DNA of 64,000 nucleotides from Yuukianura sp. NJ FZ-2021 (lineage: Eukaryota). Where the stretch lies: NCBI GenBank assembly GCA_046563655.1, contig CM102289.1, positions 8,494,001-8,558,000 of the forward strand, written 5' to 3'. This document shows positions 1 through 64,000 of this stretch, one piece after another; within the stretch, counting starts at the first letter, position 1; each line of letters starts with the position of its first letter. The position numbers were made by a program, and so were the translations under genes. Under the pieces are notes generated by a model. It saw only the letters and a list, made by a program, of their open reading frames with translations. It was not told the DNA's origin and searched no databases.

Positions 1-964
1 ATTAATGTTGATGACGGCGACGGTGACGGAACTGATATTATTGATATTAAGTGCAGGTATACAAGTGCCTTAAGTGCCTTGAGTCTGGAACGCACATTGT
101 TGAGTTGTCGTGTGGCCAAGCGGGAGCAACGCTCGGCAAAAACTGTGAAAGATTCAGCGAGCAATAAATATAAACAACTCGCTATCACTGTTTATAGTAC
201 ACGGTTTATAGAACCACATAGAATTTGAGTATTTTAAGTTTAAATTGAACCGACTTAATTATTGTAAAACATGATTAATCTAAAAGTGCACATTTGTCTA
301 TGATTTCGATCTAATAAGTACTAATCATTTTAGATAAGAGTGGGATTTACTGCCGACGCGTAAAACGGTGATGGTAACAAACAATTGGTCAGCTGCGTCG
401 TGGAATGCCCCAACTTGAACTTGAATTAGTTCCTGCGTCACTAAATTGGCAAGGGATTGACGTTAATTATTTGCACTGCGTTCACAATCAATCACTGATC
501 AACAATACTGATGGATGATGCGTTTCAGAAAACGACGTAATTGTGGATTACGTTTTCGATATTGTCCTCGAAATCAAATACTTGGGTCACGACAACGTGG
601 GGTACCGAGAGACACCTTAACAAATCTCGCGGGACAAATTCAAACCTAAAAATAAACAAGAAAAAAAATTTAAGCATAAACTGAATTTCAGAATTTCTCA
701 TCTGGATTTTCAGAATTTCGAAGTTTTTGTCTCCGTAATTTGGATTTTCTACCTCTATTGAACAGGCTGAAATTCGTTTTTAATTATCTAGGCTCTGCTG
801 GTGAGAGAGACCAAGGTACGTTAAGTTGAAATCGAAATTAATCCATACCCGAAAGCATCATCGATGTAAAAACGATTTGATCAATGGACAGGTCCGGCCC
901 CGGCTCGCTGTTTGCAGATAAACAACGTTGAGGTTGGAATTCACAGTCATTACGACATAAGATA

Positions 965-1927
965 ATGCTACGCTTTGTCAAGTACCGTATTGCTGCTGCA
1001 CTGCCGCCTCCTCGGTTTCGACAAATACTACCTCTGTTTTACGGGGATTTTGTTCTGGGATTCCGTCCTGACGTTCAACCATCGCCGTACTCAAGAAATT
1101 CAGTACCATCGTCTTCCTTAAACCAAAGGAGGTCATGGTTTCATACCGCACAACGGCTTGACGCTAGCAACGATGAAGAAAGGACAGTTGTACTACCCGA
1201 CCTATCCGATTTTCCCAAAGTTGCTGTTCCTCGGTTTCTTTTAACACTGCAGAATATAGTCTACTCATATATTATTGGGGCATACATGGACCAAGAGTTT
1301 GATATGAAGGAATTCGATCGTGGTGCACGCCAGGTATGAAAGTAGCTTACGTCAACGTCAAGTTGTGATATAATCCTTTGTATTTTTAGGCGTTGTCCAT
1401 TGTTTCACAAAAACTCGCCGACGGAAACCTGGACGAACTGGATGGATTAGTTGATCCCGAAACAATCGCAGAACTTCGGCAGTCGATATCAACATTCAGC
1501 GTCTTCCAGCGATCACTACTTTCGGTCAAAATGGAAGACATTGTCTTTTCTTTCCCTTACAGAATTGGAGTTATGCTTCCCGATCCACCTCCGCAGCAAC
1601 CTAGATCTCATGGTACTTTACATTTTCTTCACAAATCGTAGTTTTCATAGCTGTGGATGATTTAATTTAGACACTGCAGAACCTCTACCACCGCAAACGA
1701 GACACGTTGAGATTACAGTAGTTTTTCACGTTCTAAGGAATCACCTGCAGAGATCTAAACAACCCGTTAACTGGACTTCACTACGCGCGATTGAAAACGA
1801 AAATCGCAACAACGCTATGGTTTGTAACTACCGCTTTTTTCGTGACTTTACAAAAGGCGTCGAAAACCAAACGTGGATAATTAATAAGCTTAACCATTTT
1901 CTACCAGCTGAGCATACAAATCTCTGA
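965..1927 (+). CDS. MAIP1: m-AAA protease-interacting protein 1 homologue (mitochondrial, C2orf47 family), 3 coding exons
   Basis: Exons 965-1333, 1390-1612 and 1671-1927 join in frame across GT-AG introns. The N-terminus is Arg-rich and presequence-like. Motifs YMDQEFDMKEFDRGARQALSIVS..L, RHVEITVVFH and CNYRFFRDFTKG..W.I.KLNHF match the family as I recall it. Probable 5'UTR intron at about 816-946. Confidence 0.85.
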
Positions 1928-2789
1928 CCATATTTTAGAACTAAAGTAGTCAGAATAAATTAACATCGGATTTATCGTTTCCCGTGAACTCCATGTTTCT
2001 TATTTTTACGAATAACCCCACTCACTATTCAAAAGTGACGTTTTTGCGATGATGGACAACGGTTTGGATTGCTAGTCGGTACAAAATTAAAGAACTTAAA
2101 TTGCACAGGAAACCTAGTTAAAAGTTAAGTTTTTTTTTTATAGTTAGTTTCAAATTGCACACGAAACGAAAAGTCAATACGAACCTAAATAGCAGTAAGT
2201 GTTAATTATGTAGACGAGTGCAACTATCAGTGCAACTTTACATTGTAATTGGATTCTAAATTACTAAAAAGATCAGTAACTCTACAAAGTATGCTTTCTG
2301 CATCCACTTTATAGAGAAATACAACAACACCCAAAAGTCCCGGTACCACAACAGCTTTAACTTAGCAAATTAGCTGCAATTAACTAATAACAAATTCCTA
2401 CAAGTTCATGAATTCGGAGTTACAATTCCAGTATTGATTAAAGTTAAGTGAAGCAGATTTATAATGTTGCACGCCTCGAGCGTTTTCCGAAAGCCCAACC
2501 GTACAATAATACCACTTACGAGCAGCTTCTTCCTTAGTTTAAATGAATAACGTTTTACATAATTTTTACTTGTGGGTCACTTTGTGGTGTTTGATTTTGG
2601 GGAATTGTGATGGTGCTGACTGCTCGCTTCTCCTCTGATTTTAGTCTTTCCGAGTGAATTGAATTCAAATTAAGTTGATGATGAACAGGATTTTACACAA
2701 TTTAGCGAGGAGGTCATCCAGAGAGACTTTTTTTTACGGGAAACAAGCGTATTTGCCTGACGTTTGTTGAGTCTGGGCAGGGAACTGAT

Positions 2790-4181
2790 TTAGGACTCAT
2801 CCCCATTCCCAGAATCGTCGTCGTACAGTTCGTTCGGTGTGTCGTCGTCCTCATCTTCGTCGTTGTCAAGGTCGTAGTCGTCGTCGTAAAAATCCGTTAG
2901 CTCCATGTTACTCTCTGGTGGTTTAGACTTCACAACGTAGTCCTATCAGAGACAGTGAATCAGTACATTTGCATGTCAAAAACAGAGAACTTCTTCTCCG
3001 AACTGCTAAGGATATGTGTATTGAGTTTATTACAGCCTGAGGCCATACCTGAACTGTCACAGGAACAACGACACCATCCTTCTCTGCTTCGAGTTTAGAC
3101 AGATTTACTTGCTTTCTGAAACAAGAAGAACATCGAACATCACGGATCGGAGAATGATGTTGATGGATCACCATTCATAAAGTTTTAAGCGAGGTTATAC
3201 AGTACTTACTTGATTATATTCTCATATTCCTTGTCTTTCCCTTTAGATTCCTTCCACCTTCTATAAAACGAAAAAATATTAAGACTTGTGTATCTTTTCT
3301 GTAACTGTTTGGCAATGAATCTAACAACAGTAATACTTACCTGTACATTACGGAGGCATCGACGTTAGCTGGACTCGAAGTGTTTGGTTCATTTAGTAGA
3401 GAAACCACGGATAGCAGAATGGTGCGTATATTTTGGGTTGGGTTCCACCTTAAAGTAGAAAACAGAACTACAAGTTAGCTTCTGGTTGAAAATCAACGTA
3501 AATCTCTACCTTTCGCAGGGAAGTTCGCCGCTCTGCGGGTCATCTACGGGTGGATGCAGAATTGAAATACACAGGTCTCCATTCTAGATCATAGACAAAA
3601 ATCCTTCATGTGTCATTAACAGATATTCGTCGTACTTTTGAAATGTGATTTCCTTACCTCGTACACGTTAGGATGAAACACCTTGGTTTGGAAGCGAATC
3701 GTTGGTGGGGAATAAGGATAATCATGAGGAAACCGCATATGAGCCTAGAAACAGCACAACGGAACAACATATTAGAACTGTTATCAATGGAAACGAATAA
3801 TGAATTATGTCGACTCAAATACCTTGAAATATCCGCCCTGGTACAAAGTGTCCTGTAGAATACAAGACTCACAGTTTAGGTCAAGTTCATTAGCACTTGC
3901 GATTAGTCATTCACATTAAGTAAGAAATAGAACTAACCGGAGGTCCAAAGATTGCAACTTCCCAATCGAACAGATTATCGTCATTGAGTAGTCGAACTCT
4001 GAAACCTACGAAGAAAATAAGAATAAGTAACACTTGATTGCTTCAATATTTTACAGCGAGAATTTAACTTAAAGATAGATCGACTGAATGAGTTACCTTC
4101 AATTGGTTCTTCGTGAATACTTTTGTACTCGAGCTGTAGGGCTCGAATGGCACTATTCGAAGCCGACGATCCGCTCATCAT
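2790..4181 (-). CDS. UBE2R2: Ubiquitin-conjugating enzyme E2 R (Cdc34), 9 coding exons
   Basis: Spliced translation reads [116 protein letters not shown]. It has the catalytic Cys, the Cdc34 acidic-loop insertion and an acidic tail ending DSGNGDES*. Confidence 0.95.
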
Positions 4182-7100
4182 GATGAGACGTCACACAAGT
4201 CCCTCGTCCCCTCTTGACCGTTCGTTGGTGATTTCTTCTAAACTGAAAACAAAGGAAAGAAAAAAGTTCAATCAGAAAATGAATCAATAGTTCAGGGACG
4301 TCTCTCACGAAACGTCAATAACGTCTCAAGCTCTACCCATCTCCACTCCAGAGTCTTTTATTCGTCTCTCTCTCTGTCCAACTCAATTTGTCCGCCCGGA
4401 CGGCGGAATACCCACCGCAACTTTGACACTTAGCAAATGCTACTTTTTAGATACATCAGCAACTGCTACCTTTCGCATTGTTTGCAAGTACAACTACTCT
4501 TTTGACACAATGAAGTGGTTGCCATACAAACACCTTGCCTTTGTACCGCTCTGATGAGTGAATTTTCACGTAAATTCACACAAACGATTGATTACAAACT
4601 GAGCCGACCTTTGATGACAGTTTCGTATGCAGAAACTTCAGTTGTTATGAACTAATTGATTGGCCAACTCAAACTGCTAGTTATTTACTAGCTAACAATA
4701 TCCAGAGTGAACCAATTGCAATCTTTGCGACTTTTATGAATTCGATTTCAATCCTGTTTTGGCTGAATTTGTCCGGGTTTTACTGCGCGAATGAAGATGG
4801 ATAACTCCTTTGAATAATTTATCTCAAAACGAAGTCGTCAACCTCAACCACTACTTTTAAATCAAGTCGTTAATCAATGACCGTTTACCTTCGTGTGTAG
4901 TAGATTGCTGTTACTTGTACACTAATCGCCTTTTTTATGTGGATGTGGTTGGTTGCTCCTTCTAGAACAATGACTCCTTCACTCGTCGTCGTACACCAAC
5001 ATCAAAAGTATCAGCTGTGGCTTGACTCTGTAAAGCAAAAACATAAAGTTACTAAAGTAAAAAAAGGCCACTCAATGAAATTACACCAAAAAAAATTCAT
5101 GTAAACCAGCCTTTCTTGTGACGATTTTGTTGGCAATAACCTTGTGCTTGTGCCTTTAGTCACGAAATGGCATAACAAGTTTGGGACGATACACATACAA
5201 AAGTTGGAACTTGGCCCTACCACAAAACCTTGTATCTATTTCTGCCTTTCTGTATTACTTTGTAACACCTTTCTTTCATAAATCAGAAAAACCAAGACCT
5301 CTTTGCTAAAAAGGCACTGCGTATTATAAAGTCAAGAGGCTATTTAAAACCATATGACCCGTAAACAAGGTGATGTAGGTATATTATGATTAGACATGAA
5401 AACCACATACTAATGCTAATACTAAAGTAATCTAAGACGTAGAAAACTACGTCAACTAACTAACCTAGCCAACTACTGATGTTATTATAGTACCTAAATT
5501 TCATTAGAGAATGTTTTTAAGCTGTTATTAGAAGTAATGTGACCGTAAATTACGTCTGTTCTTTGTTCTTACCAATATGGGTCCCACATTACCTTTTGTT
5601 TATGTATTGGCAATTAAGTTGAGTTGACTTGTGGTTATCCAGGAAGTTTGAGTGTTGGAAACAATGGTAGTGATTACTACGATGATTCTGAATTACTAAC
5701 TGAACATGGAGGCTGTGTGTCCTGAGCTTAGAAAAACAAGAAGGCTGCAAAAAAGGCAGGGATTTGCCTTGGTAGTTTGTGGGGTGCTGTGGGGAACGGG
5801 AAGGAGCACCCACAGCTGATGCATCACAAGTCGCATTTACTACTGCACAGAATGTGGGATTCCCACACTCCTGCGCAGTCGCACTTACGCAACGCAGTTG
5901 CAGTTCATATTGCGTTGGGTACGCATGCGCAAGGAATTTGTCTGACCCTGGGCACATCCAAATCCCCGCCATTTTCGGATTTCCCTCAATCACTTTGCGC
6001 CGCTCCTTGTGGCAATGCCGTAACTTTTGGGATGATATCTCACGTGTCCACTTTAATGTTGTTTGGTTTGAGTTTTAATTATTTTGTTGTTTTTGTTTTT
6101 AATTGTTTTGTTGTTGTTCATATTGGATCAGACTATTCAACTGTGAACGTCATGCATTTACTAATATGCTTACTTGGTAGCTTCAACATAAAATTTACTT
6201 TAATTACAACTTAATTATAGTTGACGACATTGCATTGTGACGTTGAAAGTGGAGCTACAGGCACTGCTTTCATGGAAAATTAAAAATATACAGTATCATC
6301 AACAAATTCCGTGAATTATTTTCACTTAAAAATCAACAACAAATGTTTAGAAAGAAGAATAACTCACCGTGATACCTGATACAGCATAAATAGTGTGACA
6401 TGAATAAGTTATGACTTTATTAATTTAAGTGAAAGCACGTAGGGGTAAGTCGACGAAAATTAGCCATAAATTGTTTTTTGGTGTTAACCAAAAAAATGTC
6501 AAGTGGTTTGACATCTTCTAAACCACTGAATCCCCTTTACATCTCTACACCAGCTTAGCCAATAGTCACCCACTGAATAATTTGTCCATTTGTATTCATG
6601 GGTTGGATTTAGACAGGAAAGTACTTTATCACTAAACAATTAGCCAAGACCCTGTCACATCTCCAGATCATCATCCCCCTAATCCCCCTTGGTGTCAAGG
6701 GATAACCCTAAAAGGCTCCACGCCAATTCATCATCCCCCTTCACCCTGCCAAACCTACCCTCTGGCTACAGTGTCACCAAGGCAACAGTTTCAAAACTTT
6801 CACTCCTGGGAAAAAATCCACCACTGTGCTGGTCATTGTCGCCAAAATTCACATCGAAACTGAAAAGTTTCGGAGAAATTTTCAGAAATTTCAGGGTCAT
6901 CATGTCTCAGGTTACGTTTTGGCAGTATTGTTGGATATCCACTTTATTAACATTTTGTCCAGTCAATAAATGGATACATCCGGATAAAAGGACGGGTGAT
7001 GGACGAAATATACTTTCCTCCGGAAGAATCCAATAAAAACCGGATGTATGAACCGTTTTCGAGCAGTGTGAAAGAAATACTTTATTCATCCAGCAACATC

Positions 7101-9038
7101 GGGTTTTGATTATGTCCAGGCGGGAAAAGTAAGGTTATGTTTAAGTTAGGTGCAAAACTTTACTTTAGGCGTGGACATACGTTGTAACATACAACAGATG
7201 AGGATGTAATTTTTGGAAGGTAGTTTTCCGGTGAGTCAATATTGGGGAGAAAGGTGTGTAATGTATTTCTTAAATTGGAAACGGAGAAAGTGTGGGGGGA
7301 TATTGATGGTTATGTTACAAAGTACCAGTCGACGAGGGGGAGGAAGTTTATATTGGACTTCTATTCCTTGCAGTAATGGAGAAAGTACATGTACAAACGG
7401 TCCCACCGTGGCACAACACGGTGGAGGTTTAAGTTTTAGAAGGGGGTGACTCATGCTCTGAGTGGGGATCGATCCACCAGCCTGGTGGTGGTGGAGTAAC
7501 TTGTTCCAGCCTTAAAAACCACACCAGACGAATAGACTTACTTCCCATAAGTCCTGGAAGAAGAACAAAATCCAGGGAGTAATTTCATGGAGCTTCCCTC
7601 GTAAAGCCTTTCTCCTGGAGAAAGAACATGAAAAACCGTTTTTTCCGCCCTGTTCAAAAACTACTTTCTCCAGCAGCGTCTGCTTTAAGAAAAGCACGCT
7701 TTCCAGCGATTCTTCCAGCCCTCTCTGCTCCCTCTCCGTCATTTCCATTCCGATTATGTAATTTTTGGATTCACTTCCCCTTTGTTAGCACAACGGTACA
7801 GAAGTGAAAGTTTCCAGCATAGTGTTGGTGTCCCCCACAGTGGTAGTGCGTTTTAGAAAATTAGTTCAATAGAAATTCAAGAACCCTTCACACATTTGTT
7901 CTTTGCAATCATTTCGAGATCTTCCAGATTTGTTTTCGAGTGTTCCCGCGTTTTTCCTTTTGTCAATTTTCAAAATTTTAATTAAAATCTACCCGTCGTT
8001 TCCATTTTATACTCAGTGTTGAGCAGAACGCCGTCCACCAAAAGTCATAAATTCTGTCCAGCCTTCCACCGGGAGATTTTAAAAACTTTTCAAAGTAGTT
8101 TTCAAAAATCTTTGAAAAATCTAAGCATCACAGCAGCGGAGGACCCTTGCTGCTTAAAAACGCAGAGGGTGAAGTTTTTTGTTGAAACTTCAAAAATTGT
8201 TAATTTCTTTTGAAAAACTTGTTTCTTAACAATTTCTTTGGACCGTTGATTGGTGTGGTGGGCCCTTGAGTGAGGTTAGGAAGCCTAAGGGCTCCACCGG
8301 ATACCCTAACAAATGGATCTAAAGAATTGAAAAGCGGTGTGCCTGCTGCCATTGTTTCTTTACGTAACATCATTTTTTGTTCATTTTTTCAAAAATGACT
8401 TTCCGCCCGAAAAGAATTATAAGGGGCCCTTAAAGGCCTCATTTCCTCGGAATCAAACGCCCAAACGTGCCTGTCTTCTTTTGAAATGGAGGGGAACTGA
8501 CGCCAGACATGAAAAAACATTAGAGATCTCTTCGTAAGTTCTTTCTTTTCAACTTTAACTTAGGTTTACATTACGTTAGGTGCAGAAGTACAACAGGTAT
8601 ACAGAGGGGATGGAAATGATCAACGAAATCCCATTGTTGCGTGAACATCTCCCCGTTTGCCCTGGAGCCACTTTGACTCAGATCCTGCACGATGCTCTTC
8701 CCACGGTTTATTGACCAGTACACTTTGGAACTTTGGCAGAAGCAAACCTTGCTCGACTAGCTTCCAAATTTTCAAAAAACTCGTTTTTGAAAAAAGTTCC
8801 AAAACTGATTGAAATGTTTGTGAAGTGAATCAACATAACCTTTTTAGATTAGACTTTGACAAAAGAACAACAAAAAGTTTGACAAAAATGTGTCAATTTT
8901 GTGGAAATTTGCCAAGAAATGGAATTGGTGTCAGGACGAAATGTTAGTTTTAAGGACTAAAAAGTGAGACGTGACACCTTAACATAAAAGTGAAGTGTGA
9001 CATATTGTGGACGTGTCGATGTGTCAACTTTGGTTGTC

Positions 9039-12000
9039 ATGGGAACACAAATTGGTCAACGACGATTGGCCTTGGCCGTCCTACTTGTAGGATTTGCACT
9101 TCAAACTACGGCTTTTGTGGTCCTCATTCATCAAAATGTCGCTAAAGAAGGTTACGTCGTTTTTGACGCCAATGTAGAAGAAAGTCAAAATGGAAATTTC
9201 GAAAATCGGAATTTCGAAAATTCTGGAGCCAAAATTCAAAATTTTTCAAACTACGTCTACAGAGTGTCCCATCACAAAACGCATCCTTGGGCCCATCGAC
9301 TCGTCACTTTTGACAAATCAGGAAAATTGAGACTCAAGAGGGCCCTTGACTCTTGCTACTACTTTGAATCCAGTTTTTCGCGAAACTCTTTCCTAGTGTA
9401 CATTGACATCATTGCACAGCAATTCCATAATGGCATGCCATTCCATAGTGGAATGTCTGCGATCCATAATGGAATGGATAGTACAATCCACAATACGTTG
9501 TCACCCAATCCATATCCCTTCGACTACATATCCTTTCCGCTGATGATTATTGTTGAGCCAAGCCAATCGTGTTCGTCGAACCAAGTACAAAGGAGTGGAG
9601 CCTTTGCGGAGATTAAGGCCCATGACAAAGACATTTTGCATTGGACGAGATCTGTAGATGACATGTACGTGTCCATTCCGGTTGAAGGGGACTTTTGCCA
9701 TCATGCTTCAGAGAGAATCGGGAACCTTGAGGACTTTATGCCACTGGCTGTCAGAAACCAGTGTCACTTGACGGCCAATAGCGACAGTACGAGTGACCAC
9801 TTTTTTGGTGTCGAAGGAAAGACGAACGACGTCGTTCTAAGAGCGGACTTTTGCCTGTTTGAACAGTTTCACACGAGTGAAATTTTGATTCGCTTGAACT
9901 GCTTTCCAAATAAAGAGGAACGGAAGAATTTAGTATCTTGGGATCAATTGGGTAAGTGGTTCATCTAAATCCAATTTAAAACCTAATTAGTTAATGCAAT
10001 TAGCAAAATTTTTAAAAGTTTCAGAAAAAAAAATTCTCAGGAAAATTGAAAGGTTGGGGTATTAGCAGACTTGAGAAAAATATTTTCTAAAACGAGGCAA
10101 AATATATAAATATTCCACATTTTTTTCAGAAACCTCAAAATATTTACTTATTTAACATTGAGAGGAGAAAAAATAAATAAATATTTACTATCAAAAAAGC
10201 CCAACATATTTTTTACTTAAAATTGAGGACATAAAGAGAAAATATTTTTGTGATGTCTGCTAATAACTCAACTTTTCAATTTTCATGAGACTTTTTTTTC
10301 AGTTTTTGAGAATTTGTGAAAATGTGCATTTTTTTTAAGTTCATCTGATTATTCACCGGCTCGGACCAGCGTCTTCACTGAAATCAAACAGCGTCAACGA
10401 TGAATCCCATTTTGAGCGACACCCAATTCACCGAATTCGTCGCGAAATGCGAAACCAAGCTCCCTATTTTGATCAAACTTTGTACAAAGTGTCGGTTCCC
10501 GAAGAACTTCCGGCTGGTATCACCGTAACTACAATTTCAGCCACCGATCCTGAAAATTCACCAATCAGTTACTCCATGACCTCCCTCCTTGATTCCCGCT
10601 CTCAGCATTTGTTCAGTGTTGACTCAAAGTCTGGAATTGTCACTACGAGTGAAAAGTTAGATCGAGAGCAAATGGACAATCACTATTTTAGAATTGTCGC
10701 TACAGATTCTGGATTGCCTCCAAGAACCGGAACAGCAACGCTCGAGGTAAAGGAAAAAAAATTTTTTTTTGAAATTTTGGAATTGTCAATTTCGACGAAA
10801 AGTCAAAGTCAAAGGAATTCTCGCTTAAAAATTTCCTTTGAAACGTGTTTTTTTATCTTTATTGTGATGCTTTGATGAGCGTGTTTACAACTTAATCTTG
10901 GAAAAGCGTTTAGAATTTTGAAATTTTCGAGCCTTTCAGAGGAAACCAGAGAAGCATGTCCGGAATTGAGACTTGAATCAACGTTAATCTTGCTAATGAA
11001 ACGCGTCTTAACGGAAATGATGAACGCGTCTCACGGGAAACGTCTTTTTCCATAGAAAATCAGAGTGTTACAGTAGAGACATTGTTTTGAGAACATGAAA
11101 ACCCATTTAAGTTTGTCTCTCGATATGCTTTTTGTGTGTTCTAATGTAATAAAACCCACTAAAAGCATTTCTCCCTTATGAAAAGGTTTTAGGTTAGACT
11201 ATGAACAAGGAAGCAGCCAGTGCAGAGATAGATTTCGAAAATTGTGGGTCTAATAATGTTATTATTCCAGAAGAGAAAACAAATTTGAGATCTAATCCTG
11301 TTTCATAGGTCCATAAGCTCAAAAGTAATCTTCCCATTTCCATTCGCGGGAGATTTCAAAAAATATACTTTTTGAACTTCTATTTTTATAGGAGGACATT
11401 CACACTTTCCAACTTTCCCCCTTTTCAACTACTGTGAATTCTAAATTCTTCACACTTCTAGTTTTATTTGTAGAAACTTTCCCCCTCTTCAAAAAGTTTT
11501 TGAAATGGCAGAGGGGAGTTTTTGAAAAAAAAAAAACTTTCATCATTTTATCATGATTGTGCCACGTCTGTACAATATTATTGCATTACATGTTTTCTAC
11601 ATTTCACTACTATCCCGTTATAATACACAGCACGGTGTGTAACATGTGAAATGTAAAGATTGGAAGTGAAAGTTTAGAAAATCCCCGGAGCAAAATCAAT
11701 TTCGAAAATTTCATTTTTGAAATTTACTTTTTTCTTTCCAAATGCTCGAAACTTTTTCCATGACTGAGCATTTCCGGTGCAGGGTTTGGTGAACTTGGAA
11801 ATGAAATGACTTTTTATAAATGACTTTTTTTTTGCTTTTTCCAAATGATTCATAATCACATCGTGCTTTTCAATGTGATTCAAAAGAGCTTTTTGCTGTG
11901 TATGTGTATGTGTAAAAAGCACAAAAGTAAACTTGTACAGTGGCACTATGTGCATGTGTGTTGAGCTTAAATTTTGAATGAACTTCCAATTTGAGTTCAT

Positions 12001-15000
12001 TTCAAACAAATTTTAACTTGGCGATGACTCAGAAAATTTTTTGGGGGAAAGTTCATCAATAAAGTATTTCCAGAAGAGAGGTTTTACCTTGTCCTTTATT
12101 GCTATCGATTTCCCACTTTTACTCAAAAAGGAAAGTAGAACACGCGCTTTTAGAAATTTTGAGGCAAAGGTTAGCCAAAAACTTTCTGAAAGCTTTGCAT
12201 TCCCCACTTTTTAGACCAGTTTTGTACAAAGTTAGAAAAATTCTATAGGATAGGCTATAAAAGTAAAAAATTTGACGTAAAAGCAAAGGTCAGTGAGTAA
12301 ACTTTGTAACATAATAACATTATTGACAAAATTGCTTCGTCAGTATCTCCATTTCCCGCACAAACTGCGATGACGCTGGGCGGAAATAACGTTGATGATT
12401 AAGATCCCTGCCAAAATGGAAAATATATTACGCCAAACGACCAATGGCGATTTTCAAAATGTTTGACAAGATTTAATGCAGTTGATCACGCTATATCACT
12501 CAGAAATCCAAACTCTATTGAAACAGAACAGTGCAGTTTTTTTTTTTGAAAAAGTTCACCCCAGAAAGTTATTGACTTCCTGCCAGGCGTCAAGTTTCAA
12601 AAAACTTGAAAAGATTGGCTACGGCTTCCACAAATTTGAAAAAAACTGCTGAAATGAAAATTGATCCAACAGTGCCACAAATTTGAAAAAGTGATGAAAT
12701 AAAAAATGAGTTGAAAATTTGATTCCTGTAGATCAATGTGGGTGATACGAACGACCACGAACCAAAATTTGAGCAAAGTTCGTATTCAATTTCAATTCGA
12801 GAAGGGATTTCCGTGGGCTCCACCGTCATTAGTCTTCGGGCAAGAGATGAAGATTCAGGAAAAAACGGAGAACTGTTCTACTCCATCTTAAATCCACATG
12901 ACATCGATGATGCCTTTCGGATTGATCCGAATTCGGGAGTCATTACGACCAAATTGCCACTCGATCGGGAAAAAAGAGCAGAGTATACAATTTTAGTACA
13001 AGCAAATGACTTGGCTCTATCGCAATTGGATCGTAAAGCGGCAACTACGACATGTAGAGTGGAAATAATTGGTGAGCAATAAAAAAAATGCAAATGTTCC
13101 AAATCCACACATTTTCAAAAGATTTAGTCGAAATTTTGTAATTTTTGTATTTTTTGATTTTTAGATGAGAATGACAACTACCCTCATTTTACAAGCAAAG
13201 CCTACAGTGTTTCAGTGCCAGAAAATTTTGACGTGTCAAACTACCCTGTGATTGCCCGCGTAAGGTAAGAAAAATTAGTCTACTTTTCCTTCAGGCATTT
13301 TTACATTTCAAAATTTTTACATTTGGTACCATAAAAAGTAAGTTTTTACAACTTGGAACTCCAAATTTTGTGTAAATGGAACAATGGAAACACTAATTTT
13401 GAATTCACTGAACTTAATTCTGAGCTTTTGAGTTTTTAATGTCTTTTGCATGCGTTTATGATTTCAGTCGAAACATTCTCAGGAATTTTGGATTAGACTT
13501 CTTGTTTATGATTCACATAAACTGTTTCTACAGGGCACACTTTTTTTCTTATGCGGAGTTTGTTACGTTTAGAACCAAAATTACTTTTTGAACGAGTACG
13601 CGTTTACGCCTATTCTGCTTTTGAAAAACGATACGATGTGAAACTTGAGTTAATCGGTGCACGCAATTTCAAAGGTGAAATAAATTCCCGACATTTTTCT
13701 CCTTCAATTTGAGTTTCAACTTTCAAGTGTGAGTGTCCAAACAGTGTAAAACAGTGTAAAACAGCTTTGTTTTAGCGACGCCTTTCGTGCACTTTTTTTT
13801 AAACTTTTCGAAATTTGAACCTGCATTTTTTCAAATTCGGTAATGGGCTTTGTGTTTTTCGTGAACTCCAGGTGTACAAATTATTATTCTGAGCATGATG
13901 CGAATTAATATTTTGAATTTCCTGTTCCCACAGTGCAACTGATGCCGACGAAGGTGTGAATTCTGCTCTGCGGTACTCAATCATTGGCGGAAATAGTCAA
14001 AACCATTTTTCAATTGACAGCCTTTCAGGAGAAGTGAGTTTAATCAAATCCATTGACTATGAAGCCACCAGAAACTTCAGACTCAACATTCGAGCAATTG
14101 GTAAGACACTTCTATTTTTACTAAAGATGTTCCATTTATCATCATCTGACACCTTACAATCCATTGTCTGTCACATCATTACCTTCATGAACTTCACATC
14201 AACCATTTCCCATTGACAGAGATGGAAAATCGCGCGCTGTGATTTAAAAAATGAAGAAAGAGAAAAAAAAAGTTTATCGTAGAGTGAAATTTCACAGGTC
14301 CAATTGTTTACGCCACTAAATCTGCCTTTGAATTCAGCCAAAAACTAAAAGTTTGTTTCATTTGTTAAAAAAGTGTAGCTTTTTACGTTTTGAAGAAAAG
14401 GAAACCACAAAACCAACGTGGAATGGAAGATGATGAGAAACTTTTCACGGTTGACTCCCATCCATGCGCTTTTAAGTTCAAAACACGACAAAAAAGAAAA
14501 GTCAAAACTTGAATTTTTGGTTTTTCACAACGAGCAGAAGGTTTTGTGTTTGTCTGTCACAGAAGGGGTTTCAATAATTGTGGTTCCATTGTTACAAATA
14601 AGGAGGTGGATAAACGTCAAGGTTATTGACATTTTGGGCAACAAGAATCCAAATTATAAACCAAATTGGTTTGTAATGACGGAAAAATTTCAATTTTACA
14701 AATTTCGAAAAAATGGACGTTGATTAACATCTCCAGTCTCCCCCTCCCTATTGGATTTTTCATTAAGCGACTCAAGAAAGTGAAAGTCAGCTTTCACTTT
14801 TTCTTCTTCCCCTTTTAACTACTCTAGAGATTTCAAATCTATTGCTTTCCCTCTTTCCTGCGCGTGCATTTTTTTTTCATTTTCGGGGAAATTTTTCAAA
14901 AAACATAAAAAAACGAAATGTCCTTGAAACTGTGCGTGCGTTTAAGTATTTTTGAAACCATGAAAGTGATTTACGACATAAATTGCTTGTCGTCTGACAT

Positions 15001-18000
15001 AACTAGGGCGGTTCAGTACAAAAAGCTACAAAAAATTCACAGAGGGAGAAACAGTAAAAAATTGACTCTTGAATTTTGCTTTTGCAGAATTCAAATTCGA
15101 AATTGTGTAGCTTTTTTTTTTCAATCGACTGTGTAATTTTGAACTTTTGAAAAGTACAAGAAAAAACAGCGTTTTTGCTGCTGCTGTACGTGTTAAAGCT
15201 TGTTCAAATGAAAGTCATTTTGTGTGGAGTCTCATGCTGGTTTGTGAGAAGATTAATGTTTGGGCGTCAGAAATTCTTTTTTTTTTGTGTAAAAACCTGG
15301 ACGAATGCATCTTTCCATGACGAGATTTTGATCTTCTTTGTTTTTTTTTATTTCCGTTACACAGACAGTGGAAACCCGTCAAGGTCAAACAGTACTCAGC
15401 TCCTTGTTTCCGTTGAAGGTATATGCACTTTTAATTACCAAATAACGACACAGTAGAAGTGAATTAAAAACTTTCAAAATTTGAAATTTCCAGATCGCAA
15501 CGACAATCCACCCAAATTTTTTCAGGTAAAGCTTCTTAAGCTTTTGACTTAACTCCAGATTTCTCTATTCCTAGTTTCTCCAACTCAAATCAAAATTTTA
15601 TTTCAAATGTACATTTTTTCATTTAAATAATATTGCAAAAAATAATAATATTTTTAGAGCATATTTCAAGAAACAGTTCCTGAAAACCTGCCAATTGGAA
15701 GTTCAGCAATTAAAATCCAGGCATTTGATGCCGATGATGAGCTGAATGCCAAATTGCAATACAAAATTTCCAATCGTGACAATTCAGAAAAATTTCCCTT
15801 TGAAATTGACTCCAATACCGGATGGATTCTGACTACTCAAAATTTGGATCGTGAGGAACAAAATCGTTTTGATTTTAGCGTAATTGCGTCGGATTCGGCA
15901 GAACAACCGCTCAGTTCCACCGCTAGCGTCGTCATTTTAGTGTCAGATGTCAACGATAACGGTATAATTTAAAAATTTAAAACTTTGCAAAGGTCAAAGG
16001 TCACTTGCTTACAGCAAAATTTCAAAACTCACTTTCAGATCCCATATTTTTACCAAAAATTTACGAAGCTACAATTTCCGAACAAGATCCACCGGGGACT
16101 CCTGTTGAAACTGTAAAAGCTACCGACCCAGATGAAAACTCTCGTTTGATGTATGAAATTACTGAGGGAAATACTCGAAATCGATTTTCAATTTCAACTC
16201 AAAATGGAGAAGGGCGGATCTCAATTGCTCAACCGCTAGATTTCAAATTGGAGAGAAAATTTGTGTTGGTTGTAAAGGCAACAGACAATGGGGGGAGATT
16301 TGACCTTGCAACGGTGTACATAGAAGTTTTGGATTCAAATTCCAATGCTCCTGTTTTCCAAAGTACTCCATACTCTGTCAAAATTTTTGAAGATGTTCCT
16401 TTAGGCACGACCGTGTTGACTGTGGTGGCAACGGATGCTGATTCTGGACAAAATGCACAAATTGTGTACACTTTTGTACAAGATGGGGACAATGAGGGGT
16501 ATGATGACTTTATGATTGACTCTACAACTGGAGCTATCACGACGACTAAGCTGCTGGACAGAGAAAAAGTGCCTGGATACATTCTGACAGTGAATGCACG
16601 GGACAAAGGAATTCCACCTCTGTCGGACACAACTGATGTCGAAATTGTGCTAAATGACGGTAAGAATGCGACAAAACATTATAATCAGGGATGTCAAAAA
16701 TATTTAGTTTCCACGCCAGTAATCTTAATAACAAAGAAATACTTGCGATTTTTTTTTTATTAAAGATTTACTTATTTGCCCATGCCCTGGGTCCATGCCA
16801 ATACATAAAAAAAAAGACATCAACTGAAAAGACATCAATACAAAAGACATCAACAATACAAACACATCAACAATAAAAAGACATCAAAACCAAAAGAAAT
16901 CAACAGAAAAGAAATAAGGTTTTTTTTCTTGAAATTTTGAAAAGTTAATAAGCCGGACTTAGACAATCGAACCTACAGACGTAATCCCTATGGCGTGCTT
17001 TACCAAACCTAACGCCGCGCCTTCGGCGCGGTACCGCAGGCTAAGCTAGCCACACGTCATCAGTATTGCTAACTGTGATAGGATGGCCAGACTTACTTTT
17101 TTTTTCAAAATTTTGAAAAAAAATCCCAAATTTTATATCCGGGTATAAAAATAAAATTTCTGTTGATGTCTTTTAGTTTTGATGTCTTTTCATTGTTGAT
17201 GTGTTTGCATTGTTGATGTGTTTTGTGTTGATGTCTTTTGGGTTGATGTGTTTTTATAGTTGATGTGTTTGCATTGTTGATGTCTTTCTGGTTGATGTCT
17301 TTCGTGTTGATGTCTTTTCAGCTGATGTCTTTTTTTTTATGTATTGGCGTGCTTCGCATGCCCTTAATGTTAATTAGTAAATATTTTAGCGATTTTTTAA
17401 AAACATATTTTTTGTCCATATTTCGGGGGTTTTAGCACATATTTTTGGCAACCCTAATAATATAATATTTATTATTGCATTATAATGATATTATGTGACA
17501 TAATATTTTAAAATTTATTATTATAAATATAATTATTATGTTTTTAACCTTGCAGTCAATGACCTCTCACCACAATTTGAGAGGGATTTTTACCAAACTA
17601 AAGTTTCGGAGGACGTTCCTATTGGCACCAGCGTTCTGCAGGTTCAAGCTTCGGTAAGTCTGTAATTTTGTCTCACCTGTCGAAAATTTAACGCTACATC
17701 AACTCTCGCTGTGTTGTGAATGCAAATACTAGAATTTAAATATTTGCGCCAACTCTATTTCTTGCTTCCTACTACTGCTAAAAAGCACAAAACATGTAAT
17801 TTGAAATTCCCGGGCAAACTTACAGTTACCGGCACCGTTACAGTTCCAATTTTAGTCACTAATATTCAGCATTCACTCAATTTAGGTAGAAACGTGCCTA
17901 TTGTTTCAAACGTTCAATTGACACGCCTTGACTTCCAACGGAAAAATTCAGGCGGTCACTTTGAATTTTTGAATTTCAGGATGGAGACCAAGGACGAAAC

Positions 18001-21000
18001 AGTATCGTCCGATACAGTTTTTCTACGTTTTCAGACGGAGATGGAACTTTCTCTGTCGACAGTGCATCAGGAATCATTCGAACCGTGAAAGCACTGGACC
18101 GTGAAACAGTTTCACGGTACGAACTGGTCGTTCTTGCGACGGATCAAGGATCGCCTGAACTCACTGGAAAAACTAATGTCAAAATTGACGTTTTAGATGG
18201 TAAGAACAAATTGAACAAAAAAGTTAACTTTTTTTTGACAAATTTTAGGAAAATACAAATTTTGTGTGCTCTGTCAGCATTACTTATTCATAAATGCATA
18301 ATGCTGTCACGTCATTTCCCGATTTGACTTTTGATAGCAAGTTTTCATTGCTAATGAAGTATTGAACTCCGCCTTCAAAACATTTTATGCTATTTTATCC
18401 CGGTTGAATTGAATTTTCATTTCTTTTTAAACTTTTTTCTTTTTACAGTCAATGACAACCCGCCAATGTACGAGTCAGATCGAATCCGCTTCTTCATCCA
18501 AGAAAATTCACCCTTGGGCTCCACCGTTGGTAAATATTTGACTCATATGCATTGACTCTTAGCTATTTCCTATTTCGCACTCCAAAATTTACACAAAGTC
18601 ATGAAAAAAAATTCAATTTTCAAAATTTTCAAAAATTTAATTTCAATTTGATTCCAGGGAGGCTCCAGGCCTACGATCCAGATGAAGGTAGAATTGATTT
18701 TATTTGAATTTTTGACATTTTTGAAATCCTGGGAAGATTTTACCGTAGCAGGTGATATGGTCAGAAATATTTGGTCAGAAGTGAAATGATCAGAAGTGAA
18801 AAGGTCAGAATTCAAAAGATCTCAGGTTAGGTTTGGTTACGTTCCTTCCTTTTCTGACCTTTTTTTTTGATCATTTCACTTTTGATCTTTTCACTTTCTG
18901 ACCAAATCACATGGAACCGATTTTACTTCACCTTGTAAAAGTTTCCAAGTAAAAACTTGAAAAAAATTGAAATTTTGAAATTGTTTGTTGTTATAAAAGG
19001 CCCGAATGCTGTCATCACTTATTCAATTGTGGGTGGAGTTGATGCCAACAGCTTTACGTTAGTAACTCATCAGTTGCCGAATGGCGGCGACTCAGGAACT
19101 GCCGACATTTTAACAAAAATCGAATCACTCGATTTTGAATCCAAACGTAAAAAATTTGACATTATCGTTCGCGCTTCTTCTCCTCCTTTAAGAAACGACG
19201 TCCATGTTGAAATTCATGTTCAAGATGGTAAGCTCTACGCAAAATTGAAAAACCGCGGGAAATTGAGTAACTATGTCATTATTATAGTAATTGAGATTAC
19301 AACTGAATTGAAATTGTAACTGTCCCACATTTTTGTCACTTCCTAACTGTAAATTCTTTTGAAACTGGATTCTTTGATTACATTTTTGATGTTTAGTGAA
19401 TGACAATGGACCAGTTTTAAAACCATTTGAAATCATTCTGAACAACTACAAAGACCACTTTCCTGTCGGACCAATTGGAAGAGTTCCTGCTTCTGATGCT
19501 GACATAACAGATCAGGTAAAATGTCATCTCCAATTATTTTCAAAATTGAAAAGTGCTAATTTTCAAAATTAGTTTTTTGATTTTTGATTCTGGTCCAGCA
19601 GAAATTTGATTCACACGCTTCTGTTTTCAGAGCGTGTTTAGAAAAAAGTGTTTGATTTCGTGACTAGCGTTTCGGCTCTACTTTTTGCGTTTTTTTTTTT
19701 GTTCGTGTTTAAACAGTTTTACAAAAACTATATCATGTTTTGTAAAATTTTGCGTAGTGTTTTTTTTGCGAACTGTTAGAAATTGAAGTGGAAGTGCATG
19801 ACTAAAATTCTAAAACCGACACAAAACCAAAGGCATCTCAATTTTTTACTTTTGTAGATAATTGTCTCTTGACTTTGGGAAGTTGTTCTACTGGTTTTGA
19901 AGTCGTTATTATGTAAAAGGCGTTGACTCCTTCAAAAACTACATTACATTTTTGAGATACTAACATAAACAACCCGACTAATCCTTTGAAAAACTTTGGT
20001 TTCCTAAAAATCTCAATCAGATAATCCCGCTTTTCAGAGGAAAAGTCGGGCCCAAAAATCACAAAAGTCGGCGTAGGCGTTAAAACGTCTCTGTTTTTAC
20101 AAATTTTATGCTTGTTAACCGTAGCTCCAGTTTTAATCATCTTCGTGCTGAATATGGTCATGTCTTATGTTGTTCAGAAATTAAAATCTTTTGAAATTTG
20201 CCGCTTTTTTTTAAATTTTTAGCTTCAGTACTCCATTTTGAGTGGAAACAAAGCCAACTTGATTTACTTAAACGAAACAACTGGACTCATAACGCTGTCG
20301 CCCTACTTGGACACAAACGTTCCTCTTACTGCAAAAATGGAAATTTTAGTTTCAGGTAAGTTGCACGCCTCAATTTCTGTCACTTTGCATTAAAATTTTG
20401 GTAAAGTCTACAAAAAACGTAGTGGGGAACCCCACGGCGTGTTTTGTGTGGAGATTAAATGAAATACGACCGCGCAGTTTAAAATTTTAATGAAAAGGAT
20501 ACCGCCACGTTTTGAATTTAATTTGACCCTAACTTTAAACTTTAAATTACTTCAAAACGTGCCAAAAAATGAGTCATATAAGTCACAGCACTTTCCGAAG
20601 CTCCTCCCCTTTGTGTCTTACCAAGACAAATGGGTTGCAATTAAGTCAAATGTGCTGCGTAAAGTAGTTTTTCGGAGATTGATTAAGTACTCCAGGGAAA
20701 ATCGGAAGTAATTCCACGCCTTTTCCCGCCAAAACTTCATTCTATCCAGAAAACACTAAGCTCAAGTTCAAATTGGAAGCTAAAACGTAAAACCGAAGCT
20801 TTGCGTGTAGACTTCAATTATTCTAAAACTATTTGTTTAGGACTTTGTTTCAAACAGGGTTGAATTCACCCCGAATCTGAACAATTCCGAGTTTTAGTGA
20901 CCCCCCTAAAAGTAAACAAGTCAGGAGAAAGTCATTTTGTATCCAGGGAAAGCCAATCTGTACAAATTGTTTGTTCAGCACAGCGTGTGTTACAACTTTT

Positions 21001-24000
21001 CAGAAAAATTGAACTTTTCAAACTTTTGTTTGGGCTTTTAGATGGATTAAATGAAGTTCGAGCTGAAATGACTCTTCAAACGCGTATGATAACTGATGAG
21101 CTTCTGTTCAACTCAATTGGAGTTCAATTGTTAGATATGACAACGGAAGCATTTTTGTCTCCCCTCTTTCCACAATTTCATCAAGCATTGGCAGTGGCAC
21201 TGAACTCACCAAAAGAAAATATTGTCATTTTCAGTGTTCAGGTAAAAAAGTAGTTTCTCGTTCACGCGTAAAGTTGTAAAAAGTTTTAGAAATGAATTTT
21301 CTTTACGAGTGGCTATAAACTTTCTCGGTGGGGAACCATTTGATCTCTCGACAGGAGGAAATTGAAGATGCCCGCGGAGTGCTCAATGTCAGTTTTGCTG
21401 CCCGTAAACCAAATTCTGCTGCGGAAGAGTACTTTAGTCCAGACTATATCAAGGAACGCGTCTTTCTCAATAGATTTCTACTTTCCAAATTGAGTACTGT
21501 CGAGGTAAGAATAGAAAAAGTGGAGAATTTGGAATTTTTCAACTCAGAAACAAAAATTTTCAAAAAAATTGTCTCTAAAATTTTTAAGATTTTGCCATTT
21601 GCTGATGATTTGTGTCTGCTCGAACCTTGTCCGAATTTTGAAGATTGTCTAAGCGTTCTCAGATTTCGAAATACGACAAATTTTTTCAGTACGGACACAA
21701 TGTTGTTTCGTTCGGTACTTCCCTGGCAGACGTAAGTCATAAACCATAATGTTAAAATACTTAATTAATTTAAGCAAAAAGTTATTAATATGTTATAATT
21801 AATGAAATTATAATTAACTGATGTTTTTGTTCAGGTTTGCCTGTCGCTGTCCATCCGGATTTACTGGATTGCGAGAACATTATTTGTGTGACGCCGAAGT
21901 GAACCTATGTTTTTCCTCTCCGTGTCACAACGGTGGAACTTGTTTTAGAAAAGAACGTGGATTTTCGTGCGCATGTCCACCGGATTTTACCGGCGCACAC
22001 TGTGAAATTCAAACGACATTAGATACATGTCAACCCAACATTTGCTCTAGAGGGAGTAACTGTTTTCCTAAAATTCGTGGTGGATTTCACTGTCAAAATT
22101 GTTCAGTTCGTGGTGACTATGTGAATGACTTTTGCGAACTTTCTGCCCGGAGTTTCTACCGTGGAGCGTACTTGACTTTTCCTGGACTCAAGAATCGCTA
22201 TCGACTGAACATTCAATTGGATTTTGCAACTCAGCAACGCAATGGACTTCTACTGTACAATGGAAGATACAATGAAAAATTTGATTTTATTGCCCTCGAA
22301 ATTGTGAATTCAACAGTTCGGTTTAGTTTTTCACTGGGCTCAGTCAATGTCACACAAGTTGATACGGGAAAAGCCGTTTCCGATGGATTATGGCATCATG
22401 TTGAGGTGAACTACTTTAACAAGGTAAAAATTGCAGCTTTTTCGAACAAAATTTCAGGTTTTTCAAATAAAATTTCAGAATTTTCAGCTATTTTTGCTTT
22501 TTTCTGTTTGAAAACGTGTCTTATCTCTTTTTGGTCATTCCAGACAGCAACGCTGAGAATTGATGACTGTGATGCCATACTACATTTGGACCATCCAGAC
22601 GAATTTCCCGCTTCAAAAAGTTGTGCTGGAAGGTCCAGTCAAGTGCTGGATAGAAGATGTGACTTGTTCACAGAATCTTGTCAACGTTTTATGGACCTCA
22701 CTGGACCGCTGTACATAGGTGGCCTTCCAGGGCCGTCCAGTTCTTTTCAAGTTGAAGCCCACAGTTTCTTGGGGTGTATCAAAAATGTACTTTTAGACCA
22801 CAAATTTTTGGATTTGAACAGGTAAAAGCCCCATGCGGTTTTACTTTTAACTCAAATTTATAATACATTTTAAATTTAATGTGAAATTGCAATTTTTTTA
22901 AAAAATTTAGTTATGTAAAAGAGCATGGAACTGTTGCTGGTTGTCCGGAGAAGAAAAGTTTTTGTGCACTTCAACCCTGCAAAAATGGCGGGAAATGTGT
23001 CGAAGTGTGGGGAACATTTCGATGTCACTGCGCAGATGGATTTGGGCAGAAAGACTGTTCCGAAGGTAAAGAAAAACGGTTTTTGAGTTTCTAAAATTGA
23101 AAATTTTCAGAATTTATTGAAAAATTGTGATTTGTAATATTTTGTAGATTCCAAACCGATTTGGAACTTGAGGTCAGAGAGTAGTTTTCTGATGTTCTCA
23201 CCTCCACTGAAAACGATTCAGTTTCCCTGGTACAATTCCTTGTCGGTTCGGACTTTGAAACAATCCGGTGCACTTTTGAGCGTGACCCTGTCGAACAATG
23301 AAACAGTGATGCTGACAATGGAGAACAACGGAATTCTGCATTACACGTTAGATGGAAACAAGATTCCACTGAGTCTGCCCAGGGTCAACGATGGACATTG
23401 GCACAATATCGAAGTAAGTCTATCTGCAATTGTACCATTTTGTAAATCAACGATGTGAATCCAGCACAACTGCTAATTTTATCAAATACTTTCTAAAATA
23501 ACTTGCAACTTTTTTAACTTGCGCCAACGTCATGCAAAGAAAAACTGTCATTGTTAAAAATTTTCAAAAAATTTTGCTAAAAATTTTTTCCTACTATTTT
23601 AGGTGAAATGGATGACGGCAGAAATTTGGTTTTCGTTGGACTATGGCCAGTATGAAATCACTGTTCAGTATGAAGCCAAACTACAGAATTTGTACGTTAG
23701 CCAAGTCGTCGTTGGCGGTCCTGAGGAAGCTTTTGATGGTTGTGTGCAGGTAATATCCGACGGGTCAAAAAATAGTAGTTTCATAGGTCAAAGGTCAACT
23801 ACATTTTGTTAACCTAGGATGTACGCGTGGGAACTTTAAAATCGTACCTAAGGAAGCCTTCAAGTGAGAAGAGCGTCAGTGAGGGCTGTAACCTCGCCAC
23901 AGCATGGTGAGACCAACATGAACTATTTTTTTAAACTAATTATAAGCATTTATGAGCAAATTTTTTCACACCTAACTTTTCTTTTCCAATTTTTAGCATC

Positions 24001-27000
24001 GGAGCAACATGTCCACCGCGATCTACTTGTGTTGAAGAAGGCGGAAGACACAAATGTCGCTGTGATGCAGGGTATGTCGGAACCAGTTGCCTTCCAATTT
24101 GTGACCTCAAGCCATGCAAGAACAACGGCACATGCGCACTGGACTTGTCCAGTCCAAAAGGCTACACTTGTAGATGCGATGATCGGTTGTACCGTGGACC
24201 AAACTGCGAAGAGCTGCTAGATTTGACGTGCCCTTCGACATGGTGGAATACCGGCACAGACTGTGCTCCATGCTCTTGTCCAGCAGACAGAAACTTTAGT
24301 CCTGAATGCAACAAGAAATCGGGACAGTGCAAGTGCAAGGTCAGATTTTCTAAATTTCAAAATCAACTTTCAGCTATAAAAATTCATTTTTTTTTGAAAA
24401 TGTTGTATTTTAGGAATACCATTACGAAAAAGACGGAAGTTGTCGAGACTGTTTGTGCTACAGTGAAGGTTCCATTAGTAAAAACTGTGACGTGCACTCC
24501 GGGAAATGTCAATGCCGTAGTGGCGTTTCTGGAAGTCGATGTGACAGTTGCAATAATCCTTTCGCTGAAGTCACTTCTGCCGGCTGTGAAAGTAAAATTT
24601 TTAACTTTTTCTAGAAAAATTGAAATTTTGAAATTTATTTTCATTCTGTAGTTGTTGAAGACGGTTGTCCAAAATCTTTCACGAAAGACATTTGGTGGCC
24701 GAGGTCAAAGTTCGGCTCAACAGCCATTCATGAATGTCCATCTGGAGCCATTGGCCTTGCGACTCGAGAGTGCGTTGACCCCAGAGGCTGGGAACATCCA
24801 GACGTGTTCAACTGCACTTCAACCTCCCTCATTTCCATTTTGAATGTCATTGCGCAACTTGATTCCAATGATCTCCTTTTGTCTCCACTACTTTCTACCA
24901 AGTTGGCCTTTGACCTCCAAAAAGCACTTAACTCTTCCAAGCATCTTTACGGTAATGACTTGTGGGTGAGTCTGCGTCTTCTGCGGCATCTCATCCGATG
25001 CGAACTGGAACAAAAGGGGTTGTACCTTAGTCATCGGCAGGACAAAAATTTCATTAGAGTGAGCAATCAAATTTCATAATTTCAAACATTTTTCAAAAAC
25101 TGATTTTTATGAAAAAAAAATTAAATTTTTTAGGACTTGGCGCTTTCTACAAGTAGAATAACTTCCAAAGAATATGCTGCTGAATGGACCAGAATTCGTG
25201 ATTTGTACAACGTTGGATCAGATACACTTTTGAAAATTATGGAGGATTACCTTGCCCAACTAACGCTCAATCAAGAGGATACTTACACAAGACCTTTTGA
25301 AATTATCACACCAAATATGGGTTCGTTTGATATATTTCGAAAAAAAAAAATATCAGTTTTCTCAGCAATTTTCGAAAGAGAACGTAATATCTTTACTTTT
25401 TCTCAAAATTTTGTTTGTAGTTTTGGGGCTGGACACTGTAGAATTGACCTGGGAGAACAAAGATAGAAAGAACTTTGAAGATTTGGAATTGAAGTCGAGT
25501 TACGATCTGTACGAAGTCAGCACAGTAAAAAAGCGGGCAGTTCGATTTCCAAAGTACGACAACATTGTCATGGATCCAAGGCGCTACACTTCAAACACAA
25601 AAATCATCATTCCGTTGGATGTTCTTGGTCTAAATGAAGAAAAAGGTAAGCAATTGAACATTGAACAATCCGTTTGATAATTCCAATTTCAAATCCAAAA
25701 ATAAAATATTATTTTTGAAAACTTATTTTTTATAATGTAGAACATGTAGTTTAGTTTTACTTGTCTGTTTGTTTTTGTAGAAATGGCGGGTAACGCCGTT
25801 GTAGGGTACGTTGAGTACAATAGCCTTTGGGACATTCTTCCAAAGAGGTTCAAAAGTGATGTAGATAGACGCTTTAATTCCCGTGAGTTCACTTTTTTTC
25901 AAAATTTCAACAACATCTTCAAAAAAAATCAAAAATTTTGAAATTTTTAACCTTAGTTGTTAACTTTACAGAGTTAATTGCCCACTCTCCTGTGATTACC
26001 CTGAGCATTTTAGCCTCTCGAACTGGACTCAGAACTGGAAAGCAGTCGAGTCCTATTCGAATCAGCTACGAACTTTTTGGACGCTACATCGACTCTTCAA
26101 ATCCACAGGTATTTCAAAATTCAAAAAAAAAGAGATAATTCCAAAATTTCCAAATTTCTAAAAACACGTATACTTAAAAACTAATTACAATTAAAACTAT
26201 AGTGTGTGATATGGGAGGAGCCTACGGATGACATGAACGGTGGCTGGACGACACGTCCATGTTCAACCCAAGTACAAGAGACATACGTTGCTCATCGCAT
26301 GGGGAATGTCATGACTGTCAACTGCACTTGTTGGCACCTCTCCACATTTGCTCTACTAATTGAAAATAATGCTACTCAAGTACTGCAAATACTTCATGTG
26401 TCACACCCAATTACTCTTATTGTTTCAAACACAAAAGATCCAATTCATCTTCATTCTAAAAGAATCCAATTTGTCTTGATCTTCTTTAAAAAATGTAATT
26501 CACTTTGATTTTCTTTGAAAAATTTAATTTGTCTTGATTTTTAGGATATCCCGCGTCCTCATCTACTCGAAGACATCGTCACCTACCTTGCATTCGTATT
26601 TGCTCTGGTTCTAATATTTGGAGCTCTGGTGGCCCTTGGCCTGCTCAAGGGCCCCGTCCCTTCGACAATCACCAATACAATCCACAAGCACCTACTGTTC
26701 AATCTGTTCATATCCCTTTTACTCTACTTGGTTGGACTGAAACTAAGACTGATTTTAGTTCTACACGACATTCCTTGTCGTCTACTGGCAGTTGGACTCC
26801 ACTTCTTCTGGCTTTCTAGCTTCGCTTGGCTGTTCGGATCGTCTTTGCTTCTGCGCAGAATGTTCACGGAAGTTCGGGATGTCAATCACGGGTCGGCGTT
26901 GATTTATTATGCCCTGGGCTATGCGTTTCCCTTACTTTGTGTAGCCCTGAGTCTTGGTGTCAGAGCTCATCATTACGGAAACAAGTTCTTGTAAGTTCAA

Positions 27001-29180
27001 AAAAAAATCAAATTTTCAAATTTCAAAATTTCATATTTTCAAATTTTCAGTTGCTGGTTATCGCTGTACGAAGGAATTGTGTGGGGCATGGTTGGTCCGA
27101 TTTTGCTTTGCGTTTTTGGAAGCCTTTTTACGTTTTTGATTGCCATTCGAGCAGCGTTTACGCTCAAAGATTCTGTGATTGACTCTGGAAGTATGCGGTA
27201 AGCCGCAAGCTAAAAAAACACTTTTAAAAAAAAATTTTTTTTTGAATTTTGAACCTGAAATTTTGAATTTTGAATTTTCAGAACACTTTTGTGGATGGAT
27301 CTCACTTTACTTCCGATAGTCGGCAGCGTCTGGACGCTGAGTCTGCTAGGAGCCAATGAACGAAGTCCACTTTGGCAGTATGCCATTAGTGCTGCAGTTA
27401 CGCTGCTTGGACTCTACGTTGCCCTTGGTTACTGCATTTTGAATCAGAGAGTTAAGGATAGTCTGTACATCAGAGCTGGAAACCTGTTCAAAACCAAGGA
27501 AGACTTGAATGTATCAAATGTTTCTGTAAGCTTTATGCTAATAATATGGAAGTTAAAGATTCAAAATTTGATTTTTTTTCAAAAAAATAATTAAAAAAAA
27601 ATGAAATTTTCAGAGATCGGCACTGGCATACAGAAGTGAATCCAGAGTGGATGACCTTCGTCGTGACATATTTCTCGGTGTTCGGTCCATGGGCGTGTCC
27701 ACAGCTTCTACCACTTCAAGGTCAACCACCAAAACTTCCAGTAGTCCATTCCGTGCTGAAACGCTGCGACCGTTTGGCGCCAAATCTGCAACCAGAGTTC
27801 AGCGTTTAGTTAAAGGAAATGACAGCGACATTCCAGACTCTCCGAGGAAAGTTTACCAGAAGCGGAAAAAACGGTCGTCAGAAGAAGATGAGGCGACATC
27901 TGACGGTGACCATACGCTGGAGTTAGCGTCATCGCATTCCTCAGATGAAGATGAAGCGATTCCACCAGATCGTGGTCGAGGAGCTACAATTGGTATGTCC
28001 TACTAAAAATTTTCGAAATTTTGTGAAAATTTGAAATTTTGAATATTTGGGTGACATTGTGCAGCAATCAATGGTTACGGAACATATCGCTTACTTCCCG
28101 GGTTGGTTTCCCCTCCGCCCGCTACGTCCAATAGGAGAAGCGTTTCAGCTTCTCTTTCAACTCTACATGTTCCGCCTGTTAAACTTCCTGCTTTGCCTAG
28201 ACTCTATTCGACCAATTGGACGCCTAACATTTCCTCCAATACTAATGGCCACTACCGCGGTAGATTTCAAAATCTTCTCTCAAAGTGTCAAAATCTGCTT
28301 CTTCTGTTTCTTTTCATGTCCTTTACGCTTATTTTGCGAAAAAAAAGTTCTTGTTTTTGCGATTTCCGGTTTTCAAAATTAGAATTTTCGCGGTTTCAGA
28401 TATGAGGCAAACTGTTGGTGGCCGGAGTTCTGGAAACTCTGGATCTGACAATGAAAATTCCAATGGCATTCCGCCACCTCCTGACTACTTAACGTATCCA
28501 AAAATGCTCAATTCTTCTGAAAATCTCCATCAACCTTATCCTGGAGGTCAGGTCAAGGAGGAGCCAAAGTATGGAGAAAAGCTGCCATTTTTATTCCAAG
28601 GTGAATTTTTGAGAATTTGGGTCATTTCAAGTGAATTTTCAAATTTATTGAAGTTTGATTTAAACTTTTGAATTTTTGAAATTTTAGAATCCGTAAATGA
28701 TCTCAGTGCAAGTACGCATCCGATGAGTCCGTTGCATTCTTTCAGTCACTTGACGAGTACTCCGCTTCTTCCGTACCATCTTTCAGTCGTATCTTCCCGC
28801 CAAATGGATTCGCCAATTTCACCCGTCCAGGAAATCACTGACGAAACTGTTTCATCAGAACATGAGTAAGAAACTTTCAAAATTTCAGAAAAGTTAAAAA
28901 TTATAATTTCTAAAAGATTTTCAAAAATTGATAATAATTTTTGCAATTTTTGCTGCAAAGATTTGGGTATTACGATGACGATTGAGGTGGGACATAAGTG
29001 TGCAAAAAATCTTTTAAAAAAAAGTTTCAAAATTTTGATTTTGATTTTAACAGAAGAAGAGCTGGAGACGAAGGTCAAAGTCCGAGAGAAGGAGTTGTCA
29101 ATCCAGGACTGATTGACCGTGATGAACGAAACGATGAAGAAATCTATGGCGGATCAATTACCTCAGGCGTTTTGGTCTAA
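9039..29180 (+). CDS. stan: Flamingo/Starry night (CELSR) atypical cadherin adhesion GPCR, multi-exon, apparently complete
   Basis: Signal peptide at ATG 9039, prodomain, RIRR furin-like site before EMRNQAPYF, and tandem cadherin repeats (LDRE, DxNDxxP; about 10.4-21 kb). EGF and LamG domains follow (21.8-24.3 kb), then laminin-EGF, HormR (CPK..WWP), GAIN/GPS (CTCWHLSTFALL), 7TM (26.5-27.5 kb) and a cytoplasmic tail with STASTTSRST and LELASSHSSDEDE. Last exon 29054-29180 ends GVLV*. Micro-exons at 15494-15525 and 18658-18687. Confidence 0.96.
10024..10300. mobile_element. Foldback/MITE-like element in flamingo intron 1
   Basis: Imperfect inverted arms of about 65 bp: ctcaggaaaattgaaaggttggggtattagcagac.. 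(10036-10088) versus the reverse complement of ..gtctgctaataactcaacttttcaattttcatgag (10237-10289). No clear TSD. Confidence 0.6.
16686..17456. mobile_element. hAT-like MITE in a flamingo intron, interrupted by a nested insertion
   Basis: Termini CAGGGATGTCAAAAATAT and (reverse complement) TAGGGTTGCCAAAAATAT resemble hAT-type YAGGGTTGCCA TIRs. The flanks are AT-rich and no exact TSD is recoverable. Confidence 0.6.
16789..17356. mobile_element. Non-autonomous DNA transposon with 8-bp TSD and inverted subterminal tandem-repeat arrays
   Basis: TSD CATGCCCT at 16781-16788 and 17357-17364. Arms are built from AGACATCAAC / GTTGATGTCT repeats. The outermost bases are asymmetric (GGGTCCATG versus CGAAGCACG). 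Confidence 0.85.
18744..18918. mobile_element. 175-bp MITE with 8-bp TSD and inverted subterminal repeats
   Basis: TSD GATTTTAC at 18736-18743 and 18919-18926. Arms consist of GGTCAGAAGTGAAA-type repeats around a central GGTTAGGTTTGG. Ends read CGTAGCAGG and GGTTCCATG. Confidence 0.85.
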
Positions 29181-29248
29181 ACTGAATACTTTTCCCGCCA
29201 AATTCAAAATTTCAGTCTGCAATTATTTTTATGTAATATCACTGCCCA

Positions 29249-29437
29249 AAAATTTCTGCTTCAAAATGTACCTTTATTTTTTACTGTTACGCACAAAGAA
29301 AAAAAAAATCAATTTTTCCAGTTTCTTGTTATTTTCTTAACCGAAATCTAGTCGACCAAAATTTCCTTAGCCACGTCCACGTCCTTGTTTGTTCCGTTCT
29401 TTATACAGAGATTTTTTAAGTGTGAAAAAATAAAAAA
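29249..29437 (+). repeat. Copy 1 of a diverged direct repeat (flamingo 3'UTR / polyA-signal region)
   Basis: Aligns by eye with 32597-32761 (aaaatttc.gct..tttattttttact..atttttcca.tttcttgtt..gaaatctagtc.accaaaa..ttataca.agattttt..aataaa). AATAAA at 29429-29434. Confidence 0.75.
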
Positions 29438-29950
29438 TTCCAATGTACTTCTTTGATTGATTTTATTTTGAATTTCGGTAAAATTTTGTTTTAAACGCAG
29501 TCCAGAAAAAATTCAGCTTTTTTGAATAGCCCTCAGCTTCCAAAATTTCAAAAAAAAAAAAAAAAAAAAGCGAAATAACATTTTTCTTTACAAGTATTAA
29601 GCTTATATAGTATTAGCCTGTTGTGCCGCCTTTTTCAAGGTTTGGTTTTTAATCCTGATTTGAGTGAAAATTGTCCTCGCTTTATCTTTTTTGAACAGGT
29701 TTTACGAAGTCGTTAATTTAGAACTCGTAAATTTCAAAACTAAACTAGTTTTCACCCAAGGTAAATAGAATACTCATAGGTACGGTTGCGTAGAATTGTT
29801 TTTTCGAAACCGAGTTGCTATGGGATTTTTTTCACTCCGAGTTCACTCATTTACAGTGTTGTTCAAAATTTTCATCATTTTAGTCTCAATACTTTCGCCA
29901 CAAAGTTAAAAATAGCTTAAAAACTCGGATGAACCTGTATTTTCACTCGG

Positions 29951-29962
29951 AGTGACGTCACT
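29951..29962. promoter_or_regulatory. Palindromic CRE/ATF site about 400 bp upstream of the P450
   Basis: AGTGACGTCACT is a 12-bp palindrome containing the consensus TGACGTCA. Function untested. Confidence 0.35.
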
Positions 29963-30314
29963 GTGAGTGAAATTGTAAACAAATAAAGAATCGGTTTTGG
30001 TCGCTAAGGCATTTTTGCCGCCCCCTGGTTTTCACCAACTTTTAGCAAAGACAAAAAGTAGATGATGTGTTTTAAGGAATTTTATTTTCATTTTAACTCT
30101 ACCCATGGTGGAAATTATCTGCAACGCAAGATGCCACGGCAAATCAATCAAATCTTTTTCTTTTTCTTGAGGAACCTAAGTTATGCGTATACCCTGAGGT
30201 TGTACAGGTCCTTCCAGTTTTTTTAACCCAAATTGTCCAAAGTCAGTCGTTTTTTTTTTAAATTGAATCCAAACCTTTAAAAGAAGTTACACAATCAAAA
30301 AGTCTTCAGTAACG

Positions 30315-30321
30315 TATAAAA
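30315..30321 (+). promoter_or_regulatory. Candidate TATA box of the P450 gene
   Basis: TATAAAA begins 47 nt upstream of ATG 30362. The context is AT-rich, so a chance match is possible. Confidence 0.4.
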
Positions 30322-30361
30322 CCGAGACTTAGGTAGACGTTTCGGTGACTTTTGAATCAAA

Positions 30362-32314
30362 ATGTGGGTTTGGTGGCTCCTTATAACTTTTTTAGCATTT
30401 TGCTTCACTGTCCTAAAAGTACAAAATAAATTTAAGAAAAAAGACACAAAGTCTTATTGGGCAGCACGCGGGGTTTACAATTTCAAAGAATCAGAAGTAG
30501 CCTCGTTTTACGAACGATGGACCTACAGAATTCCGTTTCACTTTTTTGTTCAACGGATGTACAACGTTTTTAAAAAACAAGGACTACGATATGGCGGTAT
30601 TATGGAGGGGAGACCAACTTTAGTTCTCTTGGATCTGGAACTCATTAAACACGTTATGGTTAGACTTTTTGTCATGTGACCTTTGACCTTATGAATGGAA
30701 TACAGAAGGACATTGTAAAATCATAAATGAGCTTGATTTTCTAGGTGAAAGATTTCGACATTTTTGTAAATCGGACTGAAGCACAATTTGGAAAAGCAGA
30801 GGAAGTTCTACAGAAAATGTTAATTCGACTCAAAGACCAAGAGTGGAAGGATTTGAGGTAAATGTGTTAAAAAAAAAATTCAACATCAAAATCTCAAAAA
30901 TTCAAAATGTTACACAAAGTTAAACACACTTAACTTTTGCAACTTAATTTTGACACACGTTAATTTTTGGTTTGTAGAACCACCATTTCGCCTACGTTTT
31001 CATCCGGAAAAATCCGACGGATGTACCAAATTTTCAGCACATCCGCGTCCAAAATGGTTGATTATGTGAACGAAAAAGTACGTTTGAGTAGCACCGGAAA
31101 AGCTGAACTCGAAATTCGGGATTTCATGACCCGGTACACATTGGACGTCATTTCTTCAGCAGCATTTGGACTCGACGCACAAGCATTTGCCAAAGACGGG
31201 TCACAATTTATGGGCATGGCCAATCGAATGCAAACATACACCTTATGGAGTGGACTTATGTCACTGGCAAGACTCGTCCTACCAAAACTTTTCATTTTAC
31301 TGCGCATTCCAATTCGAGACGGAGAAATGCTGGAGTACTTCACCGGCGTCATTCGGAAAACTATTAAACAGCGCCAAGAAACCGGGCAAGTTCGGGACGA
31401 TTTTTTACAACTTTTAATTGAGGCTCAAAAACAAGTTTTGGAAGATGAAGAAACCGAACAGGTTTTGAAGGGAGCCAAAAAAATTAAGTTGACTGAATCA
31501 CACGTTTTGGCACAATGCATGATTTTCCTGTTTTCGGGTGTTGATGCTGTTGAAACGATGTTGATTTTCACTTGCTACTCTCTGGCTTTTAATCCTGATG
31601 TCCAGGAAAAGCTGTATCGGGAGGTTCGTGAGTCGTATGACCGGAATGGATCCACTTTTACGTACGAATCCATCATGGAAATGGAATACTTGGACAAGGT
31701 TTTATCCGAAGTCATGCGAATGTACCCACAAGGATTTCGAACTCCGCGCGTTGCTTCACAAGACTACAAAGTGCCAAATTCGGATCTTGTTCTGGAAAAA
31801 GGCACGCCCATACTTGTTCCGGTGTATGCAATTCACTATGACGAAGGTAACAAAGTAGCGAGGGAGAAAAATTTTGAAAATGAAAAAAAAAAATATTAAT
31901 TTGTGAAAATCTAAAAATTTTAGTTATTCTTTGATTTCCGTAGACTACTATCCGAATCCGCTAAAATTTGACCCTGAACGGTTTTCGGCTGAGAATAAGG
32001 GCAAGAGAAATACGTATGCATACATGCCTTTTGGTAAGCAAAATATAATTTTCAACAAAAAAAGATTGAAGTAATTTTGACATTTTTGAAAACTGAATCG
32101 TCGTTCCCTTTTAGGTGTTGGACCCAGAAACTGCATTGCAACACGATTTGCATTGTTTAAAGGAAAAGTAGCAATTGCAAATCTCGTGTTAAATTTTGAG
32201 CTGGAACCGTCACAAAAGACGGCAATTCCAATGAAATACTCGACCATGAAGGCAATGCGACCGAACGGTGGCGTCATTTACTTGGCAGTGAAAGCCCGTT
32301 CACAAGTGCAATAA
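30362..32314 (+). CDS. Cytochrome P450, CYP3 clan (CYP6/CYP9-like), 5 exons
   Basis: Exons at about 30362-30658, 30745-30857, 30979-31846, 31944-32033 and 32115-32314. N-terminal TM anchor, WKDLR (C-helix), [13 protein letters not shown] (ExxR), DPERF and heme motif [11 protein letters not shown] are all present. Confidence 0.95.
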
Positions 32315-32596
32315 AAAACTTGGAGAAAGTTCCTCTTGGCATGGATTTACAAATTAAGTGAAAAACATGGAGAAAACAGTGAAAATGGAAACTTTGATTC
32401 ATTTAAAAAACTATGTCGCAATTAGAAAATTCAGTTTTAATACTTCTAAACCAAACTGTCAATTCTCAATTAAATTACAAATGCTTTTAAAAGGAAAAAT
32501 GGGCGAAACCTGTGAACATCTTTTTTTCAAAAAAAAAAAAAACAAAAAACTTTTTTCAAGCACTCATTCTTTGAGAGATAAATTCAAGGTTAGGTT

Positions 32597-32761
32597 AAAA
32601 TTTCAGCTCAAAAGTTTACATTTATTTTTTACTTTTGCGCAATAAAGAAGCATTTTTCCATTTTCTTGTTGTGCTTTTTACAGAAATCTAGTCAACCAAA
32701 ACTTGATTACATACCTCCACCCTTGTTTATACAAAGATTTTTGAGGTGAGAAAATAAAAAA
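32597..32761 (+). repeat. Copy 2 of the direct repeat, forming the P450 3' end
   Basis: Homologous to 29249-29437. AATAAA at 32753-32758. Confidence 0.75.
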
Positions 32762-35596
32762 GGACACGACGATGATTTTTCGATCATTTGCAATTTTTTT
32801 CGATTTGTATAAAAAATGAGTCGATTTTGAATTCTGTCCAGTAGTACTTCAAGCATCAGTTACAATACTTTAGTCATCACTGGAGGAAGTAACTACGGGA
32901 AGGAAACTTGAAAGAGCAAAGTTTGGATTGGCATTGGACTGTATAAGGACGACAATGTCTAAAAGTTGAGCTTCAAGTGGCTTGGAGACGCTTGAGTAAG
33001 CACCCTGCTAATAAGACACTCCTTTAAGTCAATCTCCCTTTCCTTTTTTGACTAAAGGCTTCAACTTTACTTTAATTCTTCACTTAAATTGTAAAATCCA
33101 AATTGTAAATTGTTAACTTTGGGAGTGAGCAGTTAGGTTTTGTTGGGAGTTAAGCGCAGTTCAACTCTAAAGAAAATCAAAGAACCAAATCCCACCATTG
33201 TTCTTCTGAAAGTCATAACTTTACAGGAACTTCAATTGTTTCTAATCATTCAAATTTACATAATACGAAGAAACACCCAACTCTAATTTTATTTTACGGA
33301 ATCCAAAATTAAAATTCCCGCGAGCGAATTTTGAGCTCCGCCGAATTTTTTAAATCCCGTTTTAAGTTTTAGGTGTAGGAGAAAAATTGTTACTGAAATT
33401 GTGAAGTGTACACAGTGAGAAATTTAGTTTTTGAGTAAAAAAAAAAGTTGGAGTTTTCACAAATTCGACGTAATTTGGAAAACGCGAAAATTTCGAAAAG
33501 TGGAATGAAGTCAGATTAAAAGTGACAACTTTAAAAGTAAAGGTAAGTGACATTCTTAAAGCCTTGCCCAACCTTAACCGCTGTCAGTATAATCGACTTA
33601 CAATTTTCCACTTCAGTTGTGCAATTTTGAAGCAAATTCAGTAAATAAGTAAGGCCGAGGTGTGAGTTGTGTTTAGGTTATGATGCAACATCACTTATTA
33701 GCGCATTAATAAATTTAAAGTTTGACTTGAGAGGTGGATGACACTTGACGACGCTTGGAGGAACTTAAAATTACAAAAGCAAACTTTTCAAAAAGTGACA
33801 CGAATTTTTACATCATTTTAAAGTGAATTCCGTCTGTATAACAGCAGAGTTGCGTCGTAAAAAAAAATGATGCGACGCATGCGTAAGCACTCTATTTGAA
33901 AAATTTACGACTCAAAATGTTTCATTCACCAAAAGTGAAAGCATGGAAATGAAGTCATTTGGCACAAACGTTCCGCGACTTGGTTTCGAAGCATCTGAAT
34001 TTGTGCGTCTGCGCGTAGAGATTCCATCTTGAATGAAACAATGAATTCAGATCTGCGCATGCCCAGAAAATTACTAATTAAGTAGCACGCACTCACTCCA
34101 TTAATTAAATTAACACTCTTCGCAATTAAAAAAGATTGAAAGTGTTTTTCACAAGAAAAAATTCTGTGGATGTTGAAACTCTTGGAAAATCGTGACATAA
34201 ATTTTAAAAATCTTGAACAGTTGTCATCAAGTTATAAAAATTTTAAAAATTTTGAGTTTTGAGTGTGAACTGAATTGTGAGAATTCAAGGGTGTAGATTA
34301 AAATTGGAAAGAGGGGGCCATGTACTAGTAAATATCTTCCTCTGACCTTCTTGTCCACCGGACCGTCCTAGGTTAATAGTTACAATTTGGACGACTGCTG
34401 CGGTCCACCACGCGTCATGATCTTGATGCTTTGCTGCAGACTTTGGGGAATTGGCCGTTAAATCAGACAATAACAATTTACAATTTTCTACTTGAGATCT
34501 AAAATGCATTTTTATCATTGGTTACTTTTTAACTTGAAAAACGTATCCTGAATTCCCCTCTTTTTTTCACCTTGATACTGTTCTCCTAGGACACACGAAA
34601 TCAAAAAAGAATTTAGTGTGTTACTTACTCTCTCCTAATGCATCATGTGCAAAAATCGAGTTAAAGGTTATGTGCTCAAATTTTTTGGCAATTTTGCCAA
34701 AACTTTCATTTTTAATGTCCATTTCTCATCCTCCCTCTCAACAGTTATTAACAGAGAACAACAATTTAGAACGCTTCAACAATGTAAAAAAAAAACTTTG
34801 GTTTTTAGCTTAAACTTGAACTTTGTTTTCAATTTCACACTTCCAATTTCAAATCAATCCAAAAGTTCAAACGTTTTCATTGAAATGCGCATTCTTGACA
34901 GTTGTTTTGAAATGTCTTGAAGTCACTAGAAAAAAACTTTTATTTTAAAAATGTTGAATCAAAAAGCAAATTCAGTTCGCTATTTGGGATGTGCAACTGA
35001 ATTTGGATTTTGAAAAAATTTGCATTTTTGCTAATGAAAATTTATGTAAACATGGAAGATTAATGTTTTTTGAGGTTGATAGATTTAATACACTTTTCGT
35101 TCCACTTTAGTTTTTGGAATGCTTGTGGTGTGATACTCCCACGCAGATTAAACTACGATGAACTTGTTTTGATAAAGCGGAAGCCAGAAACTTAAAAAAC
35201 TCAGGAAGAAGTTAAGTGCGGTTAGTAGGGCACACGAGTGTAGGCGGGCATTTTTGAAAAAAGTTTTGAAATAATTAAGCTTGTAACTTATTTTTGAATT
35301 TCATAACTTCGAATCCGAATTTTATTGTGAGCTTGTTTTTCTGTTCGTGCATAGTAGTTGATAAAAATACAATCTAAGTCAGTACAAGATCATAATTCAA
35401 GACAAAAATTGGTGTGATGACTAGTATTATCAAATTTCTGTTGACAATTTTACATTAACGATGTTTTTTTTTATAAAAGAAAAACTTCCGGATTGTTTTC
35501 TCATCCTCCTCCATTTTCCGCCTCCATGCTGCCTTCTTATTCATGCTGCGCTTTTTTAGATTTCATTTTTTCGTGTTCATAATTTGGCGCCTATTT

Positions 35597-37329
35597 TTAC
35601 TCCGTGACGTTGACTGGGAAAGGGCTTCCAGGAACTTTGGCCTCATCAAAAGAAACGTGGAGCTTGTACTTCCCTGCAAATTTGGGCGTGTACTGTATTT
35701 TTTTGATCCCATCATCCTTCCCGTCTATCACGGCAATCTGAGGCTTTCCGTATTTTAGCATTTGGAACGTAGGTCCTTCCATTGCTACTTTCATTACGCC
35801 TGCAAAATTTCAAAAAAGAAGTCAAGAAATAAAAATCTTTTTCAAGAAAAAAAACGCAAAAAAAAAATCTTTTCTGTAAAATTTTCACATTCGAAAGAAA
35901 CCGAAGCAGAGGCAACAAACGGCATTATAACTTATAAACAAAATCGCAAAAAAAAAAACTTTTGTTAAATTTTATTACCTGGCGTCTGTCTTTTCAAAAA
36001 AAAACGTTTGTTAAGTTCTGTTTTTTTTAAACTTAGAGATTTAGAGATGAAGACACATTATGCTCCATTGATTATATTAGGTTAGGTTAGTCTGATTTCC
36101 AAAAATAGGGCAAGGTCAAGTCCATGCTAAAGTTTGACCTTTGACATAATTTAGAAGTTGACGTTTGGCCTAACCTGTTACGTTGGATTCCGAGTAGTCC
36201 ACAACGACTTCTCTCTTGTCATTGACTTTTCCTTCAGTTAGTCCTTGTCCAGTTACTCTAATTTTTTCGGGTTGAATTACAGCAGCTCCTTTGATTGTAA
36301 CCTTAAAGGGACTTCCATTGATCTGTTCTCCTCCTTTAGTAATTTCAAGTTTGTATTCACCACAAACAGCAGCCTTGTACATAACAATCACTGTATCGGG
36401 TTTATACTGGAATTTAATGATTGGTTTGGACGGACCTTTTGAAAAATAACAAAAGAAGTTTGAATTTTGAATTCAATTTTCTGGTTGAAAAAGGCCCTTG
36501 TACGCTATGAAATTTTTTGAAAAAATTTACCATCAAATGCGACAATGACGGACTGAGTTACGCCTTCAGCTTCACTCCCACGCCGTCTAGCTTTGATGAA
36601 AAATTTCATCCATTCACCTAAGAATAGCAACAGGAAGATTGACTTTGGATTTTGAACCACTTTGAGATGAACTTAAGGATGAGTTGAAATAATTAATTTA
36701 AAAAAAAAACATTCCAAAAAAACGGAAAATGATTGCTCCAACTATTTCTTGGCACAATTTTTACCAAAAGTGAAAATGAAGCGTTACTTTAACTTCAAAA
36801 AGTGAAGATAAAACTTAACTTTTACTTTTTCTAAATCTTACAAGATCTAAGATCTTCAATTATTTTTTGCAAACACTTCAATTAAATTTAACCAAATTAA
36901 TTGTACCAATTTATCATTACCGCATTGTGTACAACAATCTTGTTAAAATTTAATTAAAATGAAGAAATCCGACAGAGTCTGATTAATTTACAAGAAAAGG
37001 AAATCTGCGAAATAACTGGAAAGTTTCATCATACTTTGCTAATTTCCAAACTTTTGAATGAGATAAAAACGAAAGTTAAAATTTTGAAACTGCAAGAAAT
37101 TTCAAAAATTTTGTTGAAGAACACTTTAACATTTTAACCTTAAGCAGAAAAAAAGTTTAACGTAACGAGCCGATTAACAGTGCCTGAATTAATTCTATTT
37201 GAAATGTGTGAAACATTCCAAATTTGTAATTCTGACTTGGTTTCCAATAAAAAACTAAGTAAAACTTAAACTTTAACCTGAAACAGCAGTTCGAAGAGCG
37301 TCTCCTTGTGCTTCTAGTAGATGTGCCAT
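35597..37329 (-). CDS. Small (~200 aa) protein made of two filamin-type Ig repeats, 4 exons
   Basis: Exons at about 37329-37278, 36617-36531, 36435-36175 and 35799-35597 splice in frame with phase-1 introns. Motifs A.G.AL..A..GE..KF.I, GEYKLEI..GGEQINGSPFKVTI, VTGQGLTEG and YTPKFAGKYKLHVSFDEAKVPGSPFPVNV. Confidence 0.8.
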
Positions 37330-38353
37330 TTCTAGATTCGCTGGTAAAAAGAAACTGTCACTATGAGAAGATAATCTTCGTTTGCAAAAACTTTTTAGCA
37401 CTCGACGCGCACTAGATTCCCTAAAAATGTCGTGTGAGACTTGTGAGTCTGTTTTCGATTTTGTAGAATGTTGCAGATGTGGAAGATTCAACTTCTCTCG
37501 GAGTAATAAAAATTAAATAAATCCGAATTCTATGCTTTAACACCCAAAAACACAATAATGGAGAATGTTCCAATGCACAAGAATAGAGAATGGGGAGTTC
37601 TTGGCAGATCAGAACAACTCTTCCGGCCAATTCAAATTTACTAGAGTGACAAAGATTTATCTAGGCAACAGCTGAACCAAATGTACCTAAACCTACTACC
37701 ACACATTCGGCTTTTAAGATCACTTTTGATTAGATTTTAAAAATTTATGAACAAATTTTACTAATTAGAAAGGCAGTGTAAAGTTTAGAAACTCAGGGTT
37801 AAGTGATCTTGAATTGAAAAAAACGCTTTGCAAAATTTTTGAATTTGGCAGTCACGCACTAATCCCAATTTACATGGAAAGGCTCCCGGTTTTTTCATAA
37901 TTTGAAATGGCAAATATTAAAGAAATATTTTTTAAATTCAACTTTGTGCAATTTTTGCAAAAATTCCAGCCATTCGGCGCCTCTTCCTATTCGTTTTTTA
38001 ATGTTGTTGGATAGTTTCAATGTCATTCTCAAAATATCTTTGCATTTTCTTCCTCGTGTCGCATAAATGCCCACGAAGAGGAAGGAAATTAGTAAAGAAA
38101 TAAAAATTTCTGCAAATACCATCAAGGAATTTTTATTTTGGCTAAAAATACTGCAATGCTCATCTTTTGCAAATCCACTTCTTTCAAAGTGCTCAAACTC
38201 ATGGAAGTGCTACTTACTAAAAACCGAAAGTAAAATTGCATACGAAAGAAAACATTTGAAATGATCTTGTTTGAAATTCTGTTTTAGTACAAAAACAACA
38301 AAGTCCTTGTTAGTGAAAAACTTTCAAAACTTACAAGAACGTTGACTGATTAG

Positions 38354-39575
38354 TTATTAAGTAGCGAAAGTATGAGCTACTTTATGTTTTTCCCCGAGTC
38401 TGTCCGTCCGTCCGTCCGTCCGTCCGTCCGTCTGCTGGTCAAGCTAGCTCTGGAACCGCTGGACCGATTTTCAATCTGTTTTTACAGATGAACTTGATAT
38501 GGTCTGGGGGTGAACAATCGGTGACCCGTTTGACCGGAAGTAGACCCCTTAAGGGTCAAAGGTCAAGGTCAAATACATTTTTGACAGAAATCGAAAAATT
38601 GACCTATACAAAAGTTGTTCATCTCATCGAACTGAACAACTTTTGTATAGGTGACCTTGACCTTTGACCTGGGGTTCTGGAGATATAGGCCTTAGAAGTT
38701 GCATAATGGGGTCGCTCGTGCTATTCGCGTCTATAACTCCAGAACCACTGGAGCGATTTTCAATCTGTCTTCACATTTCTACTTCACATATACCAGGGGT
38801 GTCTAATCAATATCCAGCTTGACCGGATGTTGTCCAGGTCCGGGTCAAAGGTCAAGGTCAAATACAATTTTGACAGAATTTGGGAAAATGACCTATACAA
38901 AGGTTGTTCATCTCATCGAGACAAAGAACTTTTTTACAGGTGACCTTGACCTTTGACCTAGGGTTCTGGAGATATAGACCTTGGAAGTTGCATAATGGTG
39001 TCGCCCATGCTATTCGCGTTTATAACTCCAGAACCACTGGACCGATTTTCAATCTGTTTCCACATTTGCGTTTCACATATTCCAGGGGTGTCTAATCAGT
39101 GTCCAGCTTGACCGGAAGTTGTCCATGTCCAGGTCATAGGTCAAGGTCAAATACTTTATTTACGGAAATCGAAAAAATGACTTCTACAAAAGTTGTTTAT
39201 CTCATTGGGCTGAACAACTTTTGTAAAGGTGACCTTGACCTTTGATCTACGGTTACAGAGATACAGACGACAGAAGTTGCAAAATTGCGTCCCTCGTCCT
39301 ACTCGGGGAAGCATGACCTACTTTATGTTTTTCCCCGAGTCTGGCTGTCTGTCTGTCTGTCCGTTTGCTTGTCTGCCTGTCTGTCCGTCTGCCTGTCTGC
39401 ACTATAACTATACTTCCGAAACCCCTGGACCGATTTGCAATCTGTCTTCGTAAATCGGTTTGTCATAGCCTGGGGGTGATTAATACGGCTCCGGTTTGAC
39501 CGGAAGTGCACAATTTCCGGATTGTGTGCTCTAGCTTCCTTTCGCTACTTACGTACGGCGTTTACTACGGTTTAT
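38354..39575 (+). mobile_element. DINE-1/Helentron-associated (HINE-like) non-autonomous element, composite
   Basis: 13-bp subterminal inverted repeat TAAGTAGCGAAAG (38358-38370) / CTTTCGCTACTTA (39539-39551), a (GTCC)n microsatellite at about 38400-38432 and three core repeats with a 289-bp period. A second head with (GTCT)n lies at about 39311-39400, and the element ends in a short 3' stem-loop followed by T-rich sequence. Confidence 0.8.
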
Positions 39576-42500
39576 TAATTTTAAAGCGTCGTGAGTTGAT
39601 GTTTTCGACATTGTTTTTAATTCTGACACAATTTTACGTAAACTAACTATAACACTAACAGAACATAACATAAATTACCTAATCCAAACTTAATTAAGTT
39701 TCTGACTTAACATAGTTAAATATGTTAACTGTTAAATCAGAAATTTTGACTGTTTCATGTTAGCTTTTAGTTAAGTAAAAGTGCTAAAAATTTTGAAGTA
39801 CATTTTTGAGTAATTGTTTGTATGGGAAATTTCTTCCTTACTGGAGCGAGTCGAGGTCGACATGCGTTGTGAACCTAATAAAATCTTAGTCTCCACTTAA
39901 GCATAGTACGCACACACTTCCTCACTATAAATTAGTAACATAAGCGGGAAGACTTTGTAGTTTCGAAAAAGACAAAGTTCCAACCTAAGTTAAAAGTTAG
40001 AAAATTTAAAACCGTAAAATATTTCGCGGTTTTAGTCCTGAACCTATGCATATTTCTTTACTGGTTTGTTTTGAAATTTTAGGTTGTTAGTCTTTTTCAG
40101 AAAAAGTCAAAAACAAAGTTCAATATTCAGCTTGTCTAAGAGTCTAGAGGTTATTAGAATGAGCATTTCAAACATAAATTTTAGAAAACACGACAAAAAT
40201 GGGGCGGAGAATCAAATGGAACTTGGCTTTAGTAGTTCCTTGTGTTTTCTTTGCAGATTCTTCTGTTGAGATATATTTGTGCTTGGATTCTTAACTGTCA
40301 TCGGAATTGCGAAAAAGGCGGAGTGTGGCTTTGTCTTTTCAAAGTTATTCTTTCAATTTTTTTTAAACAAACTTTGCTCACAAGGAAGTTATAATTTAAG
40401 CGTTCCTATTTTTCTAAAAATTCAGGATCTTGAAGCTACTGTTAATTGGCACCATGCAGCTCTTGTTTTGTGCCATTTCAAATTGAAAGAATGCAAAATT
40501 ATAGTATTTCGCACTTCAAAGGAATAGCAAGAGGCGTAAAGAATTGGAAAGAATTTTATACCTCATTAAAGTCTCCTCTATAAATAACAGACTCACTTCT
40601 CAGTTTCGGTTCTTGAAATTTGAAACTGAAATTTCACATAAATCAACACCCTCCGAACAACATTCCTGAAATTTTGTTTTTCAAAAAACGAAAACACAAT
40701 TTTTCCGTTTTATCAAATAGGCCAACATTTGTAGCAGAAAATTTTTGAAGTTTGTTTCTCATTCTCACTTTCTCGAATTTCGGCGAAATGTGATTCTAAA
40801 ATCATGAAAACTGAAAAACTCAAAAAAAAAAATCCAAGCACTTCCAACTCAAAATCAACAAAAAAGCAAAATTTGAACAGATCTATGCAACTTTTAGTTA
40901 AATTTTACTTCTTACGTGCGAAAAAAATGTCCGTGTTAGAAGGAGGGAAGGTCAAAGGTCAAGTATAAATCATCCAATTGTTGTTGTGTGTCGTTTTTAT
41001 GTCTTTGACGGTCCTGCTTTGTTAGACACATCACTGAAGATCATCTTATAATAGAAAAATTTCATTAAATTATGCAAGGTCTTTACTTTACTCACTTGAA
41101 AGTCAAAATACAAAAACTTCAAAAGGATTTTTTTCATTGTCGTGTCGTTGTAACATAAACACTTAATTTACGAATATTGTTGTAATTTTTTTTCCAAGTT
41201 GTAGTAAAAATAATCATTTACTTTACAACAAAATAACGTGTTATTTTTGCAATTATTCAAAAAACCTTTTCCACTTTCATGGTTAACATTTACGTCATTA
41301 TGAAAACAAATTACATGGAATCTCCCCATAATCGAATCGTGTTACAACTTTATTTATTTACAGTAGATGAAAAGATGTACTTTGTATTGTAAGTATCACA
41401 GCGGATCTTTATGAATAATTTTTCCTAACCTACCTACAATAAACAACCTCCTTTTGTTATAAAAAATCAAGTTTTTTTTTTCAAAAAGTGAATTTAATTT
41501 GCAAAATTTAGAATGAATAAGACGGAAAAGCCTCTTTTTTGTACTTCCTTTTGTCATCCACTTGACCTTTAGCATAAACAATGAAAGGTCATCCATGTGA
41601 CACTCGTGTGTCACTTTGCATTACCTAATGCCACTTTTCTTAAAGGTCAAAAACAAAATCCAGCTGAAGTTGGCATCCTGACACCTCTATCAACTTCGTG
41701 CTAGTCAAGTAAACAATGCAAATTCACATTTCTGTAAAAAATGTACAAATTCAGGAAACTAAAAAAGTTTGTCTTTGTGGCTAAAAGTGAATCCATTGTT
41801 TTGTATACTTCGATCAAGGTTTTACGTAACGCCAAAATGACACCAATAGTCACTCAAACGTGATCTGCAACTGGAAAATGACATTTCAAATTTCAATTCA
41901 ATTGTTGTATTTCACAAATTTTTTGTGAATTTTTCACAAAAGTGCACCATGGATCAAATTGGTAAATTTTGTGTGGGTGAATTCGCAGAAAGTAAATCTT
42001 CTGTTAAAAGTAGCAAATCTTGTGTTGCTTCATAGACCAAAATGGCAGTAGAATTAAGAATGATAATTGCAAAGTGGTGAAAAAGGCGTGATTTCCACAA
42101 AAGGATTTTTATATTTGGTTTCAAAAAAACTGAACGCGTTTTCCGCTTGTATCTGCAGTACTTAAAACCGTGTAAAACCTACGCGTTATGACCTAAAGTA
42201 CAACTGCAGGTGAAAACAAGTTGGTTTCTGCAAATAACAAATTCTGATGATGTTGACGTACGTAGGGTTTTGGAAATTGGTAAATGTTTACAAGGTAGTT
42301 GATCTCTGGTGTTCGTTAGGCTAGGTTTTCAGTTCGGTTTTTGTTTGAGTCAAGAAAAAAGTGCAAGACAAAAACCAGACAAATGCGTTCACTTTGCTCG
42401 AAATCTTGACAATAAAGGATTTCCTGATTCTTGGATTTTACGGACGTCCATGTCCATGTCAGTTGAAAACAGGTAAAATCAGTTTCGTTTTCATTGTTAC

Positions 42501-43528
42501 AAAATTTCTTTGTTTCATGAAGTTAAAAAAGCATAATTTTTGAAGTGTTGTGCGAATGGCATTGTTTTTCCGAGTTCAATCAAACTTGAAAATCAAGCTC
42601 ACGCTAATACTGGGAAACTTATTCATTTCCGAGACTTAAAATGTTCAGCAACTGATCTCTTTACTCTTAGAAAAAATGCAAAAAAAATTACAAAAAAAAA
42701 TTATTTTTAATTAAACCTGAAACAGGATTTGATTTTTTCGAACGAAACACTCGTTAAATCTGCAGATTAGTATTTTTGCTAGAATTTTGAAAAAGAAAAT
42801 GTTATAAAGTAACCAACACTAAAGCTATTCAAAAAACGAACTTTTGTTGATGAATGTTTTTCTTAGAAATTTTTGCAATTTTGTGCCATTGACAAAAGTA
42901 CCACAACAAAAAATGGGAAGAGATGATGATAGTGTCTGTTCATAAATTTGGTGTTTTTGTGGTGAGTGACGCCGCGGACGCCAGAATGGCAAGGGCGTTT
43001 GGTGAAGATTAAATCTACGTTCAGTGTCATTGTCACTGCGCATAGCAATCAAAAGTGATGGAGAGGGCGCCAGTTGGTGCAAAAAATTTGCAAAAAAAAT
43101 GTTTGCAAAAAACTGAGTCATTAAGGATCTTGTGTAAATTGTCATATTCAATTATTTGCACTTGCGAGGAACCATTAAAAGTTGCTTCTCAAAACAATAG
43201 ACTCACTTTATCTTCACAATTCGCATTCACGGGTGTGGCTCTAGTCTTACCATTATCATTCACAGACCAGTTTGAATTGAGTTCAAGTCCACATTTTTAC
43301 GCATTTTATGCAAAAAATATAAAAAATGAAATGGAAATGCTAAACATTTGATGATGAAGGTTATTTTTTATTTGCAGAGTACCCTGAAGGCCAAGTGAAT
43401 CCGTGAACTGTTCTGAATGACGGGTGGGACCAAAGTGGGTCCGGTTCTACGGTTAGAATTGATTTGAGCCACGGTGGAACCGTGGTGGGGCGTTTCTAGA
43501 TTCACTGTGTACTCAACTAGGGCCAAAA

Positions 43529-46500
43529 ATGTTGAAATGGTTAAAACAGAAACCAGCTAGTGGACAAGATGAGACTGTGGTGGCTGCTGGAACGACAGAA
43601 AATCCATTGGCAACGATCCAAATCAACCCACCAATCACATCTTTACCAAAAACGCCTTTTAGCAAAAATTCAAACTCAAATCCAAATGAAGTTTATGCTG
43701 TGAGCAGGTTTGAAACTCAAAAAAAATCTAATTATTTCACAGAAATGCCATTTTTTCAAATTTAAATATCAGGCCCACACACTTTTTGCCGCCTATTCCT
43801 CTCCGCCTTGAATCGCATATCAAACAACTGGATCACATCAATTTATGCACGCCTGTCACTCAAGGTCTAAATTATTGTGACTTTTGAAAAAAAAAGTACC
43901 AGTTTTTACAAAAAAACGAAGAATTCTCAAAAAGATCTCCCAGAATGAAACTCATTTTACTAAAATTCAACTTAAACTGATAGCCGTTTGCAAAAAAGTT
44001 GCTTTTTAGTAAACTTTTTCTTAAAATTAAGCGACTCAAAATTTTTTTCATTTTCTTGAAATTTTGATTTTGAACAGAGTCAATCCCCTTTATGAAGAAG
44101 ATGGTGGATCCGGACTTATGTCACCCGGAATCCATTCTGGATCGTCCGGTTATGACTCTGAGCCAAGTGAAGACGACAGTCAAAACGACGCCGAATCAGA
44201 AGAATACGTTCTGCATGGCGCAACACGATCCGATCCGCTTGACATGATGCCAAATTCCCGCCTTTTTTCAAACCAAGAAGATTCATTAATCCAGCAAGAA
44301 GCAGCTACGACTCTAGTGGGCGTTCCCGGGCAAAATGTCTCTTCGGCGCCAATTTTAAACGTTGTCAAACAGAATCCTGCCTTTGTGAGCAGCATTGCGG
44401 TAGCCATTGATCCTCCCCTAACTGGTCGCCCTCTTGTGCCCATAGCCGAGTCCAAGGTCACCGGTTGGAAGTCTGTCACAGCCATTCCCGTTCCGATCCG
44501 AAACATCGATCCGCCCGCAAAACGCCCGGGAGACAAAATCGGATCGGCACGACTCATTCAACGGAATACGAACTACGTCCAGTCAATTCGGATCGTCCCG
44601 GCGTCAAAACCGTCAATTCCTTTCATTAAACGAAGCAACAGCAATCCACCAACCAGTAGAAGTACAGGCGCATCGCTTCTGCGCAAGCCTTCTGTGACAT
44701 TTTCGGATCGAGTTGATGTCGTTGATGGTAAACTGGTTCCGAGCTCACCGCGCCGACTCTCGGCCGACCAAGATTCAATAGTCACCGACTCATTGTTAAT
44801 GATGACTTCGTCTAACGGGTTGCTAGAAGCAGCTAGACATAGCCGCTCAAACTCTGGTGCAATGTTTACGCTTGCGCCGGAACTATCTGACAATGACGAG
44901 GAACAGCCAGACCCCGCCAGGATTAAACGAATTGCTGACGAGGGGTTGACATCGTTTTCGGATTCGTTAAGTCGAAACAGGATTATAAAGCAAGTAATGA
45001 CCAGGAGCAGTGCTAGTCCACCGCCACCGAATGAATCCGAAACTTCCCGAATCTCAGAGACTGAAAAATCAACGACAACGCGCAGGCCTCGGAATGTTTC
45101 GTCGGCATCCAAGTCACCTTTCGGCGGAATTGCTGACCACTATGCTAAGGAAATTGCCAAAGAAATTGAGTCTTACTCACAAGGAACAACTAAATCCACC
45201 AGAATCAGTAAGAATTTTGATTAATTTACTAAAATTTTGAACAAAAAAGTGCAAGGTTACACACGTCCTTCGCATTTTTCTGTTAAAAAAAGAGAGGACA
45301 GAAATGGCAAAAACCAATGACTCTATTAATTAATTTTTGCTGCTAATTGTCGCTCATTAAGGTCCTTATCCAAGGTCGTTTCAAAAATTTTCCAAAATTG
45401 GGAAACTAAGATTTACACAAAATTTCAGAAAAAGTAAACACATCAATTGTAATTTTTACAATGTCAACATGCTGATGAGACAAATGACAAAAAAAAAGTT
45501 TAGGCATTTTTCAAGGTTTTGAAGTCGTTTGGCCAGTAAATGACTAAAACATATTTTTTTTTCAACATGCGCAGTAAAACTGTTTAAGGTTAACTTTTAA
45601 AAAAATGCAGAACCGCAGAAACAAATTGATCCAAGTCATGCACTATTGGCAGCCCATAAAATTCAAAACTTTTGTGATATTTTCTAAAGTCAGATTTTTT
45701 CTTGAAATTTTACAGTTTTTGTTTAATAAAATTTTGAAAGGATTTCCTTGTCACGCGATTTCTAAAAAAGTTTAATGCTTGTCTAAGGTCAAGCTTTTGA
45801 GAGTAAAATTTTTAGGCCTAAATTGAAATTTGATGAAACTTGAGCTCTTTTATGTTACTTTTTGGCACGGGGAATACAAGTTTTTGCTGTTTAGTGCAAC
45901 TTTAATTATCGGGTAGCATGATTTTTGTGCAAAATGGTTTAAAATCTTCCTTGCTTTTTAGTAATTGTTGAGCCATTTAGTGCAGCGTTATTAAAATGGT
46001 TGTAAAAAGTTTCTGCACACCTTTAGCGAAATTGTTGCATGACTAGGAAGAAGAAACAGTGTACAAAAAAATAGTCAGGTTTTGAGATTTGAAATTATGT
46101 GGCGTTAAAGATTTATTTTTGGTACAAAAAAAATAACAACTAAAATGCATTACAAATGAATTTTGGACTTGATTTTACAAATTAGTTTGCAAAGCGTGAA
46201 GCGCGTGTGGTGCGATTTATGCTACTTGAAAATCTTGTTTTTACTTTGAAAAAAAATCAATTTAGTTTCACAAATATTTTCGTTTGTTTCTTTGTTGAAT
46301 GAGTGAGTTAAAACCTCCGTCTCAACTTTCTAGTTTTGCATTCCACGAACGTTTACGTTTTGGTTTTACCAAAAATTGTGCAATAAGTTGAGAAACTTAA
46401 ACGTTTTTCTCTACACAAAAGTTCATGAGCAATTTTCTTGACATTACGCAAGCGCCAGCTCATCTTGACTTGTTCTGTATTTCCTCGTGTCCTTGCCCTT

Positions 46501-49500
46501 TAGGAAGTAACGCTGAGGTGTCTCATGTTGACCAAAGGCAGGCTAGAGCAAGGTTTGTTTAACTTTGATTTTGTTTAACAGGTTGAGTAATACTTCAAGT
46601 TTTTTCGATTTTGCAAAAAAAAGTGTTCTTTTATTTCCGGGCATCGTAGTCATATATAGAACCGAATTTTTTAAATACTTACAATTTGGTACCAATTGTT
46701 TGGATTCGTATCAAAATTGCTACCAATTTCTTTTTGTCAACGAGCGAGGTAGTACTCAACCTGTTAAAGAAAATTAACTTTTCGTTGTCAATGAACCTTG
46801 GGCTAGAGGAAATCACATAGTGACTCACACGTTTCCTCAACCATCACAAAAGTTGTTGAAAAGTGACAAATTGAGATGTGCAATATTTGAATTTCCTCTT
46901 TTTCATACAGGTATGGTCAAAGACGTGCTGTTGTCAAATCGAGGTCGCGTAGGTGTTGTATCGACACCTTCCGCCAGCTCATCATCTCCTCCCTGGGCAA
47001 GCGGACAACTGCGACGACGTGACGAAGCTGACGAATTTGTGAATGCGCCTGCGCAGAGTCAAACCCTGGTCACCGCAGTGGTCCACCTCAAGTCACTGCC
47101 ACCAACGTCAAGTTCAGGACCCTCTGGGGAGTCGACCAGCAGAGGTCAACTTGTCGACGACGAGGAAACGGCAAGGACTCAGGCACAAGTGTATGTCAAG
47201 GCAAACGATTCGAGTTTCAGTAGTGTGACGATGACGAAGACTCTAAAAGACTCGGCTGTTGGCCAGCACATTTGTGGCCAACAGTATCAATTGGCAGCAT
47301 CGTCGAGTAGTCCTTTGAAACAACACGTTACGACCAAGAGGACTCTCGTTTATGACTCTCATGTTGATTCTCATTACCGCCAACATGAAGGCCAAGTTCA
47401 GGTAAACCAACTAAATTTTAGTAAAAACTTAAAGCAATCCAAATGCATTTGTACTGTTGGGTGCCGTAGCATAAGGTGTCAGAAGCTGTTGAGCTCTTAA
47501 GAAGGCATCATAGGGAGTCGTCTAGCCTATTGTCATGTTTTTGCATTGTTGTTAGTATTGTGGTCACACTTCTGGTTTTTTCTACGTACATTAACTTTTA
47601 ACAAAAGTACAATTGGATTTATTCACGCTTTGAAAAAAATTGTAGAAAAAACACCCACGCGACAACGACGCCAACCCGGAACTGAAGATTTTAAAATTTA
47701 GTGTGAAATTGGATTAAACTTGGAAACTTTGTAAAATCTGCTCACAATGAATAGAACTGCGCATGTGCTGAGCCGGAATTGTCCAGTTTCGTTTTTTGTA
47801 ATTAATTTGTGATAGTTTTTGTACAATTTGTTTTTGTTATAACTAAAAAGTTAAGTGATCATGGCAAGTCATGATTTCTTCTACGATTACGAGTACCATG
47901 ACTATGACAAATTTTATAGAAGACTAAGTGATCCATCTGAAGTATCTTCAGATAGTGGTGTACCTACACCGGATCGGGTAAATTTCAAAATTGCAACCAT
48001 TTTGAAAAATTTTGAAACTTTTTTTTTTGAAATTTTCTGATCATTGAACGCGAACCTCAACGTGAGCATTGGTAGGCCCATCAATGCTCACGTTACAATG
48101 TATGAAACATTTATGGAAAAATGCAATTTATTGAAAAATTGAAGTTGTGTTTTTTTTGTATTGTTGCGCAATCCGTTTAAAGTTTTTACCTTCGTGCTGA
48201 ATTACATTTTCAAGGAATGGATGAAAATGATCATGTTTTGGGCATGATGTTATATGAGATTTATTTTTTCAATGAGAAAGTGTAAAAATTGCTCATCTTA
48301 ATTTCCATTTTATTGAATGTTGAATAATAAACAATGATTTATTTCACTTTTATTAAAGGTTCCTATTTACGAGGCCTTGCCGCCAGGAACATCTTCACAC
48401 CTTCGCAGTCACTCCCACGATGACTCGGATTCTGGCAACTCTACGGACAGAGTAAGTCCATCGACCTTTCACTTTTTAGCACAGCATACTGCTAAAAAAA
48501 TCAACTTTTCAAAAAAAAAAATTTCAACTTTTTTTGTGAATTTAATATGAACATTTTCGGAATTGCCAATTTTTTGCAATTGAAAGATGAGTTGCAATTC
48601 TGGACGGAGCTTCTGGGCTTCGCTATCACGCTTCACCCACCTACTCAATTTTTTTTTTTGCAAATTTTTTGCAAACCTATAGTGATAATCCAAAATTTTA
48701 TGCAAATAGAGTCCAACTCAAGATCATTCGGGAGATGAAGCTCCGAAACTTCAAAAAGCCTTTGTTAGTCCAAATAGTCCAAGTTCCGAAGTGCCTCCGA
48801 CTGATCCAGTTCCTGGACACAAAGTGCTCCAGAAGCAACTACCGAGTGATATTCCTATTCCAAAAAAACTCCCGCCATCGTCATCTTCAAACGAGAAAGT
48901 GATGATAGTGTCCGGAGATAGTCAGAATATGGTGGTTGACTTAAGCGGAGTTCCGCCTGATCTGCGTGAAGCCATAATTTCTGGATCCGGTCTTGTTGCC
49001 GTACCGGACGAACTGAATCAGCGACTCGAACCGGGTTATGCAATGATAGCAATACCGCAGAATGACCACGAGTACGAAATCCTGCCTTCACCTAAACCGC
49101 ATGCGCAGACTCCGCCATATTCAAAAGAATCTTCCAAGGCTTCGGCAGAAGGACGGGACAATTATGTGGGCAAGAATTTAGCACAAGTTTGGGAGTCAAT
49201 GCAACAGAAGGGCAAAGGAAAACAGAGAATCACAACTGTCCTACCGCATCATCCTAATCCAGATTCTCATGTGAGTAAAAATTTATCATTTTATCAAAAA
49301 AGTTTTCGTAAAATTAGATTCCGAAAAAAAACCTTCAACAAAATGAAGTGTTGAAACCTCGTAATAGTTTTTAAGTAAACAAATTCCGACCACCTTTCAC
49401 ACTAGATAAAATCGGAGCTTCTTGCAAACTTTGTTTTTCTTGGAACAAAATTTTGCACTTTCATGCAATTATTCTGTAACGCCCTACGACGCTAAACAAC

Positions 49501-52500
49501 TGAAAAACACTCCACCAGACTACTCCTCTGAGTCTGCAGACTCCAGATCCCAATGACAACTGAAAATCACCACAACTGGAGAACCACCATCGATGAATAA
49601 TAAATATATGTATATATTTATTGAATCGATGGAACTGAAAAATATACAACTGATGAAACTAAAACATACTGGATCTCCCTCCGATCTCTACAAAAACCGG
49701 AAACCGACTGAACTCTATATACAATGCTCATCTCTCTCTACCACACCGCATCTCAAATCTCCCGCGACTCCACTCGCCGCATCTCTCTACAATCTCAATA
49801 AGATATAATCTTATGGCTACTAAGCCTACGCAGCAGACGCCAACACATTCCTCTCCAGATGATGGGTGTCGAGCCTGACGACCCGGGCCGACATCCATCA
49901 GCGACAAACGCCCAAGGCGGCTGCTCCGAAACTCCATCCTCCTCCTGGACATCAGCGGAGTCTTCATCATAGTCATCAGCGTAGTCATCATCCTGGTAAT
50001 CGTCCACCGCAGCATCCGATTCCTCCCGAGCGCTCCATCCAAAACGTCAGGCACTTTCACATTGTCACTCACTAAATCACTTCTCACTTTGATGGAAGTT
50101 GTCAAGACAACTCCCTTTGTATCCACATCATTACTTTTACTTTTAAAGTACATGTTCGCAAACACTGTTATTAAAAAACTGAGTCCACTACATTCCCACA
50201 AACTTTCAGCTCCTCCTTCCTTCACTTTACGGGACAGTGAGACCCTCGGCTGAACTTGTGGACAATGAGCACCACTAAAACACAAATAAGCGGAGGCCAA
50301 TAAATTGACTCCCATTAGTTGCCACAAATTCTGAGTGCCACCTTCCTTCACTTTACGGGACAGTGAGACCCAACCCCACTCAGAAATTGGAACAACAGAA
50401 TCATCACATGTTAATTTTATCACTTGAATGCACTTAAACACAATTCTTAATTTTGCTTCATTTCTCACTTTCATATTTCGTAGCACCGCAGCACTAAAAC
50501 TCTCACTTTGCAAAACTATAACGTCGCACTTCAGCACTGCCGGGCGAACATTTTCTTTAATTGTAATTCTTCGATTTAACACGTTTCTTGAAAGCTCACT
50601 TTCTGTAGCTTGAGTAACGCTGCGAGCCTCGCCGTTTGTGGCTGGGACAACGTCCTCCTCTTCTAATTTCCGAATCAACATTTTCTTCATAAGCTCACTG
50701 TTTGGAGCTTGAGTAACGCTGCGAGCCTCGCCATTTGTGGCTGGGACAACGTCCTCCTCTTCTAATTTCCGAATCAACATTTTCTTCATAAGCTCACTGT
50801 TTGGAGCTTGAGTAACGCTGCGAGCCTCGCCATTTGTGGCTGGGACAACGTACTCTGGGTTGACGCTGGAAGATTGAGGCCTCGTTTCCACACGTCCCCC
50901 TGTTGGCAGGATCCCGCAGTCTCCTCCAACACTTTTAACAAAACACTTCACAAAACCACTCAATTTCCCACTCTCTTCTTCAATTCTTGGCGGGATGAAG
51001 CACAGTACTGCCACTGCAGATAGCCAGTCACTGTCTTCGGGAGAGCCCTTGTCTAATCCACAATTTTCATCTTCTAATGGCGCTGGAATCCGCGAAAAGG
51101 CGTCCCCTTCCACAGACCTCCAGCCATCTTGACGCTTCCCTGGAACTCTCCATAACTTAATCTCAAAATCCCCCAAGTTTCTCTTCCTCTCTATCACCTT
51201 CTTCCACAAAAACACAATATTTACAAGTTGGAAGTTGCTAAAACGCAACTCCATATTTACAACACAACACTGCACTACTTCGTCCGGACACAACTTGACA
51301 CTCGGGTGAATGATGGACGAAATGTCATTCCCCTTCTTCAGTTTAAATTTTCTGGAACATCGTCAGAATTTTCATAATCATCTTCCTCTCCATATTCCCC
51401 ATAACCTTCTGAAACATCTTCCAAATTCTCCAATCGAAATGATCCAAGCGCAAAATCCACTGGCGTTGGACACTGAAACTCCTTATGACCACGCCCACTG
51501 CATCTCCAACCTATGACAGCATCTGGATCTCGAATCTGCCAATTACTACTTTGAGAACCATTAAAATGATTCTGTGGCTCACTGGCACGCACTACCACAT
51601 CACTATGTACAATATTTTCACCGATTTCCACTTCTGCACCCTCATTTTCATCACAATCTTCAATTTCAAAATTGTCGAAGCCAGTGTCACTGACTCCGTT
51701 ATGAACTTCCTCTTTTTCACAATCACTATCTTCTTTCTCACAATCACTTGCTTCTTTTTCAAAATTTACCTTCACAATTGGAGGTAATTGGTTCTTCAGT
51801 TTGTAAAGTTCATCTTCTGCGCATAGATTCGCATGTGCAACTCTACATGCTACAAACAACTGCTCAACTGTAGCATAACTGGCTGTTCCTAAGGCTGTAC
51901 GAAGCCTAGGATATAGAGCAAGCCTTGCCCTAAGCACTGAATCAGCCTCTGCTTCGTTAGGATAAATCAACTTTGCACTTTTCACCATTTCATAAATAAA
52001 CTGTTCAACTGGTTCATCCAGTTTTTGTCTTCGTGTGTGCAAGAGTCTAGTCCGCTCTGCCACATCAATCCAATTGTCATAACGTTTGACAAAAGCTTCT
52101 TTGAAATCACTCCACTCACTAACACTGATGAGCACATGCTCCAACCATGGCTGTGCTTCACTTGGCAACACTGTCTTCACTAAGTACAAAAACTGTGACT
52201 CAGCATGCCCTTGTGCTGAAAAATAACGCTCCACGTCATTCATGTATCCCTCCGCTGACATCCGCCTGGTGTCGAATTTTGGAACTGGCAATTTGGATGA
52301 CAACGAGGTGAATTTCACATTTTTCAGGGCCGTAATGAGCGCAACTGTAGCACTTGCACATTCACTTTTTACGGAGGCCGCAGCAGCGACTCCCATGGAC
52401 ACTTTTTGCACTATTTTTTCTTCCACGCCTTTCATGGCTTTGGCTACCGCAGCAGCCACTATTTTATCTACATCTTCCTGTGTGTAAGTTGCCATGGCCG

Positions 52501-55500
52501 AATCACCCGCAGGAGACGGCACTGAATCACTAAACACGCACACGGAGGCGAACTACACAATGAATGATATGTTCTGCCGCAGCAAAACTAGATCCATTTT
52601 TTGTACCAAAATGGTACTAACTAATCACTTTTTTTAACTCACACTGCACAAATTCACTGATTTTTTGGTCATTCGTGACCTTTGACATGAACGGAGGCCA
52701 CTGATAGTGACTCCCAAATGAATAAATTAGCGAAAGCCGCTGTTAGCGACTCTCATTAGGTGATTTTATGCACAGTACACTTTTTTAGGCACAAAAATTC
52801 ACAAATTTCACTCACTGTATCTTCTTTGGCCTCTGGTGACCTCCAGGTCACTGGATCTGTACACAAACGGTCGCCATGTGTAACGCCCTACGACGCTAAA
52901 CAACTGAAAAACACTCCACCAGACTACTCCTCTGAGTCTGCAGACTCCAGATCCCAATGACAACTGAAAATCACCACAACTGGAGAACCACCATCGATGA
53001 ATAATAAATATATGTATATATTTATTGAATCGATGGAACTGAAAAATATACAACTGATGAAACTAAAACATACTGGATCTCCCTCCGATCTCTACAAAAA
53101 CCGGAAACCGACTGAACTCTATATACAATGCTCATCTCTCTCTCTACCACACCGCATCTCAAATCTCCCGCGACTCCACTCGCCGCATCTCTCTACAATC
53201 TCAATAAGATATAATCTTATGGCTACTAAGCCTACGCAGCAGACGCCAACAATTCTCGAATTTCAAAATGTTCAAATCCGAAATTGGAAACATTAAAACA
53301 ACAAACTTTTTTTTTTTTGCTTTAGAATTGAGATGAACATTTTGAATGTGCTGTGCGTGTAATGTAATACTCCCTTGAACACATCATAAATTTCCACCGC
53401 ATTAGCTTACACAAATCCAAAGTCCACGAATAGCTTTGAAAGTCTTTTGCTAATTTTTCTGGCCTCACGTAGCACTATTTTGCACGTCAGCTATTTACGA
53501 AGATCACCAACTCAAAATTATTCCTAAAATTTAACGTGACGCCTGAATTCTGTTAAAAGCTTAAGCGTATTAAATCTTTTCCGAAAATTCCCATTCAAAC
53601 TTCAACAATTGTAGAAATTTTTCTCCCTACGCAAGTCCGGTTCTAGGGATCAAGCGGACCTGACATTCAATTTTAAATCCAGATTTGCATTTCCAGAAAA
53701 TCGTGCTTTTAAAACCGGTTTTAGTGGTGACGGTATTGCTAAAAAGTTGCTGAAAATTTTAACAGTTACTCTCGTGACGCTAGCAAGGTCATACTTCAAC
53801 AAATTTTCCAAATGGGATTATATGTAGCGTAAAATTTTTCAGAAATGTCAACTTAAAAATTTCAAACTTTCAAAATCTTTCGTTCCGGTTTTTGTGTTGT
53901 GACAGTTTAGGGCCACACACACAACATTAGAGTCGTGAACAGAGTGGCAGCATTTTAGTCAAGCTTGTCAAAACGAGATTCTTGTTAACAAAATTGTTAT
54001 GCGACGAATCCAATTTGTAAAATTCAAATCTGATTAGTAGTCACCTAACAAGAAAAAAACTGTTGCTGAAAATACTTAAATTAATTCATTTCAAAGGGCA
54101 TCCCTACATTCAAACTGCAATCATTAAGTTCAAAGTGCATGTTACTTATATTCAAATGCACTCACTAACTACTTCATTTACGACAAAACAATTGGAATCA
54201 TTGATTTGGCTTTTATCTTGATTTTTGTTACACCTTGTTCTTCCTAATTACGATCCTAAGCACATCTAAATGGGTATTATGGTAACTAAATTATGGTGTT
54301 CTGACCCCTGCCTGCCAATCCTACTCCACTTATAAGTCTTTTGTGATCCTACCCCAATGGAAATTGATCCCTCATGTCTTTATGTTAGGTTATGTTAGGC
54401 ACAATATGTTATGTTGTTGCATAATGCCTTCAGAGGCCTTGAGGAGCCTTCAACTTTTAGCCAGAGCAAGTGCCAAAACCATTATCATCCCCAATAATTC
54501 TGTAAATGTGGCTGCATTCTGCAAATATGTTGCTGTTATGAACTTGACGGGACTCAAATTGACGTAAAACGTCAAGGCAAGGAACCAATAAAATAGATTT
54601 GGTCGATGAAATTCATTTCTTATTATATTATTGGTGGCGTTAATCTCACTGCCAACAAATATTTAATGTTTTATTTCAAGTGAAAATGACTTCGACAGGG
54701 ATGTTAAAAGTACATTTGAGGAATATTGTGGAGTAAAGACTCATAAAGTTCTTGGTGTAGGAGGAAACTGCCGCGTAGTTTTTAAGTTTTGATTTTGGAA
54801 AATGTTTTGCCCAGTTGGAGAAAGTTTCTAAGTTTGGCTTGGCATCCAATGCTAAAACTGTGCAAATCCTGTTTTGTACTTGTATAATTTTTTTTTTTTT
54901 TGGAATTAATCTTTGTTTGGAAAATTTACATAGTTTTGTTTTTGTTTAGATTTAATTATTTTACAATTTTTGTATTCTAACCTGTTTAAATTTTTTCTGT
55001 TTTAATTTGTTGTGCATAGAACACGTTTTCTGCATTATTCTCGCCTGCTTAATTGTTACGTCTTTTAAAGTAGGATCGTCTGCTAACTTATGGGCTCAAA
55101 AACTTGTTTAAAACGGTCTAATTTTTTTGCGGAAACAGGTTACAAGCCACAAATTAATTATTTCATTTGTTTGTAAACAAAAACACGACAAAAGGGAGCG
55201 TCTGTACAAAATAGTAGGTGCAGACAAAACTATATGACGTTACTCGCATTTTTTGTTACTTTCAAATTAGTAGTTTTGCCAGAACTTCAAACTGCGCATT
55301 AAACCATTCAATTTAGCTAATTTCTCCAAAAATTTAAATAATTTCTGCCTGATTTGTTTTCTTGACGCATTAAGCAGTCTCTGTTTAATCGTTTGCTACC
55401 AAATTTAAAATTCAAGTAATCTGAAATTACTTTTTTAATAAATTTTTAATATAAACTGGCATTGTAAGGAATTCAAATAGCATTCTTAAACTTTTATTTA

Positions 55501-56867
55501 GCAGCAAAGTGACATTGTTGGGACAAAAGAAGTGACAAAAAACAAAAGCAGTTTTTGTAAATTATGCGAGAATAGGAGAACAATATGGCAGCCAAAATGC
55601 AAAAATAAACGAAAATATGTGAAGGTTCTGTTAAGGTTGTCTTCTATTCGTCATGTCTCAAAGGCTTCTGAAGGAAATGCATTTTGCGTTTTTACCATCA
55701 ATTTCTGTTTATTATCAAATGTCATGCGCCACTACATTTAGCCTAACATAATAAGTTAACTAAACTTAAACATAACTTAACTTAAGTAAACTATCAACCT
55801 TAGAACTTTAGAAGATCTATAAATCACGTAATAAACATAGCTTTTCAATTGATACATAAACTATAATTACCGAAAAGTAGTCCAAGTTTTTCCAAATTTC
55901 AAAATTTCTATTCACAAAACTTTCCGCCGCAGGGCTTCCATATTTTTCATTTTGGGTAAAATTTTTAAAATTGACTATCAAATTGTGAAAATTTGTGAAT
56001 GCCAACCATAACTAACCTTAAAAATTATTCTTAAAAGGGAATTCCCATTTGAAAATGAGGAAGCTGTACCTAAAAATGTTTAACATTTGTAAAATTACCA
56101 CAAATTGAAGTCACTCAAGCACAACTGAAATTCCTGAAAATGGTTAGCAAGTGTTGAACTGTCATTATGAGTAGTGTAGTGCCATGAACAGTTTGGAATG
56201 AAGGTGACAGAATGACAATTGGCAACATTTCCAAGGGCAGGAGCTAATGGTTCCCTTATTATCTCAAATATCGATGATGATGGTTTGCCAAAATTCATAA
56301 TTGCCAGCAACACAACCTCAACTTGTAACTTTACAATTTTTTTTCAACTGTCTACGGCTCTTTGTAATGGTAGTATTCGTAGCTGAAGACAAATTCACAC
56401 AAAAGTATTTTGACTTTGAAGTTCTCAGAAGGGCGGAATGAAGCTTTTTCATTGTCTCCCTGCTTTTTTCGCCAACTTTTTAGCAAACCGTCAAAACTCA
56501 ACAGACTCCGCCCCCTTAACCCCAAATGTCAAACATTTCAATACAAACGTCAATTTTGTAGCAATTATGGACATGATAGGCCCATTTGCTAATCTAATCA
56601 AACAAAAATTGTTTTCTCAAAAATTGTTTCTCAAAAATTGTCTTTCTAAAAATTTGTCTTTTTTTCTTGTTTTTGCAGACGACTGCTGACTTTACAATTG
56701 AAGGTCAATCGATTGCCCGCCAAGCGAAACGGGTAAAACGGCTGAAAACGAGGCGCTGCTGTTGTAGAATTATTGGAATCTTCATTTTCCTAATCGCTTT
56801 TCTCGGAGTCATTGTTACGCTTAGTTTAGTTTACACAAAAGGAAAACATTACTTTGGTCCTGTTTAA
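43529..56867 (+). CDS. Uncharacterised ~880-aa low-complexity protein with a single C-terminal transmembrane helix (tail-anchored)
   Basis: Exons 43529-43707, 44078-45207, 46911-47401, 48359-48451, 48710-49270 and 56679-56867 join with compatible phases. The body is S/P/D-rich and ends KRVKRLKTRRCCCR-IIGIFIFLIAFLGVIVTLSLVY-TKGKHYFGPV*. Possible alternative first exon at 47861-47977. Confidence 0.6.
49475..49845 (-). repeat. 3' LTR (371 bp)
   Basis: Identical by eye to 52879-53251 except for one fewer TC dinucleotide in a short microsatellite. Confidence 0.95.
49728..51341 (-). CDS. ORF2 of the LTR element (-1 frame relative to gag): pol relic plus repeated novel sequence
   Basis: Open from the slippery site (FKLKKGNDISSIIHPSVKLCPDE...) into the 3' LTR. 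LGDFEIKLWRVPGK..VEGDAFSRIP resembles the gypsy RNase H C-terminus (LQEFDFxIxYRPGKxNxxADALSR). No DTG/DSG protease, YxDD RT or HHCC/DDE integrase motif seen. Confidence 0.65.
   Translation of the reverse strand: MKKGNDISSIIHPSVKLCPDEVVQCCVVNMELRFSNFQLVNIVFLWKKVIERKRNLGDFEIKLWRVPGKRQDGWRSVEGDAFSRIPAPLEDENCGLDKGSPEDSDWLSAVAVLCFIPPRIEEESGKLSGFVKCFVKSVGGDCGILPTGGRVETRPQSSSVNPEYVVPATNGEARSVTQAPNSELMKKMLIRKLEEEDVVPATNGEARSVTQAPNSELMKKMLIRKLEEEDVVPATNGEARSVTQATESELSRNVLNRRITIKENVRPAVLKCDVIVLQSESFSAAVLRNMKVRNEAKLRIVFKCIQVIKLTCDDSVVPISEWGWVSLSRKVKEGGTQNLWQLMGVNLLASAYLCFSGAHCPQVQPRVSLSRKVKEGGAESLWECSGLSFLITVFANMYFKSKSNDVDTKGVVLTTSIKVRSDLVSDNVKVPDVLDGALGRNRMLRWTITRMMTTLMTMMKTPLMSRRRMEFRSSRLGRLSLMDVGPGRQARHPSSGEECVGVCCVGLVAIRLYLIEIVERCGEWSRGRFEMRCGRER
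49848..49856 (-). other. Polypurine tract
   Basis: GGAGAGGAA lies 2 nt upstream of the 3' LTR on the minus strand. Confidence 0.8.
50592..50851 (-). repeat. 99-bp in-frame tandem repeat (about 2.6 copies) inside ORF2
   Basis: Units start at 50592, 50691 and 50790 and encode VVPATNGEARSVTQAPNSELMKKMLIRKLEEED. Confidence 0.9.
51279..51347 (-). promoter_or_regulatory. -1 programmed ribosomal frameshift signal (slippery heptamer plus predicted H-type pseudoknot)
   Basis: U_UUA_AAC (51347-51341) is in the gag frame immediately before the UGA, followed by a 7-nt spacer. Stem 1 is GGGGAAUGA/UCAUUCACCC (one bulge) and stem 2 is UUCGUCC/GGACGAA. Confidence 0.8.
51338..52495 (-). CDS. gag: Gag (retrotransposon capsid domain plus degenerate zinc knuckle), 385 aa
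   Basis: gccATGg start at 52495. Capsid motifs PKFD...YMNDVERYF, AQPW....WSDFKEAFVKRY and MHR-like RRQKLDEPVEQFIYEM, then an acidic linker and the knuckle GWRCSGRGHKEFQCP. Confidence 0.9.
   Translation of the reverse strand: MATYTQEDVDKIVAAAVAKAMKGVEEKIVQKVSMGVAAAASVKSECASATVALITALKNVKFTSLSSKLPVPKFDTRRMSAEGYMNDVERYFSAQGHAESQFLYLVKTVLPSEAQPWLEHVLISVSEWSDFKEAFVKRYDNWIDVAERTRLLHTRRQKLDEPVEQFIYEMVKSAKLIYPNEAEADSVLRARLALYPRLRTALGTASYATVEQLFVACRVAHANLCAEDELYKLKNQLPPIVKVNFEKEASDCEKEDSDCEKEEVHNGVSDTGFDNFEIEDCDENEGAEVEIGENIVHSDVVVRASEPQNHFNGSQSSNWQIRDPDAVIGWRCSGRGHKEFQCPTPVDFALGSFRLENLEDVSEGYGEYGEEDDYENSDDVPENLN
52867..52876 (-). other. Primer-binding site, probably tRNA-Arg(TCG)
   Basis: TGGCGACCGT lies 2 nt downstream of the 5' LTR and is complementary to a tRNA 3' end ACGGUCG-CCA. 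The isotype is assigned from memory of insect tRNA-Arg. Confidence 0.8.
52879..53251 (-). repeat. 5' LTR (373 bp)
   Basis: TGTTG...TTACA on the minus strand, with candidate TATA and AATAAA, followed by the PBS. Confidence 0.95.
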
Positions 56868-57765
56868 ATTTTGAACTTTTTAAACAAATTTTAAAAACTC
56901 AGACTTTGAAAAAATTCATTTCCTCCCTTTGAAAGCTTTTTAAGCAGTGATAGCCGCTACCTCTTTTAAAAATTCTGTTTTTTTACAACATTTTTGTTTA
57001 AAAAATTTTTTGGAAGTAAGTATTTTAATTTGTTCTGCTTTTGGGCAATACTGCCTCCAAGTTAAACAAAAAGTAATCATAAATCATTAAAAAGTGACAC
57101 GTTGTTATGTTGTCTCATCACATTTGTTAATTCTTTGTTCTTTTGAATTGAAATTCTGCAAATCCGTGTAGTGAAGTCATGATTAATTTGGGTTTTCATT
57201 TCAATTTAATCATAAAAAATGAGATCGTGATTGCAATATTTTACAGGAACTATTCAGTGTATCCTTAAACTTGACTTGTGCTAAGCCAATCACAAGGACA
57301 AGCAAAGGAAACTTCTTATCCACTCCAAAAACGATTTTTCACGATTCAAATAAGGAATGAGAATTCAAAATTTGAAATGAAGATGAGTCATGACAAATTC
57401 ATGTGAAGACGACAATAGGATGTTAGCCAGTGATGACAATTTCGTGATGCTCTGTCCACACCCTAAAAAATGTAAGAAAAAATGTTTTACTTAAATTAAC
57501 AAGATGACGTTAGTCAATTCTTTGATCGCTTTTGCTTTTTTGTACATGTAAAACTGTGGCTAAAAAAATTTTTATTCGCAAAAGAAATTACAGACAACAG
57601 GAAAAGTTTTCATCAGCAATTGCACAGCTAAACTGCAAAAATCAGCAAAATTTTTAGAAATTTCTGTGATTAATATTACGCACATCGTGTATAAACTAAG
57701 TTACCTAAGTTAACATTTATTATATTGAACTTGAGTTGCAAATATGGTTAACTATAAACACTTTT

Positions 57766-60700
57766 TCAGGTTCCTGTCTTTGCCACGTCTCGTATATATG
57801 GATGAACTGTAAAAAAAACAATTTTGATTTTCAAAATTTTAAAAGGAAAAGTGAAAAATGAAAAAATTACCAAATGTCCTGAGAGTTGGCGCCAAAAATC
57901 CACCGGAGCCATGTTTGGATTTGAACAAAATTCCGATAGCTGCAATCGGTACTGGGGAGCTTTCAGACGTTGTGATTGGCTGGAGGTCAAAAAATGGCAC
58001 AACAGATTGACCTGCATCTTTTTCTAAAGAACTTGCATCAAATTCAATAAAATGAGAAGAATCGTCTGTTATTGGATAAGGTTGAGAAGGTCCCTCTTGA
58101 TTCCGCGGTGAGTTGACCTCTGTAAGGTCAAATTTTCTGCGCATGGCTACTGTAGAAGTGCTATTTATAAAATTGATGCTAGAACTTGCTGATGGTGGTT
58201 TTGAAATGAATTCAGTCACGGCAACTTCTAGCTGCAAAAAGTTTTGTTCGTGGATCCACCGTAAGCCGGTTACAACTTCCGTAAATTTTCCACCAATTTC
58301 GTCCAGATTCATGCGCAGAAATCCGGAATTTCCCAAAGGAATTCGGTTTGGATTTGCACTTGGTTTGAGCCATGTCAGCGTCGAAGCGTCAATCGTTCCA
58401 TTTTCTATTATTTTTCCTTGTTGAATCTTAAGTTAAACAGAAGTAAATTTTAAAATCCAAATTAAAAATTGTTCGTGATTGAAAAACTTACATTGAGACT
58501 TATCGTGTTGTTTTTCTGTTCAAATCGAAGCCCTGTCACAACATATCCGTCGGCAGTATTCGCCATGCGTTCGGAAATGTCAAAATAGTGTTGTCCTTCG
58601 GATGTCAACGGATCGTTACAAACGCAGAGACAAAGTTCGCAATATTGCGGCGTTTTCAAAATAACGCCACTTTCCATTTCCCATCTCTCTCTAGCTTTCA
58701 TAATTTCACTTCCTGGGCACTCCAAAGAAGCATTGCCTAAATAAATTTTCAAAATCAAAGTCTTCAAAAATTCAAATATTTTAAATTTTCATACCATATG
58801 CTTCAGTGATTCCAGCACGAGTAACTTTGTCATTGACTTTGATCCAATCGTAAGCATATCCAGCACCGTCCTTCGCCGGACAAAAACTAACTTCTCTGGA
58901 AGCTCTAATACACTGCACAAAAATTTTACAAAATGTAATTCAATTTTGAGATCCTTTTTGAACAGTTCAACTGGAAATTCTAGTCCTCACTCGCTTAGCT
59001 TGATTGGGACACTTTGAGTATTTCATGCACTGTGACTCCGGTTCTTGACAATGCGACTGTCTATATAATTCACAGTGTGTAGTTTTGTTCGCACAAGTTG
59101 GAGTCGGATTTCGGTAATTTTGGCACGTTCCCACGCATTTTCCATCTGGATTCAGCACCATTTCAGATTCTAAATATCCCTGGACATAAATTGAGTTTAG
59201 TTTAATCAAATTTAGTCTCAACATAATGAATTTAATCATGTAAACAACTTCTTACGTACAGGAAATGCATTTGAGAACTGAGCAGTGAAGGTCATGTTTG
59301 GATTTCTTGTGTCAACATATCCACACCTCGGTCCATCACCTTCCGTTTTGTTTAAACAATCTCCTTCTGGTGGATCTGAACCAAAAATATTTTGAAAAGT
59401 AGACAAAATTTAGCATTGAATTTCAAAAATTGACATTTTGCACAGAAAAATGAGAAAAATTTATTTTTTGTAGTCTAAACCTGGAGCTGGAAGGTCAGGG
59501 TGAATTCTGCAGTCTAAAATTCCCCATTCACTGGATTTTGGATAAAGTGGTGCTTGCATAGTCCTAATGACAGGAACTCTGTTTTCGTCTAGAAGAACTG
59601 GAGTGAGCACAACTTTGTACTCAGGAAGCACAGTTTCAGTTGACATGTCAATGCATTTTCCATCTTTCAAAAAACAAGCCACCGGAGTTCCATTGGAATC
59701 GTACGGAACAAGTTCCAGTCCAATACAATCAATTCGCTTTCCATCCAGAGTCACTTCTCCAGCAACATCTTAAAAAAAAACAAAAATAATTTTGGAAAAA
59801 AAGAGAAAATTTTAAATGTTTGGAAGTCCAAAATTTACTGTCTGGCAGAGGAAGTTTAGTTCCGTTGTGAAAAACTGCTCCATCTTGGATGTAAACGCCC
59901 GGAGGACAGTTGTGCGCCGTTACATGAGGAGATTCGTTACATCCTTTAGGTGGAATGTCGCATTTGAACTTTTTTGGCGACATGTGCGTGTCAATGCTTT
60001 TGTCTGCCACAACAGCACCAAGGCGGTACTTCCTTTCCAGTCTCTTTTTCAAAGTCGTTTCGATTTCAGTTCTTGCAGTTTCCAACTCCATTTTTTGGCT
60101 TTCTGCGGTAAAAAGTAAAAATTTGTCAAAAAATTTGCGTTCTCTTTTGGTGGTGCAAAAACAACCTTTCTCTGCAAGCCAAGCAGAGTAGACTAGATTG
60201 GTCATTTGCAGAATTGCAAATTTCATGTCAGCTAAACACAAGTACAGAGCAGCATCCAGCAGCACATCAAACTTCTTGTGAATTTGGCCATACTCAAAGT
60301 TATTTCCATAACAGTACATGTTCAGCGATGTTTCACTGGGATTCCAATTACTCAAAACCTGAATCAAGGCAGAGTCAAATTAATTAAGCAAAACTAACTA
60401 ATAAAAATTCATTAATTATTTAATTTACCTACGCTATGATTCAAAAGTCGTTCCAAAATCCGAATCAAGTGATGCTCCTCACCGAAAATGTTCATTTGGT
60501 CATGAATATATGATGTAAGTTTGGCTGGAACCAAATCTTGAAAGGTATCTGAAAACCAAATTACGAAAATAGAAATTTTAATTTTGAAATTTGCAATCGT
60601 ATATTTTTTTTTAAATTTTACTTTTACCTTTGATGATGAACTGAGTGACCCATGATGGGTAAGAAATTTCCATTGTTCGGTTGACTTCTTCCAGTCCTCC

Positions 60701-61947
60701 AGCATTTTCAAAATTTAGAATCAAGCGTTGAAAAATGTGGTGGATTGTGGCTGCCATTGAATTTACTTCCATCCACTTCAACCTTCCTTTTTCAATTTCA
60801 CTTGTTGGATTTGTTTTTGCAAAAGCAATGACATCAGAGCTAAAGTCAAAATTTGAAACAGTTAAACTCAACACGCAAATTTTTAAAACTCGAAGTGTTC
60901 AGTAATATTTTTAGATTTTTTTGAAGCTACATTTTTGGCAAATCAATAGCAGGATTGATTGCCGTAAACGCTCTGTTTCGCTCAAGCTCTTCTGTGACAG
61001 GTTTCAAAAGCTGAACAATTCCTTTCAAATGCTTTGCGTTGAAATATTTGTCGAAATTTTCTAAAAATTCGGTCCGATTCGCTTTCAATTCCTAATACAA
61101 GTATTGTTCAAAATCAATCATTTGAAATTATAATTAAAAAAAAATCAAACTTCACCTCATTTGTGTCATTGAAGATTGAATACACAGGATGCATGAGGTC
61201 GAGCAGCATAAGGGTTAAATTGTCCATTCGATGATTGAACATCGCCCACTCTTTGCTAGTACTGAACGGATCGGAGGGAGATTTTGTAGAATTCTGATGT
61301 GGCTTAGTACGAAGAACTGATCTTCCGACGAATTTTTTATTGGGCGGTTTTTCTGTAGTTCTAGATGTCTTTTCTGTTGTTGTAGTGGGTTCTGTTGTCG
61401 TTGTAGTGGGTTCTGTAGTTGTTGTAGTGGGTTCTGTTGTCGTTGTAGTGGGTTCTGTTGTTGTAGTTCTAGTGGGTTCTGTAGTTGTTGTAGTGGGTTC
61501 TGTTGTTGTGGTGGTTTCTGTTGTTGTTGTTGGTTCTGTTGTTGTTGTGGTGGGTTCTGTTGTTGTTGTTGTTGTAGTGGGTTCTGTTGTTGTAGTAGTG
61601 GGTTCTGTTGTTGTGGTGGGTTCTGTTGTTGTAGTAGTTGGTTCTGTTGTTGTAGTTGTAGTTGTTGGCGCAACAGTAGTTAGCGGCGTTGGTTTTGGAC
61701 CAGTCATCGACCTCCCTATGTTTGCCGTCGACGCAGCCGCTCTAGCTTTCGGAGCTTTTGTAGTTGGATCCGGGAAATTAACTAATTTGTGTTCTCCTTG
61801 ATGTTTAGGCTTAGCCGTCGATGGCGGCGTAGTTCTTGATTTCGGCCTTTGCATTGATTGAGATTTACTTCTCACCGGTTCAGTTATTGTACACATCACT
61901 CCGAAAATTAAACCAGCAAAAACAAAAGTAAAATGCAAGCGACGCAT
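57766..61947 (-). CDS. Secreted DUF4803-family protein with an N-terminal Thr-rich mucin-like stalk, about 13 exons
   Basis: Signal peptide MRRLHFTFVFAGLIFGVMC. Motifs GYLESEMVLN..GKCVGTCQNY, CELCLCVCND, YVVTGLRF, EVVTGLRW and KDAGQSVVPFFDLQ..P.PIAAIGILFK...GSGGFLAP match DUF4803 as I recall it. Last exon 57807-57766. Confidence 0.8.
61372..61670 (-). repeat. Coding minisatellite (T4-7EP)n
   Basis: About 13 imperfect ACAACAACAGAACCC-type units within the first exon of the DUF4803 gene. Confidence 0.9.
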
Positions 61948-62259
61948 TGTTCCCAATTAACCTATAACTTTTCACTAAAAATTTTGTTTAACCATTTAGA
62001 AAACAGTAGAATGGGCTCGAATCGAACAGCCAAATTAAAATTTAAATTAAAAACTTGATTCATTGACAATGAAATTCCAGTAAAATTAGTTTATAATACA
62101 ATTATACACTTAATCAATTATCACTTCCTGGTAAACTTCATTTTATTGCCAAGTTTATTAGAATTCAACTGTAACACTTAACTGAAGCAAATACTAAAAT
62201 TTAATGGTCAATTCCAAACAATAACAATCGAGTTTAAAGTTCAACTCGTCGCCCACATC

Positions 62260-64000
62260 TTAGATTCCCTCCAGGTAGGATTTTTCTGAAATTGCAAAAG
62301 AAAAATTTTAGAATCACGCAACAAAATTTTTGGATGAAATTTTTTTAAAATTTAAAATTTCTTACCCCAAACAGTTACAGTTGGTGAAACCAAGCCGCCA
62401 GAATTGCGTTTTGATTTGTACAGAATCCCGACTGCCACCAATGGTCGCCGTCTATTTCTGTCAATATGTTGGACCGACTGTATGTCAATAAACGGAACGA
62501 CAGATTGACCTGCGTCTTTTTCCAACGAAGTTGCGTCAAATTCAATGAATTCGGAATTTGTCGGAACGTTAAACGGTTGGGACGGTCCATGTTGACGCAG
62601 CGGAGAACAGGCTTCGCTCAAGTCCACTTTTTTTCTTGGTACGACAGGAGTTGGATGTTTTGGTGAACGCCATTCCGTTATGGGTGGATTAGTGACTCCA
62701 TGTTTGTCAATTTTGACAAATTGGACGTCAAGTTCGAGCCGATCTTCTTCCAGTCGAAATCGAACGCCACTCACAACTTCACCTAAATGACCTTGCACAA
62801 TGTCCAAATTCATTTTACGAAATCCAGTTGACCCCAGAGGAATTGCACCTTTGGGAACTTCTTTGTCTGGATGTGATTTCCAAACTAACTTTGCATCGTC
62901 AACTGATCCTTCCCATGGATCCGTCAGAAAACCTTGTTCAACCTGGAAATATAATTAATTAAAATTGTATTATATTAAAATACGTTTTTTGTGTTGTAAT
63001 GATTGAAATATTTACGATTAGCCGCATAGTTTGTCCAGTTTGTTCAAATTTGACTCCGGTCACAATGTATCCTTTGTCTACATCGGCCAATGACTCGGCA
63101 GGGTCAAAGTAGTGTTGACCTTCTTTGGTCAATGGATCGTTGCAGACGCAGAGACAAAGTTCGCAGTACTGCGGAGTGTTCAAAATGACGTTTTCTTCCA
63201 TCGCCCAGCGTTCCTTGGCAACCAGCACTTCGCCTTCGCAGTGTGATTTGGTGGGGTCAACGGCCTCTGGTTCTAAAAAATGAAACATGTCCATGCATAT
63301 TTTTGACAATTTCAATTGTTTTTTAACAATAATTTCATATTATCTGAATCATTTTAACTAATTTTTTTTTTAGAAAAAAAATGTTTTTTTTACTTACCCG
63401 CGGTTGCGTTTCCTTTTGCACCACAAGCGGAGCCTGAGCCAACTTCTTTCCCGTTCAAATTCAACCATTCATATAATCTTCCAGAGTCTGGCTTGCCTTC
63501 GCAAATGGACACTTTTGGAGCAGCCCGAACACACTGAACAATAAAAGATAATAAAATATAATATAATATGATATAATATAATATCTAACATATAATAAAC
63601 ATAATAATATATCTTAAACGATTTCATACCCTTCTAGCTTTTGTAGGGCAATTTGACATCTTCATGCAGTTTTTGCCTGGTTCGCAATGCGATTGCCGGT
63701 AGAGGTCGCAATGTGTCGTTTTGTTTGTGCATGTTGGAGTATTCCCGTGGTAGTCCATACAAGTTCCCAAACACTTTCCAAATGGATTCAAAACCAACTC
63801 GGACTCCAAGTACCCCTAGAAAATTTTCAAAATTTTTATAAATCTTGAATTTTGAAATTAAACTGAACAAATTCCACTAAAAACTCACGCCAAATGCTCC
63901 AGCAAACTGGGCCGTCGTAGTTGGATCAAAAAGTGGCGTTCTGGTGTCAATGTATCCCGGATTGGAGTCGTTAGCGGTTGGCGGTCCTCCTTGCGGATCT
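62260..64000 (-). CDS. Second tandem DUF4803-family paralogue (3' part; 5' end lies beyond the window)
   Basis: Same exon structure and motifs as 57766-59377 (GYLESELVLNPFGKCLGTC, TPQYCELCLCVCNDPLT, KDAGQSVVPFID). Last exon ends EKSYLEGI* at 62260. Confidence 0.85.

Follow-up and report, generated by a model that had tools for sequence, protein, structure and literature searches.

An inherited candidate -1 frameshift signal leads into an orphan ORF in a young, pol-less Ty3/gypsy-type LTR element

A young LTR element in the window (the whole 64,000-nt stretch of DNA analysed here) carries at the end of gag a cassette with the sequence features of a -1 PRF signal, and the frame into which this cassette leads holds a long ORF (ORF2) that has no Pol domain. 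As the best explanation of the whole, we propose that an inherited gag-pol -1 signal sits in a pol-less derivative and now feeds an orphan ORF, a reading that we consider probable, if far from certain. The signal would be made up of the heptamer U_UUA_AAC and, beyond a 7-nt spacer, an H-type pseudoknot formed by pairing of the stem 1 loop with a segment 18 nt downstream. In the pol frame, an orphan ORF of 544 codons would have taken the place of pol. Most ribosomes would end at the gag UGA and yield a 385-aa Gag, and a minority would pause at the pseudoknot, slip by -1 on UUUAAAC and produce a Gag-ORF2 fusion. As with Gag-Pol, the Gag part would carry this fusion into particles; protease, reverse transcriptase and integrase would have to come from a pol-bearing helper. 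The element is a young insertion from a family with many diverged copies.

The site lies within a 3,777-bp Ty3/gypsy-type LTR element on the minus strand (49475-53251), and the hallmarks of such elements are present: TG...CA LTRs, a target-site duplication, a PBS-like sequence and a polypurine tract (Table 1). No tRNA genes that could name the partner of the PBS-like sequence were found in the 64-kb window. The two LTRs are identical in 371 of 373 blastn columns; all that separates them is an indel of 2 nt within an (AG)n run, with no substitutions. The precise empty site was found in contigs from all four runs compared (2 other samples, 2 studies), where the joint 49470->53252 omits 3781 nt (3777 + 4) and 5 nt fit both sides. 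As the LTRs show no substitutions and other samples have the empty site, the insertion is very young. Between them, gag (385 codons) and ORF2 (544 codons) take up nearly all of the internal region. Because ORF2 has no Pol domain, we file the element not as an autonomous member but as a putative non-autonomous, pol-less derivative of a Ty3/gypsy (Metaviridae-type) lineage, in which LTRs, PBS, polypurine tract and gag have been kept.

Table 1. Features of the LTR element and its candidate frameshift cassette, in window coordinates and in the order of transcription
Feature	Position	Strand	Remarks
Upstream target-site duplication	53252..53255	-	GAAT; AGAAT (5 nt) if the LTR end is set one base earlier
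5' LTR	52879..53251	-	373 nt, TG...CA; direct repeats and blastn
PBS-like sequence	52860..52876	-	TGG at start, 2 nt past the 5' LTR; TGGCGACCG...; read directly
gag	51338..52495	-	385 aa from ATG 52495; the ORF listing begins at GTG 52543 (401 aa)
Degenerate zinc knuckle	51470..51511	-	G-W-R-C-x4-H-x4-C; codons read directly
ORF2 (-1 frame)	49728..51362	-	544 codons stop to stop; 537 codons after the shift
Slippery heptamer U_UUA_AAC	51341..51347	-	gag register AAU UUA AAC
Spacer UGAAGAA	51334..51340	-	7 nt, gag stop included
Stem 1, 5' arm	51325..51333	-	GGGGAAUGA; constrained fold
Stem 2, 5' arm	51315..51321	-	UUCGUCC; within the stem 1 loop
Stem 1, 3' arm	51304..51313	-	UCAUUCACCC; constrained fold; UCAUUC-A-CCC
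Stem 2, 3' arm	51279..51285	-	GGACGAA; 18 nt past stem 1
99-nt tandem repeat	50584..50855	-	2.8 copies, in frame, 33 aa per unit
73-nt repeat pair	50173..50371	-	family D4; spacing 126 nt, in frame (42 aa)
Polypurine tract	49848..49856	-	GGAGAGGAA; 2 nt ahead of the 3' LTR; read directly
3' LTR	49475..49845	-	371 nt; direct repeats, blastn
Downstream target-site duplication	49471..49474	-	GAAT

The 3' end of gag reads AAU UUA AAC UGA, with the stop at 51340-51338. The element (3,777 nt) contains a single TTTAAAC, against 26 on the two strands of the 64-kb window. In a constrained fold, stem 1 has 9 bp with A51307 bulged; stem 2 has 7 Watson-Crick bp and can lengthen to 9, and the loops of the predicted pseudoknot measure 3 nt (L1), 1 nt (L2) and 18 nt (L3). 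The first-pass annotation of this DNA had described a UUUAAAC cassette with a 7-nt spacer and these two stems, and on the minus strand every one of its coordinates was verified. It had also named pseudoknot prediction as a check: the best combination of the hairpin with a loop-to-downstream duplex reached -21.8 kcal/mol, and none of 600 dinucleotide shuffles went as low (mean -7.7, minimum -19.5). The stem 2 duplex alone, at -13.3 kcal/mol, was equalled by none of 1000 shuffles, whereas stem 1 by itself does not stand out (30 of 100 shuffles equal or better). A nested-only fold of 91 nt, which cannot depict a pseudoknot, gave z = +1.04, with 169 of 200 shuffles equal or better. Rfam returned 0 matches for the whole window at gathering thresholds, and only chance-level matches for the cassette at E<=10.

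With an in-register heptamer, a 7-nt spacer followed by a predicted structure, an open -1 frame and conservation in relatives, the cassette has every feature by which a -1 PRF signal is recognised in sequence. U_UUA_AAC is among the most shift-prone heptamers, according to a section of a review of recoding (PMC5009743). We infer that frameshifting occurs at this site and that the fusion is made.

Relatives of gag place the signal in a lineage. A word-index protein search with gag found no match, and a full HMMER scan brought out 219 relatives at E<=0.001; a search of viral contigs gave no gag relatives. Three long relatives are gag-PR-RT-RNaseH-IN polyproteins. A profile of gag and seven relatives (alignment A2) finds the Arc capsid 7r1z at E 2.1e-13, with profile positions 103-250 aligned; the window gag alone stays under the Pfam cut-offs, with 18.5 bits for Arc_capsid_dom and 15.8 bits for Retrotrans_gag. 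Judged from these matches, gag has a retroviral-type two-lobed capsid domain. In its zinc knuckle Gly replaces the first Cys, and the relatives show C-x2-C-x4-H-x4-C at the same columns of alignment A2. The Leu-Asn pair given by the UUA AAC reading falls within the last 25 residues in 70 of the 150 relatives listed (of 219), against a background of 245 of 2305 25-residue windows.

We compared seven metagenomic loci (L001-L007), six of which extend to the end of gag. Each of these six has a single TTTAAAC, which lies within the gag/-1 overlap and in register, and a hairpin 4-5 nt past the heptamer that at most 3 of 100 shuffles match. In all five loci long enough to scan, the -1 ORF contains the Pol domains (PR-RT-RNaseH-IN). 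A downstream partner for the hairpin loop exists in L001-L005, with duplex energies of -8.2 to -10.1 kcal/mol and with pairings that vary in sequence (CCCC:GGGG, CUCC:GGAG, CCGC:GCGG). In alignment A3, 69% of cells are paired versus 29-43% with slid partners, and two pairs changed on both sides. The stem 2 duplexes of the relatives are singly weak compared with shuffles (p 0.015 to 0.36), and that of L006 reaches just -3.1 kcal/mol. Because a conserved Gly-Val codon pair contains the 3' arms, coding constraint contributes to the conservation of stem 2 in the relatives, for which these comparisons suggest modest support. The signal of the element is, by its sequence and position, the putative gag-pol frameshift signal of the relatives' lineage, passed on by inheritance.

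What lies behind the signal is different. No stop interrupts the -1 frame between 51362 and 49731, and the first one past the heptamer is at 49730-49728. The first-pass annotation had this frame run without a stop into a 521-aa ORF starting at TTG 51293, which ORF2 indeed spans, and its estimate of about 920 aa for the fusion agrees with the 922 aa (385 + 537) predicted from ATG 52495. ORF2 crosses the polypurine tract and then 117 nt of the 3' LTR. Its three-base periodicity is significant (chi2 = 30.3, p 3.5e-5), and its repeat periods are all multiples of three (tandem periods of 12 and 99 nt, spacing of 126 nt). The protein is rich in V, L, S, R and G, like translated G/T-rich DNA.

No search run found a Pol domain in ORF2, and the relatives carry PR-RT-RNaseH-IN in its place; the earlier statement that this ORF is no longer Pol thus holds. 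Pfam gave sub-threshold matches only, with PAS at 19.4 bits lying on the tandem repeats. A word-index protein search, which likewise missed the gag relatives, found no homologs of ORF2. There were 0 matches at E<=1 among PDB sequences, no match among viral contigs and no homolog in the ESM Atlas, where the best score of 0.78 was under the lead level and the recognition score was as for a shuffled sequence. Comparison with L001-L007, with all proteins collected in the analysis and with the remainder of the window returned nothing under E 0.5 beyond ORF2 itself and its LTR tail. AlphaFold, run on the single sequence, gave a mean pLDDT of 34 and no confident fold.

Family copies are abundant in sequencing contigs: in each of four runs, 203 to 534 contigs with 80-100% identity lie across the element over its full length, ORF2 included. 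Some contigs lose similarity at 51304. Their 30-nt loose-end consensus, compared by hand from 4 contigs in X1 and 3 in X2, agrees with the window at all 7 positions of the stem 2 3' arm and at 7 of the 23 others. These contigs may be pol-bearing members of the family that need the signal for Pol. Some contigs that cover segments of ORF2 are only 85-90% identical to the window, which makes the lineage with ORF2 much older than the present insertion. Four of the five indel groups listed inside ORF2 keep the frame (the one at 51014 breaks it in some contigs), compared with none of three in the leader or LTR. Of the family differences with the best support, 13 fall in ORF2 (5 synonymous, 8 not), and the corresponding numbers for gag are 6 and 11; outside this best-supported set lie 1103 more substitutions and 199 more indels. 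These counts give no demonstration of purifying selection.

These data bear on whether ORF2 serves the element. The first-pass annotation took the retention of the signal after pol loss to suggest selection on the fusion or on NMD avoidance. Retention does not settle this, because in so young an insertion simple inheritance can explain the intact signal of the present copy. The signal may be a relic that works mechanically and serves nothing, in a recent chimera whose ORF2 is open through youth and whose fusion is a by-product. We regard this as rather unlikely, though it survives best among the alternatives. The youth of the copy speaks for it, as do the missing relatives and fold of ORF2, its nucleotide-driven composition, a synonymous share (5/13) that is not clearly raised, and the fact that ORF2 has no terminator of its own and runs on into U3. 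Against it stand the age of the ORF2 lineage, set beside the lack of any stop over 544 codons in this copy, the frame-keeping repeat periods and four of the five listed indel groups, and the codon periodicity (p 3.5e-5). We count the openness over 544 codons, the codon periodicity, the repeat periods and the frame-keeping indel groups for selection, and put the chances that selection holds ORF2 open at about even. A more specific proposal, which we consider possible but doubtful, is that a parasitic pol-less family keeps the frameshift to append a fast-evolving orphan polypeptide to some of its Gag. Such a cargo, having arisen in the pol slot or been captured there, would ride helper particles and promote its own propagation or interfere with the helper.

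The stimulator could also be something other than an H-type pseudoknot, namely the stem 1 hairpin alone or the long-range stem 2 helix acting as a large hairpin. The centroid of the nested fold consists of a 9-bp long-range helix alone, and simple hairpins can stimulate -1 frameshifting, as stated in part of Atkins et al. 2016 (PMC5009743). Yet this helix on its own would start 17 nt past the heptamer, beyond the usual 5-9 nt, and stem 1 on its own is weak. Sterically, both helices can coexist in a pseudoknot, given the 3 nt of L1 and the 18 nt of L3, and loop-to-downstream pairing recurs in L001-L005. A stimulator without a pseudoknot is therefore improbable in our view, and we retain the predicted pseudoknot.

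Separate expression of ORF2 has a still smaller probability. ORF2 would then be a real gene, env-like or accessory, translated from a spliced subgenomic RNA or by internal initiation, and its continuity with gag in the -1 frame would be incidental. Varied extra ORFs are known from invertebrate LTR elements, as part of PMC5408684 describes. ORF2 has in-frame AUG and TTG codons close to its 5' end, and its sole strongly hydrophobic 19-residue segment lies at the C-terminus (residues 500-518). However, ORF2 opens 8 codons ahead of the gag stop, and the resulting 24-nt overlap falls exactly at the heptamer, like that of pol in six relatives; searches of ORF2 for a signal peptide and for an envelope-like family found neither. 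Finally, the idea that ORF and motif arise merely from the composition of a G-rich, C-poor strand (plus-strand GC skew as low as -0.30 in this region) has next to no probability and is effectively refuted by the 50 and 49 stops in the other two sense frames over the ORF2 stretch versus none in its own, by a longest ORF of 179 codons in 2000 shuffles versus 544, by the heptamer and hairpin at the same place in 6/6 relatives and by the shuffle test of the pseudoknot.

Gag-pol frameshifting is textbook biology, and an inherited gag-pol signal feeding an orphan ORF, which we favour, combines familiar parts in an unfamiliar way. The cassette resembles Ty3/gypsy and retroviral gag-pol signals, as well as those of the coronavirus IBV type, in its X_XXY_YYZ heptamer, 7-nt spacer, pseudoknot (here predicted) and short gag/-1 overlap. 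Unlike the Ty3/gypsy and retroviral signals, it leads into a -1 ORF without protease, reverse transcriptase, RNase H, integrase or anything recognisable, and it matches no Rfam family. The second ORF of PEG10 is still a pol-derived protease, whereas ORF2 is not pol-derived by any test. PEG10, PNMA3/PNMA5 and ZCCHC5 are domesticated Ty3/gypsy gag genes that retain -1 frameshifting, as described in one part of PMC5009743. Genes of the PEG10/PNMA type share with the element a Gag-derived ORF1, a signal kept after loss of reverse transcriptase and integrase, and a Gag-ORF2 fusion that is predicted or shown. They are, however, immobile host genes without LTRs, whereas the element is mobile, with near-identical LTRs, a target-site duplication, an empty site and many diverged copies. 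The LTRs, the target-site duplication, the empty site in two samples and the hundreds of contigs at 80-100% identity rule out a domesticated, immobile host gene.

LARD and TRIM elements are non-coding, and the coding internal region (gag and ORF2) rules out assignment to them. Like these elements and like gag- or env-retaining derivatives, the element has kept LTRs, PBS and polypurine tract, has lost pol and would depend on a helper. The rotifer element TelKA2n, in the part of PMC5408684 that treats it, is non-autonomous, keeps env and lacks part of gag; the element described here keeps the whole of gag and the recoding signal, with a long orphan ORF in the pol slot. Bdelloid rotifer Vesta, Juno and TelKA elements have an extra ORF3 as a separate ORF after an intact pol (PMC5408684). 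There, too, an invertebrate element of Ty3/gypsy type has acquired coding sequence other than pol as a module, whereas here the extra ORF replaces pol and is predicted to be reached by frameshifting. L001 carries a DEDDy-type exonuclease ORF3 after pol, which fits the description in that portion of PMC5408684. A keyword search of open-access main text found no description of a mobile LTR element with a frameshift into a non-pol ORF, which leaves the absence of such a description unproven.

It is unusual that the signal survives in a mobile and apparently successful element, with a downstream frame that has no replication enzyme and yet is open for 544 codons. If ORF2 is under selection, non-autonomous retroelements can deliver new cargo through Gag by recoding, and the pol slot behind the frameshift site could be a birthplace or capture site of coding sequence. 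If it is not, the element is a dated case that shows how long a recoding signal can last, and a frame stay open, once pol is gone. Should ORF2 prove to be an orphan cargo, the element would be a mobile counterpart of PEG10-type recoding, with new protein-coding sequence behind a recoding signal. For a Ty3/gypsy clade that we know here chiefly through metagenomic contigs, the comparison with the relatives also defines a conserved U_UUA_AAC followed by a predicted pseudoknot of the loop-to-downstream kind. Besides the element, the window holds cadherin, laminin-G, EGF and P450 exons. A search with the P450 exon gave only multi-domain proteins of arthropods and molluscs at about 30% identity, and on this and the other exons the host is an invertebrate-like animal. 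A scan of the DNA for sigma-70 promoters and terminators, irrelevant for a eukaryote, gave nothing above shuffles.

The minus-strand 3' end of gag reads ...GAA AAU UUA AAC UGA in the window, and the slippery heptamer, 7-nt spacer and both stems proposed in the first-pass annotation are all present there, as listed in the table. The loops of the pseudoknot span 3, 1 and 18 nt, which would be sterically ordinary for the H-type, and stem 2 can be extended from 7 to 9 pairs. The element contains a single TTTAAAC; the two strands of the window together contain 26. We scored the cassette as the best hairpin starting 4-9 nt past the heptamer plus the best duplex of its loop with the next 45 nt. The resulting -21.8 kcal/mol was reached by none of 600 dinucleotide shuffles (mean -7.7, minimum -19.5 kcal/mol), which speaks for a structure that is not random. 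Taken singly, stem 2 has an energy of -13.3 kcal/mol, which none of 1000 shuffles attained; stem 1 on its own is not exceptional, being equalled by 30 of 100. A nested-only fold of 91 nt, from a program without pseudoknots, did not outperform shuffles (z = +1.04); the centroid of this fold corresponds to the stem 2 helix.

Features of the retrotransposon and its frameshift cassette (window coordinates)
Feature	Position	Strand	Details
5' LTR, 373 nt	52879-53251	minus	direct repeat, TG...CA
3' LTR, 371 nt	49475-49845	minus	direct repeat, TG...CA
GAAT	both element flanks		read from window
PBS-like sequence	starts 2 nt past 5' LTR		TGG-initiated; read from window
GGAGAGGAA tract	2 nt before 3' LTR		read from window
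Degenerate Gag zinc knuckle	51470-51511	minus	Gly (GGA) where relatives have first Cys; CCHC incomplete
Slippery heptamer UUUAAAC	51347-51341	minus	register U_UUA_AAC; window sequence
gag stop UGA	51340-51338	minus	window sequence
Spacer, 7 nt	heptamer to stem 1	minus	window sequence
Stem 1	51333-51325 with 51313-51304	minus	GGGGAAUGA with UCAUUC-A-CCC; 9 bp, A51307 bulged
Stem 2	51321-51315 (in stem 1 loop) with 51285-51279	minus	UUCGUCC with GGACGAA; 7 Watson-Crick pairs
ORF2, stop to stop	49728-51362	minus	544 codons; 24-nt overlap with gag

A metagenome scan gave seven loci with gag relatives; in one of them (L007) gag is broken and the locus stops short of the junction. Each of the six junction-reaching loci has exactly one TTTAAAC, in register within the gag/-1 ORF overlap, followed after 4-5 nt by a hairpin that at most 3 of 100 shuffles equalled. 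In the five of these loci long enough to be scanned, the -1 ORF carries Pol domains. For L001-L005, the hairpin loop is predicted to pair with a segment 9-21 nt past the hairpin (-8.2 to -10.1 kcal/mol), through CCCC:GGGG (L001-L003), CUCC:GGAG (L004) or CCGC:GCGG (L005); the stem 2 duplex is weak in L006. Individual shuffle p values of these duplexes are modest (0.015 to 0.36), and the evidence for stem 2 is limited by its 3' arms falling within a conserved Gly-Val coding motif. In a MAFFT alignment of the cassettes, 69% of cells pair, compared with 29-43% with slid partners, and in two pairs both partners have changed, one of these being columns 37/83 (C-G to U-A). No Rfam family matches the cassette. 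By the junction layout common to the six loci, together with the loop pairing, the cassette is the gag-pol signal that this clade has inherited. In L005 (1485-1696), the -1 frame past the heptamer meets no stop before the contig ends, but at the place where the other relatives carry the D(T/S)G protease motif it has none; this locus may represent a further relative that is degenerate or altered in pol.

The window gag encodes 385 aa from ATG 52495 (minus strand) and as a single sequence falls below Pfam cut-offs. An exhaustive HMMER scan recovered 219 relatives, three long ones being Ty3/gypsy gag-PR-RT-RNaseH-IN polyproteins, and a profile of this gag and seven relatives matched Arc capsid structures (E 2.1e-13). 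The codons UUA AAC encode Leu-Asn. This dipeptide lies in the last 25 residues of 70 of the 150 relatives listed, compared with 245 of 2305 background windows, and forms the C-terminal end of 12 of those listed. Many relatives share the continuation LN-x-x-G-(R/G), in keeping with a stem 1 arm that is rich in G and lies a few bases 3' of the heptamer. The zinc knuckle is likewise absent from the closest gag relative (P0001), and nucleocapsid function may be in the process of being lost from Gag in the pol-less lineage. The frameshift signal is real in that it is inherited, intact and supported by its predicted structure. It is quite likely to be mechanically functional, and a 922-aa Gag-ORF2 fusion would be the predicted minor product.

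From the heptamer, the -1 frame runs to a first stop at 49730-49728 (minus strand); TTG 51293, the start in the ORF listing, falls inside it. This ORF had been called non-Pol, and our comparison agrees: at the position of the relatives' D(T/S)G, about 40 residues past the shift, ORF2 shows no protease motif, and it has no similarity to their Pol. Searches with ORF2 returned no family from Pfam, no homolog from a word-index protein search, no lead from the Atlas and no relative from PDB or viral contigs, and its single-sequence AlphaFold model has a pLDDT of 34. The last 38 codons (49731-49845, minus strand) are U3 of the 3' LTR, which also encodes the one 19-residue stretch of ORF2 that is strongly hydrophobic (Kyte-Doolittle mean 2.24). 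In this element, a young derivative that depends on factors supplied in trans, an orphan ORF has taken the place of pol and occupies its frame.

Nearly all of the interior of this 3,777-bp element is gag and the -1 ORF, and its two LTRs are the same except for a 2-nt indel within an (AG)n run. Between 48001 and 54000, plus-strand GC skew reaches -0.30 across the element, much more extreme than elsewhere in the window, so the sense strand is G-rich and C-poor. Five DNA runs contain parts of the element, and four were aligned as contigs, X1-X3 from one sample and X4 from a different study and organism label. Per run, 203 to 534 contigs lie on 4.3 kb, covering all 30 bins, ORF2 included, with identities spread about evenly over 99+, 95-99, 90-95 and under 90%. 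This even spread and full coverage indicate that the family has many diverged copies, although contig depth gives no copy number. In all four runs a contig passes from 49470 straight to 53252. It leaves out 3,781 nt, 4 more than the length of the element, and 5 nt fit either side of the joint; this is a precise empty site. Other contigs, four in X1 and three in X2, cease to resemble the window at 51304. Compared with the window by hand, their 30-nt consensus past this point matches at 7/7 positions in the stem 2 3' arm and at 7/23 elsewhere, so that stem 2 has been kept in a lineage, pol-bearing or pol-less, with unrelated loop 3 and downstream sequence.

The first-pass annotation had suggested selection on the fusion or NMD avoidance. 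Several signs of a maintained ORF2 frame were counted: it has no stops, while the remaining two sense frames have 50 and 49 (no ORF among 2000 shuffles exceeds 179 codons); three-base periodicity is significant (chi2 30.3, p 3.5e-5; gag 90.8; leader control p 0.10); the tandem periods (12 and 99 nt) and the spacing between repeat copies (126 nt) are each divisible by three; and 4/5 indel groups in ORF2 preserve frame versus 0/3 in leader/LTR, among the best-supported family indels, beyond which lie 199 more. Against selection on the protein, we counted the synonymous share of the substitutions listed (5/13 in ORF2 vs 6/17 in gag), the V/L/S/R/G-rich composition and the end of the frame 117 nt into U3. 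We hold selection and an ORF2 simply undecayed so far to be about evenly placed, with a lean to selection because contigs 85-90% identical over ORF2 are present in the runs, making the ORF2-bearing lineage old, and the window copy is young.

PMC5009743 describes frameshift signals retained after loss of RT and IN in PEG10, PNMA3/5 and ZCCHC5, which are immobile host genes. PMC5408684 describes the extra ORFs of invertebrate LTR elements as ORF3 after an intact pol. Keyword searches of open-access text listed no mobile LTR element with a frameshift into a non-pol ORF. In L001, a third ORF after pol (6061-7566) has a DNA_pol_A_exo1 domain (DEDDy-type 3'-5' exonuclease, E 4.2e-26); whether the element's or a neighbouring gene's, it is of a type that PMC5408684 describes for bdelloid rotifer LTR elements.

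The host is an animal. Beside the element, plus-strand open frames at 44031-45224 (397 codons), 46778-47500 (240) and 48710-49354 (214) match no Pfam family at E<=0.001. A 311-codon cytochrome P450 exon lies at 30964-31899 (plus; E 1.2e-42) and shares about 30% identity with CYP3-clan proteins of arthropods and molluscs. Large exons with cadherin repeats, EGF and laminin-G domains at 10339-24651 (plus) would fit a giant cadherin gene resembling FAT or Flamingo.
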